Source: Patescibacteria group bacterium
GTDB lineage: Bacteria > Patescibacteriota > Patescibacteriia > Buchananbacterales > UBA6539
Length of the DNA stretch: 64,000 nt
NCBI GenBank assembly: GCA_034003985.1
Contig: JAVEXP010000001.1
Span: 155,347-219,346, forward strand
Direction of reading: 5' to 3'
In this document: one piece after another, positions 1 to 64,000 of the stretch
How positions within the stretch are numbered: the stretch's first letter is position 1
How the letters are laid out: every line of letters begins with the position of its first letter
Program-made: the position numbers and the translations under genes
Notes under the pieces: generated by a model
Databases searched by the model: none
The model's input: only the letters and a program-made list of their open reading frames with translations
What the model was told of the DNA's origin: nothing

Positions 1-68
1 TGAGCTGGCGCAGCAGTTGGGATAAATTTAAGCCAGTTAATTATAAATCATAACCGGAGATCAACTAT

Positions 69-194
69 ATGGAATGTGAACAATGCGGTTTGCCGCTAGA
101 CGAGCAGACCAGCTGTCTTTGTGAAATGATAATCTGCTATCATTGTTGCAGTTGTGAATCTGGTTGTCGCTGCGGCTGTCACGAGCGATCATAA
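69..194 (+). CDS. Small cysteine-rich protein (41 aa, 13 Cys): MECEQCGLPLDEQTSCLCEMIICYHCCSCESGCRCGCHERS. Metallothionein-like or metal-binding peptide. Not in the supplied ORF track because it is under 60 aa.
   Basis: I read the ORF manually. ATG at 69 is preceded by GGAG at 54-57. The stop TAA is at 192-194. A hairpin plus T-run follows at about 218-258. Confidence 0.4.
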   Translation: MECEQCGLPLDEQTSCLCEMIICYHCCSCESGCRCGCHERS

Positions 195-217
195 CTTATC
201 AGTTATCGGTGTAAAAA

Positions 218-258
218 CCCAGCCTTTATAAGGCTGGGTTTAGGTTTAGCTTGTCTTT
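218..258 (+). terminator. Intrinsic terminator: hairpin aaacccagcc/ggctgggttt followed by a T-rich run.
   Basis: Perfect inverted repeat cccagcc-tttataa-ggctggg, then tttaggtttagcttgtcttttttt. Confidence 0.45.
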
Positions 259-285
259 TTTTGGCAGAGTGATAAACTACAGATA

Positions 286-848
286 ACTGGTTTTTGACTT
301 TGACTCAAGTAACAAAGCGAGCGACAAGGTGCCTTTGCGAAGGCAGGGAAGAACGGTCGCGATGTGGCGGTCAGAAGTCAGCCAGCTTGTTAGCCGGCAA
401 CAGTGTTTAAGCGCAAGCTTAACCAATCAGAGTCAGCCGGTTGGCATGGCAAAACGAAGCGCAATTAGGAGAACGAACCATGAAAACCTTCGGCGCCGCG
501 GCAAACACCCGCGGCACCCCAACCAACACGGAGGCCGCGATCAATTAGGGCGGCGAGAAGAATATAGGCTAAGTAGACGGCTAGGTCTAACGCTCGCAAG
601 GTGCTGATCCCACCAATGGCCGTTAAGCGTTGCCTGCCCTCCCAGGTGACCAGTTCCTTTTTCATTCCTCAAACGGCGTTAAGCCAGCGCCGCAGTGTTG
701 TCGGCCCGGTGGCTGACAGCAAAGTAGGTAACCACGCAAGGGTATCCCGATTCCGGGTGGGGATACTTAAGACAGTCAGGCCCGGGCTAGCCTGACATTT
801 TTCCCGGCTGAGAGCCTCTTCCCCTCTCAGTTTTTTTTATCCCCAGGA
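286..848 (+). ncRNA. GC-rich structured RNA candidate of about 500-560 nt, unclassified. I considered RNase P RNA and tmRNA but could not confirm either. No credible ORF. It ends in a strong intrinsic terminator.
   Basis: GC is about 55-60% in a roughly 40% GC genome. Only Arg-rich, nonsense-like ORFs overlap it (329-607, 465-665, 601-795). There are many local hairpins, for example gtatccc...gggatac at 742-768 and gtcaggc...gcctgac at 775-797. Putative promoter: TTGTCT at 252-257 and TAAACT at 274-279. Terminator at 808-838. Confidence 0.4.
808..838 (+). terminator. Intrinsic terminator: ctgagag-cctcttccc-ctctcag followed by T8.
   Basis: Perfect 7-bp stem with a 9-nt loop, followed by tttttttt. 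Confidence 0.65.
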
Positions 849-855
849 AGAGGGC

Positions 856-884
856 TTGACACCATAATGGTTTAGTATTAATAT
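856..884 (+). promoter_or_regulatory. Sigma70-like promoter for the TrpR-like gene: TTGACA, 17-nt spacer, TAATAT.
   Basis: ttgaca at 856-861 and taatat at 879-884. An AT-rich leader follows. Confidence 0.5.
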
Positions 885-909
885 ATTAATATAGTAATAC
901 ATTAATACA

Positions 910-1212
910 ATGAAGAAAGTCAACCAAGTCAAAAATCAATGGCAAACCAAGGAAACGGCCCAGTTATTTAAGGCCATCGCCAAAATTGGCACTACTCGTC
1001 AGGCCGAGCAATTTATTCGTGACCTGTGTACCTTGGACGAAATTTATGAAATGGCCAGACGCTGGCAGGCAGTCAGAATGATTAATCAAGGCAAGTCCTA
1101 CCGAGAAATCGCCGCCAAGACCGGGTTAAGCACCACCACCGTTACCCGGGTAGCTTACTGGCTAAATTACGGCGAGGGTGGTTATCGGGCCATTTTGAAG
1201 AAAACAAAATAA
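910..1212 (+). CDS. TrpR-like protein of the YerC/YecD family, a small helix-turn-helix regulator-like protein.
   Basis: 100 aa. The C-terminal block ...SYREIAAKTGLSTTTVTRVAYWLNYGEGGY... is typical of the TrpR/YerC family. A terminator hairpin follows at 1305-1328. Confidence 0.7.
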   Translation: MKKVNQVKNQWQTKETAQLFKAIAKIGTTRQAEQFIRDLCTLDEIYEMARRWQAVRMINQGKSYREIAAKTGLSTTTVTRVAYWLNYGEGGYRAILKKTK

Positions 1213-1304
1213 TTATGAGGAATCAGATACAAACCACTAATCATCAGCAAATTACCTGGCCAGAGTCGAGGTGATTTGACATTGTTTAATTCAATTTCAG
1301 CTTA

Positions 1305-1328
1305 CCCCGCCTCTGGCGGGATTTTTTG
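1305..1328 (+). terminator. Intrinsic terminator: ccccgcc-tctg-gcggg followed by a T-run.
   Basis: Short GC stem followed by attttttg. Confidence 0.5.
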
Positions 1329-1362
1329 TGGATCTTTTCACTAACCAATGGAGGGCACAAAG

Positions 1363-1722
1363 ATGCCAAAGTATCGATTGGATGAAGACTGGCAGGTTGA
1401 TTTCGGCAAGCTTGGCGGATTGGTGGCGGTAGTCATTCAGGATTGGCGGACCAATCAGGTGCTGCAGCAGGCTTTCATGAATCAGGAAAGCTTTCGGCGC
1501 ACTCTTGCTACCGGTGAGATCTGGCTGTGGTCGCGCTCCCGCCAGAAACTGTGGCACAAGGGCGAAACTAGCGGCAATGTTATGCTCGTCAAGGAGCTTT
1601 GGCTGGATTGCGATGGGGATTGCGTTTTGGCCAAAGTTAAAGTGCTGGGCAATGCCTTGGCCTGCCACGAAGATCGTCGGTCTTGTTTCGCCCGGCGCTT
1701 GAAAAAGCAAACCGGCAAGTAA
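1363..1722 (+). CDS. hisI: Phosphoribosyl-AMP cyclohydrolase (HisI), monofunctional.
   Basis: The motifs GLVAVVIQD, WSRSRQKLWHKGETSGN, DCDGD and ACHEDRRSCF match the HisI family. GGAGGG sits 6 nt upstream of the ATG at 1363. The track's longer start is at 1348. Confidence 0.85.
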   Translation: MPKYRLDEDWQVDFGKLGGLVAVVIQDWRTNQVLQQAFMNQESFRRTLATGEIWLWSRSRQKLWHKGETSGNVMLVKELWLDCDGDCVLAKVKVLGNALACHEDRRSCFARRLKKQTGK

Positions 1723-1845
1723 CTGAGTGCTAGTCACAGCAATTCAATCAGAGCGAGAAGGCTATTGGCTTGACCGACCGTTATCGAGCGTGTTAACTTT
1801 GGTTGAGGCAAAACTTCAACGCGGTGATCCGAAGAGGAGTAAGAT

Positions 1846-2751
1846 ATGAAAGCCAAAGGATGCAGATTGATCGTCCCGGACGGTTCCTTAATGGACACCG
1901 TTCATCAGTTGTTGGCCGAAGCGGATTGCCCGGTTAGTTATCCCAGCAGCCGGGCTTATCGCGGAATCATTGCCAATCACCGGCTTTTCCCGCCGCCTTT
2001 TCATCTGGTTCACCGGATGCGGCCGTGGGATTCACCGTTGGTGGTAGCCGCGCAACGAGCGGAATTGGCGTTTACCGGCCAAGATTTGATTATCGAAGCC
2101 GGTTGCCAGGATCAGGTGGTGGTCCTGGACAAGTATCCGCTTTCGCGGGGTGGCGTTGGTTTTACCAAGTTGGTGTTGGCAGTGACAAGCGATTCTTTGA
2201 TCAAATCGGTGACAGATCTTGGTCCACAACACCAGGTGGCTACCGAATACCCCAACTACGCGCGGCAGTGGCTGGCGGCCAAGGGTGTTAATCCTCGGAT
2301 TGTCTGCTGCCACGGTTCGTTGGAAGCTTTTGCCGACTTCGCCGACGCGATTTTTGAGAATACCGAAACCGGGACTTCGTTGAAAGTCGGCGGGTGGCGG
2401 ATCATTGAAGATCTACCCAAGTCGCAGACTTGCTTGATTACTTATTCGCAAGCCTTGGAAGATGAAGTTCAGAATGCCATCATCCAGGAATTTCGGATAT
2501 TGCTGAATGCGGTCATGGCGGCGCGTGGCCGAGTGATGATCAAGTGCAATGTCAGACCCGAGAACTGCACCAGCATCGCGGCGCTGTTGCCTTCGGCCGG
2601 CAGGCCAACAATGTCACCGTTGTTCGGTAATGACGGCTTTGCCTTGGAGGCAGTTGTGATGCAGTCGGATGTCGAAAGCCTGCTGCCGGCGCTGAAAAAA
2701 GCCGGTGCGACGGCGATTGTAGTCCATAATATCGACAAATTCTTGCCCTAA
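1846..2751 (+). CDS. hisG: ATP phosphoribosyltransferase, long form, with the C-terminal regulatory domain (HisG).
   Basis: ADAIFENTETGTSLKVGGWRIIED...TCLI matches the HisG catalytic motif ADAIxDLVSTGxTLxxNGL. The C-terminal ALLPSAGRPTMSPL...KKAGATAIVV matches the HisG regulatory domain. RBS GAGGAG upstream. Confidence 0.85.
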   Translation: MKAKGCRLIVPDGSLMDTVHQLLAEADCPVSYPSSRAYRGIIANHRLFPPPFHLVHRMRPWDSPLVVAAQRAELAFTGQDLIIEAGCQDQVVVLDKYPLSRGGVGFTKLVLAVTSDSLIKSVTDLGPQHQVATEYPNYARQWLAAKGVNPRIVCCHGSLEAFADFADAIFENTETGTSLKVGGWRIIEDLPKSQTCLITYSQALEDEVQNAIIQEFRILLNAVMAARGRVMIKCNVRPENCTSIAALLPSAGRPTMSPLFGNDGFALEAVVMQSDVESLLPALKKAGATAIVVHNIDKFLP

Positions 2752-2794
2752 GCGGCCCAATTGGCCGAGTGGGCAGAAACGACTGTTGGACGAA

Positions 2795-2830
2795 GCGGAA
2801 ACCTACTTTACGGGTTTCCGTCTTTTTTTA
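2795..2830 (+). terminator. Intrinsic terminator: cggaaacc-tactttac-gggtttccg followed by T8.
   Basis: Stem-loop followed by tctttttttat. Confidence 0.6.
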
Positions 2831-2849
2831 TTCATGCTATAAAAAGATC

Positions 2850-3302
2850 ATGAATTTAAATGACAATTACCGTCAAAGTAACCGCATTACTTCAGTTAAA
2901 GTTGAGGTTGGCGACTTGGCAATCAAATTAACGAATGATTTGCTGGCTTGTGTTGAGACTAATCAGCGCCAAAATTTGGGAGAACAATTATTGGATGAGC
3001 TTTGTGACAGCGCCAAAATCGATATTGTCAAACTGAAAATATCAGACACCAGGCAATATCATAAACGGCGCGGCCGCCGGATTGTTTTCAAGCAATATGG
3101 CTATTATCGCGATAAATACATTTATATTCAAAACCGGACCCCGGCGCGCGGCCAGCTAGTGGCGCCGAAAACTTTTTTGGACACCCTGTTGCACGAATGG
3201 TTGCATCATTATGATACTTACGCCTTGGGACTTAATTCCATTCATACTAAGGGATTTTATGAGCGGTTGAAAGATCTTAGAAATCGTTTGAGGGTTACCT
3301 GA
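2850..3302 (+). CDS. Hypothetical protein with an HExxH motif (LLHEWLHHYD), possibly a zinc-dependent hydrolase.
   Basis: The track ORF 2769-3302 overlaps the upstream terminator, so I chose the internal ATG at 2850. AT-rich host-like composition. Confidence 0.45.
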   Translation: MNLNDNYRQSNRITSVKVEVGDLAIKLTNDLLACVETNQRQNLGEQLLDELCDSAKIDIVKLKISDTRQYHKRRGRRIVFKQYGYYRDKYIYIQNRTPARGQLVAPKTFLDTLLHEWLHHYDTYALGLNSIHTKGFYERLKDLRNRLRVT

Positions 3303-3337
3303 TATTATTGCTAAAGATATTTTGAAGATTCAATGTT

Positions 3338-4351
3338 TTGTGGTATAATTCAAAAGAAATGACCACTAAAAAATTGCATCAATTCATTGAATATCTGAGT
3401 CAGCAAAATTTGGTTTGGGCGCCTCAGAAACAAAATGGCCAGCTGGTCATTTCTCAAGTCAGCAGTCCTGAAGAGGTCGTTTTAACTAATGAGTTGCCAT
3501 TGCATTCGTTTAAAAAAATATTGGTGCCGCCGCAGGAGGCGCTTTTTAGTTATCAAAGAGGCAGAATCAAGGCTAAAATCGAGTCTCCTTATCAGGTGAT
3601 TTTTGGTTTAACCGTGCCGGATTTGAAGGCCGTAATATATTTGGATCAGGTGTTTGCCAAGGATCCTTACTATCAGGCTCGGCGCAAAAAAACTTTAATC
3701 GTCGGTCATAGCTTGGTGCCGGAAGCGGATTATCAATTTTTCATTGAGAAGTTCAGTGAAGATATTTTAGAGCATTTGAAGTTTGATATTTTTTTGGCCA
3801 TTCAGAAAAACCAGAAAAATTTTATCGTTTATACCGGATCAGAAGACGGTCAGCGGATTTTGGATGATTTTGGCTATAAATTATACGAACACATTGAATA
3901 TGTCGGGCCAATCAAAGAAGAGGGTCCCGACAAACAGATGCTGGAGATTAGAAGAAAGTTTTATGATAATCCGAAAATTTGGCAGGATTTGGCCCAGCGC
4001 TGTATTGAGTGCGGAAAGTGCAGTCTGGTTTGCCCGACTTGTTTTTGTCATGACCTTATTGACCAACCGGAGCTGGGTGAGGGTAACGGCACCAGAAATC
4101 GGCAATGGACCGCTTGCTTTTACGCTAATTTTTCCGCCGTGGCCGGTCGTGAATTGGGTAGCGGCAAGCCAAAATTTTTAAATAATACGGAGCAACGGAT
4201 CAGGTTTTGGTATGAACATAAATTTGTCAGGTCGGTTGACGAATTTGGCATTTCTGGCTGTGTCGGCTGCGGGCGCTGTACCAAAGTCTGTCCGGTGGCA
4301 ATTGACATTAAAAAAACTTTACAAAAAATTTTAAAAGGTGAAATTGAATGA
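3338..4351 (+). CDS. [NiFe] hydrogenase group-3b-like beta subunit (sulfhydrogenase HydB-like), a 4Fe-4S dicluster protein.
   Basis: Two ferredoxin-type Cys motifs (CIECGKCSLVCPTC and CVGCGRCTKVCP). The stop overlaps the start of the gamma subunit (ATGA). Confidence 0.7.
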   Translation: MWYNSKEMTTKKLHQFIEYLSQQNLVWAPQKQNGQLVISQVSSPEEVVLTNELPLHSFKKILVPPQEALFSYQRGRIKAKIESPYQVIFGLTVPDLKAVIYLDQVFAKDPYYQARRKKTLIVGHSLVPEADYQFFIEKFSEDILEHLKFDIFLAIQKNQKNFIVYTGSEDGQRILDDFGYKLYEHIEYVGPIKEEGPDKQMLEIRRKFYDNPKIWQDLAQRCIECGKCSLVCPTCFCHDLIDQPELGEGNGTRNRQWTACFYANFSAVAGRELGSGKPKFLNNTEQRIRFWYEHKFVRSVDEFGISGCVGCGRCTKVCPVAIDIKKTLQKILKGEIE

Positions 4352-5166
4352 TTAATCCGTATTTGCCAAAATTTGTTAAGATTAAGGCAATCCGAACGGA
4401 AACTTCCGACACCAAACTTTTTACTTTTGAGTTTGTTGACGCCAAAGATCGTCGTAATTTTTCTTTTGAACACGGTCAATTTATGATGGCTGGTATGCTT
4501 GGTGAGGGCGAAGCGGCTTTTGATATTTGTTCTTCCCGGGCGGATTTACAAAAATTTGATTTGGCGATTCGCCAAGTCGGGAGATTGACTGCCAAATTGC
4601 ATCAGCTGAAAGTTGGAGATCAAATAACAATCCGTGGGCCGTTTGGCAATGGTTTGCCTTTAAATAACTTCAAGAATCGCGATTTATTATTAATTGGCGG
4701 CGGCTGTGGTTTTATCACCATGAGATCGTTTGCTTTGGATTACTTAGCGGGAAAATTGGATATTGGTAAATTGAATATATTTTACGGTTGCGCCAATGAA
4801 GAACGCTTGCTTTTTAAAAAAGAATATAAAAGCTGGCGCAAAAAGGTTGGCTTGGAAATCGCCTTGGACAAGCCGTCAAAAAATTGGCAAGGTAAAATGG
4901 GGACAATTACTTCTTTGTTTAATTCCAGCCAAGATTTTACTGGTGCCGTGGCATTGATGGTTGGACCGCCGGCGATGTATAAATTTGTAATTGAAGAATT
5001 GCAGGACAGAGGTATTAAAGACGAGGACATTTATTTGTCATTGGAGCGCCGAATGTATTGTGGTATTGGAGTCTGTCAGCACTGCGCCATTGGCCCGTAC
5101 TATGTTTGTAAAGACGGCCCGGTTTTTTCTTGGGCGCAGCTGCGGGGAATTCCTAACGCCATTTAG
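4348..5166 (+). CDS. Hydrogenase gamma subunit: a PyrK-like FAD/NAD(P)-binding oxidoreductase with a C-terminal 2Fe-2S site (sulfhydrogenase HydG-like).
   Basis: FNR-like fold motifs (GDQITIRGPFG and LIGGGCG). C-terminal C-x4-C-x2-C...C cluster motif (CGIGVCQHCAIGPYYVC). Confidence 0.75.
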   Translation: MINPYLPKFVKIKAIRTETSDTKLFTFEFVDAKDRRNFSFEHGQFMMAGMLGEGEAAFDICSSRADLQKFDLAIRQVGRLTAKLHQLKVGDQITIRGPFGNGLPLNNFKNRDLLLIGGGCGFITMRSFALDYLAGKLDIGKLNIFYGCANEERLLFKKEYKSWRKKVGLEIALDKPSKNWQGKMGTITSLFNSSQDFTGAVALMVGPPAMYKFVIEELQDRGIKDEDIYLSLERRMYCGIGVCQHCAIGPYYVCKDGPVFSWAQLRGIPNAI

Positions 5167-5169
5167 CCT

Positions 5170-5694
5170 ATGGTGGTTTCAACAAAACAGCCAAAAAAAG
5201 TAAAAGTCAACGATAAAATGCAACAGGGATATGTTTATGAATTAACCGTCAGTGAAGGTAAAAATTTTCATCCGGAATTTAAGCCGGAATTAACGCCTAA
5301 ACAGATGCTGGAATTGGGAGTATTTGGCGGTAAATATTTGAATGATTGCCAAAAAGAATTTCCCAAATCCTGGTTTAAGCGGGCGAAACTGGCCAAACGC
5401 CATAAAAATCTTTCCTTGAATTATTTTAAAGTTGATGCGTCATTGCCGTTGAAGGAGTGGCAGCGTAAAGGCTGGATTTATAAAGACGATCCCCGCGGGT
5501 GGTTTCAATGGTATTGCCGTTATTATCTGGGCAGAAGATTGGATCAAGAAGATTGGCGGCAAATTAAGCGCTGGAAAGCAATTAGGCGCCATATCGGGGC
5601 GATTAAGAATAATTGTTTTCAAGGCGATTTAAACTGTCGGGCGCGCCAACGCCAGGCATTATTGCACTGGGCGTATGACAGCCGAAGGATATAA
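5170..5694 (+). CDS. Conserved hypothetical basic protein with Trp/Arg-rich motifs (GWFQWYCRYYLGRR, RWKAIRRH).
   Basis: 174 aa ORF, tightly packed within the hydrogenase gene array. No recognisable catalytic motif. Confidence 0.45.
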   Translation: MVVSTKQPKKVKVNDKMQQGYVYELTVSEGKNFHPEFKPELTPKQMLELGVFGGKYLNDCQKEFPKSWFKRAKLAKRHKNLSLNYFKVDASLPLKEWQRKGWIYKDDPRGWFQWYCRYYLGRRLDQEDWRQIKRWKAIRRHIGAIKNNCFQGDLNCRARQRQALLHWAYDSRRI

Positions 5695-5710
5695 ATAATC
5701 AGTTATAATA

Positions 5711-6103
5711 ATGAAACCTAAAATATTTATCATTTTCATTATGCCGGTTCTGACTTTGATTTTGGTTGGTTGCAGTTTTAAAGAAGAATACGCCATGCAA
5801 TATACAATTGTTGACCAGGCTGGTATTGAAACTAAAGTAACAGCGACTGATGATGGCGTTAAATTGGAGATTCCTTTTGCTGATTTTACTTGCGATATTA
5901 AAAGCGTTAAGGCAACGCTTGAAAGAAATGAAAGTATTTTTTCGGTTTTTATCCAGGGTAATGAAACCCCAGCGCGCTGTAGCCAAAAATTTAGCGCCGA
6001 TATTAATGGGGTTTCGCCCGGAAGTTATCAACTTAAAGTTTATTATCAGCGAGGGGAAGAAAAGCAAGTAGTTTTAGTTGAAGATTTTCAGGTAACCCAA
6101 TAA
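5711..6103 (+). CDS. Hypothetical lipoprotein.
   Basis: N-terminal signal peptide with a lipobox (LILVGC). Confidence 0.5.
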   Translation: MKPKIFIIFIMPVLTLILVGCSFKEEYAMQYTIVDQAGIETKVTATDDGVKLEIPFADFTCDIKSVKATLERNESIFSVFIQGNETPARCSQKFSADINGVSPGSYQLKVYYQRGEEKQVVLVEDFQVTQ

Positions 6104-6108
6104 TTAAA

Positions 6109-6312
6109 ATGTGCCTAACAGTACCGCTAGAGGTCACTAAAATCAAAAAACAGACAGCGGAATTGGCTGACGGGCGAGTGGTTAATATCAGTTTGGTCAA
6201 AGATGTTGAGGTTGGTGATTGGATTTTGGTTAATGCTAATTTGGCACTAGCCAAAATCACCGTGGAGGAAGCCAGGGAAATTATTGAGTTGTTAGCAATT
6301 AATAAAAAGTAA
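6109..6312 (+). CDS. hypC: Hydrogenase maturation factor HypC.
   Basis: 67 aa starting MCL, the essential Cys2. MCLTVPLEV...VGDWILVNANLAL...EEA matches HypC/HupF. Confidence 0.85.
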   Translation: MCLTVPLEVTKIKKQTAELADGRVVNISLVKDVEVGDWILVNANLALAKITVEEAREIIELLAINKK

Positions 6313-6315
6313 AAT

Positions 6316-7269
6316 ATGGAAACTAAAACAAAATTATTTAATTTTGAGCGACAGCGGATTGGAATAATATTGGTATTGCTAACCGCCTTAATTTCCGGTG
6401 TGGCTAATTTTTTCAATAAATTTGCCATGCAAATTCTAGCCAAAGATGCTTTTCAATATACTGCTTTGAAAAATATAGTAGTGGCCTTGGGTTTGAGTTT
6501 AATTTTATTGTCACCATTGGTGTTGGGGAAATTAAAAAAAATTCAAAAAACTGACTGGCTTAAATTAATCATCATTGGCTTAATTGGCGGCGGTATTCCG
6601 TTTTTGTTGTTTTTTAAAGGTTTGAGCTTAACCAGCGCGGTCAGCGCCAGTTTTATACACAAAACTTTATTTGCGTGGGTTGCTATTTTAGCCTGGCCAG
6701 TCTTGAAAGAAAAAATAGGTAAATGGCAATTTCTGGCTTTGGGGCTGCTGCTGATTGGCAATTTTGTTTTTTTGGATTTTCGAAATTTGCGCTGGGGAGT
6801 CGCTGAAACCATGATTTTAATTGCCACCATTATGTGGGCGATGGAAACAATCGTTGTTAAGGCTACTTTAGCAAAAGTCGAACCAATAGTGGCGGCCTGG
6901 GCGAGGATGTTTTTTGGCTCAATATTTTTGTTTGGCTGGTTAATAATGACTAATAATGTCACTGGTTTGGGACAATTAGATTTAGACCAATTAAGCTGGC
7001 TAGTGGGCGTAGGCGTGTTGCTGTTGGGCTATGTAATTACTTGGTATAGCGGATTGAAACGATTATCCGCCCTAACAACCGCCAGTATTTTGGTTTTAGC
7101 TTCACCAATTACGACATTATTAAATTCAATATTTGTCAGTCATAGTTTCTCGGTTCAGAATTTTTGGAGCAGTTTGATTATTGCCTTCGGTGTTTCGGGC
7201 TTCATCGCCTTGGGATTTAAACAAAACAGTAAATCCAGTTATCAAATATTAGAAAACAGTAAATCGTGA
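6316..7269 (+). CDS. EamA/DMT-superfamily membrane transporter.
   Basis: About 10 predicted transmembrane helices, with the two-repeat architecture typical of EamA. Confidence 0.6.
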   Translation: METKTKLFNFERQRIGIILVLLTALISGVANFFNKFAMQILAKDAFQYTALKNIVVALGLSLILLSPLVLGKLKKIQKTDWLKLIIIGLIGGGIPFLLFFKGLSLTSAVSASFIHKTLFAWVAILAWPVLKEKIGKWQFLALGLLLIGNFVFLDFRNLRWGVAETMILIATIMWAMETIVVKATLAKVEPIVAAWARMFFGSIFLFGWLIMTNNVTGLGQLDLDQLSWLVGVGVLLLGYVITWYSGLKRLSALTTASILVLASPITTLLNSIFVSHSFSVQNFWSSLIIAFGVSGFIALGFKQNSKSSYQILENSKS

Positions 7270-8081
7270 TGTTGTTAAACGACCAAAAATTGGCCGGGGC
7301 TTTACTGGCGGCGCGCTATGCCTTTATGCCTAACCGTTTGAAATATTGCGGACCGGATAATAATGCGGAATTGTTTGGTTATCTTGCCAATCAAACCGCT
7401 GATTTGGGTTTAAAGGAGATGCTCCAGGAATTTCAAACAATGTTTCCTTATTTAAAGTTGATTGCCGAAGCAAACCATATTGCCGATCCGTTCAACTATC
7501 GGGTGGTTGAAGCTTATTGGATTGGTAATGAACTATTGGAGAAAGTCAGGATACAAAATTTTTATCGTTATCTGGTTGATGGCCAGCAATTGAAGAAAAA
7601 GTTTAAATTAAGTTCTTTGGAAAAACTTTTTGGCAAGATTCCTTTGGGCGCCAAGCCGCACCACAGTTTTCATGTTTTAAATGTTCCGAAGCGAACCGGG
7701 TATTATCCGGTTGAACATACTTTAAAAACCATCAACGCTTGTATTATCACGCCGGCGAAAATCAAGCGCTTGAATCTTGAATCATGTTCGGCTGAAGGTC
7801 GGGTTAAAAAAATCAAAGAGCAACGAAATATTTTAAAAAAGATTATGGTTGAAGCCAGGCCATTGGTGGCTGAGGGTAATTGCCTGGAAATCGGTGAAGC
7901 CAGGGAGCAGGAAGTTTTTGTTGAATCTAATAATCAGGCCTTGGTCAAAGGATTTAAAGTTGGTGATGATGTGGCATTGCATTGGAATTGGGTTTGTGAT
8001 TTATTGACGCCAAGCCAGGCTGAAAATTTGTTGAAGTGGAATAATTATAATTTAAAATTGCTTAATCTGAATTATGCCTAA
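7266..8081 (+). CDS. Hypothetical protein, translationally coupled to the hydrogenase small subunit. Possibly a hydrogenase accessory protein.
   Basis: 271 aa. Its start overlaps the EamA stop and its end overlaps the start of the delta subunit. No known motif recognised. Confidence 0.45.
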   Translation: MMLLNDQKLAGALLAARYAFMPNRLKYCGPDNNAELFGYLANQTADLGLKEMLQEFQTMFPYLKLIAEANHIADPFNYRVVEAYWIGNELLEKVRIQNFYRYLVDGQQLKKKFKLSSLEKLFGKIPLGAKPHHSFHVLNVPKRTGYYPVEHTLKTINACIITPAKIKRLNLESCSAEGRVKKIKEQRNILKKIMVEARPLVAEGNCLEIGEAREQEVFVESNNQALVKGFKVGDDVALHWNWVCDLLTPSQAENLLKWNNYNLKLLNLNYA

Positions 8082-8898
8082 AAAAATTAAAAAACCAAGG
8101 GTGGCAATCGTTGGACTAACTTGTTGCGAGGGCTGTGAATTTGCAATTTTGGATTTGGGTCAGAGGTTTTTGGAACTAGCCAAGTATGTTGAGTTAGTCG
8201 AGTTTCGGATGATAAAAGACGATCCGCCAAAACCCGGACCTTATGATATCTGTTTTGTGGAAGGTTCGGCAGTAACCAAAAAGAATGTTGAGATTTTAAA
8301 AGAACTGCGGCGGGTGTCCAAAAAGCTGATTGTGCTAGGCAACTGCGCTCATACCGGCGGAATTCATCGGATGAAGAATTGGATTGGACGAGTTCAGGCA
8401 TTGGGGCAAGTATACGATAAGCCCCGGGGGATTGATAACCCGCCGATTGTACCGATTGCCGAAATTGTCAAAGTGGATTTTACCATCCCGGCTTGTCCGA
8501 TTAACGCCGAAGAATTTTTAATTATTGTAAAACAATTGTTGGCCGGGCGGGAGCCGTTTATTCCCCAAAATCCGGTTTGTTTCGAATGCCAGATTAACGG
8601 TTATGAGTGTTTGCTACAGCAAGGCGAACTTTGTTGCGGGCCAATCACTTTGGGCGGTTGCCAGGCTGTTTGTCTAAAAAGCAAACAGCCATGCTGGGGT
8701 TGCCGAGGTTTACTTGAAGAACCGGATGTTGATAAGTTTGTCCGTAATTGTTTTTTGACCGGTCATACTATTGAAGAAATTGAAAAAGTTTTGGAGGTGT
8801 TTGGAGTTAAAGATGACTGGATTGATCAGGCCAAACAAGAATGGCAATCGCTTCAAAAATCAAAAGCCTTAATTAAGATAACCGGGAAAGAAAAATAA
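8074..8898 (+). CDS. [NiFe] hydrogenase small subunit, group 3 (delta/HydD-like).
   Basis: Proximal FeS cluster motif VAIVGLTCCEGCEF, GNCAHTGG, and further C-rich motifs (CFECQINGYEC and CQAVC). Confidence 0.8.
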   Translation: MPKKIKKPRVAIVGLTCCEGCEFAILDLGQRFLELAKYVELVEFRMIKDDPPKPGPYDICFVEGSAVTKKNVEILKELRRVSKKLIVLGNCAHTGGIHRMKNWIGRVQALGQVYDKPRGIDNPPIVPIAEIVKVDFTIPACPINAEEFLIIVKQLLAGREPFIPQNPVCFECQINGYECLLQQGELCCGPITLGGCQAVCLKSKQPCWGCRGLLEEPDVDKFVRNCFLTGHTIEEIEKVLEVFGVKDDWIDQAKQEWQSLQKSKALIKITGKEK

Positions 8899-8906
8899 TT
8901 AAAATT

Positions 8907-9512
8907 ATGGAATGTTCAAAATGTAAAACTAACAATGATGACAAATCAAAGGTTTGTCGAATTTGCGGCGCTGATTTAACGATGGTGCCGGCCGCAATTG
9001 ATTTCAAGGCGGGAACTGAATCAAGCTCGGCGGCGGAAAAATATCAAGGGTTGGGTGGGTGGCTAATACTGGTAGGGCTAGGTTTAATTAGCGCTCCCTT
9101 AATGATTGGCTGGGCGTTGTATCAAGATTTTTTGCCGCTGGTTTTGGAGTCCCAGGTCTGGCAGACTTTAACTTCTCCAGGCAGTCTGATTTACAGTTCA
9201 TTGTGGAAGCCAACCTTAATGATGGAGGTAACCGTTAACATTATATTTTTTGTTTGGACAATATATCTGCTGGTTTTATTTTTCAGGAAGAGCGCGCATT
9301 TTCCTAAATTGTATATAATTTTTTTGGCGGTGAATTTATTATTTTTAATGATCGACGATATTTTACTTTTTCAGATCAGGCGCCAATTACCGATTCTGGG
9401 TCAGACTGTTGGTGAACAAAAATTTAGTTCATTGTCAGCGGTTTTGCCAACAGTTATTTGGATACCATATATGCTGAATTCCAAAAGAGTAAAACAAACT
9501 TTTGTTAATTAA
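8907..9512 (+). CDS. Membrane protein with an N-terminal zinc ribbon (CxxC...CxxC) and 4-5 transmembrane helices.
   Basis: MECSKCKT...VCRICGADL followed by hydrophobic helices. Sits between the small and large hydrogenase subunit genes. Confidence 0.5.
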   Translation: MECSKCKTNNDDKSKVCRICGADLTMVPAAIDFKAGTESSSAAEKYQGLGGWLILVGLGLISAPLMIGWALYQDFLPLVLESQVWQTLTSPGSLIYSSLWKPTLMMEVTVNIIFFVWTIYLLVLFFRKSAHFPKLYIIFLAVNLLFLMIDDILLFQIRRQLPILGQTVGEQKFSSLSAVLPTVIWIPYMLNSKRVKQTFVN

Positions 9513-9518
9513 TCATTT

Positions 9519-10805
9519 ATGAAGATTAGAATTGATCATTTGGAAAAAATGGAGGGTCACCTGGATTTTGTCGGTGATATTTTGGCTGGTGATGTCGCCA
9601 GCGCCAAAATAAAAACGACGGAAGGAATCAGGCTGATTGAGAGTATTTTGGTTGGTCGCAAGTATTATGACGCGCCAATCATTACGGCCAGAATTTGCGG
9701 GATTTGTCCGGTAGTTCATTCGTTGAATATGATTAAGACAGTCGAAAATGCTTTTGGCATTAAACCCAGTCAGCAGACTATTAAATTGCGGAAACTAATG
9801 GAGTTCTCACAAGTCATTCACAGCCATGCTTTACATTTGTATTTTTTGTCGATGCCGGATTTTTACGGAGTAAGAGATGATATTGACTTTATTAAACAAA
9901 ATCCAACCCAAGCCTCGGCGGCTATCAAAATTAGGGAATTTGCTTTGAAGATTTTGGAGGTGGTAGCCGGTCGGGCTATTCATCCAATTGCCTGCGAAGT
10001 CGGCGGCTTTAAAATTTTGCCCAGCCAGGAACAACTTAAAGAATTGTTGAGGAATTATAAAGAAACAATGGTCGCCGCGATGGAATTGATGGTGTTTGCG
10101 GCCAGATTGCCCTTGCCGCAGTTTGAACGCCGGATGGAATTTGCCAGTTTGTATTCGCCGGATGAATATGCGATTTATGACGGTCGGATAAAATTTTTGG
10201 ACGGCAAGATTATTAAGTCCAGTAAGTATGCCAAGGTAATAGATGAATATCAGTTGCTGGCGTCAGCAGCGAAGCGAGCAAATTATCAAGGTAAAAGCTA
10301 TATGGTAGGCGCTTTGGCCAGGCTTAATATTAATCATGACAAGTTGAGCAAGGAAGCCGCCGCCGTAGTTAAAGATTTAAAATTGAAATTTCCAATTTAT
10401 AATACCTTTGCCAATGTTTTGGCCCAAGCGATTGAAGTGGTTCATGCTATGCAAGAAGCCGGTAATTTACTGAGTGATTTGGCCGATAATTTGAAATTTG
10501 AAGAAAGCCGGGGCCATAATTTGGCTTTGATTGCCGATGCTAATCCCCAAGGTAGAGTTACGGTTGGCTATTCGGTAATGGAAGCGCCGCGGGGGATATT
10601 ATATGACATGGTAGAAATAAATGCCGATGGAGTAATCACTAGATCGGATATCATTACGCCGACCGTTCAATATTTAAACAATATCGAGGAGGATTTAAAA
10701 GTTTATTTGCCCAATTTAAAACAGTTATCAGACCGCCAGCGGCGGCAAAAAATTAAGACTTTAATCAGAGCTTACGATCCTTGTATTTCGTGTGCTACCC
10801 ATTAA
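9519..10805 (+). CDS. [NiFe] hydrogenase large subunit, group 3. It ends exactly at the DPCxxCxxH motif with no C-terminal extension.
   Basis: N-terminal L1 motif RICGICPVVHSL. C-terminal L2 motif DPCISCATH is immediately followed by a stop. Confidence 0.9.
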   Translation: MKIRIDHLEKMEGHLDFVGDILAGDVASAKIKTTEGIRLIESILVGRKYYDAPIITARICGICPVVHSLNMIKTVENAFGIKPSQQTIKLRKLMEFSQVIHSHALHLYFLSMPDFYGVRDDIDFIKQNPTQASAAIKIREFALKILEVVAGRAIHPIACEVGGFKILPSQEQLKELLRNYKETMVAAMELMVFAARLPLPQFERRMEFASLYSPDEYAIYDGRIKFLDGKIIKSSKYAKVIDEYQLLASAAKRANYQGKSYMVGALARLNINHDKLSKEAAAVVKDLKLKFPIYNTFANVLAQAIEVVHAMQEAGNLLSDLADNLKFEESRGHNLALIADANPQGRVTVGYSVMEAPRGILYDMVEINADGVITRSDIITPTVQYLNNIEEDLKVYLPNLKQLSDRQRRQKIKTLIRAYDPCISCATH

Positions 10806-12039
10806 TATGATTGATAATCTATTCTTTTTGATTATTTTAATTCTAGTTTCCGCTTTTTTCTCCGCTTCGGAAATCGCGATTTTTTCTTTGTCGCAAGCTA
10901 AAATAAAATCCTTAGAGAAAAAGAAAGTCCGTAACGCCAAGCAACTGGCGGCTTTGCGCGCTAAACCTCAGCGGTTATTAATTAATATTTTGATTGGCAA
11001 TAATTTGGTTAATATCGGTGCCTCGTCGATGGCGGCCGTGATCGCCTGGCAAATTTTTGGCAATATCGGTCCGGCGATTGCCACTGCTGTTTTAACGATT
11101 TTAATTTTGGTTTTTGGTGAAATTGGTCCCAAGACTTTGGCTTCGGCCAATGCCGAAAGGTTTTCTTTGGCAATCGCGCCGATTTTAACTTTGATTGATA
11201 TTATTTTTCGCCCGGTTTCCATTTGGTTTGAGTTTTTTAACAAACTGGCAATTAAATATCTGGCCGGCGGCCGGGCTCGACCGTCAATGACCGAAGAGGA
11301 ATTGACTGCTTTGGCCGAAATCGGCGCGGAAGAAGGAGTGGTTGAACCAAAAGAAAAAGAAATGATTAAACGGATTTTGGAATTCAATGATATTAATGCT
11401 GAGGATGTAATGAGGGTTAGGAGTGATATTTTTGCCTTGCCTCAGAATTTAACACTGAGACAGGCTTTGTCTGAAATTAATGAAGCTCATTATTCCCGCG
11501 TGCCAATTTTTGAGAGAACTATCGACAATATTACGGGGGTGATTTACCTGCCAGACATTCTTCGAGAATTGACCGCCGGTAATGATGATTTGCCAATTTT
11601 GAAGATTTCTCGCAAACCTTATTTTATTCCATTACAAAGGAAAATCGATGACATTTTTAAGGATTTTCAGCGCCGCCACAATCATATTGCAATCGTTCTG
11701 GACGGCCAGGGCAATACCGCCGGACTGGTGACTTTGGAGGATTTGTTAGAAGAGATTGTCGGGGAAATTATGGATGAGTCTGATGTGGACGAATCATTGA
11801 TAAAGCGAATTGACAAGAAAGCAATTTTGGTTGATGCTCAAACAGAAATTAGAAATATTAATAATTTTTTCAATATCAATATCCCCGGCCAGCCTCATGA
11901 CTTTGTGGCCGAAGCTTTTCTGGAAAAATTTGGACGAATTCCCAAACCGGGGGACGAGGCTTTGTTTGAAAATTTTAAAATGGTAATTGAAAAAGCGACT
12001 AAGAAAAAAATTGAAAAGATAAGAATAATTAAATTTTAA
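10792..12039 (+). CDS. HlyC/CorC (CNNM) family transporter-associated protein: DUF21 membrane domain, CBS pair and CorC_HlyC domain.
   Basis: 4-TM N-terminus with a conserved GExxPK motif, CBS domains, and a C-terminal transporter-associated domain. Confidence 0.8.
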   Translation: MLPINMIDNLFFLIILILVSAFFSASEIAIFSLSQAKIKSLEKKKVRNAKQLAALRAKPQRLLINILIGNNLVNIGASSMAAVIAWQIFGNIGPAIATAVLTILILVFGEIGPKTLASANAERFSLAIAPILTLIDIIFRPVSIWFEFFNKLAIKYLAGGRARPSMTEEELTALAEIGAEEGVVEPKEKEMIKRILEFNDINAEDVMRVRSDIFALPQNLTLRQALSEINEAHYSRVPIFERTIDNITGVIYLPDILRELTAGNDDLPILKISRKPYFIPLQRKIDDIFKDFQRRHNHIAIVLDGQGNTAGLVTLEDLLEEIVGEIMDESDVDESLIKRIDKKAILVDAQTEIRNINNFFNINIPGQPHDFVAEAFLEKFGRIPKPGDEALFENFKMVIEKATKKKIEKIRIIKF

Positions 12040-12040
12040 T

Positions 12041-12301
12041 ATGCACGATTTGCACGCGGCTGATCAAATTCTAAAATTGGTTTTAGCTCAAGCCAATGAT
12101 CACGGATTATTGAGGGTGAAAAGTATTGTTGTTGAACTTGGCAGTATGATTGAACATGGTGAAGAGATAAATCCGGACAATCTAACTTTTAATCTTAAAT
12201 TGTTGGCCAAAAATACCCCAGCCGAAGCCATGGCAGTAACAATCAACAAAGTTCAAGGGGGTAATTGGAAGCTGGTGGAAATTGAAGGAGACAATAATTG
12301 A
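12041..12301 (+). CDS. hypA: HypA-like hydrogenase nickel-insertion protein, truncated. The N-terminal Ni-binding domain (MHD...) is present but the C-terminal CxxC/CxxC zinc finger is absent.
   Basis: MHDLHAADQILKLVLAQANDHGLLRVKSIVVELGSMIEHGEEINPDNLTFNLKLLAKNTPAEAMAVTI aligns with the HypA N-terminal domain. The protein is 86 aa with no cysteines. Confidence 0.6.
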   Translation: MHDLHAADQILKLVLAQANDHGLLRVKSIVVELGSMIEHGEEINPDNLTFNLKLLAKNTPAEAMAVTINKVQGGNWKLVEIEGDNN

Positions 12302-13305
12302 TAATTAAGATGGAAGAAGAGAAAATAGAACAACCAGATCAAACCGCTGATTTGTCTAACCAGTCCGACTATTGGGATGATTATACCAGGCAAATGCGAT
12401 CTCATAATATTGGGGTGGTTGAAAGAGATGGTGGTTTTTATGTTGATACGCCCGAAGGTGAGGCGGCAGTCAGGCTGCCCGTCAGTCATGAGGCAATGCT
12501 GGATCAGGCCGAACGGGTCGGTCAAAGGGAGAGTTTAGTTAAAGCCCGTTTGACTAGCGAACAAGCTCCGCTGGCAGCTTGGGTTCAGGAAGGACGAAAG
12601 CAGATGGAACAAAATCAGTCGGCTTTTGCTGAGGCAAAAAACGCCGAGGATATTATGAGGGAATTAACCAGGCAAGGTAATTTATTGGTAGCTGAAAATA
12701 TTGTCGGTAAACTTAGGGGTTTTCCTGATCAGGCGAAAAGGTTTGTGATCCCGTCGAATGTTATTTCCGAAGTTGCTTCGGCTTTTGAGAAGTTGGGATA
12801 TTATGTTAAGAGGGTGTCGGGCAAAGGCATTTTTGTCCAAGGCGATTTTGCCGCTTACGCGTTTTTAAACGCTGACAAAGTTGAACAAGGAAATTTAGCA
12901 GAAGAAATGATTGATGATGATGGTGACGATGCGGGTGATGGGTCGTCGGGGCGGGACGGAAAGAAAGGAAAACCAACACAAGCGATGAAAGGAAAGTTGG
13001 GACCGAAATCATTTGGGCAGGGAGGTAAAGTTGGTGGTTTGGCAAAAGGTACTGGTAAACATGCCAACGGCCCAGTATCTTTAAGGAAACCGGGGGAGGC
13101 TGATGTTAATATTGGAAATGAGCCATTGGTAATTACCGAAACGGTGGTACCGATGACGGCGCTGTCTTCGCAGCCAAATATTACTTCCCATACCAAAACG
13201 GCAACGAGTCCAGAAGTCGCCGCTTCTCAACCAAGTGTGTCAAGTGGCACTAATTCGGCCGGCGGCGGAATGCCAACTGTCACTCCCGGTCCGGGCGCGG
13301 GCTAA
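12298..13305 (+). CDS. Hypothetical protein with an acidic patch (DDDGDDAGDG) and a Gly/Lys-rich, low-complexity C-terminal half.
   Basis: 335 aa ORF with no recognisable domain. Confidence 0.4.
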   Translation: MIIKMEEEKIEQPDQTADLSNQSDYWDDYTRQMRSHNIGVVERDGGFYVDTPEGEAAVRLPVSHEAMLDQAERVGQRESLVKARLTSEQAPLAAWVQEGRKQMEQNQSAFAEAKNAEDIMRELTRQGNLLVAENIVGKLRGFPDQAKRFVIPSNVISEVASAFEKLGYYVKRVSGKGIFVQGDFAAYAFLNADKVEQGNLAEEMIDDDGDDAGDGSSGRDGKKGKPTQAMKGKLGPKSFGQGGKVGGLAKGTGKHANGPVSLRKPGEADVNIGNEPLVITETVVPMTALSSQPNITSHTKTATSPEVAASQPSVSSGTNSAGGGMPTVTPGPGAG

Positions 13306-13355
13306 AAATATTATTAGTGCAGCAGGATCAATAATATGTTATAATAAAATTTGTT

Positions 13356-14585
13356 ATGAATCTAAAATCAATCAAATCGGTTAAAAATTTGAAAGGCAAA
13401 ACCGTAATGTTGAGGGTGGCTTACGATGTCCCATTGAAGAAACAAGGCAAGGGCTGGGCGGTGGCCGATGATCGTCGAATTGCCGAAACTTTGCCAACTA
13501 TTAAATATTTGCTGCAGCAACATTGCAAGATTGTAATTTTATCTTGGCTGAAGCGGCCTGGTGGTGAAGTGGTTGATAAATATCGCCTGGATCCGGTGGC
13601 TAAAAATCTTGGGATATTATTAAAGAAACCGGTTAAAAAGTTGGATGACTGCGTTGGTCCGAAGGTTTATCAGGAAATCAAAAATTTGAAAAACGGCGAA
13701 ATTTTAATGTTGGAGAATGTTAGATTTTATCCCGAAGAAGAAGCGGCCAACAAGATGTTTGGGGCTTTGTTGGTTCATGGCATTGACCTGATTGTTTTTG
13801 ACGCTTTTGCCCAAGCTCATCGGATTCACTCTTCCACGACGGTGATTACCAAGCTATTGCCAACTTATTCCGGGTTTTTGTTGGAAAAAGAATTGAAAGC
13901 TTTGGGTCAAATTAATAAAAGCCCAAAACGGCCGTTGGTAGTAATTTTGGGCGGGGCAAAAATATCAGACAAGATCGATGTTTTGCAGGAGTTGTTGAAA
14001 ATAGCTGACAAAGTTTTAATCGGCGGCGGGATGGCCAATGTTTTTATGAAGGCTAGCGGGATAGCGGTTGGTTCATCTTTTTTGGAAGATATTTTTGTTG
14101 ACAAAGCCAAAAGAAAAAAAGTTAATACCATTAAATTGGCCAGAAAACTTTTGAAAAAATACCGGACGAAAATCGTTTTGCCTGTTGATTTCGTGGCGGC
14201 TAATAAAATTGACCAAAATGCCTTGGTCGAAGTCGTTGATTTAGAAGAGTGCCAACACATTAATTCCCGTTGGAAATTCTTGGATATTGGACCAAAATCA
14301 GTGGCTAACTTTATGGTAGAAATCAAAGCGGCCAAAACGATTTTTTGGAACGGCCCCATGGGTGTGTTTGAAATAGAAAAATTTGCATTTGGCACCAAAA
14401 AAATCGCCCAGGCTGTCGGTCGTAGCAAGGCCATTAGTGTGGTTGGCGGGGGGGATACAGAAGCGGTGATTGGTAAATACAAATTAGAAAAAAAAATCAG
14501 TCATGTTTCGACTGGCGGCGGAGCTAGTTTGGAATTTTTAAGCGGCCGAACTTTGCCGGCATTAAAAAATGTAATTAAAAAATAA
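13356..14585 (+). CDS. pgk: Phosphoglycerate kinase.
   Basis: LKGKTVMLRVAYDVPL at the N-terminus, GGGMANVF, and a Gly-rich C-terminal ATP-binding motif. Confidence 0.9.
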   Translation: MNLKSIKSVKNLKGKTVMLRVAYDVPLKKQGKGWAVADDRRIAETLPTIKYLLQQHCKIVILSWLKRPGGEVVDKYRLDPVAKNLGILLKKPVKKLDDCVGPKVYQEIKNLKNGEILMLENVRFYPEEEAANKMFGALLVHGIDLIVFDAFAQAHRIHSSTTVITKLLPTYSGFLLEKELKALGQINKSPKRPLVVILGGAKISDKIDVLQELLKIADKVLIGGGMANVFMKASGIAVGSSFLEDIFVDKAKRKKVNTIKLARKLLKKYRTKIVLPVDFVAANKIDQNALVEVVDLEECQHINSRWKFLDIGPKSVANFMVEIKAAKTIFWNGPMGVFEIEKFAFGTKKIAQAVGRSKAISVVGGGDTEAVIGKYKLEKKISHVSTGGGASLEFLSGRTLPALKNVIKK

Positions 14586-14595
14586 CAATAAAATT

Positions 14596-15384
14596 ATGGA
14601 AATGCCCATCACTAATGCTAAATCCAATCTCCCAAAACAAATTCTGTTGTTGTTGATAAGTATCCTGGTGGTAATGTTGGTAATAATGTTAGCAGTGATT
14701 ATCAGAAATCAATGGCGAGCATTCGACTATATTGGTCGCAGCGATGAAAGGATATACACCATCACCATCCAGGGTGAAGGAAAGGTAACAGCTATTCCCG
14801 ATATTGCTCAGGTTAGCTTAGGGGTTCAAGCTGAAAAAATAAAAGTTGAGGATGCTCAGCGGGAGAATACCCAAAAAATGAACGACATTATTGCCGCGCT
14901 TAAGGGTCTGAATGTTGAACAAAAGGATATTAAAACTACCAATTATAACATCAGTCCAAAATATGATTGGAATAATGGTACTAGGATCTTACGCGGGTAC
15001 ATTGTCAGTCAGAATGTTACGGTAAAAATCAGAGATTTAGATCGAATTGGCGATATTTTAGACAAAGCGGCCGATTTGGGAGCCAATCAAGTTGGGGGGT
15101 TGAATTTTACGATTGATGAGCCGGAAGTGTTGCGCCAGGAAGCCAGAGAAAAAGCTTTGGCCAGCGCCAAGGCCAAGGCTGAGAGCCTGGCCAAAGTTGC
15201 CGAAGTAAAATTGGGCAAATTAGTTTCCTTTAATGAAAGTGGCGATAATTATGATTATCCTTACTACTTGGAATCACAGGCCATGATGATGGATTCATTG
15301 AAAGTTGCCGAGGAGACTACGACAATTGAGCCCGGCAGTCAGGATATTACGGTTAATGTAACAGTCACTTACGAAGTATTATAA
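14596..15384 (+). CDS. SIMPL-domain (DUF541) protein with an N-terminal membrane anchor.
   Basis: SIMPL-family pattern (GxxQVGGLNF and the KAKA helix region). One N-terminal TM segment. Confidence 0.7.
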   Translation: MEMPITNAKSNLPKQILLLLISILVVMLVIMLAVIIRNQWRAFDYIGRSDERIYTITIQGEGKVTAIPDIAQVSLGVQAEKIKVEDAQRENTQKMNDIIAALKGLNVEQKDIKTTNYNISPKYDWNNGTRILRGYIVSQNVTVKIRDLDRIGDILDKAADLGANQVGGLNFTIDEPEVLRQEAREKALASAKAKAESLAKVAEVKLGKLVSFNESGDNYDYPYYLESQAMMMDSLKVAEETTTIEPGSQDITVNVTVTYEVL

Positions 15385-15394
15385 AATATAATTT

Positions 15395-16660
15395 ATGTCA
15401 AAATATAAAATTAAATCAGTTTCGGCTTTAGAGATTTTAGATTCCCGCGGTAATCCGACGGTTAGGGTCAAGATTACTCTTAATAATAGTATTGGCGCCA
15501 GCACATCGGTGCCATCCGGCGCATCAACAGGCATTCACGAAGCCTTGGAATTACGCGACGGCGACAAGGCTCGCTATGGGGGCAAGGGCGTAATCAAAGC
15601 AGTTGATAACATTAACAAAAAAATCGCGCCAAGGTTAATCGGCCAAGATCCGACCAGTCAACGGCAATTAGATGAGCTGATGATTAAGTTAGACGGTACT
15701 AAAAATAAATCGAAATTGGGAGCTAATGCCATCTTAGGAGCATCTTTGGCTTTAGCCCATGTTTCATCAGCAGCTTTGGGCAAGCCATTGTATCAATATT
15801 TGCGTCAGACTTTTCGTTTGCCCTACCGGACTTGGCAGCTGCCGATTCCGACTATGAATATTTTGAATGGCGGCGCTCATGCCGACTGGTCGCTTGATAT
15901 TCAGGAATTTATGATTGTGCCGCGGCAAAAAACTATGGCCCAGCGGATTCGCTGCGGCGCCGAGACATTTCATGAGTTGGCAAAGATTATTAAGTCAATG
16001 GGATATGAAACCCTTAAAGGTGATGAAGGAGGATACGCCCCAAAGCTCAAAGGCAACGAGCAGGCTTTTACGGTTATTATAAAAGCCATTGAAGCCGCCG
16101 GTTATCGGGCTGGTCGGGATGTGAGTTTGGCGATTGATGCCGCCGCTTCGGAATTTTATAATTCCCAAACAAAACTTTATGAGCTTAGGGCGGATCAAAA
16201 GAAAGTGATGGCACAGCAGCTGATTGATTTGGAAGAAAAGTGGCTGGCAAAGTATCCGATTATCTCAATTGAAGACGGTTTGGATCAGGATGATTGGGAA
16301 AATTGGGAAACACTGACCAAACGGATTGGCAAAAAAGTCAGCTTGGTGGGAGATGATTTGTTTGTTACTAATGTCGAGAGGTTAAAGGAAGGAATCGATC
16401 GGAAAGTTGGTAACGCGATTTTAATCAAGCTTAATCAGATTGGTACTCTTTCGGAGACAATTGATGCCATTGAATTGGCTCATCGGCATGGTTATAAAAC
16501 CTCAATATCTCACCGTTCCGGGGAAACTGGCGATACCACTATTGCCGATTTGGCCGTGGCTGTCAACTCGGAATTTATTAAAACCGGTTCATTGTCGAGA
16601 AGTGAAAGGGTGGAAAAATATAACCGCCTGCTCGAAATTGAACAAGAATTAAAAAAATAA
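15395..16660 (+). CDS. eno: Enolase.
   Basis: Enolase N-terminal signature (EILDSRGNPTV), SIEDGLDQDDWE and the LIKLNQIGTLSET signature. Confidence 0.95.
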   Translation: MSKYKIKSVSALEILDSRGNPTVRVKITLNNSIGASTSVPSGASTGIHEALELRDGDKARYGGKGVIKAVDNINKKIAPRLIGQDPTSQRQLDELMIKLDGTKNKSKLGANAILGASLALAHVSSAALGKPLYQYLRQTFRLPYRTWQLPIPTMNILNGGAHADWSLDIQEFMIVPRQKTMAQRIRCGAETFHELAKIIKSMGYETLKGDEGGYAPKLKGNEQAFTVIIKAIEAAGYRAGRDVSLAIDAAASEFYNSQTKLYELRADQKKVMAQQLIDLEEKWLAKYPIISIEDGLDQDDWENWETLTKRIGKKVSLVGDDLFVTNVERLKEGIDRKVGNAILIKLNQIGTLSETIDAIELAHRHGYKTSISHRSGETGDTTIADLAVAVNSEFIKTGSLSRSERVEKYNRLLEIEQELKK

Positions 16661-18241
16661 ATGCCTAATCATAAAAAAAATAATACCCATAAGCCGTTAG
16701 TATTTCTGATCCTTGACGGCTGGGGGATTGCTCCAAAGAGCCCGGCTAACGCCATTGAACTTGCCAAAAAACCAAATTTTGATTATTTGTGGAACAACTA
16801 TTCCCATACCAAACTTCAAGCATCGGGAAAATATGTCGGTTTACCCGATGATCAGCCTGGCAATTCCGAAGCCGGTCATATGAATATCGGCGCGGGGCGG
16901 GTGGTTGAACAGGATTCGGTGACGATTTCCAAGGCCATTAATACCGGAAAATTTTTTAAGAATCCGGCGTTTGAGGCCGCTTGTACTCATCTTCGGAAGA
17001 ATAAATCGAATTTGCATATTATGGGAATGCTTTCTGATGGTCAAAGCGCTCACAGCGACCCCGATCATTTATTGGCGCTGATTGCCTGGGCGCGAATGAA
17101 AAAAATCAGAAATGTTTATTTACATTTGTTTACTGACGGTCGTGATTCGCCGCCACATTCAGCACTGAAATCAGTCGAGGCCTTGATGCGACAGTTGAAA
17201 AATAAGGAGCAGGGCAGTCAGCGCAGCGGCGAGTGGATTGCCACAATCATGGGGCGATTTTACGCAATGGATCGGAAAAAGGCTTGGCCCCGGACGGAGC
17301 GGGCTTATCAGGCGATGGTTTTGGCCAGGGGCATTGGTGCCAAGAGTCCTCAGGCGGCAATTACCCAGTCTTATAATCGGGGCGAGACGGATGAATTTAT
17401 TCCGCCCTATGTCATGAAACGGGGAGGCAAACCAATCGCCAAAATCAAAGACGGCGACGCAATTTTATTTTTTAATTTACGGAGCGATCGGGCGCGCCAG
17501 TTAGCCAAACCGTTTGTCCAGCAAAATTTTACCGAAGACAATTCCAACAGCTTCAAGCGCCAGAAGGTTTTAAAAAATATTGTCTTTGTGGCCATGACCG
17601 ATTTCGGTCCTGATCTTGATTCGATTTTAACGGCTTTCCCATCTGATGATATCGTCGGCACTTTACCGATGGCATTAGCCGGCTATAAGCAGCTTTATAT
17701 TTCCGAAAAAGAAAAATACGCCCATGTAACTTATTTTATTAACGGCGGTTATCCTGATCCGGTGGCCGGTGAGAACAGAATATCAAAACCATCGCCGGAA
17801 GTGGCATCTTATGATCAAAAACCGGAAATGAGTGTTTATCAAGTGACTGCTGAAGTTTTGCGAGATTTGGATAAATATGATTTTATCGCCATTAATTTTG
17901 CCAATCCTGATATGGTTGGCCATACTGGGAACATTAAAGCGGCGATCAAAGCCGTTGAAGCCTGTGACAAGTGTTTGGGTAAAATAAAAGACAAAGTTCT
18001 ATCGCGTCGGGGGATATTGGTGATTACGGCTGATCACGGTAATGCCGATAAGATGCTGGACTTGGAAACCGCTGAAATGTATACTGAACATACTACCAAT
18101 CCGGTGCCTTTTATTATCGTTGAGCCAAAAAAAATTAGTCGGCGCTTGAAAAGAGGAAAATTGGGTGATATCGCGCCGACCATTTTAAAATTAATGAAAG
18201 TCAAAAAACCTAAACAAATGACTGGTAAACCTTTGTTTTAA
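16661..18241 (+). CDS. gpmI: 2,3-bisphosphoglycerate-independent phosphoglycerate mutase (iPGM), copy 1.
   Basis: LVFLILDGWGIAP, MGRFYAMDRKKAW, NFANPDMVGHTG and ITADHGNAD motifs. Confidence 0.9.
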   Translation: MPNHKKNNTHKPLVFLILDGWGIAPKSPANAIELAKKPNFDYLWNNYSHTKLQASGKYVGLPDDQPGNSEAGHMNIGAGRVVEQDSVTISKAINTGKFFKNPAFEAACTHLRKNKSNLHIMGMLSDGQSAHSDPDHLLALIAWARMKKIRNVYLHLFTDGRDSPPHSALKSVEALMRQLKNKEQGSQRSGEWIATIMGRFYAMDRKKAWPRTERAYQAMVLARGIGAKSPQAAITQSYNRGETDEFIPPYVMKRGGKPIAKIKDGDAILFFNLRSDRARQLAKPFVQQNFTEDNSNSFKRQKVLKNIVFVAMTDFGPDLDSILTAFPSDDIVGTLPMALAGYKQLYISEKEKYAHVTYFINGGYPDPVAGENRISKPSPEVASYDQKPEMSVYQVTAEVLRDLDKYDFIAINFANPDMVGHTGNIKAAIKAVEACDKCLGKIKDKVLSRRGILVITADHGNADKMLDLETAEMYTEHTTNPVPFIIVEPKKISRRLKRGKLGDIAPTILKLMKVKKPKQMTGKPLF

Positions 18242-18242
18242 T

Positions 18243-19829
18243 ATGGCTAATCAACAGATAAAACCGATAATGCTATTGATTCTCGACGGTTTTGGTGTTG
18301 CCCCGCCAAGTAATAGTAACGCGGTTTCTTTAGGTAAGAAACCGGTTTTGGATTATTTTATTGCCAATTATCCGACTTTGACATTGCAGGCATCGGGCGA
18401 AGCGGTTGGGTTGTCTTGGGGAGAAATGGGTAATTCGGAGGTCTGTCATCTTAATTTGGGTTCGGGGCAGATAATTTATCAGACTTTGCCGAAAATCAAC
18501 AAGTCAATTGAAGACGGGACGATCAAAAAAAATGATAAACTATTGAAAGCAATCGACCACGCCAAAAAAAATAAGTCAAAGCTTCATTTGATGGGGTTGG
18601 TGTCAAACGGCGGGGTACATTCTCATCATGATCATCTATATGCTTTATTGGAAATGTGCAAGGAACGGGGAGCCGGTGAAGTCTATATTCACGCTTTTTT
18701 GGACGGCCGCGACACGGCCAAAGACGGTGCCAAGGAATTTATCAAGTCGCTTCAAGCCAAGTTGACTGAAATGAAGTTTGGTCAAATTGCCAGCTTGAGC
18801 GGACGATATTATGCTATGGATCGCGATAATAATTGGGAGCGAGAAGAAAAAGCTTACCGGGCGATTGCTTTGGGGGATTCACCGGCCAAGTTTGATGATC
18901 CGGTCAAAGCGATTGAAACCTCATATGGTAATCAGGTGTTTGATGAGGAATTTATTCCGGCGGTGATTACCCGCGGCGGCAAGCCGGTGGCAACAGTCAA
19001 CGATAATGACGCGATGATATTTTTTAATTTTCGGGCTGATCGAGCCAGACAGTTGGCCGCGGTGTTTGCGGTTCCAGGATTTGATAAATTCGCCAAGCCG
19101 GCAGTCAAAAATTTTCAACTAACTACCTTTACTGAATACGAAAAGGATCTGCCGGTTGATGTAGCTTATCCCGATGAAGACATTCAGCTGCCACTGGCAA
19201 AACTTTTTTCGAATTTGAAACTAAAACAGCTCCATGCGGCCGAAACGGAAAAATACGCCCATGTTACTTTTTTCTTCAATGGTCGCAAAGAAGACCCGTT
19301 TGAAGGTGAGGATCGGATTTTGGTGCCGTCTCCGGCGGTTTCCAGTTATGATCAAAAACCGGAAATGAGCGTTAACGAATTAACGGCTAAGCTCCTTAAA
19401 GCAATTAAAACTAATCAGCATCATTTATATATTGTTAATTTTGCCAACCCGGATATGGTCGGACATACTGGCGTAATCCCCGCAGCTGTCAAGGCCGTTC
19501 AAGCCGTTGATAAAGCCATCGGCCAGCTTTGGGATGCTATGTCACAAGTCGGAGGAACGCTGATGATTACGGCCGACCACGGCAATTGCGACGAAATGAT
19601 TAATCTTCAAACGGGAGAAGTTTCCAAAGAACATAGCACTAACCCGGTGCCTTTTATTGTGGTTGGTGAACAATGGAAAGGCAAGAGCTTGGTTTCGGGG
19701 TTGGATAGTGCTAACGGTGATTTGAGTGTTTTGACGCCCTCGGGAATTTTGGCTGATATTTCGCCGACCATTCTAAAACTATTAGAGATTGACCAACCCT
19801 CGGACATGACCGGCAGTCCGCTGGTTTAA
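18243..19829 (+). CDS. gpmI: 2,3-bisphosphoglycerate-independent phosphoglycerate mutase (iPGM), copy 2. A tandem paralog.
   Basis: IMLLILDGFGVAP, SGRYYAMDRDNNW, NFANPDMVGHTG and ITADHGNCD motifs. Diverged from copy 1. Confidence 0.9.
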   Translation: MANQQIKPIMLLILDGFGVAPPSNSNAVSLGKKPVLDYFIANYPTLTLQASGEAVGLSWGEMGNSEVCHLNLGSGQIIYQTLPKINKSIEDGTIKKNDKLLKAIDHAKKNKSKLHLMGLVSNGGVHSHHDHLYALLEMCKERGAGEVYIHAFLDGRDTAKDGAKEFIKSLQAKLTEMKFGQIASLSGRYYAMDRDNNWEREEKAYRAIALGDSPAKFDDPVKAIETSYGNQVFDEEFIPAVITRGGKPVATVNDNDAMIFFNFRADRARQLAAVFAVPGFDKFAKPAVKNFQLTTFTEYEKDLPVDVAYPDEDIQLPLAKLFSNLKLKQLHAAETEKYAHVTFFFNGRKEDPFEGEDRILVPSPAVSSYDQKPEMSVNELTAKLLKAIKTNQHHLYIVNFANPDMVGHTGVIPAAVKAVQAVDKAIGQLWDAMSQVGGTLMITADHGNCDEMINLQTGEVSKEHSTNPVPFIVVGEQWKGKSLVSGLDSANGDLSVLTPSGILADISPTILKLLEIDQPSDMTGSPLV

Positions 19830-19924
19830 TTTTTTTATTTTATCAAGATTGACAAAAACCTCTTTTGGGGTTATTTTTTTAGTGGCGAAAAGACATTGGT
19901 TTATAACCATGGAGGGCTATTGCC

Positions 19925-20197
19925 ATGAACTTTGCAATCGGTGTTCACCTGCCTCCCCAAGCGATCGGGATTGATCCTGGTATCCGGACCAGATCCGGAT
20001 ATACGATTGGTCAGGAGGTTATAATCACCTCTGAGGCCTTCACTACCACTTGGAAGTTTGGCCATAATCTGGCCGGACGCAGCGGCCGGGTCGTGGGTTT
20101 TACTCGCGGTGGTGGGGTTGTCCTCGAAGTCGGTGGTGACGGTGAAACCATGATTACCCAGCGGGTCGAATTTCGGCCCAATAGTCGGTTCGCCTAG
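19925..20197 (+). CDS. GC-rich orphan small protein (90 aa, Gly-rich), hypothetical.
   Basis: GGAGGG RBS 9 nt upstream. Putative promoter TTGACA at 19847. Terminator hairpin plus T7 at 20229-20270. About 57% GC against about 40% in the flanks. A minus-strand ORF (19901-20212) overlaps but lacks these signals. Confidence 0.45.
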   Translation: MNFAIGVHLPPQAIGIDPGIRTRSGYTIGQEVIITSEAFTTTWKFGHNLAGRSGRVVGFTRGGGVVLEVGGDGETMITQRVEFRPNSRFA

Positions 20198-20228
20198 GAC
20201 CGGATGGGTCATCTTGATTACCCTTGAA

Positions 20229-20270
20229 TTTACAGTGTCGCTATCTTTGCCGACGGCGACACTATTTTTT
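20229..20270 (+). terminator. Intrinsic terminator: gtgtcgc...gcgacac followed by T7.
   Basis: Inverted repeat followed by tatttttttag. Confidence 0.5.
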
Positions 20271-20345
20271 TAGAAACAATAACTTGCCAAAAAGGCATTT
20301 TTTTGTTTAAATTAGATTGTGTTAGAATGTTGTAAACCCAACTAA

Positions 20346-21845
20346 TTGATTATGAAAGAAGAGATTAAATTTAGAATTCTGGAAATTATTCCAGGTTTTT
20401 TAGTATGGCTGACTTTGTTGGGGGTAGTGGCCTTGTCTTTCTTCCGGCCGCTGTGGGCCATTTATTTTATTATCGCGTTTGATTTGTATTGGTTGCTGCG
20501 AATCGGCTATATGCTGATTTATCTGCTTACTTCGTGGGCGAGATTTCGTTTTGATGCGAATATTGATTGGTTTGCCAAAGTTAAGGAGCTACCAAAAGAT
20601 TATCAGGAATATTATCATTTGATTTTTTTGCCGACCTATAAAGAGCCCTATCAGGTGGTCAAAAAGCCGTTTGACGCTTTAATCAATTCAAACTACAATC
20701 AGCGAAAATTTATCGTGGTTTTGGCCGGTGAAGAGCGCGACCAAGAAAATTTTTTGGCAATCGCGGGTAAGATCAAAGAAGAATTCGCCAGCCACTTTTT
20801 GGATTTATTAATTACCGTTCATCCTAAAGACATTCCAGGTGAACTGCCGGGCAAAGGTTCAAATACCAACTATGCGGGCCGGCAGGCCAAAGGGTTGATT
20901 GATCAAATGGGGTTGGATTACAGCAAAGTGATTGTTTCCAATTTTGATATTGATACCTGTGTTCATCCGCAATACTTTGCCTATCTGACTTATAAATATT
21001 TGACTCATCCCAGGCCGACTCGCGCCAGTTATCAGCCAATCGCGATTTACAATAACAATATCTGGCAATCCAACCCGATTGTTCGGGTAGTGGCCAGCTC
21101 AACCACTTTTTGGCTGTTCACCGATTTATCGCGGCCCGAAAGGCTATTTACCTTTTCTTCGCACAGTATGAGTTTTCAGGCGTTGGTTGATGTTGATTTT
21201 TGGGACAAGACAATTGTGACGGAAGATTCCAGAATTTTTTTACAATGTCTGGTTCGTTATGATGGTGACTATGAAACGGTGCCAATGTATATTCCGGTTT
21301 ATATGGATACGGTGGATATCGGCGATTTTCGCCGGAGTTTGGTTAATCAATATAAGCAAATGCGGCGTTGGGCTTGGGGGGTGGAACACTTTCCCTGGAT
21401 GGTTAAGCAGTTTTGGTTTAAGGACGGTCAGGGCAGAAAAGTGCCATTGGTGCGCAAGCTGAATTATTTATGGAATCAGACGGAAGGAGTATATTCCTGG
21501 GCGACAGCCCCATTGGTAATTTTTTTGACCGGTTATTTGCCATTGTGGCTGGCTTCAACCCAAGATCGATCAACCGCGCTTTTTCAGAATGCTCCCCATG
21601 TTTTGTCCTCGTTGATGAGGCTATCAATGGGCGGAATGATCGTGATTGCAATCTTGTATACCTTGATGTTACCCACCAAACCTAAAGGCTACGGTTTGAG
21701 TCATTATGTTGTGATGCTGTTGCAGTGGGTGATTGTCCCGGTAACTTTAATTATTTTTGGCTCGCTGCCGGCGGCTGACGCTCAAACCAGGTTGATGTTG
21801 GGCGGAAAATGGCGGCTGGGTTTTTGGGTAACCGAAAAGAAATAA
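20346..21845 (+). CDS. Membrane-embedded processive GT2 glycosyltransferase (cellulose/chitin-synthase-like, QxxRW motif).
   Basis: DxD-type motifs (SNFDIDT), QYKQMRRWAWG (Q-x-x-R-W), and multiple TM helices at both ends. Confidence 0.65.
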   Translation: MIMKEEIKFRILEIIPGFLVWLTLLGVVALSFFRPLWAIYFIIAFDLYWLLRIGYMLIYLLTSWARFRFDANIDWFAKVKELPKDYQEYYHLIFLPTYKEPYQVVKKPFDALINSNYNQRKFIVVLAGEERDQENFLAIAGKIKEEFASHFLDLLITVHPKDIPGELPGKGSNTNYAGRQAKGLIDQMGLDYSKVIVSNFDIDTCVHPQYFAYLTYKYLTHPRPTRASYQPIAIYNNNIWQSNPIVRVVASSTTFWLFTDLSRPERLFTFSSHSMSFQALVDVDFWDKTIVTEDSRIFLQCLVRYDGDYETVPMYIPVYMDTVDIGDFRRSLVNQYKQMRRWAWGVEHFPWMVKQFWFKDGQGRKVPLVRKLNYLWNQTEGVYSWATAPLVIFLTGYLPLWLASTQDRSTALFQNAPHVLSSLMRLSMGGMIVIAILYTLMLPTKPKGYGLSHYVVMLLQWVIVPVTLIIFGSLPAADAQTRLMLGGKWRLGFWVTEKK

Positions 21846-21853
21846 TTTTTATT

Positions 21854-22882
21854 ATGGCTAAAGTCTCAGTCCAAATTATCACCTGGAATTCAATGCGCTA
21901 TATTTTTGATTGTTTAGAATCATTGATGCGCCAGAATTTTCGGGATTTTTCGGTTATTATTATTGATAACGGTTCAGACGACGGAACAGTTGAATTTATC
22001 AGAAATAATTATCCAACAGTTTCGGTCTTACAAAATTTCAAGAATATCGGACTGTCTAAAGCCAATGATCAAGGGATTAAATTGGCCAAAGGAGAATATG
22101 TCTTGATAATGAATCCGGATGTCATTTTGGCGGCTAATTTCTTGCAGGATATCGTGAATTTTGCCGATCAACATCCGGAGGGAGGAGTATTCGGCTCCAA
22201 AGTTTTAAAGTTAAAAAGTGAGGCGATTGATCAAGGAGATCAAAATGGTCTGCGCGAATCAATCCGATCTAATATTATTGATTCGGCGGGGTTGGAAATT
22301 TTTAAAAGTCGGAAGGTCATTAACCGCGGTGAAGGCCAAAAAGATAATGGTCAATATGACCGGACTCAGGAAGTTTTTGGAATTTCCGGTGCTTGCGTGC
22401 TTTATCGCCGGAAAGCCCTAGAAGAGATTAAAATTCGGCAGGAATATTTTGATTATGATTTTTTTGCCTACAAAGAGGATATTGATATCTGCTGGCGGAT
22501 GCATTTGTATGGTTATGGCTGTTGGTATCACCCCCAGGCTGTTTGTTATCATTATCGGCGGCTGTCGGCGCCGGATGATAAAAATATCAGATCAATTGTC
22601 AAGTCGCGCAAAGAAGTTTCAAAAATGTTGCGGGCGCTGTCTTTTCGTAACCAACATTTGATGATTGTCAAAAATGACCAGTTCATAAATATTTTAATGG
22701 CCTGGCCATGGTTTTTATTTTGGGAATTGAAGATTATATTTTACGCTTTAATTTTTGAACCTTTCCAGTATCGGGAGATAGTAAAGTTTTTTAAACTATT
22801 GCCTTCAATGTTGCTGAAGCGCCGGACAATCATGGCTCATAAAGTAACTAAACCTAAAGAAATTAGAAAGTGGTTTATTTAA
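21854..22882 (+). CDS. GT2 family glycosyltransferase (rhamnosyl-/WbbL-like).
   Basis: ITWNSMRYI, IIIDNGSDDGT and a DxD region. Start taken at the internal ATG after the upstream gene's stop. Confidence 0.75.
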   Translation: MAKVSVQIITWNSMRYIFDCLESLMRQNFRDFSVIIIDNGSDDGTVEFIRNNYPTVSVLQNFKNIGLSKANDQGIKLAKGEYVLIMNPDVILAANFLQDIVNFADQHPEGGVFGSKVLKLKSEAIDQGDQNGLRESIRSNIIDSAGLEIFKSRKVINRGEGQKDNGQYDRTQEVFGISGACVLYRRKALEEIKIRQEYFDYDFFAYKEDIDICWRMHLYGYGCWYHPQAVCYHYRRLSAPDDKNIRSIVKSRKEVSKMLRALSFRNQHLMIVKNDQFINILMAWPWFLFWELKIIFYALIFEPFQYREIVKFFKLLPSMLLKRRTIMAHKVTKPKEIRKWFI

Positions 22883-22884
22883 CT

Positions 22885-23763
22885 ATGAAATTATCAATCA
22901 TTATTTTGAATTATAAGCAGCAAGGTTTGGTCAAGCAATGTCTTAAAGGGATAGTTACGGCTCAGCCGCAATTAGATTATGAGATAATTGTGGTTGATAA
23001 TAATTCAGAGGATGATACTTTGGCGATGGTTGTTTCATTGTTTGAACCAAAAGATGAAACTAAATCGCAGCTGGCTTTGCCAATTGTCGATAAATTAAAA
23101 ATTCCACCGATCAAGGCTATCCAATCAGGAATCAACGGCGGTTTTGCCGCCGGCAACAATTTAGGGATTGCTCAGGCGGCTGGTGAATACATTATGATTC
23201 TTAATCCCGATATTGCCATTTTGCCCGAATCATTGGAGCGCATGGTTGAATTTATGGATGCCCATAAAGATGTGGGAATGATTGGCCCGCGGTTGATTAA
23301 TCCGGATGGAACGGTTCAATATTCTTGTCGGCGGTTTCCCAATTTTATAACACCATTGTTGCGCCGAACATTTTTTGGCAAATTGCCAACCGGTAAAAAA
23401 TCAGTAGAATGGTATTTAATGAAAGACTTTGACCATTTGTCTAATCGCCAAGTCGATTGGTTATTTGGCGCTTGTCTGTTAGTCAGAAAGACTTTGATTA
23501 ACAGTATTGGCAAATTTGACGAGCGGTTCTTTATGTATTTCGAGGATCTTGACCTTTGCCGTCGGATTTGGCAAGTCGGAAGCAAAGTCGTTTATTTTTC
23601 GGAAGTTGAGTTGGTCCATTATCATCAAAGATTATCGGCTGAACGCAGTGGGGTACTTGGGATTTTTACTAAAGGCGGACGCGTTCATTTAATTTCTGGT
23701 GTTAAGTATTTTTTGAAATATTTTGGGATAAAATTGCCACCAACTAATGCTGGACAAATTTAG
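22885..23763 (+). CDS. GT2 family glycosyltransferase.
   Basis: IIILNYKQ, VVDNNSEDDT, ILNPDI and DLDLCRR motifs. Confidence 0.75.
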   Translation: MKLSIIILNYKQQGLVKQCLKGIVTAQPQLDYEIIVVDNNSEDDTLAMVVSLFEPKDETKSQLALPIVDKLKIPPIKAIQSGINGGFAAGNNLGIAQAAGEYIMILNPDIAILPESLERMVEFMDAHKDVGMIGPRLINPDGTVQYSCRRFPNFITPLLRRTFFGKLPTGKKSVEWYLMKDFDHLSNRQVDWLFGACLLVRKTLINSIGKFDERFFMYFEDLDLCRRIWQVGSKVVYFSEVELVHYHQRLSAERSGVLGIFTKGGRVHLISGVKYFLKYFGIKLPPTNAGQI

Positions 23764-23822
23764 TCAATTCTTCTAAGATAATATCACTCAAATTAGAATG
23801 AATTTAAGTAAAATTTACAATA

Positions 23823-24827
23823 ATGATTAAGAAAATCGGAATTGATTTGGGAACCATGAACTCTTTGGTCTATGTGCCAAAGAGGGGAATTGTAATTAAT
23901 GAACCATCGGTAGTGGCGGTGTCGATAGTTGATAAAAAAATTTTGGCAGTAGGAGTAGAAGCCAAAGAAATGTTGGGTCGAACTCCCGATACGATTATTG
24001 CGGTTCGGCCAATGCGCGACGGCGTAATTGCTGACTATAAGATAACCGCGGCAATGCTGCGCTATTTTGTAAATAAATCATTGGGTGGCGTTAGGTTGTT
24101 TAGGCCGGAAGTGATGGTGGCCGTGCCGGCCGGTATTACTTCGACTGAACGGCGGGCGGTGATTGACGCGACAATTGCGGCCGGCGCCAAAGCCGCTTAT
24201 ATTATCAAGGAACCAATCGTCGCGGCGATTGGCGCCGGTATTCCCATTGGTTCACCATCAGGACACATGATCATTGATATCGGCGGTGGAACTTCGGAAA
24301 TGGCGGTTATTTCGCTGGGTGGGATTGTGGCCTCAACCTCGGTGCGAGTAGGCGGCAACCGTTTTGACAGTGCGATTGCTGAATATATCAGACGGAAATA
24401 TAATTTGGCAATCGGCGAACGAACGGCCGAACGAATTAAGATTGACATTGGTTCGGCCATGTATATGGAAGAGCGTTTAACCAGCGAAGTCAGAGGGCGC
24501 GATGTTGTGACTGGCTTGCCGCGAACAATTAGTGTTAGTTCGGACGACATTACTGATGCCATCCAAGTTGAACTGGAAGGAATAATCCAAGCTGTTAAAG
24601 ATGTTTTACATAAAACCCCACCGGAGCTTTCAGCCGATGTGATTGACAAAGGCATTATTATGTCCGGCGGTTCAAGTTTGTTGCGCAATATTGATCAGTT
24701 GATTACTCAGGTTACCGGCGTACCGGCTTATATTGCTGATGAAGCTTTATTCTGCGTCGCCAAAGGCACGGGAATAGCTTTGGAAAATTTGGAGTCTTAC
24801 AAACGAAGCATTCTGGCAATCAAGTAG
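23823..24827 (+). CDS. mreB: MreB/Mbl-family actin-like protein, paralog 1.
   Basis: IGIDLGTMNSLVYV, DIGGGTSE and an actin-fold ATPase motif pattern. Confidence 0.85.
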   Translation: MIKKIGIDLGTMNSLVYVPKRGIVINEPSVVAVSIVDKKILAVGVEAKEMLGRTPDTIIAVRPMRDGVIADYKITAAMLRYFVNKSLGGVRLFRPEVMVAVPAGITSTERRAVIDATIAAGAKAAYIIKEPIVAAIGAGIPIGSPSGHMIIDIGGGTSEMAVISLGGIVASTSVRVGGNRFDSAIAEYIRRKYNLAIGERTAERIKIDIGSAMYMEERLTSEVRGRDVVTGLPRTISVSSDDITDAIQVELEGIIQAVKDVLHKTPPELSADVIDKGIIMSGGSSLLRNIDQLITQVTGVPAYIADEALFCVAKGTGIALENLESYKRSILAIK

Positions 24828-24860
24828 TTTTAGCTAAACTGCCCGGCAGGAGGGTAAGCG

Positions 24861-25037
24861 ATGGGTTCAAATGGCAGCATTTCTACCAATGAGCCATTGG
24901 CAGAGGCTCAGCAGCGAGACGGCTGTTATGCCGTCGGATTGGCCAGGGGCTTATCAGTGGCTGTTTTGATGCAAATTTGGAATGCCAAATCCGAAGATGA
25001 ACGGAGGGCAATATTGGCGAGGTATTCCAAAAGATAG
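24861..25037 (+). CDS. Small hypothetical protein (58 aa) in a GC-rich patch.
   Basis: I read the ORF manually. GGAGGG RBS lies 8 nt upstream of the ATG at 24861. A hairpin plus T-run follows. Not in the track because it is under 60 aa. Confidence 0.35.
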   Translation: MGSNGSISTNEPLAEAQQRDGCYAVGLARGLSVAVLMQIWNAKSEDERRAILARYSKR

Positions 25038-25197
25038 CCAGGAGACTGGCTGGCTCGTTTTGGTTTTTCCCCGCGGTTTTGGCTAAGGGGTCTTTTTTTT
25101 AAAAAAAATGGCGAGGGGCGGCTTGACGCCGATACTCACCTTATTGTCTCAAATCAGTCCAAATAAACCCGTGCTTGGAGTTTATTGTCGCTCCCGC

Positions 25198-25347
25198 CTA
25201 TCTCAGGGGCAAGTTAGCAATGGTCAATCCCATCATTCTGGCAATATCAGACAGATCAAATCCGTTTTCGGGGATTGGCGGTTCCGGCCTGCTGGGCGTG
25301 ACTGATGATGTCGACGGCAGCGGCTTTGGCAGTTGGGCGTTTAACAC
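25198..25347 (-). CDS. Small Pro-rich hypothetical protein (49 aa from a GTG start; the track's longer version begins at 25395).
   Basis: AGGAGG lies 8 nt upstream of GTG at 25347 on the minus strand. Convergent with the 24861 ORF across a T8A8 bidirectional terminator-like tract at 25094-25109. Confidence 0.3.
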   Translation of the reverse strand: MLNAQLPKPLPSTSSVTPSRPEPPIPENGFDLSDIARMMGLTIANLPLR

Positions 25348-25445
25348 AGTCAATTCCTCCTGATTGTTTTTGTTGATTGGTTTGAGTAAATCCACATTAG
25401 TTTAACTGAGGTGGATGAATATCATTATCAGTCAAGGTGATTTCT

Positions 25446-25473
25446 TTGTCAAGAGCGATAATTTTGTTATAAT
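25446..25473 (+). promoter_or_regulatory. Sigma70-like promoter: TTGTCA, 16-nt spacer, TATAAT. The -10 ends 6 nt before the ATG, so the mRNA may be leaderless.
   Basis: ttgtca at 25446-25451 and tataat at 25468-25473. Start codon at 25480. Confidence 0.45.
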
Positions 25474-25479
25474 TTATCT

Positions 25480-26478
25480 ATGAAAAAAATGTTAAAAAAA
25501 TTAAGCTTGGTGCTGGCAGTAACCGTCGTTTTAGCTGGTTTTTGGGCTTGGGCGTTTTCTTTAGATTTCACTCAACCTTCGCCGATTTTTGGGGTAACTT
25601 TCAGTAATAAATATGCCAGCAGCCTGGGACTTGATTGGCGCCAGTCTTATTTGGCCATTCTCGACGATCTGGCGGTAAGCCATTTACGGCTGGTTGCCTA
25701 TTGGGACGAGATTGAAGCTGCTGAAGACCATTTTGTTTTTGAGGATTTAGATTGGCAAATAAATCAAGCTACTGAACGCGGGCGAAAAATAATTTTGGTG
25801 GTCGGCCGCCGTTTACCCCGCTGGCCGGAATGCCATGATCCCAACTGGCTGTCAGACCTTTCGGAGTTGGCCATTCAGCAGCAGCAATTAGAATTTGTTC
25901 GCGAGACGGTAAATCGCTATAAAGATAATGCGGCAATTACCGCCTGGCAGGTAGAAAATGAGCCGCTTTTTAACTGGTTTGGCGAGTGTCCCAAAGCAAA
26001 CAAAAATTTTTTGAAGCAGGAAATAGATTTGGTTAAATCTTTGGATACTCGGCCGATTATTATTACCGACAGCGGTGAACTGAATCATTGGCAGGCAGCG
26101 GCGGGAATGGCCGATTGGCTTGGTATTACGATGTATCGGATTGTTTGGAATAAATATTTGGGATTTTGGGATTATTTTTTTGTACCCAGCGCTGCTTATC
26201 GCTGGAAAGCGGATTTGACCAAATATTGGCATCCTGGATTGGAAAAAATTATGGTCACGGAATTGCAAATGGAACCTTGGACGCTGGATAAAAATATGAC
26301 TGATTTGACCATTGAGCAGCAGCAAAGGTCATTTGATTTGCAAAGATTTAATAATAACATTGCTTATGTTAAATCCGCCGGGTTTGATGAAGTTTACCTG
26401 TGGGGAGCGGAATATTGGTATTGGCTTAAACAACAAAATCATCCGGAAATTTGGGATCAGGCCAAAACATTATGGTGA
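25480..26478 (+). CDS. Clan GH-A glycoside hydrolase (GH5-like), membrane-anchored or secreted.
   Basis: N-terminal hydrophobic segment. The acid/base motif WQVENEP and the nucleophile motif VTELQ are on the expected beta-strand positions. Confidence 0.6.
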   Translation: MKKMLKKLSLVLAVTVVLAGFWAWAFSLDFTQPSPIFGVTFSNKYASSLGLDWRQSYLAILDDLAVSHLRLVAYWDEIEAAEDHFVFEDLDWQINQATERGRKIILVVGRRLPRWPECHDPNWLSDLSELAIQQQQLEFVRETVNRYKDNAAITAWQVENEPLFNWFGECPKANKNFLKQEIDLVKSLDTRPIIITDSGELNHWQAAAGMADWLGITMYRIVWNKYLGFWDYFFVPSAAYRWKADLTKYWHPGLEKIMVTELQMEPWTLDKNMTDLTIEQQQRSFDLQRFNNNIAYVKSAGFDEVYLWGAEYWYWLKQQNHPEIWDQAKTLW

Positions 26479-26717
26479 TGATGATTTTTTTAAAAAATTA
26501 AGCTTAAATTTTTTCAGTCTCTGTTTGTTTTTAGCGATTGGATGTTTTCTAGCATGGCTAGAGGTGGCATGTATAGTAGATTCTAGCGGCTAATTTCAAC
26601 TTATTAAAAACCCATTTGACGCACTGCTTTGGGGCGGGGGTGATTGGGTTTATTTTTTTATCATTTTGTGGCATAATTTAAGCTTGTCAAAAATTGAAAT
26701 TATGCTAAAATATAACC

Positions 26718-27749
26718 ATGTCAAATCAGGGAGCGCAGCATTTTAGGTGGCCAGTAATCGGCCATTCTAATATTGTTGCTTACTTACAAAATAATATTAC
26801 TAATGACCAGGTCAGTCATGCCTATTTGTTTGTCGGTCCTGACCATACAGGTAAAAAAACAGTAGCTGATTATTTTGTCAATTCACTGATTTGTGCTGTT
26901 GGTAACAACGATCAAGCGGCAATCAGGCCGTGTGGCGAATGTCAGCATTGTCGTCAATTTAAAAACGGTATTCATCCTGATATTTTTAATGTTGATCGGG
27001 AGATTAACGACAAGACTGGCCGGTTGAAAAAGAATATTAGTATTGAACAAGTCAGGGAGCTTCAGGATCGCTTAAACCTCCATTCTTTTTTGAACTCTTA
27101 CAAGGTTGGCATAATTAACGCCGCTCAGACTTTGAGTTTGGAAGCGGCTAATTCTTTGTTAAAAACTTTAGAAGAGCCATCACCCCAGACCGTTATGATT
27201 ATCATTGTTAATCATTTGTCGCAATTGCCGCGAACGCTGGTTTCCCGTTGCCAAGTCATTAATTTTTTGCCGGTTGGCACCAAAGCGATTACGGATTATT
27301 TAATCAGTCAAAAGATTGATCGCAAACAAGCTAGAAATTTAGGTTCTTTGGCTTTTGGTCTGCCAGGTTTGGCGATTAATTATTATCATGACTCTCAGCA
27401 GTACGAACTGTTACGGGAGCGGTCTAGGGAATTGGTGGCAATTCTCGGTGCGAATTTGACCGCTAGGTTCAAGCTGGTTGGCGATTTGTTGACCGGATTG
27501 GAAGTCGATTCAATTCAATTATTGTTGAATAACTGGCTAAAGACATTGCGCGATGTGCTGTTGATTAAGTGTGGTGCTAATCATTTGATCAGTCAACCTT
27601 TCCTGGCGGGTGAATTAAGCCAAGTGGCAATTAATTACCAAACCGAAAAGATTATGGCGATGATTAAGGAAATTGAAGAAGCTAAAAAAATGTTGTCGGC
27701 CAATGTTAACAATAAATTAACTATTGAAAACCTAGTTTTAAATTTTTAA
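26718..27749 (+). CDS. holB: DNA polymerase III delta-prime subunit.
   Basis: AAA+ P-loop-like GPDHTGKKT and the Zn module CGECQHCRQFKNGIHPD. Confidence 0.8.
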   Translation: MSNQGAQHFRWPVIGHSNIVAYLQNNITNDQVSHAYLFVGPDHTGKKTVADYFVNSLICAVGNNDQAAIRPCGECQHCRQFKNGIHPDIFNVDREINDKTGRLKKNISIEQVRELQDRLNLHSFLNSYKVGIINAAQTLSLEAANSLLKTLEEPSPQTVMIIIVNHLSQLPRTLVSRCQVINFLPVGTKAITDYLISQKIDRKQARNLGSLAFGLPGLAINYYHDSQQYELLRERSRELVAILGANLTARFKLVGDLLTGLEVDSIQLLLNNWLKTLRDVLLIKCGANHLISQPFLAGELSQVAINYQTEKIMAMIKEIEEAKKMLSANVNNKLTIENLVLNF

Positions 27750-27760
27750 AAAATATTTTT

Positions 27761-28813
27761 ATGAAAAAAGTTTTATTTGCCGTTTTAATTTCAACCCTGC
27801 TGGTTTCCGGTTGTACCATCAAGTTTGGCAATTCCAATGCCACCGGCGTGGCCGGGGTGTTCAAATCTTTTGATAAAGGCGAAAATTGGACAGAAAAAAA
27901 TCTATTTTTGCACTCCGGCGGTGTCGGTAGTATTGCCGGAGTCAATGTCGTCAATCTGACTTTTGACCCTCAGGATAGCCGGGCGATTTATTTGGCTTCT
28001 AGCGATAGCGGTTTATTTTATAGTTATGATGCTACTGACAGCTGGTTGAAAGCTAATCAAATTGCAAACGGCAAAATTGAATCAGTGGCCGTTGATCCAA
28101 AAAATAAATGTGTTTTATATGTCAGTTTTGCTACTACGATTTTAAAGAGCAATGATTGCAGTCGCAGCTGGTCAGAAATTTATATTGATACCAGGGCGGA
28201 TAAGAATATCACGGCTTTGGTGGTTGATCATTATGACAACTTGATAGTCTATGCCGGTAATTCAGCCGGAGATATTTTAAAAAGCGTTGACGGTGGCGGT
28301 AACTGGCGGGTGATTCAGAGGTTTAACGATCAAATTACCAAGATTTTGATTGATTCTAACGATAGTCGGATTGTTTATGTTGCCACTAAATCAAAGGGAA
28401 TTTTTAAAACCATTAGTGCCGGTGCCGATTGGTTTGACATTAATGAAAGTTTAAAACCGTATTCCGGGGCCATGGAGTATAAACATTTGATTTTTGACAA
28501 AAGTCAAGCCGATTCATTACTGCTGGTCGCCAAGTATGGTTTGATAAAAACCGCGGACGGTGGTCAGACTTGGGAGCCAATTTCTTTAATTACTCCGCCG
28601 GCCACCACCGATATCTATGCCGTTGCGATGAATCCTCAGGATAACCGGGAAATATATTATGCTACCGCCACCACTTTCTACAAGACGGTGGACGGCGGTC
28701 AAAATTGGATCACTAAAAGATTGCCCAGTTCGGCCGTACCGACTTTTATGCAGGTTGATCCGCTCAACTCCAATGTCATTTATATGGGACTAGCCAATAT
28801 TAATAATCGTTAA
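27761..28813 (+). CDS. Lipoprotein with seven BNR/Asp-box repeats (beta-propeller, Ycf48-like).
   Basis: Lipobox LVSGC. Repeated SxDxGxxW motifs: SFDKGENW, SYDATDSW, SVDGGGNW, TADGGQTW, TVDGGQNW. Confidence 0.7.
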   Translation: MKKVLFAVLISTLLVSGCTIKFGNSNATGVAGVFKSFDKGENWTEKNLFLHSGGVGSIAGVNVVNLTFDPQDSRAIYLASSDSGLFYSYDATDSWLKANQIANGKIESVAVDPKNKCVLYVSFATTILKSNDCSRSWSEIYIDTRADKNITALVVDHYDNLIVYAGNSAGDILKSVDGGGNWRVIQRFNDQITKILIDSNDSRIVYVATKSKGIFKTISAGADWFDINESLKPYSGAMEYKHLIFDKSQADSLLLVAKYGLIKTADGGQTWEPISLITPPATTDIYAVAMNPQDNREIYYATATTFYKTVDGGQNWITKRLPSSAVPTFMQVDPLNSNVIYMGLANINNR

Positions 28814-28821
28814 ATAAATTT

Positions 28822-29370
28822 ATGGATTTAATTAGCTACAAGAAAGATTTTGATAAAGCGTTAGAACTGCTAAAAGATGATTTAGCGACTTTGCGGGTTG
28901 GTCGGGCTAATCCGATTATGGTCGAGAATATTTTAGTGGAGGCTTACGGTAGCAAGACGCCCTTAAAGCAGCTGGCTTCAATTGCTGTTCCGGAAGCCCG
29001 GACTATTTTAATTCAACCTTGGGATAAGGGGGTTAACAAAGATATTGAAAAAGCCATTATCGCAGCCGACATTGGCATTAATCCTGTTAATGAAGGAGCG
29101 CAAATTAGATTGAGTATTCCACCTTTAACCGAAGAGAGCCGCAGGGAGCTGACTAAGTCGGTTGGCGAAAAGATGGAAAAGACCAGAATTACCGTAAGGC
29201 AGTTGCGAGATAAAATTAAAGATGAAATTAATCAGCAAGAGAAAGCTAAAATGATAACCGAAGACGATAAATACAGCTTACAGAAAAAACTTGATGAAAT
29301 GGTTAAAGATTATAATGAGAAAATCAAAGGCATCGGTGACAAAAAAGAAGAAGAAATAATGACTATTTAA
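28822..29370 (+). CDS. frr: Ribosome recycling factor.
   Basis: RVGRANPIMVENILVEAYGSKTPLKQLA is the classic RRF signature. Confidence 0.9.
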   Translation: MDLISYKKDFDKALELLKDDLATLRVGRANPIMVENILVEAYGSKTPLKQLASIAVPEARTILIQPWDKGVNKDIEKAIIAADIGINPVNEGAQIRLSIPPLTEESRRELTKSVGEKMEKTRITVRQLRDKIKDEINQQEKAKMITEDDKYSLQKKLDEMVKDYNEKIKGIGDKKEEEIMTI

Positions 29371-29371
29371 T

Positions 29372-30538
29372 ATGCTATTAACCTTAGTATCATTTTTTGC
29401 CATTTTAGGCATTATTGTTTTGGTCCACGAACTGGGTCACTTTTTCGCGGCCCGACGAGGGGGAATAAAAGTTGATGAGTTCGGTCTAGGAATTCCGCCA
29501 AGAATTTTTGGATTTTTTAAAAATTCTGAAGGCCGGTGGCAAATGGTTGGAATGAAAGCCAAAGAGGCCAGTTCGACAATTTGGTCTTTGAATTGGATTC
29601 CACTTGGCGGGTTCGTAAAGATCAAAGGCGAGGAAGGCCAGAATTCGCAGGATGAGGACAGTTTTGCGCACAAAAGTGTTGGTCGAAGGATTTGGGTGGT
29701 TTCCGCCGGCGTGACGATGAATATAATTTTAGCGGTGATTTTACTGACCGTTGGTTTGATCATTGGATCGCCGCAAATCATTGATGAAAATATTCCAACA
29801 GTGGCCAGAATTTCCAATCAGGAATTCAGAATTATTGAAGTACTGGCTGATTCTCCGGCCCAGCAAGCCGGTTTGGCGGTGGCCGATACGGTGTTAAGTA
29901 TTGACGGCCAAACATTTAAGCAAATTTTCGAATTGCAGGATTATGTCAATAGTCGGGCTGACCAGTCGACGGTGCTGGAAATCAAACGCGATGAAGAAAC
30001 CCTTAATATTGAAGTGACTCCCAGGCTGTTAGCCGAGACCAATGATATCGATCTAGGAATTGGTTTGGTACAAACCGGGTTGGTTTCTTTTCCTTGGTAT
30101 GTAGCGCCGTTCTACGGGGTGGGGGAAACCGTTAAGATGGCTGGCGCAGTGGCGGTTGGTTTCTATTTGATGCTTGAAAATTTAATCGTGAATCAGCAAT
30201 TGATTGGCGAAGTTTATGGTCCGGTGGGAATCGCCAGTTTGGTGGGCGACGCTGCCAGATTGGGGATTTTATATTTGATTCAATTGACGGCTGCTTTATC
30301 GGTTATTATTGCGGTGATTAATTTTTTGCCTTTTCCAGCACTAGACGGCGGCCGAGTATTTTTCTTGATTATTGAAGGGATTAGAAAAAAACCGGTGAAT
30401 CAGAAGCTGGAAGCCACAATGCATAATATTGGTTTTGCTTTGTTGATGTTGTTGGTACTGATTGTTACCTATCATGATATCGTCAGAATTTCTGGCGGAT
30501 TCATGCAATGGGGGCAAAAAATTATCAATTTGTTTTAA
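29372..30538 (+). CDS. rseP: RIP metalloprotease RseP (site-2 protease) with a PDZ domain.
   Basis: HELGHFFAAR (HExxH in TM1), PDZ region, and a C-terminal LDGG motif. Confidence 0.85.
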   Translation: MLLTLVSFFAILGIIVLVHELGHFFAARRGGIKVDEFGLGIPPRIFGFFKNSEGRWQMVGMKAKEASSTIWSLNWIPLGGFVKIKGEEGQNSQDEDSFAHKSVGRRIWVVSAGVTMNIILAVILLTVGLIIGSPQIIDENIPTVARISNQEFRIIEVLADSPAQQAGLAVADTVLSIDGQTFKQIFELQDYVNSRADQSTVLEIKRDEETLNIEVTPRLLAETNDIDLGIGLVQTGLVSFPWYVAPFYGVGETVKMAGAVAVGFYLMLENLIVNQQLIGEVYGPVGIASLVGDAARLGILYLIQLTAALSVIIAVINFLPFPALDGGRVFFLIIEGIRKKPVNQKLEATMHNIGFALLMLLVLIVTYHDIVRISGGFMQWGQKIINLF

Positions 30539-30539
30539 G

Positions 30540-30911
30540 ATGAAAATCGGCGTACCATTTGATTTCAGGCAAAATTTTTCGATATTTATGCGTCGGGCCG
30601 GGTATGCCGAATTTAACGATCCCAATACCGGTCAGACTAGTTATGTCAGGAGATTGACTCGGGATTTCTATCCCAGGTTCCACGCTTATGTCCAACAGGA
30701 TCGGGATAATCAGTGGTTTGTTAATCTGCATTTGGATCAGAAAAAACCCAGCTATCAGGGAGCCCACGCTCACAATGCTGATTATGAAGGGACTCGGGTT
30801 GAGGCGGAAGCCGCCAGACTCGAAGGTTTGATTAAAAATCAACTTGACAATCAGAATCAAGTCAGCAGCCGTCAATCTAAAAAAAATTTTTGGCAGCAAT
30901 TATTTCATTAA
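30540..30911 (+). CDS. Hypothetical protein (123 aa).
   Basis: The ATG at 30540 sits 2 nt after the rseP stop. The track's longer ORF overlaps the rseP 3' end. Confidence 0.4.
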   Translation: MKIGVPFDFRQNFSIFMRRAGYAEFNDPNTGQTSYVRRLTRDFYPRFHAYVQQDRDNQWFVNLHLDQKKPSYQGAHAHNADYEGTRVEAEAARLEGLIKNQLDNQNQVSSRQSKKNFWQQLFH

Positions 30912-30914
30912 ATT

Positions 30915-32627
30915 ATGAGACAATCAAAATTATTTGGCCGGACAAACAAAGCCGTTAAAGATTACGCTTCCAAGAACGCGGAACTGTTAATCAAGGGTGG
31001 CTTTATTCAGCAGACAATGGCTGGTGTCTACAGTTTTTTGCCTTTGGGAAAAAGGGTGCTGGATAAAATCGAAAACATTATCAGGGAAGAAATGGACAAA
31101 ATCGGCCAAGAACTTTTGTTGCCGTCAATCGTTCCCAATGACTTGTGGGAGACAACCGGCCGATTGGAAAAAGTCAGCGTGCTTTTCAAGGCGGTGCCGG
31201 GAAACGCCGCATCTAAAAAAGTTAATGATGCTGAATATGTTTTGAATTCGACTCACGAAGAAGTCATAACGCCGATTGCCAAGTCTTTCAATTTTAGTTA
31301 CAAGGATTTACCTTTTGCCGTTTATCAGGTTCAGACCAAATTTCGTAACGAGGCCCGGCCTAAATCGGGATTATTGCGCGGCCGGGAATTTCGGATGAAG
31401 GATTTGTATAGTTTTCACCGTAATGAAGCCGAACTAAAAGAATACTACGAGCAGGCCAAAGCCGCCTATTTTAAAGTTTTTGAGCGTTTGGGGATTGGTC
31501 AGGACACTTATTTGGCCGCTGCGTCGGGCGGTGATTTTACCAAAGATTTTTCTCATGAATTCCAGACCAGGTGCGCCACCGGCGAGGATACCATTTTTTA
31601 TGACCAATCAATTAAGGTGGCCTACAATCGCGAAGTGGCACCGGCTCAGGCACCCGCATTAAAACAAGATCAGGACTTTAAGGAATGCCAGGATGTTGAA
31701 GGCCAGGGAATAATCGGGGTGGCTGAGTTGTCTGGGTTTTTAAACATCCCGGCCGAAAAAACCACTAAAACTTTGATTTATGAAACTGATCGGGGTGAAG
31801 TAATCGCCGCGGCGGTTAGGGGAGTGTATGATATTAATGAAGAAAAGTTAGCCAGGATCATCGGTGTTGAAAGTTTAGAACTGGCCAGCGAGGAGACGGT
31901 TAAAAAAGTTACCGGCGCCAAAGTCGGGTACGCCGGGCTGCTTAATTTAGATAAACAAGTTCGCCAGTTTGTCGACGAGTCTTTAAGAGATCAAGTCAAT
32001 TTCGAGATGGGTGCCAATCGGACAAATTATCATACCGTTAATGTCAACTGGGGACGCGATTTGCCCAAACCGGAAAAGTTCTATGATTTTAAAATCGCCC
32101 GGGAAGGCGATTTAAATCCGGAAACTGGCCAAGTCTATGAAGTCTTTAAAGCCAGTGAGGTTGGCAATATTTTTCCCTTGAATACCAAATTTTCCAGAGC
32201 GTTTAATTATTATTATACCGATGAAGCTGGTCAACAACAGATTGTTTATATGGGTAGCTATGGAATTGGTTCCAGTCGAGTAATGGGAGTATTGGTGGAA
32301 AAGTTTTTCGATAATAAGGGGATAATTTGGCCGGAGAGTGTTGCGCCCTATCAAATCCATTTGCTGCAGTTGGGTTTTGATCAATCAGTTGTCAAAGCGG
32401 CTGAAAAGGCGTATGATAAATTACTTGCCAATGGGGTGGAAGTTCTATTTGATGACCGGATTGAAGCCAGTGCCGGTGAAAAATTCGCTGATGCTGATTT
32501 AATCGGCATCCCTTATCGGTTGGTAATATCGGCAAAAACCAAAAATAAAATAGAAGTCAAAAAAAGAAACGAAGCCAAAACCCAATTGCTGAGTTTGGGG
32601 CAGGTCTTGAAACTTTTAACGAAGTAA
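30915..32627 (+). CDS. proS: Prolyl-tRNA synthetase.
   Basis: Class II aaRS motifs with a ProRS-specific N-terminus (GFIQQTMAGVYSFLPLG) and a C-terminal anticodon-binding domain. Confidence 0.9.
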   Translation: MRQSKLFGRTNKAVKDYASKNAELLIKGGFIQQTMAGVYSFLPLGKRVLDKIENIIREEMDKIGQELLLPSIVPNDLWETTGRLEKVSVLFKAVPGNAASKKVNDAEYVLNSTHEEVITPIAKSFNFSYKDLPFAVYQVQTKFRNEARPKSGLLRGREFRMKDLYSFHRNEAELKEYYEQAKAAYFKVFERLGIGQDTYLAAASGGDFTKDFSHEFQTRCATGEDTIFYDQSIKVAYNREVAPAQAPALKQDQDFKECQDVEGQGIIGVAELSGFLNIPAEKTTKTLIYETDRGEVIAAAVRGVYDINEEKLARIIGVESLELASEETVKKVTGAKVGYAGLLNLDKQVRQFVDESLRDQVNFEMGANRTNYHTVNVNWGRDLPKPEKFYDFKIAREGDLNPETGQVYEVFKASEVGNIFPLNTKFSRAFNYYYTDEAGQQQIVYMGSYGIGSSRVMGVLVEKFFDNKGIIWPESVAPYQIHLLQLGFDQSVVKAAEKAYDKLLANGVEVLFDDRIEASAGEKFADADLIGIPYRLVISAKTKNKIEVKKRNEAKTQLLSLGQVLKLLTK

Positions 32628-32725
32628 TTTTGACATCTTAGAAAGATAAAGGCCGGTGGGAGGTTAATCCAGATCCGGTCTTTGAACTTGTATTTTGAAT
32701 CTAGAATATATTAAGCCGTAAAAAA

Positions 32726-33784
32726 ATGTTTAATCGACTATTTAAAAAGTTTTCTCGAGATGTCGGTATTGATCTGGGGACTTCCAATACCCTGATTTAT
32801 GTTAAAGATCGAGGTATTGTGGTGAACGAATCATCAATCGTGGCGGTCAATAATCGTAACGATCAGATTTTGGCGGTCGGCGAAGAAGCTCAGAAAATGT
32901 TGGGCAAAACGCCGCCGCACATTACAATTTCCAAGCCGTTGGTGGACGGAATAATTTCGGATTTTGAGGTGACGGAAAAGATGCTTAAATATTTTATCGA
33001 CCGATTGTATAAAGAAAGTTTTGGTTTATCGCCCCGGCCGCGAGTGGTTATCGGAGTACCGTTGGATGTGACGGAGGTGGAAAAAAAGGCGGTGGAGGAT
33101 GTGGTTTTGTCGGCCGGTGCCCGTGATGTTTATTTGGTGGAAAATGTGATTGCTACGGCGATTGGCGCCAGACTGCCCATTCAGGATCCGTCAGGGAGTA
33201 TGGTCGTTGATTTGGGCGGTGGCATTACGGAGATTGCGGTCATTTCGCTTTCCGGAGTGGTAGCTTGGAAATCGTTGCGGATTGCCGGTAATAAGATGAA
33301 TCAGGATATTATGGGTTTTGCGCGAAGCGAATTTAATTTGTTGGTTGGGGAACGAGTAGCCGAGGAAATAAAAATTCAAGCCAGCCGTCTAGTTGACAGT
33401 CAAGAACCTCTTGAATTAAGAATGCGTGGTCGTGATTTGATGACCGGCCTGCCCAAAGAAGTAATTGTAACAACTTCCCAAATTAAGCAATCAATGCAGC
33501 GTTCGGTTTTGGGGATTATTGAAGGTATTAAGAGTACGCTGGAAATAACCCCGCCAGAATTGGTGGCCGATATTTACCAGCGCGGCATGATTTTAGCCGG
33601 CGGCGGAGCATTATTGAGCGGTTTGGACAAGATGATTGCCCAGGCCACTCGGATTCCGGTAAAAATAATCGAAGATTCTTTAACCTGTTCGGTTCGGGGC
33701 ATGGGTTTGATTTTGGAAGACGAGAATTTATTGCGGGAAGTGGCCATCCCTTCGTCCACTCAGGAAGAGAAGACTTCGCGTTAG
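32726..33784 (+). CDS. mreB: Rod shape-determining protein MreB, paralog 2, heading the mreBCD-mrdA cluster.
   Basis: VGIDLGTSNTLIYV, DLGGGITE and actin-fold motifs. Confidence 0.9.
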   Translation: MFNRLFKKFSRDVGIDLGTSNTLIYVKDRGIVVNESSIVAVNNRNDQILAVGEEAQKMLGKTPPHITISKPLVDGIISDFEVTEKMLKYFIDRLYKESFGLSPRPRVVIGVPLDVTEVEKKAVEDVVLSAGARDVYLVENVIATAIGARLPIQDPSGSMVVDLGGGITEIAVISLSGVVAWKSLRIAGNKMNQDIMGFARSEFNLLVGERVAEEIKIQASRLVDSQEPLELRMRGRDLMTGLPKEVIVTTSQIKQSMQRSVLGIIEGIKSTLEITPPELVADIYQRGMILAGGGALLSGLDKMIAQATRIPVKIIEDSLTCSVRGMGLILEDENLLREVAIPSSTQEEKTSR

Positions 33785-33795
33785 TTTAGTGTTTT

Positions 33796-34596
33796 ATGCT
33801 TAAAATTTTACGATCACTAAAACTTTCTTGGATATTGTTGGCAGTAGTAATTCTGCTGATTTTTTTGAAGGCCGTTGGAATTCTCTCGCCCCTTGAGGCA
33901 TTAATCACCAGAGTTCTTTCTCCCATTGAGCATTTCGTCTACGCCAGCGGGGTAAAGGTAAACGGGCTTTATTCAAGTTTTACCGGTAAAGATGTTTTGT
34001 TGTCCGAGAATAGCAACTTGAAAGATCAGCTGGCCGCGTTGACGGTCCAGAATGCTCAAATCCAGGTTGAGCTGGCGGAATTAAAGGAGGCTTTAATTCA
34101 ACACGATTTTTTGGATTCACGGGATTTGCGGGCGATTACTGTTAGGGTTGTTGGTAAAAATCCTCAGCCTGATTTTCAGTCAATCATTCTTGATCAGGGA
34201 GCGAAAGCTGGGATTAGAGTTGGTCAGCCGGTGATTGTCAAAGATGGAATGTTGGTGGGCAAGATTTTTAAAGTCAATGATTATACCTCGGAAGCCTTGC
34301 TGCTCAGTGATCCTAGAATTCGGGTGGCGGCGGAAATTCAGAATAATCTTAAAAGTCGGGGGGTTGTTGTCGGTGAACACGGTTTAAGCTTAAAAATGGA
34401 ATTGATTCCTCAAAACGAGATAATCGAGATTGATAATCTGGTGATTACTTCCGGGGTTGAGCCGACGATTCCTCGCGGTTTGGTCATCGGTCGGGTCGTC
34501 AGAATTGAGAGCCAGTCCAATGCGCTTTTCCATTCAGCTTTTGTGAAGCCGATAACCGACATTGAAAATTTATTGGTCGTGTCGGTGATTGAATAA
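33796..34596 (+). CDS. mreC: Rod shape-determining protein MreC.
   Basis: N-terminal TM segment, a coiled-coil (NLKDQLAALTVQNAQIQVELAELKEA), and a beta-rich C-terminal domain. Confidence 0.8.
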   Translation: MLKILRSLKLSWILLAVVILLIFLKAVGILSPLEALITRVLSPIEHFVYASGVKVNGLYSSFTGKDVLLSENSNLKDQLAALTVQNAQIQVELAELKEALIQHDFLDSRDLRAITVRVVGKNPQPDFQSIILDQGAKAGIRVGQPVIVKDGMLVGKIFKVNDYTSEALLLSDPRIRVAAEIQNNLKSRGVVVGEHGLSLKMELIPQNEIIEIDNLVITSGVEPTIPRGLVIGRVVRIESQSNALFHSAFVKPITDIENLLVVSVIE

Positions 34597-34604
34597 CCAG
34601 TTCG

Positions 34605-35147
34605 ATGAATAAAATCATATTAAACATTTTGATAATTATTCTGCTGGGCATTATCCAAGTCAGTTTTTTGACGACTTGGCCTTTTCCAGTCAACAGTTTT
34701 AATTTGATTTTGAGTTTGGTGGTTTTTTTGGTGGTGATTGTTAATTATCATCAGGCTTTATGGTTGGCGTTTGGCGCCGGTTTATTTTTGGAAATTTATA
34801 GTTCCTCGTTTTTCGGGGTGATTGTAATCAGTTTGCTGATACTGGCAATGGCGGTTAATTTTTTATTTAACAATTTTTTTACCAATCGTTCTTCATATTC
34901 CTTGATAATTTTGGGGATTTTGGGCACCTTGATTTACAATTTATTGACGACGGCGATGGATTTTTTGGTTAATCTTTTTCGGGGCGAAGATCTGCTGTGG
35001 TATTATAATATTTGGCCCAAGCTTTTTTGGCAGCCGATTTTTAACGCCATAATTTTACTGGTAATTTTTTATGTTTATTATTTATCGACTGATCGCCTGA
35101 CTACCAGTCTGTTTTTTAGTTCCAATAGCTATGAGAAACGGTCTTAA
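34605..35147 (+). CDS. mreD: Rod shape-determining protein MreD-like membrane protein.
   Basis: Small polytopic membrane protein placed between mreC and the PBP2 gene. Confidence 0.55.
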   Translation: MNKIILNILIIILLGIIQVSFLTTWPFPVNSFNLILSLVVFLVVIVNYHQALWLAFGAGLFLEIYSSSFFGVIVISLLILAMAVNFLFNNFFTNRSSYSLIILGILGTLIYNLLTTAMDFLVNLFRGEDLLWYYNIWPKLFWQPIFNAIILLVIFYVYYLSTDRLTTSLFFSSNSYEKRS

Positions 35148-37083
35148 TTCTAATCCTTTTGGCTTGGCCGCCAACCGAAAATTTGACGGTTATTTTTTGA
35201 ATGACCGGCAAAAAGGCAAATGGTTTGAAGTTGATTTGTTAAACGAGAAGGGTTCGGGTGTAAATAAAAAAGTCAGAGATTCGTTTGTTAGTGACCGAAT
35301 AATCAATTTTTGGATGATAGTTTTGATCGGGGGGTTGTTAATTTTGGGCGGTCGAACGGCTTATATGCAGGTGATCCAAGGTGACCATTTTCGGGCGGTG
35401 GCCGAAGGCAACAGAATCCGAATCAGGGACATTAAAGCCAGCCGGGGCGTGATTTATGATCGCTATCAAAATTTGTTGCTGGAAAATGTTTCCAGCTTTT
35501 CGCTGGCGATTGTTCCGGTTGATTTGCCAAATGATGAGATTGAACTGACGACACTACTTGATCGTCTTTCTCAGATTACCGGTAAATCGGTTGAAGAAAT
35601 CAACGACTTGTTGGCCGGACAATCTGATTATTCATATCAACCGGTGATTTTAGCTGAAAATTTGAACCATGATCAAGCGACAATGGTTGAAATTATTTCC
35701 AGTGAATTTCCGGCCGTGATTTTGCGTTCCGCTAGTTTCCGGCATTATTTGACCACTCCCACCCTGCCTAGCTTATCGCACATTTTGGGTTATGTTGGTA
35801 AGATTGAGGAAAATAAAAAGGCTGATTATTTACAGCAGGGATATTTAATCGACGATTATGTTGGAAAGTCAGGTTTGGAGCTTTTTTACGAAAAAACTTT
35901 AAAAGGAATAAACGGCAAGGAGCAGGTTGAGGTTGATGCTTTCGGCGAGGCAAAAGAAATTTTAGCAAGACAAGAACCGTTGTCCGGTAATAATTTAGTT
36001 TTGACCATTGATTCGGAGTTGCAACGAGTGGCCGAAGAGAGTCTTAATAAAGTTTTGACCAGTCAGCATAAAGGCCGTGGTGCAGTAGTGATCATGAATC
36101 CCAATTCCGGAGAGATTCTCAGTTTGGTGAGCTTGCCTGGTTTTGACAATAATTTATTCAGTCAAGGGATCAGCCAAGAAAATTTCAGTAATTTGATTAA
36201 CGATGAAAATAAACCTTTATTTAACCGGGCGATCAGCGGCGAATATCCGTCCGGTTCAACTTTTAAATTAATTGTCGCGGCCGCTGCTTTGCAGGAAGGA
36301 TTGGTAAATCCCAATACGGGAGTAAACAGTAGTGGCGGAATTTCGGTTGGCAGCTGGTTTTTTCCAGACTGGAAAGCCGGCGGCCATGGTTGGAGTAATT
36401 TGTATAAAGCTTTAGCCGAGTCGGTTAATACTTACTTTTACTTGATTGGCGGCGGGTATAATGATTTTAAAGGTTTAGGTATAGACAAAATCAGGGCTTA
36501 TGCCGAAAAATTAGGTTTAAGCAAACCGTTGAATATTGATTTGCCAAATGAGGCGGCTGGTTTTTTGCCGTCGCCAGAGTGGAAGCAGGAAGCTAAAGGC
36601 GAGCGTTGGTATATTGGTGATACTTATAATTTCTCGATTGGTCAGGGCGATATTTTGGTTACCCCTTTGCAGGTTGCCAACTGGACAGCCTTTTTCGCCA
36701 ATGGCGGAGTGCTGTATAAGCCATATTTGGTCAAAGAGGTTTTGGACTCAAACAACAATGTCATTTCGGAAATTAAGCCAACAATCGTCAGTCAAGGTAT
36801 TGTCAGTGTGGAAAACATCAAGGCAGTTAATCGCGGTTTGCGTCAGGGTGTGACCGATGGCAGTTCGCGGGGATTGTCGAATTTGCCTATTAAAGTCGCG
36901 GCCAAGACGGGAACGGCCCAGTGGTCAAGCAAATATGAACCCCATGCCTGGCTGACGGCTTTTGCCCCTTATGATAATCCGCAAATTGTAGTGACGGTAT
37001 TGGTTGAGGAGGGCGAAGAGGGTAGTACGGTGGCGTTGCCGGTCGCCAGAGATATTTTGTTGTGGTGGTCGCAACATCGATAG
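35131..37083 (+). CDS. mrdA: Penicillin-binding protein 2, the elongasome transpeptidase.
   Basis: SxxK (SGSTFK), SxN and KTG (KTGTAQ) motifs, plus an N-terminal TM anchor. Confidence 0.85.
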   Translation: MRNGLNSNPFGLAANRKFDGYFLNDRQKGKWFEVDLLNEKGSGVNKKVRDSFVSDRIINFWMIVLIGGLLILGGRTAYMQVIQGDHFRAVAEGNRIRIRDIKASRGVIYDRYQNLLLENVSSFSLAIVPVDLPNDEIELTTLLDRLSQITGKSVEEINDLLAGQSDYSYQPVILAENLNHDQATMVEIISSEFPAVILRSASFRHYLTTPTLPSLSHILGYVGKIEENKKADYLQQGYLIDDYVGKSGLELFYEKTLKGINGKEQVEVDAFGEAKEILARQEPLSGNNLVLTIDSELQRVAEESLNKVLTSQHKGRGAVVIMNPNSGEILSLVSLPGFDNNLFSQGISQENFSNLINDENKPLFNRAISGEYPSGSTFKLIVAAAALQEGLVNPNTGVNSSGGISVGSWFFPDWKAGGHGWSNLYKALAESVNTYFYLIGGGYNDFKGLGIDKIRAYAEKLGLSKPLNIDLPNEAAGFLPSPEWKQEAKGERWYIGDTYNFSIGQGDILVTPLQVANWTAFFANGGVLYKPYLVKEVLDSNNNVISEIKPTIVSQGIVSVENIKAVNRGLRQGVTDGSSRGLSNLPIKVAAKTGTAQWSSKYEPHAWLTAFAPYDNPQIVVTVLVEEGEEGSTVALPVARDILLWWSQHR

Positions 37084-37121
37084 CATTTTATAATCATTAA
37101 TAATTTATAAAATTTTAATAT

Positions 37122-37505
37122 ATGAATCGGAAATCCAAAAATAAGCTATATTTGGTCGCGGCGGCCGTGACCATAATCATCATAATCGTTGGATCGACAA
37201 TCTACCAGCACCGGGCCGGTGATTTAGATGGTTTGGCCAGTTGTCTTGAAGCCAATGGCGCCAGAATGTATGGGGCATTCTGGTGCAGCGCTTGTAATGC
37301 CCAAAAAGAAATGTTTGGCCAGTCAGCCAGACTGTTGCCTTATGTCGAATGTTCAACTGCTGACGGTCAGACTATGACTTTTGCTTGTCAGGGTAAAAAT
37401 ATTTCCGCTTATCCGACTTGGGAATTTGCCGACGGCACCACTCAGGTAGGTGTAATGTCCCTTGGTGATTTAGCGGCCGAAACCGGTTGTCAAGAAGTTT
37501 TGTGA
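37122..37505 (+). CDS. Membrane-anchored thioredoxin-like protein with a CxxC motif (FWCSAC).
   Basis: N-terminal TM segment and a Trx-fold with WCSAC. Confidence 0.5.
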   Translation: MNRKSKNKLYLVAAAVTIIIIIVGSTIYQHRAGDLDGLASCLEANGARMYGAFWCSACNAQKEMFGQSARLLPYVECSTADGQTMTFACQGKNISAYPTWEFADGTTQVGVMSLGDLAAETGCQEVL

Positions 37506-37509
37506 CGAC

Positions 37510-38061
37510 ATGTTGAATTCGCAATTCAAGCTTCGGCCAAAGACATTAAGAAATTCCGTTCCCTTGGCTTCGACAATCAAAAACATCAAACGCCAGCCGA
37601 TTTATTTTATTTTGGATAATGTCTTGGATACCTATAATGTCGGCTCCATCTTCAGACTGGCTGATGCCGTTAGTGCCAGCCGAGTCTATCTTTGCGGCGA
37701 GACCGAGACTCCTCCCAATACCAAAATTAAAAAAGCTTCAATTAATACTTGGCAGTGGACAGATTGGCGTTATAAACCGGATGTTTTGGCGGCAATTGAT
37801 GAGCTGCGGCAAGAAATAAAAGGCATTAAAATAATATCGGTAGAACAAAACGAACAAAGTCAATTGTACCATCAGGCCAAGTATCCTTTGCCGTTAGCCT
37901 TGATCGTCGGTAATGAAACCAGGGGAGTGTCTGAGGTGGCAATTGCAAAATCAGACTTTTTGGTTGAACTGCCAATGTTTGGGGTTAATAGCAGTTTGAA
38001 TGTGATTGTTTCTTTGGCGGTCGTGGCTTATGAAGTATTGGAAAAAAATAAAATAAAATAA
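37510..38061 (+). CDS. SpoU/TrmH-family (SPOUT) RNA 2'-O-methyltransferase.
   Basis: LDNVLDTYNVGSIFRLADA and the C-terminal SLNVIVSLAV knot motif. Confidence 0.8.
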   Translation: MLNSQFKLRPKTLRNSVPLASTIKNIKRQPIYFILDNVLDTYNVGSIFRLADAVSASRVYLCGETETPPNTKIKKASINTWQWTDWRYKPDVLAAIDELRQEIKGIKIISVEQNEQSQLYHQAKYPLPLALIVGNETRGVSEVAIAKSDFLVELPMFGVNSSLNVIVSLAVVAYEVLEKNKIK

Positions 38062-38138
38062 TTTTGTTAAAAAAAGAGAGGCGGCAATTTTTGGTTGTCG
38101 CCCCAAGGAAAACATTGGGCACTCGGAGTGCCTTTTTT

Positions 38139-39371
38139 TCAGAAGTAGAGAGTGAAGCCGGCTGAAAATACATCGACTTCAGTCTCATACCGTCCTGGAG
38201 ACAGGTTGTTGAACGATTGTCCAATTTCCTGTTTGACCCAAGCATGGAGGTATGCTAGGTCAAATGACCAGTTATCCTGATGGTAACCCAGGCCTAGTCC
38301 GACGCAGAATCCCTGGCCGTCAGGGATCACCGGATTGGTGGTGTCGTTGGGTACGGCTGGGCCGAGCCAGCCAACCCCCATCCGACTAGTCAAATGCTCG
38401 TTGAGTTGGCGCTCTATCCCCAGATGAGCGCTGAAAGATTTGTCCCAGTCCAGGCGCTGACGGATGGTTGGCAGCTTTCCGAAATCGAAGTCGATTCGGT
38501 CAGTCTGGCTATAGTCAAACCAGTTGACATCGAAAGCCACCAAATATTCGTTGTTGGGCTGCCAGGCAAATCCCAAACCCAATCGTGCCGGAAAGGTGAC
38601 ATCGGCGTCGAAGCCGTCGCGCCCCAGATTCAGTCCTGCCAACGAGATGTCGGTGTGACCTTTGAGGGCAATTTTCATCCGTGAGGAATAGCTCAGGGCC
38701 AATGCCAGGCGTTCATCGGGTTGCCAACGAATACCCAGACGATAACCCCAACCAAATCCGTCGCCTTCAGTCACTAAATCGGTGAGATCCAGTCTGACGC
38801 CGCCAATCTGGTGCAGGGGTGTGTGGTAGAGCAATTGGCCATAGCCAAGGTCTAATCCCACCCCGATACTCAGAGTGTCGGTGAGTTCATAGCTGAATCC
38901 ACCGGTGAGGTTGACTACGGCCAGCAGACTTTGGCGGTAGTTAAGACCCGGGTAGCGGTTGTTCGGGTATTTGACGCCCAAGCCATAGGGAGCGTATATT
39001 CCCGCTCCCAGTACCAGCCTGTCGGACAGGCGGGTGGCACCGGCTACTAGCGGCATAGTGAATAGCTGATCTTCCGACTGTTCTTCGAATCCGCCCCAGC
39101 TATCCGGCAGACGGTATTCAAAGTCGGGTGAAATGAAGTCGCCCGAAATTTGCAGGAAAGAGCCATCAACCTGGCTTAATCCCGCAATGTTGTGGTACAG
39201 TGCCGAGCCGTCGGAAGCTACGGCATTGTGGGCACCAGACATGCCCAGAGCTCTGGGGGTAAGGCTGGCGCCGGGACGGATAACACCACCACCAAACGCC
39301 GTCTGACCACAAAGTACTACCACCGCTAAGCAAGCCGCCCACTTAATATTCATCAGGTTCCTCCTTATCAT
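38139..39371 (-). CDS. FadL/OmpP1/TodX-family outer-membrane beta-barrel, a hydrophobic-compound transport protein. GC-rich.
   Basis: Signal peptide. N-terminal hatch motif ...ASDGSALYHNIAGL matches the FadL NPA(G)L region. Alternating amphipathic strands. The C-terminus ends ...GFTLYF (terminal Phe). About 56% GC. Confidence 0.7.
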   Translation of the reverse strand: MIRRNLMNIKWAACLAVVVLCGQTAFGGGVIRPGASLTPRALGMSGAHNAVASDGSALYHNIAGLSQVDGSFLQISGDFISPDFEYRLPDSWGGFEEQSEDQLFTMPLVAGATRLSDRLVLGAGIYAPYGLGVKYPNNRYPGLNYRQSLLAVVNLTGGFSYELTDTLSIGVGLDLGYGQLLYHTPLHQIGGVRLDLTDLVTEGDGFGWGYRLGIRWQPDERLALALSYSSRMKIALKGHTDISLAGLNLGRDGFDADVTFPARLGLGFAWQPNNEYLVAFDVNWFDYSQTDRIDFDFGKLPTIRQRLDWDKSFSAHLGIERQLNEHLTSRMGVGWLGPAVPNDTTNPVIPDGQGFCVGLGLGYHQDNWSFDLAYLHAWVKQEIGQSFNNLSPGRYETEVDVFSAGFTLYF

Positions 39372-39552
39372 CTTGTGTGCTTAACACGGGTTTCTGTTTT
39401 TACGGCTTTTTAAATTACCACATTTAAGTAAAAAAGTCAATATTGTATATTTTATAATTGACTTTTTTGTTGTATTATGATATTAATAAGAGTTGTCCTT
39501 TTAATTGGGTATAAGTGAATCCAACCGTGCTAAACACGAAAGGGTTAGGGCT

Positions 39553-40530
39553 ATGAGTATGTCAACGATTTTGGCAGTACCTACGGTCGAGGTGGCAGTT
39601 GACCCGGAGATTCCGGATGTCACAATCACAATGGTCGAGCAGTGTCGGCCGATCTCCACCTACACCTACGAGAGGTTGCGTTGGCTCTATGTGCTGACAT
39701 TTCCTCTCTCGGTTGCCCTAACCTTGTGGGTTATGGGCAAGAAGTTTTTGTGTTTGGCATTGGGTCGTCCAATGCCAAGAATCAACACCATCTTTTTTGA
39801 TGGTTTGGGGGAGGAGTGCCGCCAGATCAAGATGGGCGAGGCCTCGTGGAAAGCCCTGCATGTCATCTATAACCATGTTTTTAAGTGGGGATGGCGGGTC
39901 GACACTTTCGTTGACAATTATTGGATCGGCATGGTCAATGCACAAGCGGTGCGTAACCGCTTCAAGTTGGTCAAGCAGGAGATCCGGCGGGCCATCATGT
40001 CGGTCTACGACGGAGCGGAAGTAAGAATTATGTCCCTGGCCTGCGGTTCGGCCCAAGCTATCATTGAAGTGATGGCCGAAATGAAACAGAAAGGGATCGT
40101 GGTTCGGGCAATGCTGGTCGACAAGGACCAGGACGCGCTTGACTATGCGATGCAACTTGCCAATGAGCATGGTTTGCAAGATCGTGTCAGCGTCGTTTGC
40201 GATACCGTCTCAAATGTCGAGTTCTTGGCAGCTGACTTTCGGCCTCAGATCATTGAGATGCTGGGGCTGCTGGACTACCTGCATCAGCTCAAAGCCATTG
40301 ATCTGGCTGCCAAGATCTATCGGTCGCTGCCCGACAAAGGCTGGTTTCTCACCTGTAACATTGCCCATAACTTCGAGATGTGGTTCCTGCGGTGGGTAAT
40401 TAACTGGCCGATGATCTATCGGACGCCTCGGCAGTTGGCGGAAGTGGTGCTCAAAGCCGGCTTTGCCGATTGTCGGCTGATTTACGAGCCCCATCGAGTC
40501 CACGGATTGGTAGTCACCCAGAAGGTGTAA
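39553..40530 (+). CDS. Membrane-associated class I SAM-dependent methyltransferase-like protein. GC-rich.
   Basis: Motif I LACGSAQ, acidic post-I LVDKD, motif II VVCDTV, and one predicted TM helix near the N-terminus. Start taken at the ATG at 39553 preceded by AAAGGG. Confidence 0.5.
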   Translation: MSMSTILAVPTVEVAVDPEIPDVTITMVEQCRPISTYTYERLRWLYVLTFPLSVALTLWVMGKKFLCLALGRPMPRINTIFFDGLGEECRQIKMGEASWKALHVIYNHVFKWGWRVDTFVDNYWIGMVNAQAVRNRFKLVKQEIRRAIMSVYDGAEVRIMSLACGSAQAIIEVMAEMKQKGIVVRAMLVDKDQDALDYAMQLANEHGLQDRVSVVCDTVSNVEFLAADFRPQIIEMLGLLDYLHQLKAIDLAAKIYRSLPDKGWFLTCNIAHNFEMWFLRWVINWPMIYRTPRQLAEVVLKAGFADCRLIYEPHRVHGLVVTQKV

Positions 40531-40602
40531 ACCTTCAAGAACGGTGGCTTGGGCCTGGGAAAAATGCTATACTGAAAGCAGTTTTCCCAGGTTCTATTTT
40601 TT

Positions 40603-42807
40603 ATGGCGTTAATATTTCCTTACGCTCTATCGGCCTTAATTAATGCACTAACCAGTTTGATACTCGGGACTTTTGTTGTTGTTAAAAATTTTCGAAATAA
40701 AGTTAATCTAACTTTTGGCTTGTTTGCCTTTAGTGTAGCTTTCTGGAGCATCGGCTATTATTTATGGCAGATGTCGGGAACAAGTGAAATAGCCTTATTT
40801 TGGTGTAGGGTTTTAATGGCCGGGGCAATATTTATTCCAATTTTTTATTTTCATTTTGTATTGGCATTGATTGGTCTGTTGGAAAAAAAACGCTTGGTCC
40901 TGGTTGTTGGCTATGTTATTTTTATTTCTTTTTTCTTTTTGAATTTTACTTCGTTTTTTGTTAATCGAGTTGAGCCAAGATTATATTTTAAATTTTGGCC
41001 ACTTCCTGGTCCTGCTTATCACGGATTTTTGATTTTATGGTTTTTGTATGTTGCTTATTCAACTTATTTGTTGTATCAGAAGTATAAGAATTCTTCCGGC
41101 ACTATAAGGCAACAAATAAAGTATGTTTTTTTGGGAATGGTCATTGGTTTTGCTGGCGGCTCAACTAATTATTTGCTGTGGTATGGTATACCAATCCCAC
41201 CAGTAGCAAATATTTTAGTTTCGGTTTATGTTGGTTCAATTGCTTATGCAATTGCCAAATATCGCCTAATGGATATTAGATTTTTTGCTCGCAAGGCATT
41301 CATTTATTTTGGAATGGCACTTTTTACTTATTTAATGTTTTATTTTGTTGCTTGGCTATATCTAGCTTTCGCTGATGGGATATTTACTTCGACATCCTAT
41401 TTGACAGGGTTAATAATTGCTCCGTTTTTTGTATTTTTCTTTTATTTAGTTAACCATTTTTTAAAGTTGGTGGCTAATAAATATTTTTTTGCCAGTCTTT
41501 ATAATTATCAAGAAACAATCAATAAATTAACTCGGGAGCTTAATTATTATACTGATTTGAATAAAATTATTGATTCAATTGTCGAGACGATCAAAAATAC
41601 CATGCAGTTGGATCGCGCCGGTGTTTTGTTGATTAATCAAAATGTTAAACCAGTTCATTATCAAATTGCCAAAGTCATCGGTTTTAATGAGCATAACGGC
41701 ATTAGCTTGGTTCAGGATAATTTTTTGACCAGATATTTGGAAAGCAGCCAGAAACCACTGGTTAGAGAGGAGCTGGCTTTGTTGGCAAACAATGCCACCA
41801 GGCAGAAAGACAAAGAAAGCTTTGAACAGTTGGCCGAACACATGAAGCGCATTGAAGCCTCGCTTTGTTTGCCGCTGACCAGCAATACCAAACTGATTGG
41901 TATAATTGTTTTAGGGTCAAAAGCCTCGCGTGATGCCTATACTAATGAAGATTTAGAGCTTTTGAGCACTCTTTCATTGCAGGCGGCTATCGCGATTGAT
42001 AATGCCAGACTTTATCAGGAGGTACAGAATTTCAACAAGAATTTACAGCAGAAAGTTGATATCCAAACTCAAGAAATAACTAAGAAAAATCAGTATCTTC
42101 AGGAATTGCTTAAAATGAAAAACGAATTTTTAAACATCGCTTCCCATCAGCTCAAAACGCCGATTTCCATTACGCGCGGGTACTTGTCAATGATTCTGGA
42201 CGGTACTATCAAAGAACAAGCCAAACAGCAGGACGCGCTGGAAAAGGCGATGGGCGGAATTAACCGGCTTAATGAAACAGTCAAGAATTTTTTGGATGCC
42301 TCCGATTTGGAGGGGAAAGAGATGGAGCTGGAAATCGCCAAAACTGATATTTTGAAATTGATCGAAGATTTAATTGCCGCCAAGAAAATTCTGGCCGAAA
42401 ATAAAGGTTTAGTTTTGGAATTCATTAAACCTAAAGAAAAGATTCCAAGTTTTAATTTGGACGGCTCAAGGTTAACTGAAGCCATTTCCAATCTGATAGA
42501 TAATGCGATATTTTATACTAACGAGGGCAAGGTTTGTGTTAGTCTTAATGTTAGCAATAATGAAATAATCATCTCGATTCAGGATACCGGCATTGGTATC
42601 TCCCCCTCAGAACAGAAAAATTTATTTAATAAATTTCGCCGCGGCAAGCGGGCAATTTTGGCTAAGCCTGACGGTTCGGGGTTGGGACTGTATATTTGTA
42701 AAAAAATTGTTGAGCTACATAAAGGCAAAATAGTCTTAGAGAGTGCCGTTGGGCAAGGAACCAAGTTTATAATTCAACTTCCGACAAATTTGAAAGCGCT
42801 AAAATAA
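40603..42807 (+). CDS. Sensor histidine kinase with a 7TM N-terminal domain, GAF, HisKA and HATPase_c.
   Basis: Multiple TM helices in the N-terminal 290 aa, H-box IASHQLKTPIS, and N/G1/G2 boxes (DNAIFYT, QDTGIGI, GSGLGL). Confidence 0.85.
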   Translation: MALIFPYALSALINALTSLILGTFVVVKNFRNKVNLTFGLFAFSVAFWSIGYYLWQMSGTSEIALFWCRVLMAGAIFIPIFYFHFVLALIGLLEKKRLVLVVGYVIFISFFFLNFTSFFVNRVEPRLYFKFWPLPGPAYHGFLILWFLYVAYSTYLLYQKYKNSSGTIRQQIKYVFLGMVIGFAGGSTNYLLWYGIPIPPVANILVSVYVGSIAYAIAKYRLMDIRFFARKAFIYFGMALFTYLMFYFVAWLYLAFADGIFTSTSYLTGLIIAPFFVFFFYLVNHFLKLVANKYFFASLYNYQETINKLTRELNYYTDLNKIIDSIVETIKNTMQLDRAGVLLINQNVKPVHYQIAKVIGFNEHNGISLVQDNFLTRYLESSQKPLVREELALLANNATRQKDKESFEQLAEHMKRIEASLCLPLTSNTKLIGIIVLGSKASRDAYTNEDLELLSTLSLQAAIAIDNARLYQEVQNFNKNLQQKVDIQTQEITKKNQYLQELLKMKNEFLNIASHQLKTPISITRGYLSMILDGTIKEQAKQQDALEKAMGGINRLNETVKNFLDASDLEGKEMELEIAKTDILKLIEDLIAAKKILAENKGLVLEFIKPKEKIPSFNLDGSRLTEAISNLIDNAIFYTNEGKVCVSLNVSNNEIIISIQDTGIGISPSEQKNLFNKFRRGKRAILAKPDGSGLGLYICKKIVELHKGKIVLESAVGQGTKFIIQLPTNLKALK

Positions 42808-42811
42808 ATAT

Positions 42812-43219
42812 ATGGCTAACCAAAAAAAAGTTTTATTTATTGAAGACGAACCGGGGTTGATTGATATTTATCATTTGACTTTTGATGCTCATGGTTATCA
42901 ATTTTTTTCGACAGCCGATATTGAAGAGGGTATGATCATCGCCAAAACCCAGCAACCGGACATTATTCTTTTGGATATTATTTTGCCGGAAAAGAGCGGT
43001 GATTCGGTTAATATCTCGGCCAAACAAGGGCTGGTATTTTTAAGCCGAGCAAAAAGCGACAAACAAATTAAGGATATTCCGGTTGTGGTTTTTACCAACC
43101 TTAACTCTTCGGCTGATCGCCAAAAAGCCAAGGAACTGGGAGCGGTGGACTATCTGGTTAAGGCGGACAACTTGCCTGATGAAGTGTTTAAAAAGGTAGA
43201 TAAATTCTTGAATCAGTAA
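42812..43219 (+). CDS. Single-domain response regulator (REC only).
   Basis: VLFIEDE, phospho-acceptor Asp in ILLDIILP, and a conserved Lys region. Confidence 0.8.
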   Translation: MANQKKVLFIEDEPGLIDIYHLTFDAHGYQFFSTADIEEGMIIAKTQQPDIILLDIILPEKSGDSVNISAKQGLVFLSRAKSDKQIKDIPVVVFTNLNSSADRQKAKELGAVDYLVKADNLPDEVFKKVDKFLNQ

Positions 43220-43255
43220 GGATTTGGACTTTGTGGATAACATAATTATTGAGAC

Positions 43256-43284
43256 TTGACAGTAGTTTGGTTTCAGCATACAAT
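43256..43284 (+). promoter_or_regulatory. Sigma70-like promoter for greA: TTGACA, 17-nt spacer, TACAAT.
   Basis: ttgaca at 43256-43261 and tacaat at 43279-43284. Confidence 0.55.
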
Positions 43285-43305
43285 AAGTTCTAATAATATT
43301 AATTC

Positions 43306-43328
43306 ATACAGTTGTGGCTGTATTTTTT
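43306..43328 (+). terminator. Leader hairpin plus T-run between the greA promoter and its RBS. A GraL-like attenuator or short-RNA terminator.
   Basis: atacag-ttgtgg-ctgtat followed by tttttat, about 15-38 nt downstream of the predicted transcription start. Confidence 0.4.
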
Positions 43329-43349
43329 ATATAAATTTAAGGAGCAATC

Positions 43350-43808
43350 ATGGGAACAAACTATATTACCAAAGAGGGACTTGAAAAGTTAAAAGAAGAA
43401 CTTGAATATTTAAAAAAGACCAAAATGCCCGAAGTAGTTGAGCGAATTTCCCGCGCCAAGGAGCTTGGTGATTTGTCGGAAAACGCCGAATATCATGACG
43501 CCAAAGACGAACAGGGCTTTATCGCTGGGCGGATTGCCGAATTGGAAAATTTGGTTATCAAATCATTAGTGATTGAAGAAAGTGGCAGTAAAGAGGTGGT
43601 CAGCATTGGTTCGACAATTAAGGTAAAATGCGATAATCATAGTTTTACTTATACGATCGTCGGATCAAATGAAGCTAATCCGGCTCATGGCCTGATTTCA
43701 AACGAATCGCCAATCGGTCGAGCTTTTTTGGGAAGAAAGAAGGGCGACAAAGTCACAGTCAAGGTTCCAAGGGGTGAAATGGAATGCCATATTTTGGAAA
43801 TTGGCTAG
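43350..43808 (+). CDS. greA: Transcription elongation factor GreA.
   Basis: GreA coiled-coil N-terminus with the acidic tip DLSENAEYHDAKDEQ, plus an FKBP-like C-terminal domain. Confidence 0.9.
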   Translation: MGTNYITKEGLEKLKEELEYLKKTKMPEVVERISRAKELGDLSENAEYHDAKDEQGFIAGRIAELENLVIKSLVIEESGSKEVVSIGSTIKVKCDNHSFTYTIVGSNEANPAHGLISNESPIGRAFLGRKKGDKVTVKVPRGEMECHILEIG

Positions 43809-43830
43809 AATCAAAATTAAAAACCAACCA

Positions 43831-43863
43831 ATTACCCCGTGAAAATCGGGGTAATTTTATTTT
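43831..43863 (+). terminator. greA terminator: attaccccg-tgaaaat-cggggtaat followed by a T-run.
   Basis: Perfect 9-bp stem followed by tttatttt. Confidence 0.65.
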
Positions 43864-43890
43864 GACTAAAATCGTTTTTTTTAGTAAAAT
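43862..43890 (+). promoter_or_regulatory. Sigma70-like promoter for lysS: TTGACT, 17-nt spacer, TAAAAT.
   Basis: ttgact at 43862-43867 and taaaat at 43885-43890. Confidence 0.5.
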
Positions 43891-43915
43891 TATTCTATAA
43901 AATTTTATAACTTTT

Positions 43916-45394
43916 ATGACTAATACCCTAAATGACGAGTATCAGACTCGTCTTAATAAACTCAAAAATCTTAGGGAGCGAGGGATAAATCCTTATCCTG
44001 AACGGTTTGAAAAACTTCAGTCAATTGCTGAAGTTTTACAGTATAAAATCGGTAGAAAGGTAAAGACGGCCGGTCGAATTGTGACGGTTAGGATAATGGG
44101 TAAGATTGCCTTTTGCCATCTTCAGGATTGGTCCGGTCGAATGCAGATTGTTTTAAAGGAAGATGAAGTCGGTAAAGATGGTTTGAAAGAGTTTAGTAAG
44201 ATTTTTGATCCCGGTGATTTTATCGGTGTCGAGGGGGAAGTATTCAAAACTCAAAAAGGAGAGCTGTCGATTTTAGTGAAAAAATATAAATTATTGAGTA
44301 AGACTTTGCGACCTCTGCCGGAGAAATGGCACGGTTTAAAGGATCAGGAATTGAAATATCGTCAACGCTACCTCGATTTAATTTCCAATCATGAAACATT
44401 AGAGCGGTTTAAACTGCGAAGCAGGCTGATTAGGTCTTTGCGCGAATTTTATTGGTCAAATGGTTTTATGGAAGTTGAGACGCCAATTTTGACCAATACT
44501 GCTTCGGGCGCTTTAGCTAAACCGTTTAAAACCCATTATAATGCCTTGGATATCGATGTTTATTTAAGGATTGCGCCGGAAACTTATTTAAAGGAGTGTG
44601 TGGTCGGTGGAATTGAAAAAGTTTTTGAGGTCGGTCGGGCTTTCCGGAATGAAGGGATGGATCCGTCTCACTTACAAGATTTTACCATGGCGGAACACTA
44701 TGTAGCCTATTGGAATTTTGAAGACAATATGAAATTTACCGAGGAACTTTTTGCCTATTTATTGGATAAACTGTTTGGAACTCTGAAATTGGAGATAAAA
44801 GATCGTCAGGGGCAATTGCACCAAGTTGACTTCAAGCCACCATGGCCGCGAGTCAGTTTTGCTCAATTGATTAAAAAGGATTGCGGCATTGATATTGATA
44901 AATTTGATTCGGCATTAAGCTTGCGAAAAGAAGTTAAAAATAAAAAAATTATTATCGAAGACATTGACCGCTTGGGTCGGGGCAATTTGATCGACGCTTT
45001 GTATAAGGCGGTTTCGCGGGACAAGCTGATTAAACCGACTTTTTTAATTAATCATCCACTTGATCTTTCACCGTTGGCCAGGAGAAACGATGACAACCCG
45101 CAGATTGTTGATCGTTTTCAGTTGATTGTTAACGGTTGGGAAATTGTTAACGCTTATTCGGAACTGGTTGACCCAGTTGATCAAGCTCAACGATTTGAAG
45201 CTCAAAACGAGGCTAAGGCCAAAGGTGATGCCGAGGCTCACGGCAAAGATGACGAATATGTCAGGGCTTTGGAGCATGGGGCGCCGCCGATTTCAGGCTG
45301 GGGCATGGGAATTGACCGCATTGTTACTTTATTAACTAAACAAGATAATTTAAGAGACGTGGTTCTGTTTCCATTACTGCGTCCGGAAAAATAA
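43916..45394 (+). CDS. lysS: Lysyl-tRNA synthetase, class II.
   Basis: OB-fold anticodon-binding N-terminus and class II motifs (FMEVETP, GRAFRNEG, GMGIDR). Confidence 0.9.
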   Translation: MTNTLNDEYQTRLNKLKNLRERGINPYPERFEKLQSIAEVLQYKIGRKVKTAGRIVTVRIMGKIAFCHLQDWSGRMQIVLKEDEVGKDGLKEFSKIFDPGDFIGVEGEVFKTQKGELSILVKKYKLLSKTLRPLPEKWHGLKDQELKYRQRYLDLISNHETLERFKLRSRLIRSLREFYWSNGFMEVETPILTNTASGALAKPFKTHYNALDIDVYLRIAPETYLKECVVGGIEKVFEVGRAFRNEGMDPSHLQDFTMAEHYVAYWNFEDNMKFTEELFAYLLDKLFGTLKLEIKDRQGQLHQVDFKPPWPRVSFAQLIKKDCGIDIDKFDSALSLRKEVKNKKIIIEDIDRLGRGNLIDALYKAVSRDKLIKPTFLINHPLDLSPLARRNDDNPQIVDRFQLIVNGWEIVNAYSELVDPVDQAQRFEAQNEAKAKGDAEAHGKDDEYVRALEHGAPPISGWGMGIDRIVTLLTKQDNLRDVVLFPLLRPEK

Positions 45395-45398
45395 AAAT

Positions 45399-45809
45399 AT
45401 GTTAGGAGTCGGTGAAATTATTTCCCGTTTATTATTAGTAACTGTTTTGGCCGGGCTGTTGGGTTTGGAGCGTGAATTCAAGGATAAACCGGCCGGTTTT
45501 CGAACCAATGTCATGGTTGGGCTCGGTTCGGCTTTGACAATGATTGTGTCTTTAATGTTTGAAATTGATTCGGCCAGAATTGCCGCGGGAGTAATAACCG
45601 GCATTGGTTTTATCGGCGGCGGCTTGATTATTCACGGTAAGAGCGAAGTCCACGGTATTACTACGGCCGCGACAATTTGGGTTGTGTCGGCAATCGGTTT
45701 GGCGGTCGGTGCCGGTTATTTTTTGCCGGCCGGCGTAGTTACCGCCATTGCCTTGTTTGTTCTCTACTTTTTCAGTGATGACCGGATGCATAAAATTTTT
45801 GGAGTTTAA
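45399..45809 (+). CDS. MgtC/SapB-family membrane protein.
   Basis: LLGLEREFKDKPAGFRTN is the MgtC signature. 4-5 TM helices. Confidence 0.75.
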   Translation: MLGVGEIISRLLLVTVLAGLLGLEREFKDKPAGFRTNVMVGLGSALTMIVSLMFEIDSARIAAGVITGIGFIGGGLIIHGKSEVHGITTAATIWVVSAIGLAVGAGYFLPAGVVTAIALFVLYFFSDDRMHKIFGV

Positions 45810-45814
45810 ATTAT

Positions 45815-46381
45815 ATGGACCGCGCCGAAGCTTATGAATTACTGAAACAGCACATGAAGGATCCGGCTAATCTTAACCATAGCCGGGAGTCCGAAGTCAT
45901 TATGCGCGCATTGGCCAGAAAATTCGGCGGCGATCAAGAATATTGGGGCAATCTCGGCCTGCTTCATGATATTGATTGGGAATATGGCGAACAGCAGCAT
46001 TGTCGGAAGTGCTGGAAAATCTTAGCAGCGGCTGGTTTTGACGATGAATTCATTGAGACGATCGTCTCGCACGGGTACGGTTTTGCCGAGCTGGGTCAGG
46101 ATTTTGCGGCTAAGCAAAGACAGGGTGATTTACAACATTTGTTGGCTGCCGCCGAGACCATCACTGGTCTAATTTACGCCTCAGCCCTGGTTAGGCCGGA
46201 TAAGAAATTGGAATCAGTCGAGGCAAGATCAATCAAGAAAAAGATGAAGGACAAATCCTTTGCCGCCAAAGTTGATCGGGAGGTAATTAAAGAATGCGAG
46301 CAGGCCGGCATTATGCTGGATGATTTCATTGAATTGAGTTTGAAAGCGGTAAAAGAAATTGCTGCCGAGATCGGAGTTTAA
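45815..46381 (+). CDS. HD-domain phosphohydrolase.
   Basis: An H...HD motif (LLHDID) in an all-helical protein. Confidence 0.6.
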   Translation: MDRAEAYELLKQHMKDPANLNHSRESEVIMRALARKFGGDQEYWGNLGLLHDIDWEYGEQQHCRKCWKILAAAGFDDEFIETIVSHGYGFAELGQDFAAKQRQGDLQHLLAAAETITGLIYASALVRPDKKLESVEARSIKKKMKDKSFAAKVDREVIKECEQAGIMLDDFIELSLKAVKEIAAEIGV

Positions 46382-46382
46382 T

Positions 46383-46817
46383 ATGACTGTGGCGTCAAAA
46401 GTAAAACCACAAAGAGTGATGGTATTTGGCACTTTTGACGGCTTGCATCAAGGTCATTTGAATTTATTCAAACAAGCCAGAAAATATGGCGACTATTTGA
46501 TTGTGGTGGTGGCGCGTGATATCAATGTTTTAAAGATTAAAGGTCATAGGCCAGAAAAATCCGAGCGGCAAAGATTAAAGGATGTGTCGGATGTTAAATT
46601 AGTTTCGTTGGCGGTTTTGGGAAATATTAAGGATCCCTATGCCGTAATTCGGCGCTATCGGCCTTCAGCCATTGGCTTGGGTTATGATCAGGACAGCTTT
46701 ACTAAAAATTTAAAAGAAAATTTTTTGGCTATTAAAATTTATCGTTTAAAACCTTATCGGGCCAATATTTATAAATCATCAAAATTAAGAAATCAAAGGT
46801 ATGTTAGACATCAATAA
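46383..46817 (+). CDS. Cytidylyltransferase-like nucleotidyltransferase (FAD synthase RibL or FMN adenylyltransferase-like).
   Basis: FGTFDGLHQGH is the (H/T)xGH nucleotidyltransferase motif. Start taken at MTVASK just after the upstream gene's stop. Confidence 0.6.
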   Translation: MTVASKVKPQRVMVFGTFDGLHQGHLNLFKQARKYGDYLIVVVARDINVLKIKGHRPEKSERQRLKDVSDVKLVSLAVLGNIKDPYAVIRRYRPSAIGLGYDQDSFTKNLKENFLAIKIYRLKPYRANIYKSSKLRNQRYVRHQ

Positions 46818-48051
46818 AATTCGTGAAGATCAGGAGGGAATCCGAGCCGCGTTGCTTAAAAGAATGGACCCGGAAAAATTGGACCTGGATTCAATTTTAA
46901 AGATTGACGACCAGCGGCGCAAATTATTGCAGGAAGTCGAAATCTTGAAGGCTGAACGCAATAAATATTCCAAAACCAAACCAGACCAGGAAACAATCGT
47001 TAAAATGAAGAAAGTCGGAGAGCAGATTAAAGAGTTTGATGAGCAAGTCAAAGCTACTGAAAATAATTTGCGAGAAAAATTGGCGGAATTGCCTAATATT
47101 CCGGCTGAAGATGTTTTGCCGGGCGGCAAAGAAAACAATAAAGTAATCAAGGTGGTTGGCCAGAAACCGGAGTTTGATTTTGAACCCAAGGATCATTACG
47201 AATTGGCCACCAGTCTAGGAATCATTGATTACGAGCGGGCGGCCAAAATGTCAGGAACGGGGTTTTGGGTGTATCGCGGCGACGGGGCGATTTTGGAGTG
47301 GGCGTTGCTTAGTTATTTTTTGGAATTTCACCGAGGCAATCATTATATTTTTATGATTCCACCGTTTTTGCTGACCGAACAATCAGCTTATACCTCCGGA
47401 CATTTGCCAAAATTTCGCGATGATTTGTTTTGGACCCAAGATCAAACTTGCCTTAATGCCACTAGTGAAATGATGCTTGGCAATTATCATCGTGACGAAA
47501 TTTTGGACGCCGAAGAATTGCCAATCAAATATGCGGCTTACTCAGCTTGTTTTCGACGGGAAGCCGGCAGTTACCGCAAAGAAGAGCGGGGGATGATCAG
47601 GGGTCATCAATTCAATAAAATTGAGATGTTCCATTACACCAAGCCGGAACAATCTTGGGACTCGTTTGACGAGTTGGTTAGTAATGCCGAAAAATTGGTG
47701 GAAGGCTTGGGGTTGCATTTTCAGACTGTTCAATTGGCCGCTGGCGATGCCAGTGCGGCAATGGCCAAAACCATGGATGTGGAAGTCTGGATTCCCAGCA
47801 TGAATATCTACAAAGAAGTCAGCAGTGTGTCCAATGCTTTGGATTACCAGGCGCGGCGCGGCAATGTCAGATTTAAAGATAAAGAGAGCGGTAAAAATGA
47901 ATTTGTTCACACCTTGAATGCTTCGGGGTTGGCAACCAGCCGTTTATTCCCGGCGATTTTGGAACAATTTCAAAATGCTGACGGCAGTGTTAGTATCCCT
48001 AAAGCCTTGCAGAAGTATACCGGTTTTAAGAAAATTGAGCCTAAAAAATAG
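46801..48051 (+). CDS. serS: Seryl-tRNA synthetase.
   Basis: N-terminal coiled-coil arm and class II core motifs (FRREAGS, GLATSR). Confidence 0.9.
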   Translation: MLDINKIREDQEGIRAALLKRMDPEKLDLDSILKIDDQRRKLLQEVEILKAERNKYSKTKPDQETIVKMKKVGEQIKEFDEQVKATENNLREKLAELPNIPAEDVLPGGKENNKVIKVVGQKPEFDFEPKDHYELATSLGIIDYERAAKMSGTGFWVYRGDGAILEWALLSYFLEFHRGNHYIFMIPPFLLTEQSAYTSGHLPKFRDDLFWTQDQTCLNATSEMMLGNYHRDEILDAEELPIKYAAYSACFRREAGSYRKEERGMIRGHQFNKIEMFHYTKPEQSWDSFDELVSNAEKLVEGLGLHFQTVQLAAGDASAAMAKTMDVEVWIPSMNIYKEVSSVSNALDYQARRGNVRFKDKESGKNEFVHTLNASGLATSRLFPAILEQFQNADGSVSIPKALQKYTGFKKIEPKK

Positions 48052-48062
48052 CTTAATTAAAA

Positions 48063-49181
48063 ATGTATAATTCCTGGGTGGAAATTTCCCGGTCGGCGAT
48101 TATCCATAATTTAGCGCAGTATCAGCGGTTAGTTGGTTCGGAAGTAGCGGTAATGCCAATAGTAAAAAGCAATGCTTATGGCCATGGTATGGCGGAAATC
48201 GCCAGGCTGGTAGCGCCGCGGGTTAAGTGGTTGGGAGTTGTCAGTTTGGGTGAAGCTTTGGAATTAAGAAGGCTGGGAATCAAACGGAGGATTTTTGTTT
48301 TAAGCTATGTTTCCCAACAGTATTTATCAGCAGGAATCAAACAGAGAATTGATTTGCCTATTTATGATTTGGAATCGGCTAAATTAATCAATGCTGTTGC
48401 CGGCAGACTTAAGATTAAGGCGCGCCTTCACATCAAAGTGGATACCGGTGCAACCAGGGTTGGAATTTTGACATCGCAAGTTGGCGGTTTTGTCCAACAG
48501 CTCACCACCCTGCCAAATTTAAAGATGGAGGGAATTTACAGTCATTTTGCGGCCAGCGAAGAAAATCAGAAATATACCGGACTCCAGCTTAAAAGATTTC
48601 AGCAAGTCTTAGCTGATTTAAAGATAGAAATTCCGACAAGGCATTTTGCTTGTTCAGCCGCAATTTTGGTTGAACCGAAAGCTCATTTTAATCTGATTAG
48701 ACTGGGTTTGGGATTGTATGGTTTGTGGCCATCTGAGCTGGTTAGAAATTTAGCCCAAAAGAAATATCCTGGGTTTGAGTTAAAGCCAGCCTTAACTTGG
48801 AAGACTACAATTATTCAAGTTAAAACTATTTCGGCCAAAACTAAGATTGGTTATGGTTGCAGTTATACCGCCAAGACCAAAATGAAAATTGCTGTCATTG
48901 CGGTTGGCTATTGGGAAGGCTATGATAGACATTTGAGTAATAAAACGGAAGTCTTAGTTGGTAATAAGCGTTGTCCGTTGGTTGGTCGAATTTGCATGAA
49001 TATTTCGATGATTGATGTAAGTAAAGTTAGAGATGTTAAGGTTGGCCAGGAGGTGGTGTTGCTGGGTAAACAAGGGAGAGAGGAAATAACAGCGGAAGAA
49101 TTAGCTGGAAGAATTGGTACGATTAATTATGAGCTGGTGACCAGGATTAACCCAATACTGGAACGCCGATATTTAGATTAA
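48063..49181 (+). CDS. alr: Alanine racemase.
   Basis: PLP-Lys motif VMPIVKSNAYGHG and a C-terminal beta domain. Confidence 0.9.
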   Translation: MYNSWVEISRSAIIHNLAQYQRLVGSEVAVMPIVKSNAYGHGMAEIARLVAPRVKWLGVVSLGEALELRRLGIKRRIFVLSYVSQQYLSAGIKQRIDLPIYDLESAKLINAVAGRLKIKARLHIKVDTGATRVGILTSQVGGFVQQLTTLPNLKMEGIYSHFAASEENQKYTGLQLKRFQQVLADLKIEIPTRHFACSAAILVEPKAHFNLIRLGLGLYGLWPSELVRNLAQKKYPGFELKPALTWKTTIIQVKTISAKTKIGYGCSYTAKTKMKIAVIAVGYWEGYDRHLSNKTEVLVGNKRCPLVGRICMNISMIDVSKVRDVKVGQEVVLLGKQGREEITAEELAGRIGTINYELVTRINPILERRYLD

Positions 49182-49184
49182 AAA

Positions 49185-49385
49185 AGACCCCACCAAACCG
49201 AGCCATTCCCTCTCCATGGTGGAGTAGGAACAGCAAGGTGGTCTGGTGGGGCTGGGGAAGGTTATCGGTAGCTGTTCCAGGGAGGTCCGGTACGCCGACC
49301 GGGATCCTGAGTGCTTGTAGGTGCTGCGCACCAATCCGCTGCGTTTTGGAACTCTCAGGCTTTTCCTCGTTCTACCGATGACAAA
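49185..49385 (-). ncRNA. GC-rich small RNA candidate of about 200 nt with its own promoter and intrinsic terminator. Unclassified; 6S-like size and architecture.
   Basis: Minus-strand promoter TTGACT (complement of 49414-49419), 18-nt spacer, TAAGAT (complement of 49390-49395). Minus-strand terminal helix ccccaccagacc...ggtttggtgggg followed by tcttttt ending at about 49181. About 58% GC. The 5' segment AUCGGUAG pairs with the 3'-proximal CUACCGAU. The only ORF is a low-complexity 81-aa reading frame. Confidence 0.45.
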
Positions 49386-49432
49386 AACAATCTTAGAAGA
49401 TTTATTAGGATAAGTCAATAAATTATTAAAAA

Positions 49433-50578
49433 ATGTCTAAAATTAGCAGAAAAATTAAGGTCGGAGTGATTTTTGGCGGCCGGAGCGGAGAACACGAGGT
49501 CTCAATTGTTTCAGCTCAATCGGTGATGAAAGAATTAGCCAAGAAGGGCTATGACATTATGCCTATTGGTATTACCAAAGAAGGTAAATGGGTAGCTGGC
49601 GCCGAGGCAGTTAGATTTCTTAAGGACGGCATCAAGCGCTTACCTTTTAAATCTGTATTATTGCCCGATCCAACCCAAAAAGGCTTGGTAAAAATCGGAG
49701 AGCGGGGGATAGTTAATGTTAAATCAAATCAACCTGGCCGATTAGATGTGATATTCCCTTTGATCCATGGCAGCTATGGCGAAGATGGTAAACTCCAGGG
49801 TTTGTTGGAAATGGCTGATTTGCCTTATGTCGGTGCTGGTGTTTTGGGTTCGGCGTTGGGAATGGATAAGGTAGTTCAAAAACAGTTGACTGATCGGGCG
49901 GGGATTCGCAGTGTTGAATATGATTGGGTTATGAATAAAGACTGGCAAAAAAATCGTGAACAGACATTGAAACGGCTGATGAAAAAATTAAGATATCCAA
50001 TTTTTACCAAACCGGCCAACTCAGGATCCAGCGTCGGCATCAATAAATGTCATAATCAACGGGAGCTAATCAATGGGATCAACGAGGCGCTAAAGTATGA
50101 TCACAAAGTGATTATTGAGCAGGGCATTGAAGATATCAGGGAAATTGAAGTGGCGGTGTTGGGCAACGATGACCCTAAGGCGTCGGTTCCGGGGGAAATC
50201 GTGGCCTCCAATGAATTTTATGATTATGACGCCAAATATATTGATGGCAAGTCTCAGGCAATTATTCCCGCCAAATTGCCAAAATCGGTAGTTGCTAAAA
50301 TCCAAAGATTGGCAGTCTCGGCTTTCAGGGCTTTAAATTTATCCGGAATGGCTAGGGTTGATTTCATGGTCAGGAAGAAAGATGGCCGGGTTTATCTGAA
50401 CGAAGTCAATACAATTCCGGGATTTACTTCAATTTCTATGTACCCGAAATTATGGGAGGCCTCCGGTTTGAATTACACCGATTTACTTGATCAGCTGATA
50501 AAACTGGCAATGGCAAAGCATCAAGAAAAAAATGAACTGCTGACCAGTTATCAACCCAAAGATGATTGGTATAAATAG
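49433..50578 (+). CDS. ddl: D-alanine--D-alanine ligase.
   Basis: KVGVIFGGRSGEHEVSIVSA and ATP-grasp motifs. Confidence 0.9.
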   Translation: MSKISRKIKVGVIFGGRSGEHEVSIVSAQSVMKELAKKGYDIMPIGITKEGKWVAGAEAVRFLKDGIKRLPFKSVLLPDPTQKGLVKIGERGIVNVKSNQPGRLDVIFPLIHGSYGEDGKLQGLLEMADLPYVGAGVLGSALGMDKVVQKQLTDRAGIRSVEYDWVMNKDWQKNREQTLKRLMKKLRYPIFTKPANSGSSVGINKCHNQRELINGINEALKYDHKVIIEQGIEDIREIEVAVLGNDDPKASVPGEIVASNEFYDYDAKYIDGKSQAIIPAKLPKSVVAKIQRLAVSAFRALNLSGMARVDFMVRKKDGRVYLNEVNTIPGFTSISMYPKLWEASGLNYTDLLDQLIKLAMAKHQEKNELLTSYQPKDDWYK

Positions 50579-50580
50579 TT

Positions 50581-51447
50581 ATGAAAGCTAAAAAAGATTA
50601 TCATCGTAAGGATTTTAATAATCCCTTTTTTCCCAAGAAATCAAAAATCAGCGCCGGGCGCAAGGCAAAAATTTTAGTCGGCCTGGTTTTAGGTTTGATT
50701 TTAATTGCAGTTTATTTGTTTAATCGGTTGCCGGCCTTGCAAATAACTAATATTGAAATCGCGGGCAATGATTACGCCTCTACTGAGGAAATCAAAGCCT
50801 TGGTTGATGATCAAATGAATCATCGTCGGTGGTTATTTTTTAATCAGCATAACATTTTATTTTTTAGTAAGTCGCAATTACGCCAAAAACTCGATAGTTA
50901 TTATTTGCTGGAGAGAATAAAGATTAAAAAAAGATATTTCAGCGGTTTGGATATTGAGATAACCGAACGACCGTCGGGACTGGTTTGGTCGAGCGATAAC
51001 AAATATTATTATTTGGATTTGAGCGGAAAAGTCTTGCGAGAGATCCAGCCTGATAATGTGGTAATTGTGGAAGGGCAGGGAACTACTAATCTTGTCAGAA
51101 ATCAGGCTGAAAGTGTTAAATATCCATTAGTAACTGATTTAAGCAATAGCGAGGTGTTTATTAATCAACAGGCCGCTAGCGAAAAACTAATCCGTTTTGT
51201 GTTGGGTTTTAGTGATTTGATAACACGGTCCGGTGATTTTGTGGTTTCTCATTATGAAATTTTTAAGTCGAATACCAGAGAAATTGAAATGGTCACGAAA
51301 GCCGGCTGGCGGGTCAAATTAAATATTGAAGAAACCCCCGAATCGCAGGCGGAATTATTGCTCGCAGTTTTGCAACAGCGGGTTAAGGATCGAAATAATT
51401 TAGAATACATTGATTTGCGTTTTGGGGACAAAATATTTTGGAAATAA
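50581..51447 (+). CDS. ftsQ: Cell division protein FtsQ/DivIB (POTRA domain).
   Basis: Single TM anchor, then a POTRA-like region (ITNIEIAGNDYASTEEI) and a beta domain. Lies immediately downstream of ddl. Confidence 0.65.
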   Translation: MKAKKDYHRKDFNNPFFPKKSKISAGRKAKILVGLVLGLILIAVYLFNRLPALQITNIEIAGNDYASTEEIKALVDDQMNHRRWLFFNQHNILFFSKSQLRQKLDSYYLLERIKIKKRYFSGLDIEITERPSGLVWSSDNKYYYLDLSGKVLREIQPDNVVIVEGQGTTNLVRNQAESVKYPLVTDLSNSEVFINQQAASEKLIRFVLGFSDLITRSGDFVVSHYEIFKSNTREIEMVTKAGWRVKLNIEETPESQAELLLAVLQQRVKDRNNLEYIDLRFGDKIFWK

Positions 51448-51453
51448 AATTCT

Positions 51454-52317
51454 ATGCCTAGGAGTTTATTAATTACCAAAGCTGATGGTAATAAAGAGGT
51501 TTTTTCGGTTGATAAATTGAAAAAATCAATGTTTCGTTCCGGTGTTAGCGAGCCGGTTATTAACCAAACCATCAGCCAAATAAAGAAAAAGATTAAGCCC
51601 GGGGTCAGTACTTCTCGGATATATCGCTTGGCTTTTAACAATTTGAAATCAGCTAATAAAGTTTACGCCGCCAAATACAGTTTAAAAAAAGCGGTGATGG
51701 ATCTTGGTCCCGACGGTTTTCCATTTGAAAAATATTTCGCCGCCCTATTGAAAGATCAGGGTTATTTGACTTTTACTAATGTGGTTGTTAAAGGCAAGTG
51801 TATTACTCATGAAGTAGATATTATTGCCGAGAAGCCCCAGAAAAATATTCACGCGATTATTGAGGCTAAATTTCATTCTCGCAGCGGCGGTAAAACCGCC
51901 AGCAAGGATGCTTTATATACCCATGCTCGATTTTTGGATATTAAAGAATTTTGGAATCGACAAAAAATTTTAGGCGCTAAACCCAGTACTGGTCAGCTTG
52001 AAAGTTGGTTAGTAACTAATACTAAAATTACGGCGGAAGCTAGACAGTACTGCTTGTGTTCCGGAATCAAAGTCGTAGGTTGGGATTATTCATCAATTGG
52101 TGATAATTTGGAGCAGATGATTCATCACAAGGGATTGTATCCGATAACGGTTTTAACCAGTCTTAATAATGAATCTAAACGCAAACTGCTTGGTCATGGG
52201 GTGGTATTATGTAAGGATCTATTGGATGATAAAAATTCCAAATTATTAAAGCGACTATATTTAAAAAAAGGGCAGTTAAATAGATTACTTGATGAAGTTA
52301 AACTATTACTACGCTGA
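51454..52317 (+). CDS. ATP-cone domain fused to a PD-(D/E)xK (restriction-endonuclease-fold) domain protein.
   Basis: N-terminal ATP-cone-like region (ITKADGNKEVFSVDKLKKSMFRSG). Nuclease-fold motif HEVDIIAE...IIEAKFH (D...E-x-K). Confidence 0.5.
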   Translation: MPRSLLITKADGNKEVFSVDKLKKSMFRSGVSEPVINQTISQIKKKIKPGVSTSRIYRLAFNNLKSANKVYAAKYSLKKAVMDLGPDGFPFEKYFAALLKDQGYLTFTNVVVKGKCITHEVDIIAEKPQKNIHAIIEAKFHSRSGGKTASKDALYTHARFLDIKEFWNRQKILGAKPSTGQLESWLVTNTKITAEARQYCLCSGIKVVGWDYSSIGDNLEQMIHHKGLYPITVLTSLNNESKRKLLGHGVVLCKDLLDDKNSKLLKRLYLKKGQLNRLLDEVKLLLR

Positions 52318-52723
52318 ATCTGCTCAGTATTAAATAAGAGTTATGTGTCGTAAAATATTATAGAAACATTTGGCAGGGCAGGGAAGAGGAGATTGAATGA
52401 TTAAGATAATTGATTGATATAATTTTTTATTTTGATGATATTTGATAGATCTATCAAATATTTTTTTAATTTAATTATCTAGTTGGATGTCCATCATTGT
52501 CCAAAAGAAATTTATTTTTAATATTTTTAGATTGAATATTTAATTCCACGGAATTTTGTTTCTTTTTAGAGCCATTGGAGTAACTTGATTGGCTCTTTGC
52601 TGCTATTTGTGGATAAGTTATTAAATATGTAGTGTCGTATAAGATATATTGTGCGACACTACATATTTAATAAAACAGCCTTAAATAATAATTAAAATTC
52701 ATCCCCTCGCTCAACGGCGAGTT

Positions 52724-52752
52724 GACAACCTGGGTAATAAGATATAAAGTTT
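52724..52752 (+). promoter_or_regulatory. Candidate sigma70-like promoter (TTGACA ... TATAAA or TAAAGT) driving the small-peptide transcript.
   Basis: ttgaca at 52724-52729, with -10 candidates 15-17 nt downstream. Confidence 0.35.
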
Positions 52753-52836
52753 ATTGTCGGGAACATTAAAAATATTTTGTCCTTCCCTATTTGACGGTTA
52801 TTCTTGAAGATTGCCAGCAGATACGGGAGGGCAAAA

Positions 52837-52878
52837 ATGCATATCTTGCAGTTGCCAGGCCTGGTCGACCTGTGCTAA
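52837..52878 (+). CDS. 13-codon upstream ORF (MHILQLPGLVDLC) with a near-perfect Shine-Dalgarno site.
   Basis: GGGAGGG lies 6 nt upstream of the ATG at 52837. The stop TAA is at 52876-52878. Confidence 0.3.
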   Translation: MHILQLPGLVDLC

Positions 52879-52897
52879 ATGCCACTCCTATTAATTC

Positions 52898-53074
52898 ATG
52901 AGCTTTAGGCTTATGTACCACGCAATCAAAACCGGAGTGACATTAGCCGTCGGCTTAGCCGTACTGCAGATGTTCCTCCCTGATGTGGGATCCAAGTTAG
53001 TTGAGTTAATCACTACGGTGATTGACATTATGCTGGTTACCATCAACCAAGCGTCGACTAACTTACCCTCATAG
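52898..53074 (+). CDS. Small hydrophobic peptide (58 aa, two predicted TM segments): MSFRLMYHAIKTGVTLAVGLAVLQMFLPDVGSKLVELITTVIDIMLVTINQASTNLPS.
   Basis: I read the ORF manually; it is under 60 aa. It lies 20 nt after the 13-codon uORF. It is followed by the terminator hairpin ggccctagg...cctgggcc plus a T-rich run at about 53075-53115. Confidence 0.35.
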   Translation: MSFRLMYHAIKTGVTLAVGLAVLQMFLPDVGSKLVELITTVIDIMLVTINQASTNLPS

Positions 53075-53132
53075 ACGACATAAGGCCCTAGGATACTCTC
53101 CTGGGCCTTTTCCTTTGTCTTTGAATATTAGT

Positions 53133-53792
53133 TTAGCTATTTATTTTTCGATAGCTTAAATAAGAGTAGATCATAATCAGTGTTACTCCGCTGATGATTG
53201 AGACAATAAATATCCGCCAATAAATTTGGTTTGGTAAAAACGCTCCTAGAATAGTTATTAACCCCATGGCCACAAATATCTTTCCGCCGAATCGGTGAGT
53301 TTGATTCCAAACCTTTTCATTGGACAATGTCCAAGGAGTTCTGATCCCGATAAACCAATTAGGTTTTATTTTTGATAGGTAATTTCCAATGATCAAAAAT
53401 AGTACCCCGATTGATAACGGTACTACTATATTGATCGGGATTTGATAACCAAGGCCGACTAAGCCAATATAAAAATAGATCAAAGCAAAATAGCCGATTA
53501 TAATAGCCTTAAAAACATGGTAGGTTTTTTGAAATTGTGAATAGCGTTCAGCTTTGGGGTCAATTAAAGGAATAATTAAGAATGTTAAATACGAAACAAT
53601 CATTATCGCCGGGATCATGAAAGCGCCAACCATTTTATTGGAATAACTGTCAATTTCTCCTTGATAATTCCAGTGCATTGGCACTTGTTCTGGAAAATGG
53701 GTATAGAAATAAAAACTACCAACTATAACCAGGATAATTGTTAGCAGCGGGATTAATTCAGTGGTTGGACTGAGGTTGACTGGATTTTTCAT
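53133..53792 (-). CDS. SdpI/YhfL-family (DUF1648) membrane protein, a putative toxin-immunity and signalling protein.
   Basis: 6-TM protein with the conserved extracytoplasmic motif PMHWNYQGEID and the C-terminal arrangement typical of SdpI-like proteins. Its start overlaps the stop of the ArsR-family gene. Confidence 0.7.
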   Translation of the reverse strand: MKNPVNLSPTTELIPLLTIILVIVGSFYFYTHFPEQVPMHWNYQGEIDSYSNKMVGAFMIPAIMIVSYLTFLIIPLIDPKAERYSQFQKTYHVFKAIIIGYFALIYFYIGLVGLGYQIPINIVVPLSIGVLFLIIGNYLSKIKPNWFIGIRTPWTLSNEKVWNQTHRFGGKIFVAMGLITILGAFLPNQIYWRIFIVSIISGVTLIMIYSYLSYRKINS

Positions 53793-54058
53793 ATTTTTTT
53801 ATTGAAAAAATTATATAACTCTTTAGCGACTTCCTCAAAGATGCTTAAATTTAAAGAGTAGATCAGTTGTTGCCCTCGTCGGCGGTAGCTGATTAAACCG
53901 GCATTTTTTAAGATAGTTAGATGATGAGATAATGACGGCAAGGTTATATCGAAGTTTATCGCCATTTCATTAACCGACAGCTCTTTCCTTTTAAGCAAGG
54001 TAAGGATTTTTCTCCTGGTCGGATCGGCTAAAGCGGCGAAAGTTTTGTTTAAGCTCAT
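53789..54058 (-). CDS. ArsR-family transcriptional repressor (SdpR-like).
   Basis: The wHTH signature ALADPTRRKILTLL...SLSHHLTIL...GLI. Start taken at the ATG at 54058, because the track's longer start would run into the palindrome. Confidence 0.8.
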   Translation of the reverse strand: MSLNKTFAALADPTRRKILTLLKRKELSVNEMAINFDITLPSLSHHLTILKNAGLISYRRRGQQLIYSLNLSIFEEVAKELYNFFNKKI

Positions 54059-54095
54059 AGCAATTATCCCTTCCCCTAATGTTTGACAGCTAAGC

Positions 54096-54139
54096 AAGTT
54101 ATTATTTAGATAGTTAGATAACTATCTAAATAATAACTT
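54096..54139. promoter_or_regulatory. Perfect 44-bp palindrome (21-bp arms around a 2-nt centre): AAGTTATTATTTAGATAGTTA-GA-TAACTATCTAAATAATAACTT. A candidate operator for the ArsR/SdpR-like repressor.
   Basis: I checked it base by base: positions i and 45-i are complementary for all 21 pairs. It lies 38 nt upstream of the repressor start codon. Confidence 0.65.
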
Positions 54140-54172
54140 AAAAGAAAGTGGTGGTCAAATTTTTATCCACTG

Positions 54173-54574
54173 CTATAAATCGTTCCAGTAAAGTATTTTT
54201 AGGTAAGTAATGCTTAAAAAAAGGATACAGGCTTGCAAAACATCAGTTAAATTAGGATTTTGGCCAAAGAAGAAAGGCGTGATTATTGTTAAAACCGGGG
54301 CTAGATACATCAATAGATCGTGTTTAATCTGCTGTTTCCAGGTAAGTCGGGCAGAAATGTAGAATTGGTTGTTAGCTTCAAAATGTTTGATTTTTTTTCG
54401 GTCACGGGTATGAACTAAAATACCAAGAGTGATAAAAACTAAAGCTGGAACCAATGACACGATTGTTTCGGTCAGTGATCTTATTTTGTAAAGATAACTA
54501 AAGTAAATATATCCAACTACCACGACGATCGACCAGGTTACTACCAAAGATATTTTTGGGAACTGGCTATTCAT
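54173..54574 (-). CDS. Hypothetical small membrane protein (4 TM).
   Basis: 133 aa ORF with hydrophobic helices. Confidence 0.45.
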   Translation of the reverse strand: MNSQFPKISLVVTWSIVVVVGYIYFSYLYKIRSLTETIVSLVPALVFITLGILVHTRDRKKIKHFEANNQFYISARLTWKQQIKHDLLMYLAPVLTIITPFFFGQNPNLTDVLQACILFLSITYLKILYWNDL

Positions 54575-54577
54575 ATG

Positions 54578-55822
54578 TTAAGGCAGGTACTCTAAGGGAT
54601 TGACTGGTATGCCGCCTAATCTGACCTCGAAATGAAGATGCGGGCCGGTGCTCAAATTACCGGAACCGGGTGTTCCAGGCATGCCGCCACTTAGAGCGAT
54701 GGCTTGACCCTTGGTGACATATTGATCCTCCTTTACCAACGGTTTGGAAACATGTCCATAGACAGTTGAAATGTCGTTATTGTGGATTAGCATGATATAA
54801 GCATAACTGGAATCGCCGGCAAATTTAACTCTGGCAACATAGCCTGATTCCGCGGCGGTGAGGGTTGTCCCCTGGTAGGCCCTGATATCAATTGCCGGAT
54901 GTTCAAAAATATAACGGAAAGGATAATCGGGATCGTGAAAGTAAGCCGATATTCCCCGACTGTGATCAAGCGGCCAGGCTAACCTGGCATCGCCGAAGTC
55001 TTTAAATCTTTCGGCTAATTCGCGTTGTTCCAGTTCAGCTCTGATTGTTTTTTCGATGCTGGATATTTCAGAGTTAGCTTGCTGTTGCTCAAGCTGAAGC
55101 TGATACTGGTAATTTTGGTATTGTTTTTGAGTTAGTCGGGCTTGAACCAACAGCATTCCTTGGGCGGTATTTCTTTCTTCCAGCTCCGATCGCTGGCTTT
55201 GGAGCTGGTCTTTAAGTTCGTTTTCCAGCTTTATTTTTCCTTCCAGGTCATTTTTTTCCTTTTCAAAATTTATCTTTTCATTTTTTAGACCGCTTAGGGC
55301 ATTTTTTAAATCATTGTGGATTTCTTCTGTGTATTTAATTTGATCAAAAAAATCAGAAAAAGAGTCATGATTGAGGACAATCTCAAGCGGACTGATTTGA
55401 TCATTTCGATGTATTAGCCTTAAATATTCTGATATTTTTGCTTTTTGATCCTTGATTCTATTTTCCAATACCTTGATTTCCAGATTAGCCGCCTGAATTG
55501 CCAGTTGGTTTTCTTCAATTCTGATATTGGTGCTTTCAATATCCAAATTAATTTTGGCAATTTGGTTATCAATAATCGAAATTTGGTTTTGCAGTCCCCT
55601 AGCCTCTTGCTGTTTAATTTTAATTTGTTCGGCATAAGCATCGATTTCTTTTTGCAAAACATCAATTTCTCGGCGTTTTTGTTCAATTTGTTGATTGAGG
55701 ATCGTGACATCTTCTTCGGCCTTGGTTGGTAAAATAAAAAAATTGGTCAACAATAAACTAACCAATAGCAGCTGGCTTAGCCGATAATATTTTTTGTATT
55801 TTTGTTTTTTATTTTGGTACAT
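54578..55822 (-). CDS. M23-family peptidoglycan DD-metalloendopeptidase with a long N-terminal coiled coil (EnvC-like).
   Basis: Heptad-rich region of about 250 aa, then an M23 LytM domain (HxxxD ... HLHFE). Confidence 0.8.
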   Translation of the reverse strand: MYQNKKQKYKKYYRLSQLLLVSLLLTNFFILPTKAEEDVTILNQQIEQKRREIDVLQKEIDAYAEQIKIKQQEARGLQNQISIIDNQIAKINLDIESTNIRIEENQLAIQAANLEIKVLENRIKDQKAKISEYLRLIHRNDQISPLEIVLNHDSFSDFFDQIKYTEEIHNDLKNALSGLKNEKINFEKEKNDLEGKIKLENELKDQLQSQRSELEERNTAQGMLLVQARLTQKQYQNYQYQLQLEQQQANSEISSIEKTIRAELEQRELAERFKDFGDARLAWPLDHSRGISAYFHDPDYPFRYIFEHPAIDIRAYQGTTLTAAESGYVARVKFAGDSSYAYIMLIHNNDISTVYGHVSKPLVKEDQYVTKGQAIALSGGMPGTPGSGNLSTGPHLHFEVRLGGIPVNPLEYLP

Positions 55823-55898
55823 GCTGAATTAATTATAATCAGAAATTTTTCCTAAAGCAATTGTTTTGAATCGTTAAAATCCATGTTTTAAATCGGCT

Positions 55899-57362
55899 TT
55901 AGCCTAAGTTGTTGCCAAGATCTTTAGCTTGGAGTTTTTCGATGGCCATTTCAATTCGATTTAGGCTTTCAGTTTTTCCCAGAATGGCGGCGACCTCAAA
56001 ATTTCCTGGACTGGCTTGGCGTCCAGTCAGGGCGACGCGCATCGGCCAAAGCATATCTCCTATGCTGTAATTATTATCTTTGATGAAGAGAGTAATGATT
56101 TTTTCCAGTGTCTCGGTTTGCCAGTCGTTGGCCGGTATTTTTTCCAGCTCAATTTTAATCAATTCCAAATTTTTCAAAGTTGCTTGGCCGGTCGATTTTT
56201 TCCAAACTAAAAGCTTGGTTTCATAATCCGGTAGCTGGAAAAAAAAGCCAGTGGCCTCAACAATCTCATTAAGGCGTTTTATCCGTTGTTGCTCGGAAGC
56301 GATAACTTTTTCAAGGTTGATTTCTTTATTTTTAACATTAATGCCGGCCTGGGAAAAATAAGGCTCACAAAGTTTTGCCAGTTGGTGTGGCGACTTGCTC
56401 CTTAAGTAGTGGCCATTGAGCCAGTCTAGTTTTTGGACATTGAATATCGCTCCTGACTTATTTATTTTATCAATCGCAAAAGTTTTTATCATTTCTTCAA
56501 GATTGAATATTTCTTGGTCGGTTCCGGGATTCCACCCCAAAAGCAGAACAAAATTAAGCAAGGCTTCCGGTAAATATCCCTTGGCTAAGTAATCTTCAAC
56601 CGCCACATCGCCTTGCCGCTTGGAAAGTTTCGTCCGGTCGGAGTTGAGCAATAACGGCAGGTGAGCAAAATTTGGTTTATCCCAGTTGAAAGCTTTGTAT
56701 AGCAATAAATGTTTGGGAGTTGACGGCAGCCACTCCTCTCCTCTGATAACATCAGTCACTTCCATATCGTGATCATCAATGACGGAAGCCAAATGATAAG
56801 TTGGAAAACCGTCTGATTTTAAAATGATCGGGTCATCCAGGAGTTTGTTGTCAAAAGTTACTTTTCCTCGAACCAGGTCAATAAATTCGGTTTGACCAGT
56901 TTTTGGCATTTTAAATCGGATGACATATTCTTGATTGTTAGTTATTTTTTCTTCAATTTCAGCTGGTGTTAAATTTCGGCAATGGCCGTCGTACATTGGT
57001 GGTAGACCTTTTTGGGTTTGAAGTTGGCGTAAATTATCTAAACGATCCTTGGAGCAGAAACAATAATAAGCTTGTGAAGCTTCAACTAATTTTTTAGCGC
57101 CAGTTTGATATTTTTCCAAGCGTTCGGATTGGAAAACAACTTTTTTATTATCGCGGTTAAGGCCAAATTTTTCCAAGGTCGTAATCAGGCTTTCGGCGGC
57201 CCCCTCAACTTTTCTGGTTTGATCGGTATCTTCAATTCTTAACAAAAAATTACCCCCGTGGTGACGGGCAAAAAGATAGCTGTATAAAGCCGTTCTTAAA
57301 CCGCCGACATGCAAAAAACCGGTGGGGCTGGGAGCAAAACGAGTGGTGATTTTTTTAGCCAT
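55899..57362 (-). CDS. gltX: Glutamyl-tRNA synthetase.
   Basis: RFAPSPTGFLHVGGLRTALY (HIGH region) and KLSKR (KMSKS-type). Confidence 0.9.
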   Translation of the reverse strand: MAKKITTRFAPSPTGFLHVGGLRTALYSYLFARHHGGNFLLRIEDTDQTRKVEGAAESLITTLEKFGLNRDNKKVVFQSERLEKYQTGAKKLVEASQAYYCFCSKDRLDNLRQLQTQKGLPPMYDGHCRNLTPAEIEEKITNNQEYVIRFKMPKTGQTEFIDLVRGKVTFDNKLLDDPIILKSDGFPTYHLASVIDDHDMEVTDVIRGEEWLPSTPKHLLLYKAFNWDKPNFAHLPLLLNSDRTKLSKRQGDVAVEDYLAKGYLPEALLNFVLLLGWNPGTDQEIFNLEEMIKTFAIDKINKSGAIFNVQKLDWLNGHYLRSKSPHQLAKLCEPYFSQAGINVKNKEINLEKVIASEQQRIKRLNEIVEATGFFFQLPDYETKLLVWKKSTGQATLKNLELIKIELEKIPANDWQTETLEKIITLFIKDNNYSIGDMLWPMRVALTGRQASPGNFEVAAILGKTESLNRIEMAIEKLQAKDLGNNLG

Positions 57363-57418
57363 AAATAATAAATTAGAGGTGAAAACCTCTGTTTAATTTT
57401 ACTATTTTTAATTAACTT

Positions 57419-57447
57419 TGACAAATAGGATGGAATCGACTAAAATA
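57419..57447 (+). promoter_or_regulatory. Consensus-like sigma70 promoter: TTGACA, 17-nt spacer, TAAAAT.
   Basis: ttgaca-aataggatggaatcgac-taaaat upstream of an AAGGAGG RBS. Confidence 0.5.
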
Positions 57448-57469
57448 AGATTTTTAAGGAGGTTTTGCC

Positions 57470-57799
57470 ATGACGATTGAACATTGGGAAATCGGCCCAA
57501 CGGCCGAAGAGGCTTGGCAGCGAGCGCTGTCTAACGGCAAAGATTGCACCTTCGTTGGTTGGACGGCCTTTGTGGCAATTATCAAGTGGTCTCAGGAGGG
57601 TCACGGTGAAGTGGTGATGGTGGAAAACGATCGGCCGGTTGAAGGCATGACTGCGTCTCAGGTAATTGAGTGGTGTCGCGATGGTCAAGTATTGCGTTTC
57701 CGGACCATTACCAAAATGGATAAACCATTTGATCATCCGTTGTGCCAACTGCTGAAAGTCGGCAAACCGGCTTTCAAGGGTGTTGCTCTCAGCGATTAG
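57470..57799 (+). CDS. GC-rich orphan hypothetical protein (109 aa).
   Basis: Strong RBS AAGGAGG. About 53% GC. The terminator-like ggggcaaccc plus T8 follows. Its 3' end overlaps the convergent tagA-like gene by about 10 nt. Confidence 0.45.
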   Translation: MTIEHWEIGPTAEEAWQRALSNGKDCTFVGWTAFVAIIKWSQEGHGEVVMVENDRPVEGMTASQVIEWCRDGQVLRFRTITKMDKPFDHPLCQLLKVGKPAFKGVALSD

Positions 57800-58547
57800 G
57801 GGCAACCCTTTTTTTTATTTGATCAATCAAGACCAACCAAGGGAAGATTACAGTAGCAGTAAAGATTCTTTTGTATCTTTGAGGTTGAAGAATTAAACGG
57901 AATAGCCATTCTAATCCGAGATTCCTTAAAATTTTTGGTGCTCGCAAAACATTGCCGGAGATGTAATCAAAGGCACCCCCAATCCCAACGGCGACTTTAA
58001 TATTTGGTAATTGATCAAGGTGATAGAAGATCCATTTTTCTTGTTTGATTTGGCCCAGGGCGACAAATAAAATGGCTGCCTGGGAATCATTAATGCGTTC
58101 AATGAGCTCATGGTCAATTTCTTTGGGGTCGGTAATATCTCCCCCGCTTTCGGCGCCGGCAACAATTAGATTGGGTAAATTTTCTTTTAACACTGTTGCA
58201 GTTTGAGCTGCAACAGTTTCGGCGGCGCCTAATAAATAAACTGAACAATTTTGTTGTTCAGCTAATTCACTGATTAACCAGACGAGGTCAACGCCGGTTA
58301 CTCGTTGCAACCGCTGGCCTAAGAGTTTGGCGATTTTAATCAATCCGACACCGTCGGCCACGGCGATATCGGCATAATTTAGGATTTCTTTAAATTCATG
58401 GTCTTGATTTGTGGCGACAATAAATTCCGGATTGGGAGTCACTAAATAATGCTGGTCATTTGAGTGCAAAAAATGGTTCACCTGTTCTAAAACTTCTTGC
58501 GGTGATAAATTATCGATTTGAACTCCCAATATATCAACCTTGTCCAT
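57789..58547 (-). CDS. WecB/TagA/CpsF-family glycosyltransferase (N-acetylmannosaminyltransferase-like).
   Basis: ILGVQIDNLS...VTPNPEFIV...ADGVGLI is the family signature. Confidence 0.8.
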   Translation of the reverse strand: MDKVDILGVQIDNLSPQEVLEQVNHFLHSNDQHYLVTPNPEFIVATNQDHEFKEILNYADIAVADGVGLIKIAKLLGQRLQRVTGVDLVWLISELAEQQNCSVYLLGAAETVAAQTATVLKENLPNLIVAGAESGGDITDPKEIDHELIERINDSQAAILFVALGQIKQEKWIFYHLDQLPNIKVAVGIGGAFDYISGNVLRAPKILRNLGLEWLFRLILQPQRYKRIFTATVIFPWLVLIDQIKKRVAPNR

Positions 58548-58559
58548 ACATTTAAATTA

Positions 58560-59123
58560 CTATTGAGATGGATTCAAAGTGAAACTTTTAATAATTTTAT
58601 ATTGCGATCCTTGGGGGTGAAGCTGGCTGTGCATCAATTCAATATGGTTGATTTTGAATTCTAGGTTTGGCGTTCTTAGATTTTGAGTCTTAAAGATTGT
58701 TTTGGTTTTGATCCGAGCCACAGTCAGATGCGGCTTCCATGGCCTGTCGTCCAGACTGATGCCGCTAGTCGTTAATTTTTTTCCGAGGGTTGCTTGTAAT
58801 TTCGTCAGTTCTGATCCAAATTTTTCTTTGACTTCAAGGATAATCGTAGTGGGATTTTTCAAATCAGGGAAAGCGTTAATTTTAGAAGTAATTAGCGACA
58901 TGGGACTATGCTGACGGCAAGTGGTCTTGATAATTTCTTCAATCAATTTAATTTCGCGTTCGTTGCGGTTGCCTAAAAAGTGTAAAGTCAGGTGTAAGCC
59001 GGCGGGTTTGACATAATGAATTGCCTGATGGGGGTTAATTTTTTTGGCTTGGGAAATAAAACCAGCTAGGATATTCTTCATTTCATCAGGTAAGCTGATG
59101 GCAATAAAAATTCGCTTGTCCAT
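58560..59123 (-). CDS. RNA 2',3'-cyclic phosphodiesterase (2H family, LigT/ThpR).
   Basis: Two H-x-T/S-x motifs (HLTLHF and HLTVAR). Start taken at MDKRIF to avoid overlapping the divergent radical-SAM gene. Confidence 0.75.
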   Translation of the reverse strand: MDKRIFIAISLPDEMKNILAGFISQAKKINPHQAIHYVKPAGLHLTLHFLGNRNEREIKLIEEIIKTTCRQHSPMSLITSKINAFPDLKNPTTIILEVKEKFGSELTKLQATLGKKLTTSGISLDDRPWKPHLTVARIKTKTIFKTQNLRTPNLEFKINHIELMHSQLHPQGSQYKIIKSFTLNPSQ

Positions 59124-59162
59124 AATTGAATTATAGCATTCAAAAATGGTATAATCAAGCCG

Positions 59163-60182
59163 ATGAAAGAAGCAAAACATTATCAAAAGTTGGCAAATAA
59201 TTTAGCGGCTTGTGGACTTTGCAATCATTTTTGCCGGATTGAAAACGGTCGGCGCGGGCTGTGCGGGGTGAGATTGAATTGTGATGGGGTGCTATATACT
59301 TTAGTGTATGATAAAGTCGTGGCGGCCAATATTGATCCGATTGAGAAAAAACCCTTGTATCATTTTTTACCAGGTTCCAAGACATTTTCAATCGCCACGG
59401 TTGGTTGTAATTTTCATTGTGACAACTGTCAGAATGCCGATATTTCCCAGCTACCCAAGGATTCCAATTGGTCGACGAAAGATTTACCCGGTTCTGCTTT
59501 GACACCGGCAGAAATTGTTGAATCAGCTTTGATGTCCGGCTGTCAAAGCATTGCTTATACTTATACCGAACCAACAATTTTTTTTGAGTTGGCCTTGGAT
59601 TGTATGAAATTGGCCAGGTCCAAGGGGCTGAAAAATGTTTGGGTTTCCAACGGGTATACCAGTACGCCAGCTTTAATACAAGCCAGAGATTATCTGGATG
59701 CTGTTAATGTCGATTTAAAATTTTTTAATCGTCAGAGCTATTTAAAAATTGCCGGGGCCAAGCTAGAACCGATTTTGGAAAATTTAAAGTGGTATAAGAC
59801 TAATGGCGTTTGGTTGGAAGTAACAACTCTAATTATCCCCTCCCTCAACGACAATCCGCAGGAGCTAAACAATATCGCCGAATTTATCAGCGGCGAATTA
59901 GGCCAAAATGTCCCTTGGCACATTTCAGTTTTTCATCCGGCTTTCAAATTATTGGATCATCCGGCCACTTCTCGTGATATAATTAATTTAGCTTGGGATA
60001 TTGGCCAGCAAGCCGGGTTGAATTATATTTATGTCGGAAACATTGAAGACCAAAATCGGAGCAACACTTATTGTCCGGGATGTAAAAGTTTGATCGTTCA
60101 GCGTACCGGGTATTTAGTTAAACGGTTTGACGAGGATGGCCAATGTCCAAAATGTCATGCGAAAATTGATTTGATATTATAA
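59163..60182 (+). CDS. AmmeMemoRadiSam-system radical SAM enzyme.
   Basis: N-terminal CxxC...C cluster (CGLCNHFCRI), the radical-SAM CNFHCDNCQN (CxxxCxxC) motif, and a C-terminal CPGC...CPKC. Confidence 0.8.
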   Translation: MKEAKHYQKLANNLAACGLCNHFCRIENGRRGLCGVRLNCDGVLYTLVYDKVVAANIDPIEKKPLYHFLPGSKTFSIATVGCNFHCDNCQNADISQLPKDSNWSTKDLPGSALTPAEIVESALMSGCQSIAYTYTEPTIFFELALDCMKLARSKGLKNVWVSNGYTSTPALIQARDYLDAVNVDLKFFNRQSYLKIAGAKLEPILENLKWYKTNGVWLEVTTLIIPSLNDNPQELNNIAEFISGELGQNVPWHISVFHPAFKLLDHPATSRDIINLAWDIGQQAGLNYIYVGNIEDQNRSNTYCPGCKSLIVQRTGYLVKRFDEDGQCPKCHAKIDLIL

Positions 60183-61520
60183 ATGAAAAAAATATTATAC
60201 CTGATTTTATTTTCTAGCTTGTTGGCCTTGCCCAATTACGCGCGGGCCGATTATTATTTTAATCCTCATTTTGTTATTACTGACGAAGAGATGACGGATT
60301 ATTTGTCCTTGTCATTGGCGCAAATCCAGCGGTTTTTGGAAGACAAAGGAAGTTATTTGGCCGAGTGGTCGGCGCCGGATTACAATGGCGTTACCAGGCC
60401 GGCGGCCGAAATCATTTGGCAGGCCGCCCAGGAGAGCCAAATTAGCCCCAAAGTACTCTTGACGACTTTGCAAAAAGAGCAAAGTTTAATCGGTGATAAA
60501 TCTCCCAGCCAAAATCAATTGGATAAAGCCATGGGCTACCGTTGCCCTGATGGCGGCTCTTGCAATGTTAAGTCTTTGGGATTTGGCAAGCAGGTTGACG
60601 GCGCGGCTTGGCAATTTCGTCAGTATTATAATACGCCAAATACCTGGACTTATCGGATTGGTGAAACCTATATCATCGACGGTTATTGGACGATGCCGGT
60701 TAATCAGGCAACGGCCAGTTTGTATAATTATACTCCTCATTATTCGGGCAATAAAAGATTTTGGGAATTGTGGCAAAAGTATTGGGGTAAAAATTATCCC
60801 GATGGGACATTGCTTAAAGCTGATGACAATCCTGGAGTTTGGTTGATTCAATACGGCACCAGAAGATTAATTAAATCTTGGGGAGTTTTGCTGTCACGAT
60901 TTGACCCTCGTAAAATTATCACCGTCAATAAGACTGATTTGGAAAAGTATGCGGTCGGTCCTGATATCAAGTTTCATAATTATTCATTATTGCGAGTTGA
61001 TAAAAATGATATCTATCTGTTGGTTAATGATGAGTTGCGCCAGATTGTGTCTTTGGATATTTTTAGGAATATCGGTTTTAATCCCGAGGAAATTGAAGAT
61101 GTTGCTTCGGCTGATTTAGCTGGTTATCAGTATGGCGCGGATATTACGGCTCAAACAGCTTATCCAACCGGAGCCTTATTGCAAGATCAAAATACTGGCG
61201 GCGTTTATTTTGTGGAAAACGGTGTCAAATATCCGATCTATTCCAAGGAAATTATGGCTGCTAATTTTCCTGATCGGGTATTGACTGCTGTTGCTCCAGA
61301 GGTGTTAGAAGGCTACCAAACTGGCGTGCCAGTAAAATTCAAGGATGGCGAATTAGTGATGGCCGATGGTGATTCAAAAGTTTTCGTAATTTCCGGCGGT
61401 TACCGTCGCTGGATTAAAACCCAGGCCGGATTTGAAAAATTAGGCTATAAGTGGGATAATATAATTGTGACTTCGGCCAAAGCAATAGCCATTCATTCCT
61501 TGGGCGAAGATATTGACTAA
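60183..61520 (+). CDS. Secreted hypothetical protein with four tandem repeats of about 55 aa.
   Basis: Signal peptide. Repeats centred on VWLIQYGTRRLIKS, IYLLVNDELRQIVS, VYFVENGVKYPIYS and VFVISGGYRRWIKT. Confidence 0.45.
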   Translation: MKKILYLILFSSLLALPNYARADYYFNPHFVITDEEMTDYLSLSLAQIQRFLEDKGSYLAEWSAPDYNGVTRPAAEIIWQAAQESQISPKVLLTTLQKEQSLIGDKSPSQNQLDKAMGYRCPDGGSCNVKSLGFGKQVDGAAWQFRQYYNTPNTWTYRIGETYIIDGYWTMPVNQATASLYNYTPHYSGNKRFWELWQKYWGKNYPDGTLLKADDNPGVWLIQYGTRRLIKSWGVLLSRFDPRKIITVNKTDLEKYAVGPDIKFHNYSLLRVDKNDIYLLVNDELRQIVSLDIFRNIGFNPEEIEDVASADLAGYQYGADITAQTAYPTGALLQDQNTGGVYFVENGVKYPIYSKEIMAANFPDRVLTAVAPEVLEGYQTGVPVKFKDGELVMADGDSKVFVISGGYRRWIKTQAGFEKLGYKWDNIIVTSAKAIAIHSLGEDID

Positions 61521-62331
61521 AATTGGGCCAAATATGCCAATTGTTTTTTCAGCGATTACGCCGCATCCGCCGATTTTGATTCCCGAAATCGGCAAAGACA
61601 ATTTAGAAAAGATCAAAAAAACTCAGGAAGCAATGAAAACTTTGGAGCAGAATCTTTATGTTGCCAAGCCCGAAAGTATTGTGATCATTTCGCCTCATGG
61701 TCAGGTTTTTGATGATTCTTTTGCCATCAATCTGAATGCCGACTACGCCGCTAATTTTAAGGAGTTTGGCGATTTTAGTTTGGAGCTTAAATTCAAAAGC
61801 GATTATATGTCAATTCAGGAAATCAGAGCAGCTGATGAGAGCCATAAAGAAGCGCCCATTGTTTTAACCAGCGAGCAAGAGATTGATTATGCTTTCTCCG
61901 TACCGCTTTATTATTTAACCCAGCATTTGAAAAATATTCCCATCATTCCCATTACTTATTCGACTTTGGACAATCAGCAGCATTTTGAGTTCGGTCAGTT
62001 TTTGTACCGTCAGCTGGCTAAGATTAATAAGCGGTTTGCAGTGATTGCCTCGGCTGATTTATCACATAAACTTACTCAAGATGCGCCTGGCGGATACTCT
62101 CCTCAGGCTCAAGAATTTGATGAGCAGGTTGTAACTTTGGTAAAGCAAAAAAAATTCGCCGAGTTTTTGAAAATTGATCCGAATTTGGTTGCTCAAGCCG
62201 GTGAAACCGACTTGCGGGCGCTGATTGTTTTAGCCGGGCTGCTTCAGGCTTTGAATGTCAAATCGGAAGTGCTATCTTACGAAGGGCCTTTTGGGGTTGG
62301 CTATCTGGTGGCCAGCTTTCAAATGGTTTAA
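61513..62331 (+). CDS. LigB-fold (class III extradiol dioxygenase / Memo-like) protein, a candidate AmmeMemoRadiSam system protein B.
   Basis: ISPHGQVF and SADLSHKL His-containing motifs are typical of the LigB/Memo fold. It lies 1.3 kb from the system's radical SAM gene. Confidence 0.5.
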   Translation: MTKIGPNMPIVFSAITPHPPILIPEIGKDNLEKIKKTQEAMKTLEQNLYVAKPESIVIISPHGQVFDDSFAINLNADYAANFKEFGDFSLELKFKSDYMSIQEIRAADESHKEAPIVLTSEQEIDYAFSVPLYYLTQHLKNIPIIPITYSTLDNQQHFEFGQFLYRQLAKINKRFAVIASADLSHKLTQDAPGGYSPQAQEFDEQVVTLVKQKKFAEFLKIDPNLVAQAGETDLRALIVLAGLLQALNVKSEVLSYEGPFGVGYLVASFQMV

Positions 62332-62356
62332 CCAGTTTGATCTAGCCATATTTTTT

Positions 62357-62650
62357 TCACCCTTGAGGGGGTGATTTTTTGTTGGAAATAGAATTTTCAA
62401 TCAGTTTGAAAAAATATTTCCATTTTTCGCCGGTTTGGCACAGTTCTTTGGTGTCATTTATTGCCTTTTGAATAATGGCGGGAGAGTTTTTTTTGCATAC
62501 TAAAAAGACGGAGTTTCTTTTAGAACCCGGAACGGCCAGTTCATCAATGATTTTTAAAGCCAAATCCTGCCAGGGGTAAGCCGGCGGTTTAATGATTTTT
62601 TTGGCATTAATAATGTCGCTGAATTTTTGAGGACCTTGGTCAGCTGGCAT
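62357..62650 (-). CDS. Hypothetical protein (97 aa).
   Basis: ORF only. AT-rich composition. Confidence 0.35.
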   Translation of the reverse strand: MPADQGPQKFSDIINAKKIIKPPAYPWQDLALKIIDELAVPGSKRNSVFLVCKKNSPAIIQKAINDTKELCQTGEKWKYFFKLIENSISNKKSPPQG

Positions 62651-62681
62651 AGTATTGATATTATACCAAATTTAATCAGAT

Positions 62682-62715
62682 TAAAAAAAATCGGCCGAAA
62701 GCGAACTTCCGGCCT
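62682..62715 (-). terminator. Intrinsic terminator of the small-membrane-protein operon: ggccggaagttcgctttcggccg followed by T8 on the minus strand.
   Basis: On the plus strand it reads aaaaaaaatcggccgaaagcgaacttccggcc. Confidence 0.55.
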
Positions 62716-62746
62716 AAGATTGCGGGATAGTATAGTGGGTCCGAGA

Positions 62747-62941
62747 TTAGTTCTCGGGATCTATCTCGATTATGGCTTGAATCAAGAGTGGCAATCCCCA
62801 AAACAGGAGGATTAGCCTTTCTTTCAGGGTCAGGCCGGCACTCATGGCCAGAGAGATATTGGCGCCGAAGTAAACCACTGCTGCAAAACCTACAACAATG
62901 GCTACCATGATCAGTAACGAGTAGACGACTATCATTGTCAT
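62747..62941 (-). CDS. Tiny membrane protein (64 aa, 2 TM), gene 4 of a GC-rich four-gene operon.
   Basis: AAGGAGG RBS. A 4-nt ATGA overlap with the upstream gene. Confidence 0.5.
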   Translation of the reverse strand: MTMIVVYSLLIMVAIVVGFAAVVYFGANISLAMSAGLTLKERLILLFWGLPLLIQAIIEIDPEN

Positions 62942-63174
62942 GGTTTTTGGTCCTCCTTTTGTTCGTTCGGATCAGGTTTTGCTGGGGTTAGAATCAAAGC
63001 CGCCAATTCAATCAGCACCAGGCTGATTTGGGAGAAAGGCAGCGAAACAATGTCGACCAACTGATCTATTGCCGACTTTCGTCGACAATGATTTCGCCGA
63101 CTTTCGAGGTGGATTCCCACCCCAATCCAGACCAGCCCGGCGAGCGCCAAGGCAGCTAACTTTGCTTCGTTCAT
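62938..63174 (-). CDS. Tiny membrane protein (78 aa, 2 TM), gene 3. Weak resemblance to MnhF/MrpF-like subunits.
   Basis: AAGGAG RBS. A 3-nt gap to the upstream gene. Confidence 0.5.
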   Translation of the reverse strand: MNEAKLAALALAGLVWIGVGIHLESRRNHCRRKSAIDQLVDIVSLPFSQISLVLIELAALILTPAKPDPNEQKEDQKP

Positions 63175-63177
63175 CGG

Positions 63178-63369
63178 TTACTCCTTGGGTTCAGTTTTGC
63201 TGAGCAGAATGGCCAGATACAACAGCAGGTAGTTAACCGGCTCCTCGTGAATTTGCCTCAGGTAAGCCCGCCAGCCGGTTTGACTGCCAAAGTGGCCGGT
63301 TAAGACAACGCCAGTTGCCAGATATAACCCGTAGATTATCCCGGCGCCAATCAGAATGTCAGTAGCCAT
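63178..63369 (-). CDS. Tiny membrane protein (63 aa, 2 TM), gene 2.
   Basis: AAGGAG RBS. Confidence 0.5.
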   Translation of the reverse strand: MATDILIGAGIIYGLYLATGVVLTGHFGSQTGWRAYLRQIHEEPVNYLLLYLAILLSKTEPKE

Positions 63370-63383
63370 GGTGGTCTTCTCCT

Positions 63384-63503
63384 TTAGGCGATATCGCCTT
63401 CACAAGGGATGCCGATGAACCATCGAAACAGCCGATACACTGAGACTGAGATTACAAATCCCAGTACGAGCGTTATTATCACGCCAGAAAGCAGTCGTTG
63501 CAT
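63384..63503 (-). CDS. Tiny membrane protein (39 aa, 1 TM), gene 1. Not in the track.
   Basis: I read the ORF manually: MQRLLSGVIITLVLGFVISVSVYRLFRWFIGIPCEGDIA. AAGGAGGGG RBS. Confidence 0.4.
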   Translation of the reverse strand: MQRLLSGVIITLVLGFVISVSVYRLFRWFIGIPCEGDIA

Positions 63504-63717
63504 GGGTTACCCCTCCTTGTCAAGTTGTTAACATTCCCGTAATTAATTAATTTTAATGGCAAGTTGCTATTTAAGTCAAGTTATCCCCAAAACCGATAGG
63601 TTTGACAGAAATATTAATCGGTTATATAATTAATTCTTCCCAATGGAATATTCCCCTAGCTTTTGGCAGGGGTTTTCGTTTTTTCTTAAAACTAACATAA
63701 TAAAATAAAAACCAACT

Positions 63718-63855
63718 ATGCCTAAAGTTTTTGATTCCCCAATCGAAGAATTAAAGTTTTATTTAACCATGCAGATTCAGGCTTATCATGAAGAGGATTT
63801 CAAACTTTACGACAGGTTGGAAAGCAAAATTTTGGAAATTGAAAAAAAATTATGA
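63718..63855 (+). CDS. Small hypothetical protein (45 aa) upstream of def.
   Basis: I read the ORF manually. No strong SD. Confidence 0.25.
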   Translation: MPKVFDSPIEELKFYLTMQIQAYHEEDFKLYDRLESKILEIEKKL

Positions 63856-63890
63856 AAAATTGTTGATTTGTGTTATAATAATTTAAAATT

Positions 63891-64000
63891 ATGACAAAAG
63901 TTTATCCCCTAACGCTTTATCCCGACAAGATCTTGCGTCAATCCAATCGGACAATAAAATTAGAGGAGCTGCCGACCAAGGAGTTTGCGCAGCTACTTTT
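63891..64000 (+). CDS. def: Peptide deformylase, N-terminal fragment. It continues beyond the window.
   Basis: MTKVYPLTLYPDKILRQSNRTIKLEEL...EFAQL matches the PDF N-terminus. Confidence 0.65.
   Translation, partial: MTKVYPLTLYPDKILRQSNRTIKLEELPTKEFAQLL

Follow-up and report, generated by a model that had tools for sequence, protein, structure and literature searches.

A group 3b [NiFe]-hydrogenase large subunit of a Patescibacteria bacterium ends at its motif histidine and is probably translated at mature length

The large subunits of the usual [NiFe]-hydrogenases carry a C-terminal peptide after the His of the DPCxxCxxH motif, which is thought to hold the apo-subunit open until Fe(CN)2CO and then nickel have been inserted. 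A nickel-sensing endopeptidase of the HybD/HycI/HoxW family removes the peptide, after which the new C-terminus folds in and the small subunit docks.

The archetypal group 3b enzymes, P. furiosus sulfhydrogenase I (HydA) and T. kodakarensis Hyh (HyhL), are the best full-length matches of the large subunit studied here (E 1e-57). The Pyrococcus and Thermococcus enzymes share with our locus the beta-gamma-delta-alpha set as well as both the N- and the C-terminal Cys motifs. Their precursors, however, carry four residues past the His (428-aa chains as opposed to 424- and 419-aa mature ones), while our protein has none. Among the solved structures, the 428-aa chains 9nez_D and 5yxy_A retain this tail of four residues, which a HybD/HycI-type protease presumably removes. 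In P. furiosus, the mature SHI alpha chain (9e1j_B) stops at the homologous His, and it is with this processed form that the protein described below is co-linear.

Another close system is the CPR 'hyd1' clade of group 3b (Jaffe et al. 2020, PMC7304191). As in that clade, the locus comes from Patescibacteria, the small subunit has about 250–274 aa (not ~164) and a HypC-like gene is present; in both, the beta and gamma genes lie nearby but are not always adjacent (PMC7304191), and these features place the enzyme within the clade. The C-terminus, a protease, DUF6390, the short HypA and the HypC-HydE fusion are not mentioned in that paper (PMC7304191) and are described in the present analysis.

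Hydrogenases that naturally lack the extension and are matured by the Hyp machinery have been described (PMC7294309, PMC6769069). The sensors HoxC/HupV (groups 2b/2d), CooH (4c), Ech (4e) and group 4g likewise end at the motif His or Arg and have no cognate endopeptidase; their maturation is presumed to rely on chaperones only (PMC7294309, PMC6769069). They differ from our enzyme in group, partners and physiology, and the published lists of extension-less hydrogenases comprise groups 2b, 2d, 4c, 4e and 4g only, without group 3b (PMC7294309, PMC6769069). Apart from such general lists, we found no prior description of tail-less group 3b enzymes or of CPR hydrogenase maturation in the literature.

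Pre-processed subunits have also been engineered (R. eutropha MBH HoxG-proc, E. coli HybC-proc and a truncation of R. eutropha SH HoxH); these end at the His too, but are artificial. HoxG-proc still gains its cofactor and supports growth (PMC7294309), thus the tail is not chemically essential. When the large subunit of E. coli Hyd-2 or of R. eutropha SH is truncated genetically, it does not acquire the cofactor (reviewed in PMC7294309), which means that lacking a tail is not automatically compatible with maturation. In this respect the engineered Hyd-2 and SH versions, which finish without nickel or cofactor, are unlike the natural case proposed here; the CPR protein is presumably adapted to the lack of a tail.

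We analysed a 64-kb window of a 331,630-bp contig from a Patescibacteria group bacterium, which we take to be an uncultivated, ultra-small organism with a cytoplasmic nickel-iron hydrogenase. Features of the locus are collected in Table 1, where the Shy, Hyd, Asr and hydrogenase gamma models are from NCBIfam and the other profiles from Pfam. The four-subunit set (alpha, delta, beta and gamma) is complete, with genes at 3338–5166 and 8074–10805, and ~2.9 kb of other genes separate beta/gamma from delta/alpha.

Table 1. Features of the hydrogenase locus (positions within the 64-kb window)
Feature	Position	Strand	Remarks
Beta (FeS, AsrA-like) subunit	3338..4351	+	Fer4_22 4.4e-27; ShyB 4.3e-37, AsrA 3.7e-34; real start probably the ATG ~7 codons inside
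Gamma (FAD/NAD(P)-binding, AsrB-like) subunit	4348..5166	+	NAD_binding_1, FAD_binding_6, DHODB_Fe-S_bind; hydrogenase gamma 5.2e-66, ShyC 3.8e-56
HypC/HupF-type chaperone	6109..6312	+	67 aa; starts MCLTVP, essential Cys2 present; HupF_HypC 3.2e-16
DUF6390 protein	7266..8081	+	overlaps EamA gene end and small-subunit gene start
Small (delta) subunit	8074..8898	+	274 aa; Oxidored_q6 2.8e-21; ShyD 5e-43, HydD 1.7e-36
Zn-ribbon + DUF2569 membrane protein	8907..9512	+	between small- and large-subunit genes
[NiFe]-hydrogenase large (alpha, HyhL/HydA-like) subunit	9519..10805	+	428 aa; group 3b type; ends at C-terminal motif His
N-terminal metal-binding motif RICGICPVVH	9690..9719	+	residues 58–67, Cys60 and Cys63; from translation
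C-terminal metal-binding motif D-P-C-I-S-C-A-T-H	10776..10802	+	Cys422, Cys425; His428 is the last residue
Stop region	10803..10814	+	TAA 10803–10805, TAT GAT, second in-frame TGA 10812–10814
CNNM/CorC-type divalent-cation transporter	10807..12039	+	CNNM 4e-51, CBS, CorC_HlyC
Short HypA-like nickel chaperone	12041..12301	+	86 aa; MHD N-terminus, no cysteines, no zinc-finger domain

The large subunit matches Pfam NiFeSe_Hases at 4.6e-38 and contains both PF00374 motifs (RxCGxCxxxH and DPCxxCxxH/R) with their four Cys ligands. Its best NCBIfam matches are the sulfhydrogenase models ShyA (7.9e-71) and HydA (9.1e-66), compared with 4.9e-42 for FrhA and 2.9e-39 for VhuA. In the PDB, P. furiosus SHI alpha and T. 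kodakarensis HyhL align end-to-end (E 1e-57 to 4e-55), and matches to other groups are weaker (Mvh 6e-41, SH 1e-35). Judged by these profile and structure-database matches, the protein belongs to group 3b, that is, to the NAD(P)-linked sulfhydrogenase type, and to the CPR 'hyd1' clade. The ShyA and HydA scores (239 and 223 bits) lie far under the NCBIfam equivalog cut-offs of 700 and 880, so we regard it as a member of a distant subgroup and not as the same enzyme as the Pyrococcus type.

In an alignment of 34 sequences with 32–75% identity, R58, C60, C63, D420, P421, C422, C425 and H428 are invariant, and so are Glu12 and the PRG arginine. This bears on the idea that the protein is a hydrogenase-like relic without the NiFe cofactor, similar to the CPR Ehr group-4 relatives, whose missing tail would merely reflect lost maturation. 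CPR Ehr proteins have indeed lost metal-binding cysteines (PMC7304191), and HypD/E/F/B were seen in no flank of the loci compared. Nevertheless, the four Cys ligands, the terminal His, the glutamate and the arginine are kept down to 32% identity, HypC and HypA-like genes are retained in every locus, and the beta-gamma-delta-alpha set is conserved. Real decay is visible in a few distant relatives (DLC..., ...AVK/AVQ motifs), but our protein is not among them. We consider a relic very improbable.

Direct reading of the ORF shows that the 428-aa subunit ends with ...RAYDPCISCATH, followed by TAA. Codons 10776–10802 (GAT CCT TGT ATT TCG TGT GCT ACC CAT) encode DPCISCATH (residues 420–428), and zero residues follow His428, i.e. 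there is no canonical cleavable peptide. The statement of an earlier note on this DNA, that the ORF stops exactly at DPCxxCxxH with no extension, is thus correct at the codon level.

The same DPCI[SA]CATH end is shared by 118/118 complete top homologues (50–100% identity; the named ones are all Patescibacteria, among them a 100% identical NCBI entry labelled 'Patescibacteria group bacterium'), which is much too consistent for chance or error. His codon and stop are directly adjacent in 17 independent loci, and TAA, TAG and TGA are all used. Among these loci there is synonymous variation upstream of the stop, the downstream DNA is unrelated from one locus to another, and the downstream frame continuations hold no extension-like sequence (FLxVxF). 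Read-through in the window would add two residues at most, because a second in-frame stop follows. A frameshift cannot supply the extension, because the next gene (CNNM/CorC, ATG 10807) lies in another frame. Recoding to selenocysteine is no issue either, since the stop is TAA rather than TGA and TGA serves as a stop in 17/73 ORFs of the window. Frameshift, read-through and recoding were therefore rejected as causes of the short ORF. The source is a metagenome-assembled contig, in which a sequencing or assembly error, a frameshift or a premature stop could in principle have cut a normal precursor gene short, though we found no actual support for this. Given that independent assemblies share the terminal residue, that the stop codons vary, and that the CNNM/CorC gene begins 1 nt past the stop, we assign such an artefact a negligible probability. 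No error was found near 10800–10810, the place that the earlier note had wanted checked for a frameshift or sequencing error.

As the enzyme belongs to group 3b, the appropriate baseline is a tail of 4–9 residues. The figure of 15–30 residues assumed earlier does not apply: besides the four residues of the archaeal enzymes, we found 7–9 residues in 63/68 extension-bearing group 3b loci from GTDB genomes. The notion that only Ech/Coo-type and sensory hydrogenases are tail-less had to be abandoned as well. The tail is absent in 12/80 group 3b loci from GTDB genomes and in 49/139 diverse cluster representatives, which amounts to about 15–35% of the sampled group 3b relatives, over several phyla. 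Tail-less taxa include CPR, Nitrospirota/Thermodesulfovibrionales, Desulfobulbales, Dehalococcoidales, Thermoleophilia, Archaeoglobi and Korarchaeota. On an NJ tree, which is rough (no bootstrap, midpoint root), the tail-less representatives form pure clades of 21 and 20 members and, besides these, 7 small lineages, of which six are singletons and one is a pair; by the Fitch criterion, at least 8 changes are needed. A single origin is not supported, as the tree scatters the tail-less state over several lineages. In the relatives of our enzyme, the end at the motif His is lineage-conserved (118/118; pure clades). The tail-less state is genuine and conserved, yet it is a repeated and fairly common simplification in group 3b and no rarity.

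A six-frame search of the 64-kb window with a HybD/HycI profile returned nothing better than E = 1.7–6.7. With the same profile, divergent protease domains that are fused to some relatives were recovered at 5e-12, 3e-9 and 3e-5. PF01750 was found neither among the Pfam-scanned ORFs of the window, which thus contains no cognate endopeptidase, nor in flanks of up to 10 kb in 8 distinct CPR/extension-less neighbourhoods (loci L001–L010). Four unannotated ORFs on the flanks of the operon (1297–1737, 2769–3302, 5170–5694 and 5711–6103) were considered as hidden endopeptidases and discarded, having no Pfam, NCBIfam or HybD-profile match. The earlier claim that the locus has no endopeptidase gene accordingly extends to every frame of the window.

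By itself, such local absence says little, because 19/68 extension-bearing loci have no protease within 10 kb either; it is the contrast between the two kinds of locus that carries weight. Since the nearest extension-bearing representatives (P0142 and P0139) are on contigs of 2–3.6 kb, we used a scan of 80 group 3b loci from GTDB. A protease occurs in the flanks of 0/12 extension-less as opposed to 49/68 extension-bearing loci, and 45 of the 49 linked proteases sit ≤600 nt downstream of the extension-bearing large-subunit gene. When only loci with ≥1.5 kb downstream are counted, the figures are 0/10 and 44/59 (Fisher p = 9.6e-6).

If maturation needs no protease, tail and protease should disappear jointly among relatives; this is the pattern observed, and it supports that reading, which had also been proposed earlier. 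The part that can be stated plainly is that tail loss accompanies loss of the adjacent protease; that maturation itself is protease-independent we infer, with good support, from these gene contents and a search of 64 kb. Alternatively, the enzyme might still need a HybD/HycI-type protein encoded elsewhere, either a non-cleaving chaperone or proof-reader, or a protease cleaving another site. The search covered 64 kb of the 331,630-bp contig, and the 19 tailed relatives mentioned above indicate that proteases can be unlinked. On the other hand, there is no substrate peptide beyond His428, and a nearby protease follows the presence of the tail. Moreover, CPR genomes are ~1 Mb in size and usually have one hydrogenase, with a protease in none of the CPR neighbourhoods examined, and the maturation literature that we found establishes no non-cleaving role for HybD/HycI-type proteases. 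A distant protease of this kind thus seems improbable.

What we regard as quite likely, as far as sequence can tell, is that the product is a group 3b large subunit of the CPR 'hyd1' clade which is competent for catalysis and translated at mature length. The proteolytic checkpoint would have been lost along with its protease gene. The locus-encoded HypC, through its Cys2, may hold the apo-subunit and bring the iron moiety, and the short HypA-like protein, through the nickel site at its N-terminal MHD, may supply nickel. Closure round His428 would be spontaneous or occur upon chaperone release. The activity of the enzyme, the order in which the cofactor parts are inserted and the proteins that insert them are what we infer from the genes present; by analogy, the proposed sequence would match that of the sensor (HoxC/HupV), Ech and CooH subunits, which naturally lack the extension.

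The accessory genes are unusual in their own right. The HypC gene product scores 48.1 bits against TIGR00074 (cut-off 48). The short HypA matches Pfam HypA at 3.9e-08, over profile positions 1–69 of 112 only, and NCBIfam HypA at 2.4e-09; at 84–86 aa it is conserved directly downstream of the large-subunit gene in all CPR loci. HypB, HypD, HypE and HypF turned up neither in the window nor in any related flank scanned, so that an otherwise canonical Hyp pathway is an assumption. DUF6390, a candidate accessory or maturation factor, has a Cys/His-rich helical N-domain, a HypC-like OB domain and six invariant Cys/His residues; in the OB domain, the invariant Cys158 precedes the first strand, as Cys2 does in HypC. 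Sister loci encode HypC-HydE-like fusions (for instance L004 7936–9201), whose radical-SAM part scores 267 bits against the HydE equivalog cut-off of 254.6. In the CPR loci fetched, DUF6390 accompanies a free-standing HypC gene and is missing from loci with the fusion of HypC and the radical-SAM domain; DUF6390 and the fusion occupy the same part of the operon, upstream of the small-subunit gene.

These observations suggest a more speculative reading, in which maturation is protease-free and also non-canonical, and DUF6390 (here) or the HypC-HydE-like radical-SAM fusion (in sister loci) replaces HypD/E/F for iron-ligand chemistry. The translational coupling of DUF6390 to the small-subunit gene within the operon, its domain composition, its mutual alternation with the fusion, the fusion's score above the HydE cut-off and the lack of HypD/E/F in all flanks are consistent with this possibility, which we hold to be rather unlikely. 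The missing tail might then be one sign that [NiFe] maturation in CPR and certain other anaerobes follows a reduced and partly non-canonical route. Such a route, equally doubtful at present, would have no protease, an 86-aa zinc-less HypA for nickel, and Fe(CN)2CO chemistry organised by HypC and DUF6390 or a HypC-HydE-like fusion, instead of or besides HypD/E/F. If the radical-SAM fusion did supply a diatomic ligand, this would be relevant to the unsolved question of where the CO ligand comes from under anoxia.

With these data, group 3b joins the hydrogenase groups with naturally tail-less large subunits. Tail and protease have disappeared jointly and more than once, at least about 8 times on our rough tree, which supports the view that the tail serves quality control and can be dispensed with, rather than being chemically necessary. 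Heterologous production of tail-less enzymes should require one accessory gene fewer. For CPR biology, the locus shows how far the only H2-handling enzyme of these bacteria has been streamlined. Still, the accessory genes are a more intriguing lead than the missing tail: DUF6390, the short HypA and the HypC-HydE fusions can be tested as concrete candidates for steps in the assembly of the [NiFe] cofactor that are not yet known.

Other parts of the neighbourhood vary between lineages. The Zn-ribbon + DUF2569 gene is lineage-specific, its place being taken by unrelated ORFs of 81–84 aa in other loci, and the CNNM/CorC gene is missing at the corresponding position in sister loci. Rfam and tRNA scans of the 64-kb window returned nothing. 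A TrpR-like protein is among the products encoded in the window.

The codons at the 3′ end of the large-subunit gene (...GCT TAC GAT CCT TGT ATT TCG TGT GCT ACC CAT TAA TAT GAT TGA...) read as a C-terminus of ...A-Y-D-P-C-I-S-C-A-T-H. Together with the double stop, they bear out the earlier note, which had placed the end of this ORF at the motif His. Recoding, selenocysteine and read-through were set aside, because the gene ends in TAA and 17 of the 73 window ORFs use TGA as an ordinary stop.

We checked the terminus for a frameshift or error and found none. Among the 120 best matches, 118 were complete at the C-terminus, and all 118 end exactly in DPCI[SA]CATH. At the DNA level, a stop directly follows the His codon in 17 independent loci from both CPR (Patescibacteria) and non-CPR genomes. 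These loci show synonymous differences 5′ of the stop, use all three stop codons and continue into unrelated DNA, and none of them runs on into the FLxVxF-like peptide of tailed relatives. The homologues and the independent loci rule out a sequencing error as the cause of the tail-less end.

Pfam assigned the protein to the nickel-dependent hydrogenase family. The best NCBIfam models were those of sulfhydrogenase II/I alpha (ShyA, 7.9e-71; HydA, 9.1e-66), with scores far above those of the F420-reducing, Mvh/Vhu and group 1 models, yet far under the equivalog cut-offs. The closest solved structures, P. furiosus sulfhydrogenase I alpha and T. kodakarensis cytosolic HyhL (1e-57 to 4e-55), align over residues 2-428, and the three group 3b partner subunits are encoded nearby (see table). 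An identical NCBI protein, encoded on a contig of 331,630 bp, is titled 'MAG: Ni/Fe hydrogenase subunit alpha [Patescibacteria group bacterium]', and the named matches in the best 120 are Patescibacteria, Buchananbacteria or Parcubacteria throughout. With hyd1, the CPR clade of group 3b hydrogenases (Jaffe et al. 2020, PMC7304191), the locus shares a full-length small subunit, beta and gamma genes that lie close by but do not always adjoin, and a neighbouring gene of HypC-like type. Across 34 aligned sequences, with identity down to 32%, there is no variation at the four metal-binding Cys, the terminal His, Glu12 or the PRG arginine, and nothing suggests a decayed enzyme. Judged by its sequence, the enzyme belongs to group 3b and would work as its members do; we infer its activity, as well as the identity and order of the cofactor-insertion steps.

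The absence of an endopeptidase gene from the locus, also claimed earlier, extends to every frame of the window. We searched 648 stop-to-stop pieces from six frames, with filters off, for a HybD-type protease, using a profile built from E. coli HybD (1cfz), 5ttx and T. kodakarensis HybD (5ija), and the best E-values (1.7-6.7) were noise. This negative result can be trusted, since the same profile picks up protease domains fused C-terminally in the relatives P0267, P0256 and P0231 at 5e-12, 3e-9 and 3e-5. Additionally, Pfam and NCBIfam scans found no HycI, HypB, HypD, HypE or HypF among 41 window ORFs. Two ORFs of 174-177 aa flanking the beta and gamma genes matched no Pfam or NCBIfam model and are not endopeptidase-like.

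The same holds for related loci. No PF01750 (HycI-type) gene was found in the flanks, of up to 10 kb, of ten loci representing 8 distinct tail-less neighbourhoods (7 CPR or CPR-like and Thermoleophilia), and no HypD, HypE, HypF or HypB was seen near any of these hydrogenase loci. In the GTDB set, a protease occurred in the flanks of 0 of 12 tail-less vs 49 of 68 tailed loci, and in 45 of those 49 it lay at most 600 nt downstream of the large-subunit gene. When only loci with at least 1.5 kb downstream were counted, the figures were 0/10 and 44/59 (Fisher p = 9.6e-6). Tail and protease are co-lost in group 3b, which argues for the protease-independent maturation that had been implied from the window alone.

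The three relatives with fused domains have large subunits of 600-626 aa, in which a normal tail (FLxLxxER...) is followed by a HybD/HoxW-type endopeptidase domain. Substrate and protease are thus combined in a single polypeptide.

Two comparisons in the earlier note had to be revised. Its yardstick of a 15-30 residue tail comes from well-studied enzymes, and far shorter tails are the rule in group 3b, with 7-9 residues in 63 of 68 tailed loci from GTDB genomes. The alignment to the 428-residue chains of P. furiosus and T. kodakarensis stops at residue 424, archaeal chains of 424 and 419 residues finish at the motif His, and the ShyA/HydA models hold 4 positions beyond it. The window protein is exactly co-linear with the processed archaeal group 3b chain, and the lost peptide is shorter than 10 residues.

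Nor is the tail-less state confined to Ech, Coo and sensor enzymes. We searched 1.84 billion cluster representatives exhaustively and without a profile, and 150 relatives were listed (31-46% identity). The motif was recognisable in 130, of which 40 stop at the His and most others carry 4-14 further residues. A rough neighbour-joining tree was built from 139 sequences, and its 49 tail-less members fall into two pure clades of 21 and 20 along with 7 small lineages, of which six are singletons and one is a pair. The window protein belongs to the clade of 21, together with other CPR hyd1 sequences and one Korarchaeota sequence; that of 20, marked by DPCITCSVH, takes in a CPR-like 'MAG: bacterium'. 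The Fitch minimum of 8 changes is indicative only, since the tree carries no support values.

Thermoleophilia, Korarchaeota and Archaeoglobi are among the tail-less members with a name, with a length of 416 aa in 17 of 18 members of the Archaeoglobi cluster. Among group 3b loci in GTDB genomes, 12 of 80 are tail-less: Komeilibacteria, Moraniibacteriota (2 loci), Saccharibacteria, one unclassified bacterium, Nitrospira/Nitrospirae (3 loci), Thermodesulfovibrionales, Desulfobulbales, Dehalococcoidales and Archaeoglobales. These counts across phyla mark a recurrent minority state in group 3b. Five distant tail-less relatives (P0126, P0137, P0210, P0249 and P0265) have a degenerate C-terminal motif (D-L-C..., or K/Q for His); they are possibly hydrogenase-like proteins without normal metal binding.

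In known systems, Fe(CN)2CO reaches the apo-subunit via HypC-type chaperones and nickel via HypA/HypB; once nickel is in place, the precursor is recognised by the endopeptidase and cleaved behind the His/Arg, and the C-terminus so formed closes the site (PMC6769069, PMC7294309, PMC12134894). According to the same papers, the sensor, Ech and CooH subunits naturally lack a tail and are matured by the Hyp machinery. Engineered to stop at the His, the R. eutropha MBH still acquired its cofactor with lower efficiency, and E. coli Hyd-2 and the R. eutropha SH did not. The best-supported reading, which we consider probable, is that the large subunit is 'born processed' and matured without proteolysis. 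The HypC and short HypA-like proteins of the locus would be its dedicated helpers.

The cleavable tail of canonical precursors is missing here, as is a cognate protease gene from the 64-kb window, and the large subunit falls within the naturally tail-less class. For that class, PMC7294309 lists groups 2b, 2d, 4c, 4e and 4g and PMC6769069 'sensory and Ech', neither mentioning group 3b; papers on CPR hydrogenases are silent on the C-terminus (PMC7304191, PMC10811913). Tail-less group 3b is an undocumented, easily rationalised case of this class, and a specialist's surprise should be modest, as group 3b enzymes have only a short tail and have lost it recurrently.

The HypA-like protein (84-86 aa in all CPR loci) starts with MHD(L/F)H and has zero cysteines. 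Only the N-terminal nickel-binding portion of HypA profiles is matched, which leaves the protein without a zinc-finger domain. Omnitrophota and WOR-1 loci likewise contain short HypA-like pieces.

DUF6390 gave 3,228 family matches, the top ones all from CPR, with six invariant Cys/His residues (C27, H132, H135, C158, H238, C243). In its AlphaFold model (pLDDT 82, pTM 0.83), the N-domain is helical and the C-terminal part forms an OB barrel with an added helix. As predicted, the helical domain has a novel fold and the OB domain is HypC-like, a conserved Cys immediately preceding the first strand; '...NAC158-IITPAKIK' resembles the HypC start 'MC-LTKPAKIK'. DUF6390 may be an unrecognised hydrogenase maturation factor.

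The sister CPR loci L003-L005 and L008 have no separate HypC and DUF6390, and instead encode a 416-421-aa HypC-radical-SAM/BATS fusion; among fetched CPR loci, the fusion is present where DUF6390 is absent. The radical-SAM part of the two tested fusions (L004, L008) scored 267 and 266 bits vs the NCBIfam equivalog cut-off of 254.6 for HydE, the [FeFe]-hydrogenase maturase. In CPR, as in several other phyla, such fusions sit inside or adjoin group 3b [NiFe]-hydrogenase operons, and similar ORFs lie near tailed loci in Scalindua, WOR-1, Omnitrophota, Nitrospirae and Gammaproteobacteria genomes. A literature search found no description of the short HypA, of DUF6390 in this context or of the HypC-HydE-like fusions. 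These accessory genes suggest that maturation chemistry in the lineages concerned may depart in part from the textbook Hyp pathway; we regard a reduced, partly non-canonical route involving DUF6390 or HypC-HydE modules as unlikely.

Features of the window and of fetched neighbourhoods of related loci (L numbers)
Feature	Coordinates	Strand	Remark
Unmatched ORFs	2769-3302; 5170-5694	+	
Beta subunit	3338-4351	+	group 3b partner
Gamma subunit	4348-5166	+	group 3b partner
HypC	6109-6312		MCLTVP... start
EamA transporter	6316-7269	+	interleaved with hydrogenase genes
DUF6390	7266-8081	+	within hydrogenase operon; overlaps EamA gene before and small-subunit gene start after
Delta/small subunit	8074-8898	+	group 3b partner
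Zn-ribbon+DUF2569 membrane protein	8907-9512	+	interleaved with hydrogenase genes
Large subunit	9519-10805	+	428 aa
Large-subunit stop TAA	10803-10805	+	second in-frame stop 2 codons on
CNNM/CorC cation transporter, membrane protein	10807-12039	+	next gene downstream; start ATG 10807, other frame than large subunit; interleaved with hydrogenase genes
HypA-like	12041-12301; L001 11389-11643; L004 11865-12122; others	+ (window)	directly downstream of large subunit in all CPR loci
PGK, SIMPL, enolase, two iPGM	13356-19829	+	
GC-rich island	38139-40530		
FadL/TodX-family outer-membrane beta-barrel	38139-39371	-	Pfam Toluene_X 7e-44
HypC-HydE-like fusions	L004 7936-9201; L008 6828-8078		HypC domain N-terminal
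Further HypC-radical-SAM ORFs	L003, L005, L017, L022, L030, L035, L037, L050, L065		

The Zn-ribbon+DUF2569 and CNNM/CorC genes are missing from the corresponding slots of sister loci, and the operon region of L001 holds a CbiM Ni/Co transporter. Nearly all window genes up to ~52 kb lie on the + strand; no tRNA gene or Rfam family at gathering threshold was found in the 64 kb. The GC-rich island (~0.51 vs 0.34-0.46 in flanking 1-kb windows) holds a methyltransferase gene besides the beta-barrel gene. It is odd for Patescibacteria and suggests horizontal acquisition or mis-assembly.

Directly downstream of the hydrogenase/HypA genes, PGK, SIMPL and enolase are followed by two tandem iPGM paralogues (526 and 528 aa). 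The PGK-to-iPGM order is the same in all CPR loci examined (L001-L008), and lower glycolysis genes are physically linked to an NAD(P)-coupled hydrogenase.

What the first reader, a model, noticed from the sequence alone, without database searches (positions are those of the whole stretch)
12041..12301. HypA-like protein lacking the C-terminal zinc-finger domain
The 86-aa protein aligns along the HypA N-terminal nickel-binding domain (MHD N-terminus, the ...RVKSIVVELGSM... core). It stops before the CxxC-(12-13)-CxxC zinc module that all canonical HypA/HybF proteins have, and it contains no cysteines at all. This is a natural minimal HypA. The zinc domain is thought to mediate HypB/SlyD interaction and structural switching, so the case is informative.
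Basis: partly seen in the sequence, partly recalled or inferred. Interest (0 to 1): 0.55.

Follow-up and report, generated by a model that had tools for sequence, protein, structure and literature searches.

The report
Zinc-free mini HypA nickel chaperone
This 86-residue gene next to a [NiFe] hydrogenase is a real, conserved, zinc-finger-less version of the nickel chaperone HypA. It is found across many Patescibacteria (ultra-small bacteria), so it is a natural test of what the "universal" HypA zinc domain, and possibly the partner GTPase HypB, are needed for.

Summary

It is not a C-terminal truncation. The zinc module is missing internally, between Q72 and G73, and the canonical last β-strand (WKLVEIEG) is kept, so this is the complete nickel domain.

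It is neither an artefact nor split. At least 80 species-level Patescibacteria genomes carry it at 84-86 aa. It lies downstream of a group-3b-like large subunit gene in 82 of 86 loci, under purifying selection (median dN/dS 0.25). No zinc-finger ORF was found nearby.

Clade-specific invariants are M1-H2-D3, H5 and a 4-residue loop insertion carrying E38-H39-G40. Relatives without H5 carry His-rich expansions of that loop.

No HypB was found in 86 hydrogenase loci or in five further CPR hyp clusters. All 82 large subunits whose C-terminus could be read lack the C-terminal extension. HypF is the short form in all six CPR hypCDE clusters.

Best reading: a streamlined nickel inserter that probably works without HypB. 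Zinc-free 80-aa HypAs also occur outside this group, one of them next to hypB. New variant of a known kind.

The parts
12041..12301 (+). mini-HypA: 86-aa, cysteine-free HypA nickel domain with no zinc module
12041..12055 (+). N-terminal M1-H2-D3-L4-H5: the MHE-type nickel-binding motif (here MHD) plus an extra invariant His5
   Evidence: M1, H2, D3 and H5 are present in all 81 readable sequences of 82 unique (the other is masked). In canonical HypA the N-terminal amine, His2 and Glu3 bind Ni (PMC5557546; PMC7055735).
12149..12160 (+). Four-residue insertion I37-E38-H39-G40 in the β1-α2 loop, absent from canonical HypA; proposed extra nickel ligands
   Evidence: It appears as a gap in all zinc-bearing HypAs in alignment A2 and in 18 of 18. 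E38 and H39 are invariant in 82 of 82 and G40 in 79 of 82. The same loop supplies Asp40 to the H. pylori HypA Ni site. The loop expands to 2-6 His only in relatives lacking H5.
12254..12259 (+). Junction Q72|G73, where canonical HypAs carry the 33-45-residue CxxC...CxxC zinc module
   Evidence: Alignment A2. Relatives P0136 and P0137 carry cysteine-free insertions within the domain (P0136 at the junction; P0137 in the β1-α2 loop and near the junction).
12266..12295 (+). C-terminal β-strand W76-N85, homologous to the last strand of canonical HypA that follows the zinc module
   Evidence: AF2 strand 76-85. Alignment A2. W76, L78, I81 and G83 are conserved.
9519..10805 (+). [NiFe] hydrogenase large subunit (group-3b-like), the presumed client; it ends ...DPCISCATH-stop with no C-terminal extension
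   Evidence: Pfam NiFeSe_Hases and NCBIfam sulfhydrogenase alpha. A large-subunit gene lies in 83 of 86 loci, and on the same strand upstream of mini-HypA in 82. All 82 large subunits whose C-terminus could be read end CxxCxxH-stop.
10792..12039 (+). CNNM/CBS/CorC-type divalent-cation transporter, translationally coupled between the large subunit and mini-HypA
   Evidence: Pfam CNNM, CBS and CorC_HlyC. Its stop codon ends 1 nt before the hypA ATG. The same arrangement occurs in 5 of 86 loci.
8074..8898 (+). Hydrogenase small (delta) subunit
   Evidence: Pfam Oxidored_q6 and NCBIfam ShyD/HydD. Present in 72 of 86 loci.
6109..6312 (+). HypC (67 aa, MCLTVP...), the iron-cofactor chaperone; the only other canonical Hyp gene in the 64-kb window
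   Evidence: ORF. Homologues annotated PF01455 in L001-L005. Present in 46 of 86 loci. No HypB, D, E or F anywhere in the window.
7266..8081 (+). DUF6390 protein, a conserved operon member with a HypC-like C-terminal β-domain and invariant Cys/His residues
   Evidence: Pfam DUF6390 183 bits. Present in 40 of 86 loci. Alignment A3 invariants. AF2 model and Foldseek hits to HypC chains at probability 0.90-0.95.
3338..5166 (+). Hydrogenase beta (4Fe-4S) and gamma (FAD/NAD) subunits of the group-3b-type enzyme
   Evidence: Pfam Fer4_22; NAD_binding_1 with DHODB_Fe-S_bind. Present in 50 and 53 of 86 loci.

Best explanation
The gene encodes a zinc-free HypA ('mini-HypA'). It is the complete nickel-binding α/β domain of the hydrogenase nickel chaperone, with a tight turn where canonical HypAs carry the zinc-ribbon module.

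Proposed mechanism, with shown and inferred steps marked:
1. Nickel binding (inferred from homology). The free N-terminus binds Ni(II) through the Met1 amine, His2 and Asp3, as in canonical MHE HypAs.
2. Extra ligands (inferred). The clade-specific invariant residues His5 (one helical turn after His2) and Glu38-His39 complete a pre-formed site. They sit in a 4-residue insertion in the loop that supplies Asp40 in H. pylori HypA. This site would replace the ligand (His98) that T. kodakarensis HypA recruits from its zinc-domain region only after HypB binds.
3. Delivery (genomic coupling shown, mechanism inferred). The protein docks on the immature large subunit encoded immediately upstream and hands nickel to the active-site cysteines after HypC has delivered Fe(CN)2CO.
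4. No proteolytic step (the sequence feature is shown, the consequence inferred). These large subunits end exactly at CxxCxxH, so no endopeptidase proofreading step follows.
5. HypB independence (inferred from absence in all neighbourhoods). The system most likely works without a HypB NTPase and takes nickel from the cytosolic pool. In some genomes a CbiM- or CNNM-type transporter encoded in the same operon may feed that pool.
For: Homology and fold:
- Pfam HypA hit above the gathering score; PDB profile hit to TkHypA.
- AF2 pLDDT 88 with topology α-β-α-β-β.
- The top 14 Foldseek hits are all HypA.

Architecture:
- Zinc module absent internally, last strand retained.

Reality and constraint:
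- Lengths are 84-86 aa in 80 of 86 loci; 0 of 86 have CxxC; 83 of 86 have no cysteine.
- Median dN/dS 0.25 over 531 pairs.

Nickel-site residues:
- M1, H2, D3 and H5 are present in all 81 readable sequences; E38, H39, N47 and N51 are invariant in all 82; G40 is in 79 of 82.
- All 180 sequences with H5 have exactly one His in a 12-residue loop. Loops with 2-6 His occur only where H5 is missing.
- Literature: Ni ligands are the Met1 amine, His2, Glu3 and Asp40 in HpHypA (PMC5557546). In the TkHypA-HypB complex His98 closes onto the MHE motif to form a nanomolar site, and the HyhL N-terminal tail contacts the HypA Ni site (PMC7055735).

Client coupling:
- A large-subunit gene lies in 83 of 86 loci, on the same strand 1-4552 bp upstream in 82. 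All 82 readable ones end CxxCxxH-stop.

HypB:
- 0 of 86 hydrogenase loci and 0 of 5 further CPR hypCDE(F) clusters.
- In L055, L095 and L096 hypA, C, D, E and short F are clustered with the structural genes, still without hypB.
- No recurring Walker-A NTPase of any kind in 91 CPR loci.

Metal transport genes in the operon:
- CbiM in 10 of 86 loci and CNNM in 5 of 86.
Against: - No biochemistry exists; nickel binding and transfer are inferred from homology.
- The protein fails NCBIfam's HypA equivalog cut-offs (37 vs 146 bits; 30.3 vs 88.1), so it is a divergent member.
- I could not obtain model coordinates, so the spatial proximity of H2, H5, E38 and H39 is argued from topology and literature, not measured.
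- The link between H5 and loop histidines is not corrected for phylogeny. For example, 15 near-identical P0153-cluster members inflate the counts.
- Genome-wide absence of HypB was not tested; only ±10 kb neighbourhoods were. In this window's own genome hypD, E and F are also outside the 64 kb, so hypB could be elsewhere too.
- A zinc-free 80-aa HypA sits directly beside hypB in L006, so losing the zinc module does not by itself imply HypB independence.
Confidence: 0.6

Rival explanations
1. Ordinary HypB-dependent HypA that has simply lost a dispensable zinc module. HypB is encoded elsewhere in these genomes and loads mini-HypA with nickel as in E. coli, H. pylori or archaea.
For: A zinc-free 80-aa HypA lies directly upstream of hypB in a complete hypABFCDE operon (L006/L007), so zinc-free HypAs can coexist with HypB. 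In the window's genome hypD, E and F are also outside the 64 kb examined, so absence nearby proves little for this genome. Literature places the HypB contact partly on the nickel domain: HypB's N-terminal residues bind HypA (PMC3287977).
Against: 0 of 86 hydrogenase loci and 0 of 5 further CPR hypCDE(F) clusters contain hypB, even where every other hyp gene is consolidated in about 10 kb (L055, L095, L096). No recurring P-loop NTPase appears in 91 loci. Omnitrophota L088 and locus L092 have hypA followed directly by hypF where L006 has hypB between them.
Confidence: 0.28
2. A HypA-derived protein that no longer carries nickel. It would act as a large-subunit-specific assembly or holding chaperone that keeps the active site open, with nickel entering spontaneously.
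For: Very tight linkage to the large subunit gene (82 of 86 loci). It fails the HypA equivalog thresholds. High nickel can bypass HypA/HypB in model organisms (PMC12134894).
Against: The nickel-binding N-terminus M1-H2-(D/E)3 is conserved in all 81 readable sequences. The additional invariant positions are typical metal ligands (His5, Glu38, His39). Sister lineages expand the same loop into His-rich tracts. This pattern is hard to explain without metal binding.
Confidence: 0.08
3. Assembly or annotation artefact: a frameshifted or truncated hypA pseudogene, or a split gene whose zinc finger is encoded separately.
For: Only the short length. The window also holds a zinc-ribbon ORF in the hydrogenase cluster (8907-9512, CxxC-x10-CxxC).
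Against: The same 84-86-aa ORF occurs in at least 80 independent genomes with dN/dS well below 1. The C-terminal strand is in frame and conserved. No zinc-module similarity in any frame of the window or 87 loci (best E 0.044). The zinc-ribbon-DUF2569 gene is found in 1 of 86 loci only.
Confidence: 0.01

Closest known systems
Canonical HypA/HybF nickel metallochaperone (Pfam PF01155; structures 3A43 T. kodakarensis, 6G81/2KDX H. pylori)
   Different: No CxxC...CxxC zinc module and no cysteine at all. MHD instead of MHE. An invariant His5. A 4-residue loop insertion with invariant Glu-His-Gly. 86 aa against 110-140 aa. No hypB neighbour. A 2019 review states that all HypA proteins have a zinc site with two CXXC motifs (PMC7055735).
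80-aa zinc-free 'MHE' HypAs outside Patescibacteria (e.g. Candidatus Omnitrophota MFH1459065.1 = P0233; metagenomic P0180)
   Same: They also lack the zinc module at the same junction and retain the last strand. They sit in hyp operons next to hydrogenases.
   Different: They keep MHE and lack both the E-H-G loop insertion and His5 (29 of 31 without the insertion). By sequence several are nearest to zinc-bearing HypAs, which suggests separate losses. One type is adjacent to hypB (L006); others are not.
T. kodakarensis HypA-HypB(AT) nickel acquisition cycle
   Same: Likely the same end point: a high-affinity site made of the N-terminal amine, His2 and one more histidine, then delivery to the large subunit's N-terminal region.
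   Different: There the extra histidine (His98) comes from the zinc-domain region and is positioned only when the ATPase HypB binds. Here the candidate extra histidines (His5, His39) are built into the nickel domain, and no NTPase partner is found nearby.
His-rich nickel-binding extensions of accessory proteins (HypB N-terminal His stretch, UreE and SlyD C-terminal tails)
   Same: Sister lineages of mini-HypA expand the β1-α2 loop into His/Asp/Glu-rich tracts, e.g. HIDESHAGHDHHSLHE. This composition resembles the His-rich nickel-binding tail described for K. aerogenes UreE.
   Different: Here the tract is an internal loop of HypA itself. The window's protein carries only the minimal version (IEHGEE).

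Membership tests
HypA/HybF (PF01155, TIGR00100) | Sequence match to the family model above the curated threshold | tested here: inconclusive
   Passes the Pfam gathering score (33.7 vs 28.9 bits, N-terminal 69 of 112 model positions). Fails all NCBIfam HypA cut-offs (37 vs 146; 30.3 vs 88.1).
HypA/HybF (PF01155, TIGR00100) | N-terminal Met-His-Glu nickel-binding motif at residues 1-3 | tested here: met
   MHD at residues 1-3 with no possible upstream start. M1, H2 and D3 are present in all 81 readable orthologues. Glu is conservatively replaced by Asp.
HypA/HybF (PF01155, TIGR00100) | Nickel-domain α/β fold (two helices, three-stranded sheet, the last strand coming from the C-terminus) | tested here: met
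HypA/HybF (PF01155, TIGR00100) | Zinc-binding CxxC-x(n)-CxxC module | tested here: not met
   No cysteine in the protein. The module is absent between Q72 and G73. 0 of 86 orthologues have CxxC. No separate zinc-module ORF. It is therefore filed as a zinc-free HypA-like variant, not a canonical HypA.
HypA/HybF (PF01155, TIGR00100) | Genomic association with [NiFe] hydrogenase structural and hyp genes | tested here: met
   Downstream of the large subunit gene on the same strand in 82 of 86 loci; HypC in 46 of 86. Clustered with hypC, D, E and F in L055, L095 and L096.
HypA/HybF (PF01155, TIGR00100) | Binds Ni(II) and is required for nickel insertion into the large subunit | not testable with these tools
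   Needs ITC or XAS and genetic or in vitro maturation assays.
HypA/HybF (PF01155, TIGR00100) | Works with a HypB NTPase partner | tested here: inconclusive
   No hypB within ±10 kb in 86 + 5 CPR loci and no recurring Walker-A protein. Whole genomes could not be searched.

The most novel reading that the evidence does not exclude
Mini-HypA is a self-sufficient nickel insertase that needs no HypB. His5 and the inserted Glu38-His39 give the isolated nickel domain a constitutive high-affinity site. Together with HypC, HypD, HypE, a short HypF and a large subunit without a cleavable tail, Patescibacteria would then run the smallest known [NiFe]-hydrogenase maturation pathway: no zinc domain, no NTPase and no protease.
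Probability: 0.35. Interest if true: 0.72.

Novelty: new variant of a known kind. Interest (0 to 1): 0.55.

Why it matters
Reviews of nickel trafficking describe every HypA as a two-metal protein with a nickel site and a Cys4 zinc site. The role of the zinc domain (structural, regulatory or partner-binding) is still debated.

A large clade under purifying selection that has dispensed with the zinc domain is a natural deletion experiment, especially as zinc-free forms appear in several lineages. It shows the nickel domain alone is a viable unit. It also points to specific compensating residues (His5, Glu38-His39, His-rich loop expansions) that can be mutated.

If the pathway also lacks HypB and the endopeptidase, it defines a minimal gene set for maturing a [NiFe] hydrogenase. 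That is relevant to heterologous hydrogenase expression and to how ultra-small, nickel-limited cells allocate metals.

It also matters for annotation. Equivalog models miss these proteins, so pipelines that require them could wrongly report hydrogenase maturation as incomplete in Patescibacteria.

Tried and rejected
- Frameshift or split gene: rejected by a six-frame CxxC scan and tblastn with canonical zinc modules.
- The zinc-ribbon N-terminus of the DUF2569 membrane protein (8907-9512) as a detached HypA zinc finger: rejected, because the gene is present in only 1 of 86 loci.
- The downstream 335-aa ORF (12298-13305) as a partner: no Pfam hit, and unique to this window.
- HypB, D, E or F elsewhere in the 64-kb window: none.
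- Metagenome scan with a single CPR HypD to collect more hyp clusters: nothing found, because the patterns chosen were not conserved. Replaced by a protein search plus contig look-ups.
- AFDB Foldseek library: not available.
- The two PNAS structure papers (HypAB and HyhL-HypA): not held. Their content was taken from reviews instead.
- Literature searches for a zinc-free HypA, or for HypA in Patescibacteria or the candidate phyla radiation: no paper describes it. A further search also returned nothing relevant.
- Measuring H2/H5/H39 distances in the AF2 model: not possible, because coordinates are not exposed.

Full report
**1. The observation**

The window holds an 86-codon ORF at 12041-12301 on the + strand. 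Its ATG is the only possible start: an in-frame TAA lies four codons upstream, so the protein begins M-H-D. It contains no cysteine.

It matches Pfam HypA (PF01155) at 33.7 bits, above the gathering score of 28.9. The match covers residues 1-73 against model positions 1-69 of 112. It falls far below NCBIfam's HypA equivalog cut-offs (37 vs 146 bits and 30.3 vs 88.1). A profile of the family finds T. kodakarensis HypA (3A43) among solved structures at E = 3e-6.

**2. A whole nickel domain, not a truncation**

Alignment with zinc-bearing HypAs (A2) shows otherwise.
- Residues 1-72 align with the canonical N-terminal part.
- The 33-45-residue stretch carrying both CxxC motifs is a clean gap.
- Residues 73-84 (GGNWKLVEIEGD) align with the canonical C-terminal strand (G-x-E-L-x-V-x-S-I-E-I-E).

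The AlphaFold model (pLDDT 88.3, pTM 0.75) has helix 4-20, strand 23-33, helix 45-55, strand 65-70 and strand 76-85.
- The top 14 Foldseek hits against the PDB are all HypA. Alignments that span the whole target, with a gap for the zinc domain, give TM 0.86. Alignments of only the first 70 columns give 0.70.

Relative to canonical HypAs there is also a 4-residue insertion, I37-E38-H39-G40, in the loop between strand 1 and helix 2.

**3. Not an artefact and not split**

- The homologue search returned 88 clusters, nearly all 84-86 aa.
- The profile search of 1.84 billion representatives gave 234 hits at E <= 1e-3. Most of the best 150 listed are 77-95 aa with no CxxC pair. Canonical 111-143-aa HypAs appear only from E of about 1e-6 and align over the first 70 positions only.
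The loci with informative labels are from Patescibacteria: Buchanan-, Falkow-, Kuenen-, Uhr- and Komeilibacteria, and Parcubacteria.
- In 86 loci, 85 start MHD and the other is masked. Eighty are 84-86 aa, 83 have no cysteine, and none has CxxC.
- Pairwise dN/dS has a median of 0.25 over 531 unsaturated pairs, and 0.007-0.14 for the six closest pairs.
- A six-frame scan of the whole window finds only three CxxC-x(8-32)-CxxC motifs, at 75-155, 8913-8966 and 60072-60155. tblastn with 12 canonical zinc modules against the window and all loci gives a best E of 0.044.
- The zinc ribbon at 8913-8966 belongs to a DUF2569 membrane protein found in 1 of 86 loci only. It is not a detached HypA finger.

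**4. Context**

The gene closes a group-3b-like hydrogenase cluster:

| Coordinates | Gene |
|---|---|
| 3338-4351 | beta subunit |
| 4348-5166 | gamma subunit |
| 6109-6312 | HypC |
| 6316-7269 | EamA transporter |
| 7266-8081 | DUF6390 |
| 8074-8898 | small subunit |
| 9519-10805 | large subunit |
| 10792-12039 | CNNM/CorC-type cation transporter |
| 12041-12301 | mini-HypA, starting 1 nt after the CNNM stop |

Across the 86 loci:
- The large subunit gene is present in 83, and lies on the same strand 1-4552 bp upstream of mini-HypA in 82.
- The small subunit is in 72, HypC in 46, DUF6390 in 40, CbiM in 10 and CNNM in 5.
- All 82 large subunits whose C-terminus could be read end at CxxCxxH-stop. 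They therefore lack the C-terminal peptide that an endopeptidase removes after nickel insertion in most hydrogenases (background: PMC12134894).
- The rest of the 64-kb window is housekeeping, with no HypB, D, E or F.

**5. The rest of the maturation machinery**

Patescibacteria do carry hypC, D and E, and usually a short HypF of 367-397 aa that has only the Kae1-like domains.
- L055 (Buchananbacteria) has short hypF, hypE, hypD, hypC, the hydrogenase, CNNM and mini-hypA in one cluster.
- The top hits of a HypD search include several named Patescibacteria, Moran-/Moraniibacteria, Falkowbacteria or Parcubacteria; most carry no name.
- L093, L094 and L097 are hypC-D-E plus short hypF clusters.
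- L095 (Moraniibacteriota) and L096 (Parcubacteria) consolidate hypC, D, E, short F, the small and large subunits, a desulfoferrodoxin and a 90-aa zinc-free MHD HypA within about 10 kb.
- hypB was found in none of the 86 hydrogenase loci or the 5 further clusters by tblastn.
- A Walker-A scan of all ORFs of at least 120 aa in 91 CPR loci finds no recurring NTPase. The only 12-locus cluster is phosphoglycerate mutase, a chance match to the motif.
- Genome-wide absence of HypB could not be tested.

**6. Residues that suggest how it works**

In 82 unique orthologues M1, H2, D3 and H5 are present in every readable sequence. G34, E38, H39, N47 and N51 are invariant, and A7, L33, G40, F50, I81 and G83 are nearly so.

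Literature background:
- In H. pylori HypA the nickel ligands are the Met1 amine, the His2 side chain and amide, and probably Glu3 and Asp40. Asp40 lies in the strand 1 to helix 2 loop (PMC5557546).
- In T. kodakarensis, binding of the ATPase HypB moves His98 onto the MHE motif and creates a nanomolar site (PMC7055735).
- The large subunit's N-terminal tail contacts the HypA nickel site (PMC7055735).

Mini-HypA has no His98 region. It does have His5, one helical turn after His2, and an inserted Glu-His in the Asp40 loop.

Across MHD-type sequences, all 180 with His5 have exactly one His in a 12-residue loop. Among the 48 without His5, 30 have 2-6 His in loops of up to 39 residues, for example HIDESHAGHDHHSLHE. 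This pattern is not corrected for phylogeny. It is what one expects if His5 and the loop serve the same metal site.

I therefore infer a pre-formed, partner-independent nickel site. This step is inference, not shown.

**7. Zinc-free HypAs elsewhere**

About 30 representatives are 77-84-aa 'MHE' HypAs without the loop insertion. Several are closest in sequence to zinc-bearing HypAs, which suggests separate losses of the zinc module. Their contexts vary:
- hypA-hypB-hypF-hypC-hypD-hypE next to a HoxH-type enzyme (L006);
- hypA-short hypF-hypC-hypD-hypE next to an Mrp/Mbh cluster in Omnitrophota (L088);
- hypA-hypF-hypC (L092);
- two tandem copies (L089);
- an orphan copy (L091).

The zinc module is therefore dispensable in several lineages, both with and without an adjacent hypB.

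**8. Comparison with what is known, and novelty**

By sequence and fold this is a homologue of the HypA nickel domain. It lacks one defining feature of the family, the Cys4 zinc site. I therefore file it as a zinc-free HypA-like variant rather than a canonical HypA.

[quoted passage not shown] A 2025 review describes the same two-domain picture (PMC12134894).

Six full-text searches found no paper describing a zinc-free HypA or HypA in Patescibacteria. Databases already auto-name these proteins HypA, so the gene is known but its architecture and implications apparently are not.

**9. Verdict**

It is a new variant of a known kind and is of moderate interest. It would become more interesting if HypB independence is confirmed.

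Noticed in passing
window 7266-8081 (+): DUF6390 is a conserved member of the hydrogenase operon (40 of 86 CPR loci) and belongs to a family of more than 3200 clusters. It has invariant Cys/His residues (C28, H133, H136, C159, H239, C244). The AF2 model (pLDDT 79) shows a helical N-domain plus a C-terminal β-domain that resembles HypC: Foldseek probability 0.90-0.95 to 2z1c, 3vyu and 3vyt, though E-values are about 0.1-0.3, and BLASTP against the window's HypC gives E = 0.009. No paper mentions it. It may be an uncharacterised maturation factor.
   Followed up: partly
window 9519-10805 (+); 82 related loci: Every large subunit linked to mini-HypA ends exactly at CxxCxxH-stop. None has a C-terminal extension, which implies maturation without the usual endopeptidase step.
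   Followed up: yes
L055:1436-2563; L093-L097; L088:8233-9435: HypF in these Patescibacteria and in an Omnitrophota MAG is a short form of 367-400 aa. It has only the Kae1-like C-terminal domains and lacks the acylphosphatase, zinc-finger and YrdC domains. It co-occurs with zinc-free HypA. Three other CPR loci (L065, L071, L072) have full-length HypF.
   Followed up: partly
window 10792-12039 (+): A CNNM/CBS/CorC-type cation transporter overlaps the end of the large subunit gene and stops 1 nt before hypA. The same insertion occurs in 5 of 86 loci, and a CbiM nickel/cobalt permease component lies in the operon in 10 of 86. Metal-transport genes have been recruited repeatedly to this operon.
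   Followed up: partly
window 8907-9512 (+): A membrane protein with an N-terminal zinc ribbon (CxxC-x10-CxxC) fused to DUF2569 sits between the small and large subunit genes. It is unique to this genome among 86 loci; other genomes have an unrelated 81-89-aa membrane ORF there.
   Followed up: yes
L089:128-370 and 515-757; L006:8001-8243; L088:8001-8243: 80-aa zinc-free 'MHE' HypAs exist outside Patescibacteria. They include a tandem pair, one directly upstream of hypB, and one in an Omnitrophota hyp operon without hypB.
   Followed up: partly
window 38139-39371 (-): There is a strong match to the FadL/TodX outer-membrane transporter family (PF03349, 150 bits) plus an OMP β-barrel hit. The genome is attributed to Patescibacteria, which to my knowledge are generally thought to lack an outer membrane.
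   Followed up: no
L003:11573-12937; L005:11573-12937: An Avd-like gene (PF22296) and a reverse transcriptase (RVT_1) lie just downstream of mini-hypA in some Buchananbacteria contigs. This pairing is the signature of a diversity-generating retroelement.
   Followed up: no
L095:18765-19139; L096:15851-16225: A desulfoferrodoxin gene is inserted between the large subunit and the zinc-free hypA in Moraniibacteriota and Parcubacteria clusters. It may provide oxygen protection during maturation.
   Followed up: no
window 16661-18241 and 18243-19829; 23823-24827 and 32726-33784: Two tandem cofactor-independent phosphoglycerate mutase paralogues and two MreB paralogues occur in a small genome. The iPGM pair is conserved downstream of the hydrogenase cluster in related contigs.
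   Followed up: no
loci L010, L012, L017, L019, L021 and others: Many TPA_asm MAG records that carry this Patescibacteria-type locus are titled 'uncultured Gammaproteobacteria bacterium'. This looks like placeholder or wrong taxonomy in the public records.
   Followed up: no

What the first reader, a model, noticed from the sequence alone, without database searches (positions are those of the whole stretch)
38100..40560. GC-rich two-gene island: a FadL-family outer-membrane barrel divergent from a membrane SAM-methyltransferase, with shared palindromic motifs in the intergenic region
A roughly 2.4-kb, 55-58% GC segment encodes a FadL/TodX-type hydrophobic-substrate OM channel (hatch motif, C-terminal Phe) on the minus strand. 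A TM-anchored class-I methyltransferase is on the plus strand. The 180-nt AT-rich divergent promoter region contains a 12-bp inverted repeat, AAAAAGTCAAT-(15)-ATTGACTTTTTT, at 39431-39468. It also contains two copies of the near-palindromic motif GTGCT(T/A)AACACG (39381-39392 and 39525-39536), each 15-25 nt upstream of one of the two start codons. This looks like a co-regulated uptake-and-modification module for a hydrophobic compound, probably acquired horizontally. It also implies the organism has an outer membrane.
Basis: partly seen in the sequence, partly recalled or inferred. Interest (0 to 1): 0.6.

Follow-up and report, generated by a model that had tools for sequence, protein, structure and literature searches.

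The report
FadL outer-membrane barrel in a CPR bacterium
A gene for a FadL-type fatty-acid channel, a protein normally found only in bacteria with two membranes, sits under purifying selection in a Patescibacteria (CPR) genome, a group thought to have one membrane, attached to a methyltransferase/sensor-kinase gene set that is conserved across CPR.

Summary
The sequence features are real, with small corrections. The minus-strand gene (38139-39353) is a genuine FadL/TodX barrel: Pfam E=7e-44, and an AlphaFold model with TM about 0.8 to E. coli FadL. The plus-strand gene (39553-40530) is a Methyltransf_20 class-I methyltransferase with one hydrophobic N-terminal helix.

The interpretation needs revising.
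- **Organism.** The window is from a Patescibacteria (CPR) MAG, so "the organism has an outer membrane" does not follow.
- **Unit.** The methyltransferase is not an island partner of the barrel. It is the first gene of a CPR-wide set: methyltransferase, then a 7TM-GAF histidine kinase, then receiver-only response regulator(s). This set was seen in 10 of 10 loci.
- **FadL.** FadL is an optional add-on to that set, in varying orientation. It belongs to a CPR-specific clade of about 45-50 clusters at 50% identity. It is under purifying selection (dN/dS 0.08).
- **GC excess.** The excess is gene-specific and persists at 42-59% amino-acid divergence, and in loci that lack FadL. It is not evidence of recent transfer.
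- **Motifs.** The 12-bp inverted repeat is two mirror-image TTGACT -35 boxes. The GTGCTWAACACG pair is only marginally non-random and is not conserved in the ten related FadL loci.

Best reading: a module for uptake, modification and sensing of a lipophilic compound. Where the barrel sits in the cell is unresolved.

The parts
38117..38133 (.). GC-rich hairpin GGGCACTCGGAGTGCC with a T-run on the + strand. It is a terminator between the SpoU-type methylase gene and the 3' end of FadL.
   Evidence: Terminator scan hits on both strands; sequence.
38139..39353 (-). FadL/TodX-family beta-barrel gene of 404 aa. It has a signal-peptide-like N-terminus (MNIKWAACLAVVVLCGQTAFG|GG), a hatch segment with NIA in place of the family's NPA, and a C-terminal ...TLYF.
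   Evidence: Pfam PF03349 E=6.9e-44. PDB profile E about 1e-24 to FadL, TodX, TbuX and CymD. AF2 pLDDT 87 and pTM 0.85. Foldseek TM 0.80-0.82 to E. coli and P. aeruginosa FadL. dN/dS 0.083 against L005. NPA column.
39412..39440 (-). Candidate FadL promoter: TTGACT (39440-39435), 17-nt spacer, TAATTT (39417-39412).
   Evidence: Sequence. The same TTGAC(A/T)-T-rich-N17-TAATAT layout lies upstream of FadL in L013 and L003. The -10 is too weak for the consensus scanner.
39377..39388 (+). GTGCTTAACACG, copy 1, in the FadL 5' leader 23 nt from the ATG.
   Evidence: Not conserved in the ten related FadL loci. Region-level shuffle p about 0.1.
39430..39468 (.). Perfect 12-bp inverted repeat AAAAAAGTCAAT-N15-ATTGACTTTTTT. 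It consists of two back-to-back -35 hexamers (TTGACT) with their T-tracts, one for each divergent gene.
   Evidence: (4 of 3000 shuffles). L003 has GTCAAT-N13-ATTGAC at its own divergent FadL promoter.
39458..39486 (+). Candidate methyltransferase promoter: TTGACT, 17-nt spacer, TGa-TATTAA (extended -10-like).
   Evidence: Sequence. Inference only; not reported by the consensus scanner.
39527..39538 (+). GTGCTAAACACG, copy 2, in the methyltransferase leader 14 nt from the ATG.
39553..40530 (+). Class-I SAM methyltransferase of 325 aa in Pfam Methyltransf_20. It has a hydrophobic helix at about residues 44-70 followed by KK, and a Rossmann domain with SLACGSA and an invariant Asp188.
   Evidence: PF12147 at 31.9 bits against a 21 cut-off. 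230 homologues; the named ones are CPR apart from one labelled Candidatus Pacearchaeota. Invariant columns. AF2 pLDDT 89 with helix 42-67. Kyte-Doolittle 19-residue maximum 1.65. Nearest solved folds are small-molecule O- and C-methyltransferases.
40551..40602 (+). Hairpin (40551-40594) plus T-run. The loop carries an extended -10 box, TGCTATACT (40565-40573). It is a nested terminator and promoter between the methyltransferase and the kinase.
   Evidence: RNAfold -27 kcal/mol. The same design, with different stem sequences and TGnTATAAT in the loop, occurs in L002, L015, L017, L016, L019, L020, L021 and L006; coordinates.
40603..42807 (+). Histidine kinase: HisKA_7TM sensor, GAF, HisKA, HATPase_c.
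   Evidence: Pfam. Immediately downstream of the methyltransferase in all 10 independent loci.
42812..43219 (+). Receiver-only response regulator of 135 aa with no DNA-binding domain.
   Evidence: PF00072 is the only family hit. One or two such genes follow the kinase in L002, L008, L015, L016, L017, L020 and L021.

Best explanation
Shown. The segment is the variable front end of a CPR-specific membrane signalling and modification module.

- The core is a membrane-anchored Methyltransf_20 SAM methyltransferase (MT), then a 7TM-GAF histidine kinase (HK), then one or two receiver-only response regulators (RR). This core is conserved across Patescibacteria.
- In a minority of lineages, a FadL-family beta-barrel from a CPR-specific clade is attached to the core. 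It is divergent from MT here and in L016. It is co-directional with MT in L002, L015, L017 and L019. In L011 it sits next to a CER1-like reductase gene instead of the MT.
- The barrel gene is intact and under purifying selection. It keeps a signal peptide, a hatch and a terminal Phe.

Inferred.

- The barrel passes a lipophilic compound, such as a fatty acid or a fatty-acid derivative, across an outer barrier of the cell.
- The MT sits at the cytoplasmic face of the membrane and methylates a lipophilic substrate.
- The 7TM kinase senses that compound, or membrane state, from within the bilayer and signals through receiver-only regulators.
- In gene order and domain types this resembles the Ralstonia phcBSRQ system, in which a methyltransferase makes a fatty-acid methyl ester that a membrane kinase senses.
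- FadL and MT are transcribed from mirror-image promoters whose -35 boxes form the 12-bp inverted repeat. A terminator with a promoter in its loop separates MT from the kinase.
- The GC excess is a long-standing property of these genes, not a mark of recent import.
For: - Family assignments: FadL; MT; HK, RR.
- CPR origin: source names. Window gene content (group-3b-like NiFe hydrogenase, lower glycolysis, Ddl, FtsQ, TagA/WecG, PcsB-like peptidase).
- MT followed by HisKA_7TM HK in 10 of 10 loci.
- FadL lies within two genes of a HisKA_7TM kinase in 7 of 7 loci where both flanks are visible. L003 also has a 7TM fragment next to FadL.
- Neighbours that replace the MT are lipid-type reductases: CER1-like_C in L011 and an NAD-binding reductase-like gene in L003.
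- One clade: an NJ tree puts all CPR-labelled FadLs (Buchananbacteria, Falkowbacteria, Patescibacteria, Paceibacterota loci) in one group of about 45-50 of 148 representatives, with Nitrospinota outside.
- Selection: dN/dS 0.083. FadL is syntenic in L013, next to PBP2-MreDCB-ProRS.
- Promoters. MT-HK hairpin.
- Phc analogy: PMC8578825 describes phcB (methyltransferase), phcS (kinase) and phcR/phcQ (receiver proteins without DNA-binding domains).
Against: - No outer-membrane biogenesis gene turned up among the window ORFs scanned or in the annotated flanks. The few CPR organisms described have a monoderm wall. It is therefore unclear where a 14-stranded barrel would be inserted, or by what machinery.
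- The NPA hatch motif, nearly universal in the family, is NIA here and is degenerate in much of the CPR clade. That could mean a changed function.
- A close relative (L005, 86% identity) carries two in-frame stops and a 5-codon deletion, so the gene is dispensable in at least one lineage.
- The MT substrate is unknown. There is no solved close relative and no literature on PF12147. The hydrophobic helix only just reaches a transmembrane threshold.
- Homology of the MT and HK to PhcB and PhcS was not tested.
- Only 8 members of the 'CPR clade' carry taxon names, and the tree has no support values.
Confidence: 0.6

Rival explanations
1. A recently imported two-gene island (FadL plus methyltransferase) from a GC-richer diderm donor, co-regulated by a transcription factor that binds the shared motifs, in an organism that has an outer membrane.
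For: GC and GC3 excess of both genes. FadL is the only minus-strand gene in about 52 kb. The 12-bp inverted repeat is non-random. Exact copies of the 12-mer occur only here in the window.
Against: - The methyltransferase (MT) family appears CPR-restricted among named hits, apart from one labelled Candidatus Pacearchaeota, and is always followed by the same kinase.
- FadL sits at a syntenic site in L013 at 52% identity.
- The GC3 excess persists across 42-59% divergence and in FadL-less loci.
- No tRNA, integrase or flanking repeats were seen.
- The motifs are absent in L016, which has the same divergent layout, and in the other related FadL loci.
- Closest named relatives are CPR, not diderms.
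Confidence: 0.1
2. The barrel is not a transporter of the CPR cell's own envelope. It is exported through Sec and used at the interface with a host. It might insert into a host outer membrane to draw lipids, or serve as an adhesin or docking protein. The precedent is FadL-fold proteins with non-transport roles, such as PorV, BamG and FilD.
For: - From my own knowledge: CPR are largely epibionts and lack fatty-acid synthesis.
- The barrel keeps a signal peptide and a terminal Phe, yet no outer-membrane machinery is visible nearby.
- The NPA hatch motif is degenerate.
- Foldseek also matches BamG and PorV, and NCBIfam gives partial hits to FilD, PorV and BamG.
Against: The best structural and sequence matches are true FadL and TodX channels, with TM 0.8 against 0.6 for BamG. 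From my own knowledge, no mechanism is known for inserting a barrel into a foreign membrane from outside. The linkage to a methyltransferase and a kinase suggests handling of a small molecule.
Confidence: 0.12
3. The FadL-bearing CPR lineages are in fact diderm, or have an outer lipid layer, and the barrel is an ordinary outer-membrane channel there.
For: There is a deep, single CPR clade under purifying selection. A terminal aromatic residue is retained as often as in diderm homologues (33 of 41 against 78 of 100). Cell-wall data exist for very few CPR (PMC8871954).
Against: No Omp85/BamA, Lpt, Tol-Pal or OmpA-type gene appeared among the window ORFs scanned or in the annotated flanks of L001, L002, L010 and L011. 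TagA/WecG and a PcsB-like peptidase in the window look like monoderm traits. FadL is rare: only 7 of 185,579 species representatives matched the scan pattern.
Confidence: 0.1
4. The FadL gene is a functionless remnant, or an assembly or binning artefact.
For: L005 carries two stop codons and a deletion. The composition is odd. L013 and L016 are labelled 'Gammaproteobacteria'.
Against: - dN/dS is 0.083.
- Intact genes occur on at least 10 independent contigs from different samples.
- In the window and L013 FadL is flanked by core housekeeping genes (PBP2, MreBCD); the window contig also carries the methyltransferase that NCBI names Patescibacteria.
- L013 is syntenic with the window and both 'Gammaproteobacteria' contigs are about 39% GC, so the label is probably wrong.
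Confidence: 0.04

Closest known systems
E. coli FadL, P. aeruginosa FadL homologue, and TodX/TbuX/CymD (OMPP1/FadL/TodX family, PF03349)
   Same: 14-stranded barrel with an N-terminal hatch, a signal peptide and a C-terminal Phe. HMM and profile matches are strong. The predicted fold superposes at TM about 0.8.
   Different: Only 17-22% identity. The NPA hatch motif is NIA. The host is a Patescibacteria genome with no visible outer-membrane machinery. The gene is linked to a methyltransferase and 7TM-kinase set rather than to fad or tod catabolic genes.
Ralstonia phcBSRQ quorum-sensing operon (PhcB methyltransferase, PhcS kinase, PhcR/PhcQ receiver proteins)
   Same: The gene order is methyltransferase, membrane histidine kinase, then one or two receiver proteins without a DNA-binding domain (compared). 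In Phc, a lipophilic fatty-acid methyl ester is made by the methyltransferase and sensed by the kinase.
   Different: This is an analogy only. Sequence or structural homology to PhcB and PhcS was not tested. The CPR kinase has a HisKA_7TM plus GAF sensor. No LysR partner is seen. A terminator-promoter hairpin separates the methyltransferase from the kinase.
Pfam Methyltransf_20 (PF12147), NCBI name 'class I SAM-dependent methyltransferase family protein'
   Same: Above the Pfam cut-off, with a Rossmann fold and conserved SAM-binding residues.
   Different: The family has no characterised member that I could find. The CPR subfamily adds an N-terminal hydrophobic helix. The first roughly 70 model positions are not matched. 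The nearest solved folds are only TM 0.56 or lower: 3ocj, SgvM, PigF, RosA.
FadL-fold proteins with non-transport roles (PorV of the type IX secretion system, BamG, FilD)
   Same: Same fold class. Weak NCBIfam and Foldseek matches.
   Different: The matches fall far below the family cut-offs (for example FilD 52.7 against 970 bits). TM is about 0.6 against 0.8 for true FadL.

Membership tests
OMPP1/FadL/TodX (PF03349) | Family HMM above the curated threshold over nearly the full length | tested here: met
   150.4 bits against a 29.7 cut-off; residues 21-393 align to model positions 10-406 of 421. PDB profile hits to FadL, TodX, TbuX and CymD at E 1e-24 to 1e-18.
OMPP1/FadL/TodX (PF03349) | 14-stranded beta-barrel plugged by an N-terminal hatch | tested here: met
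   Prediction only. AF2 pLDDT 87 and pTM 0.85. Helical and coil N-terminus at residues 26-61, followed by about 14 long strands. Foldseek TM 0.80-0.82 to FadL structures.
OMPP1/FadL/TodX (PF03349) | Conserved NPA motif in the hatch | tested here: not met
   The window has N-I-A. NPA is present in 109 of 156 aligned sequences. It is replaced by NVA, NIA, NLG or NLA in many of the top 45 hits, which form the CPR clade.
OMPP1/FadL/TodX (PF03349) | Sec signal peptide and C-terminal aromatic beta-signal | tested here: met
   Read from the sequence; no predictor was run. N-terminus MNIKWAACLAVVVLCGQTAFG|GG and C-terminus ...GFTLYF. 33 of 41 clade members end in F, W or Y.
OMPP1/FadL/TodX (PF03349) | Resides in an outer membrane and is assembled by BAM | not testable with these tools
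   Only 64 kb plus flanks could be read, and no Omp85, Lpt or Tol-Pal gene was found there. The few CPR described are monoderm. A whole-genome screen is needed.
OMPP1/FadL/TodX (PF03349) | Transports long-chain fatty acids or other hydrophobic compounds | not testable with these tools
   Inferred from family membership and from lipid-type neighbours: CER1-like_C in L011 and a reductase-like gene in L003.
Methyltransf_20 (PF12147) class-I SAM methyltransferase | Family HMM above the cut-off, Rossmann fold and SAM-binding motifs | tested here: met
   31.9 bits against a 21 cut-off, model positions 72-295 of 309. Invariant S159, L160, G163 and D188. AF2 alternating beta/alpha core with pLDDT 89.
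   Kyte-Doolittle 19-residue maximum is 1.65, at residues 52-70 (1.62 at 44-62), just over the usual 1.6 threshold. AF2 predicts one long helix at 42-67. Invariant P49 and K61-K62. No topology predictor was available.
Phc-type methyl-ester quorum sensing (phcBSRQ) | Operon of methyltransferase, sensor kinase and receiver-only regulators | tested here: met
   Met only at the level of domain order. MT-HK-RR occurs in the window; MT-HK-RR-RR occurs in L016, L020 and L021. Phc layout from PMC8578825.
Phc-type methyl-ester quorum sensing (phcBSRQ) | Homology of the methyltransferase to PhcB and of the kinase to PhcS; signal is a 3-hydroxy fatty-acid methyl ester | not tested
A protein search of plasmids gave no Ralstonia hit, but phc is chromosomal as far as I recall.
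Recently acquired genomic island | Atypical composition, mobility genes or tRNA or repeats at the edges, and absence from relatives | tested here: not met
   Composition is atypical. But there is no tRNA in the window and no integrase in the flanks. FadL is at the same site in L013. The GC3 excess recurs in diverged and in FadL-less loci.
Shared operator / regulon motif | Motif over-represented and conserved upstream of orthologues | tested here: not met
   Exact copies occur only here, but the region-level shuffle gives p about 0.1. The motif is absent upstream of FadL in all ten related loci (L002, L003, L011, L013-L019) and of the methyltransferase in L002 and L016.

The most novel reading that the evidence does not exclude
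A deep clade of outer-membrane-type FadL barrels, under purifying selection, is maintained in Patescibacteria that have no BAM machinery. If so, one of three things is true. These CPR lineages may keep an unrecognised outer lipid barrier. They may insert a 14-stranded barrel without BAM. Or they may export it into a host's outer membrane to take fatty acids they cannot make. In each case the barrel would be wired to a methyltransferase and 7TM-kinase circuit that senses or tags the acquired lipid.
Probability: 0.2. Interest if true: 0.85.

Novelty: new variant of a known kind. Interest (0 to 1): 0.62.

Why it matters
CPR/Patescibacteria make up a large share of bacterial diversity. They are thought to have a single membrane and to depend on other cells for lipids.

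A conserved FadL-type channel in several CPR lineages gives a concrete handle on two open questions. The first is what the CPR envelope looks like. The second is how these cells obtain lipids, or sense lipophilic signals from hosts.

The linked set of methyltransferase, 7TM kinase and response regulator is widespread in CPR and has no assigned function. A variant with a fatty-acid channel attached points to the class of ligand to test.

The case also shows that a local GC excess can be a stable property of a gene rather than a sign of recent transfer.

Tried and rejected
- **Rfam and tRNA scans of the window.** Nothing found. There is no tRNA-linked island.
- **Literature.** Searches for PF12147/Methyltransf_20 and for FadL with Patescibacteria or CPR returned nothing relevant.
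- **Word-indexed protein search.** It suggested only about 6 relatives. The exhaustive HMM search showed this was a sensitivity limit: there is a continuum, with about 45-50 clusters in the clade.
- **Relaxed C-terminal beta-signal in the CPR clade.** Rejected: 33 of 41 end in an aromatic residue, against 78 of 100 in lower-ranked homologues.
- **The 12-mers as RNA hairpins.** Only 3-4 base pairs form on the transcribed strands, so this was not pursued.
- **Covariation test on the methyltransferase-kinase hairpin.** RNAalifold on the MAFFT alignment predicted no pairs because the alignment was out of register. I relied on the single-sequence folds instead.
- **Solved relatives of the methyltransferase.** Sequence search found none useful.
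- **afdb50 fold search.** The library was unavailable.
- **Pseudanabaena plasmid.** A distant methyltransferase homologue there lies next to a kinase and a receiver gene. This is suggestive only.
- **GC excess as high-expression codon bias.** Glycolytic and cell-shape genes in the window have ordinary GC3.


Full report
**Observation**

The region was read directly.

- A 404-aa ORF lies on the minus strand at 38139-39353. AAGGAGG sits 7 nt upstream of its ATG. The protein ends in ...GFTLYF.
- A 325-aa ORF lies on the plus strand at 39553-40530.
- The 199-nt spacer between them is 32% GC.
- FadL is 54.7% GC (GC3 0.60) and the methyltransferase (MT) is 52.7% (GC3 0.67). The other 58 ORFs in the window average 41.8% GC and GC3 0.43, giving z-scores of 3.2 and 4.2.
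- The inverted repeat is AAAAAAGTCAAT-N15-ATTGACTTTTTT at 39430-39468. The 12-mers are at 39377-39388 and 39527-39538.
- In 3000 dinucleotide shuffles of the spacer, a perfect 12-bp inverted repeat appeared 4 times. Some 12-mer direct repeat with at most 1 mismatch appeared 294 times.
- The inverted repeat is therefore clearly non-random. The direct repeat is only marginally so.

**What the two proteins are**

The minus-strand protein is a FadL/TodX-family barrel.

- It matches Pfam Toluene_X (PF03349) at E=6.9e-44 over nearly its full length.
- A profile of it and its relatives hits E. coli FadL, TodX, TbuX and CymD in the PDB at E 1e-24 to 1e-18.
- Its AlphaFold model (pLDDT 87, pTM 0.85) has a helical N-terminal plug and about 14 long strands. 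It superposes on FadL structures at TM 0.80-0.82.
- One family hallmark is missing. The hatch NPA motif reads NIA.

The plus-strand protein is a class-I SAM methyltransferase.

- It passes the Pfam Methyltransf_20 cut-off, at 31.9 against 21 bits.
- It has a confident Rossmann model with one long N-terminal helix at residues 42-67. That helix only just reaches a transmembrane hydropathy threshold.
- The SLACGSA motif and Asp188 are invariant across 60 homologues.
- Its nearest solved folds are small-molecule O- and C-methyltransferases at modest TM. No close solved relative exists.

**Whose genome**

NCBI names both proteins as from a 'Patescibacteria group bacterium' MAG, on a 331-kb contig. 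The same stretch was recovered in a Logan assembly of SRR25572339.

The window carries these genes:
- a group-3b-like NiFe hydrogenase;
- PGK, enolase and two iPGM genes;
- two MreB genes, MreC and PBP2;
- Ddl and FtsQ;
- a TagA/WecG transferase and a PcsB-like M23 peptidase;
- several tRNA synthetases.

Almost all are on one strand. Nothing in the window ORFs I scanned, or in the annotated flanks of related loci, belongs to outer-membrane biogenesis. The few CPR cells that have been described have a monoderm wall (PMC8871954).

**The real unit**

I looked up where homologues are encoded.

- The MT family has 230 detectable relatives. The named ones are CPR groups (Magasanikbacteria, Buchananbacteria, Paceibacterota, Vogelbacteria), apart from one labelled Candidatus Pacearchaeota.
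- In every locus examined the MT is followed directly by a HisKA_7TM histidine kinase. This holds for the window, L002, L006, L008, L015, L016, L017, L019/L010, L020 and L021.
- The kinase is usually followed by one or two receiver-only response regulators.
- Most of these loci have no FadL. FadL is an add-on:
  - divergent from MT in the window and L016;
  - co-directional and upstream of MT in L002, L015, L017 and L019;
  - upstream of a CER1-like_C reductase gene and the kinase in L011;
  - next to a 7TM fragment and a reductase-like gene in L003.
- Between L002/L015 and L017, nucleotide similarity of about 86% begins about 100 nt upstream of FadL and ends at the regulator's stop codon. The flanks show no similarity. 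The conserved, and possibly mobile, block is therefore the four genes, not the two GC-rich ones.
- The adjacency of the regulator region to AspRS is shared between the window and FadL-less L008.
- L013 carries FadL next to PBP2-MreDCB-ProRS, exactly as the window does.

**The FadL clade**

- The word-indexed searches found only six close clusters.
- An exhaustive HMM search of 1.84 billion representatives found 850 at E<1e-30, with no sharp gap.
- Names recovered for the high scorers are Buchananbacteria, Patescibacteria and Falkowbacteria. A Nitrospinota protein appears at 183 bits.
- In an NJ tree of the top 148, all CPR-labelled sequences fall in one clade of about 45-50 leaves that excludes the Nitrospinota protein. 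The tree has no support values, few leaves carry taxon names, and the outgroup sequence was recalled from memory.
- A scan of 185,579 species representatives found seven carriers. Two are labelled 'Gammaproteobacteria'. They are about 39% GC, and one is syntenic with the window, so that label is probably an error.
- Window against L005 (86% aa identity) gives dN/dS 0.083 with dS 0.76. L005 itself has two in-frame stops and a 5-codon deletion. The gene is selected in this lineage and was recently lost in a neighbour.

**Composition**

- FadL is about 50-55% GC in hosts of 35-45% GC. GC3 z-scores range from 0.9 to 4.1. FadL matches its host only in L011, whose genome is itself GC3-rich.
- The MT is GC3-rich in the window, L002, L015, L016 and L017. 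It is also GC3-rich in FadL-less L020 and L021, while the kinase next to it is AT-rich.
- These genes are only 42-59% identical to each other, so synonymous sites are long saturated. Recent import cannot explain the pattern.
- I have no tested explanation. It is recorded as unexplained.

**The spacer**

- Each arm of the inverted repeat is a TTGACT hexamer with a T-tract. Each is followed after exactly 17 nt by a -10-like box: TAATTT for FadL, and TGa-TATTAA for the MT.
- FadL in L013 and L003 has the same TTGAC(A/T)-T-rich-N17-TAATAT promoter. L003, also divergent, has GTCAAT-N13-ATTGAC.
- The inverted repeat is best read as two mirror-image promoters. An operator role is not excluded.
- The 12-mer has no counterpart upstream of FadL in the ten related loci, or upstream of the MT in L002 and L016.
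- The neighbouring regulator has no DNA-binding domain.

**The MT-kinase junction**

Its loop holds an extended -10 box, TGCTATACT.
- Eight other loci have the same nested design, with different stem sequences and a conserved TGnTATAAT loop.
- This looks like a terminator for the MT transcript with the kinase promoter inside it.

**Mechanism**

Shown:
- a FadL-fold barrel gene under selection;
- an intact SAM methyltransferase with a hydrophobic helix;
- a 7TM-GAF kinase and receiver-only regulators;
- tight and repeated linkage between these genes.

Inferred:
- The barrel admits a lipophilic compound.
- The methyltransferase modifies a lipophilic substrate at the membrane.
- The 7TM kinase senses it within the bilayer.

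Three things support the inference.
- The substitutes for the MT are lipid-type reductases.
- From my own knowledge, CPR lack fatty-acid synthesis.
- The Ralstonia phcBSRQ operon has the same order of parts and uses a fatty-acid methyl ester as its signal.

That comparison is an analogy. Homology to PhcB and PhcS was not tested. Where the barrel resides is open, and this is the most interesting point.

**Novelty**

I found no paper on FadL-family proteins in CPR. Databases already label some of them 'outer membrane protein transport protein' or 'aromatic hydrocarbon degradation protein'. The protein is a new, divergent branch of a known family, in an unexpected host and in a new genomic context.

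Noticed in passing
window 290-840 (+): About 550 nt at roughly 55% GC with no convincing ORF. It is bounded by a hairpin at 213-243 and a terminator-like CTGAGAG...CTCTCAG plus T8 at about 808-838. There is no Rfam match at gathering score or at E<=1. The MFE z-score is -1.7 on the + strand and -0.7 on the - strand. It may be an undescribed large non-coding RNA.
   Followed up: partly
window 40551-40602; also L002 7340-7389, L015, L017, L016, L019, L020, L021, L006: Terminator hairpin whose loop carries an extended -10 promoter (TGnTATAAT), conserved between the methyltransferase and the kinase. The stem sequences differ between loci. The automatic alignment was out of register, so no formal covariation count was made.
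   Followed up: partly
window 1846-2751 (+), with 1348-1722 and 910-1212: A lone hisG (ATP phosphoribosyltransferase) gene is a third GC3-rich outlier (GC3 0.63). It lies next to an unscanned 124-aa ORF (1348-1722) that by eye resembles a histidine-biosynthesis enzyme, and a TrpR/YerC-like ORF (by eye). No other his genes were found in the window ORFs I scanned.
   Followed up: partly
L020 6001-6972 and L021 2639-3610: The methyltransferase is GC3-rich (0.57 and 0.54) against AT-rich neighbours (0.24-0.44) even where no FadL is present. This is a persistent gene-specific GC excess with no tested explanation.
   Followed up: partly
L005 23-1129: The closest relative of the window's FadL (86% aa identity) has TTG>TAG, GAG>TAA and a 5-codon deletion. 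It is either a recent pseudogene or reflects errors in a 1.1-kb contig.
   Followed up: yes
L013 and L016 (CAZHUO010000025.1, CAZCCC010000023.1): These MAGs are labelled 'uncultured Gammaproteobacteria' but are about 39% GC. L013 carries PBP2-MreDCB-ProRS in the same order as the window. L016 carries the FadL-methyltransferase-kinase-regulator set. The taxonomic label is probably wrong.
   Followed up: partly
window 13337, 25465, 59147, 63871 (+): Extended -10 boxes (TGnTATAAT) lie only about 5-15 nt upstream of start codons of several genes. This suggests very short or absent leaders.
   Followed up: no
window 16661-18241 and 18243-19829; 23823-24827 and 32726-33784: There are two tandem cofactor-independent phosphoglycerate mutase genes and two MreB genes within the same 64 kb.
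   Followed up: no
L002 4872-9983, L017 7900-13006, L015 7865-12953: The four-gene block FadL-methyltransferase-kinase-regulator is about 86% identical at the nucleotide level between loci whose flanks share nothing. The similarity ends exactly at the regulator's stop codon. No terminal repeats were seen.
   Followed up: partly
L022 (Pseudanabaena sp. PCC 7367 plasmid, NC_019690.1 140630-143249): A distant homologue of the methyltransferase (25% identity) lies tail-to-tail with a HAMP histidine kinase and a 125-aa response regulator, beside a Tn3 transposase.
   Followed up: no
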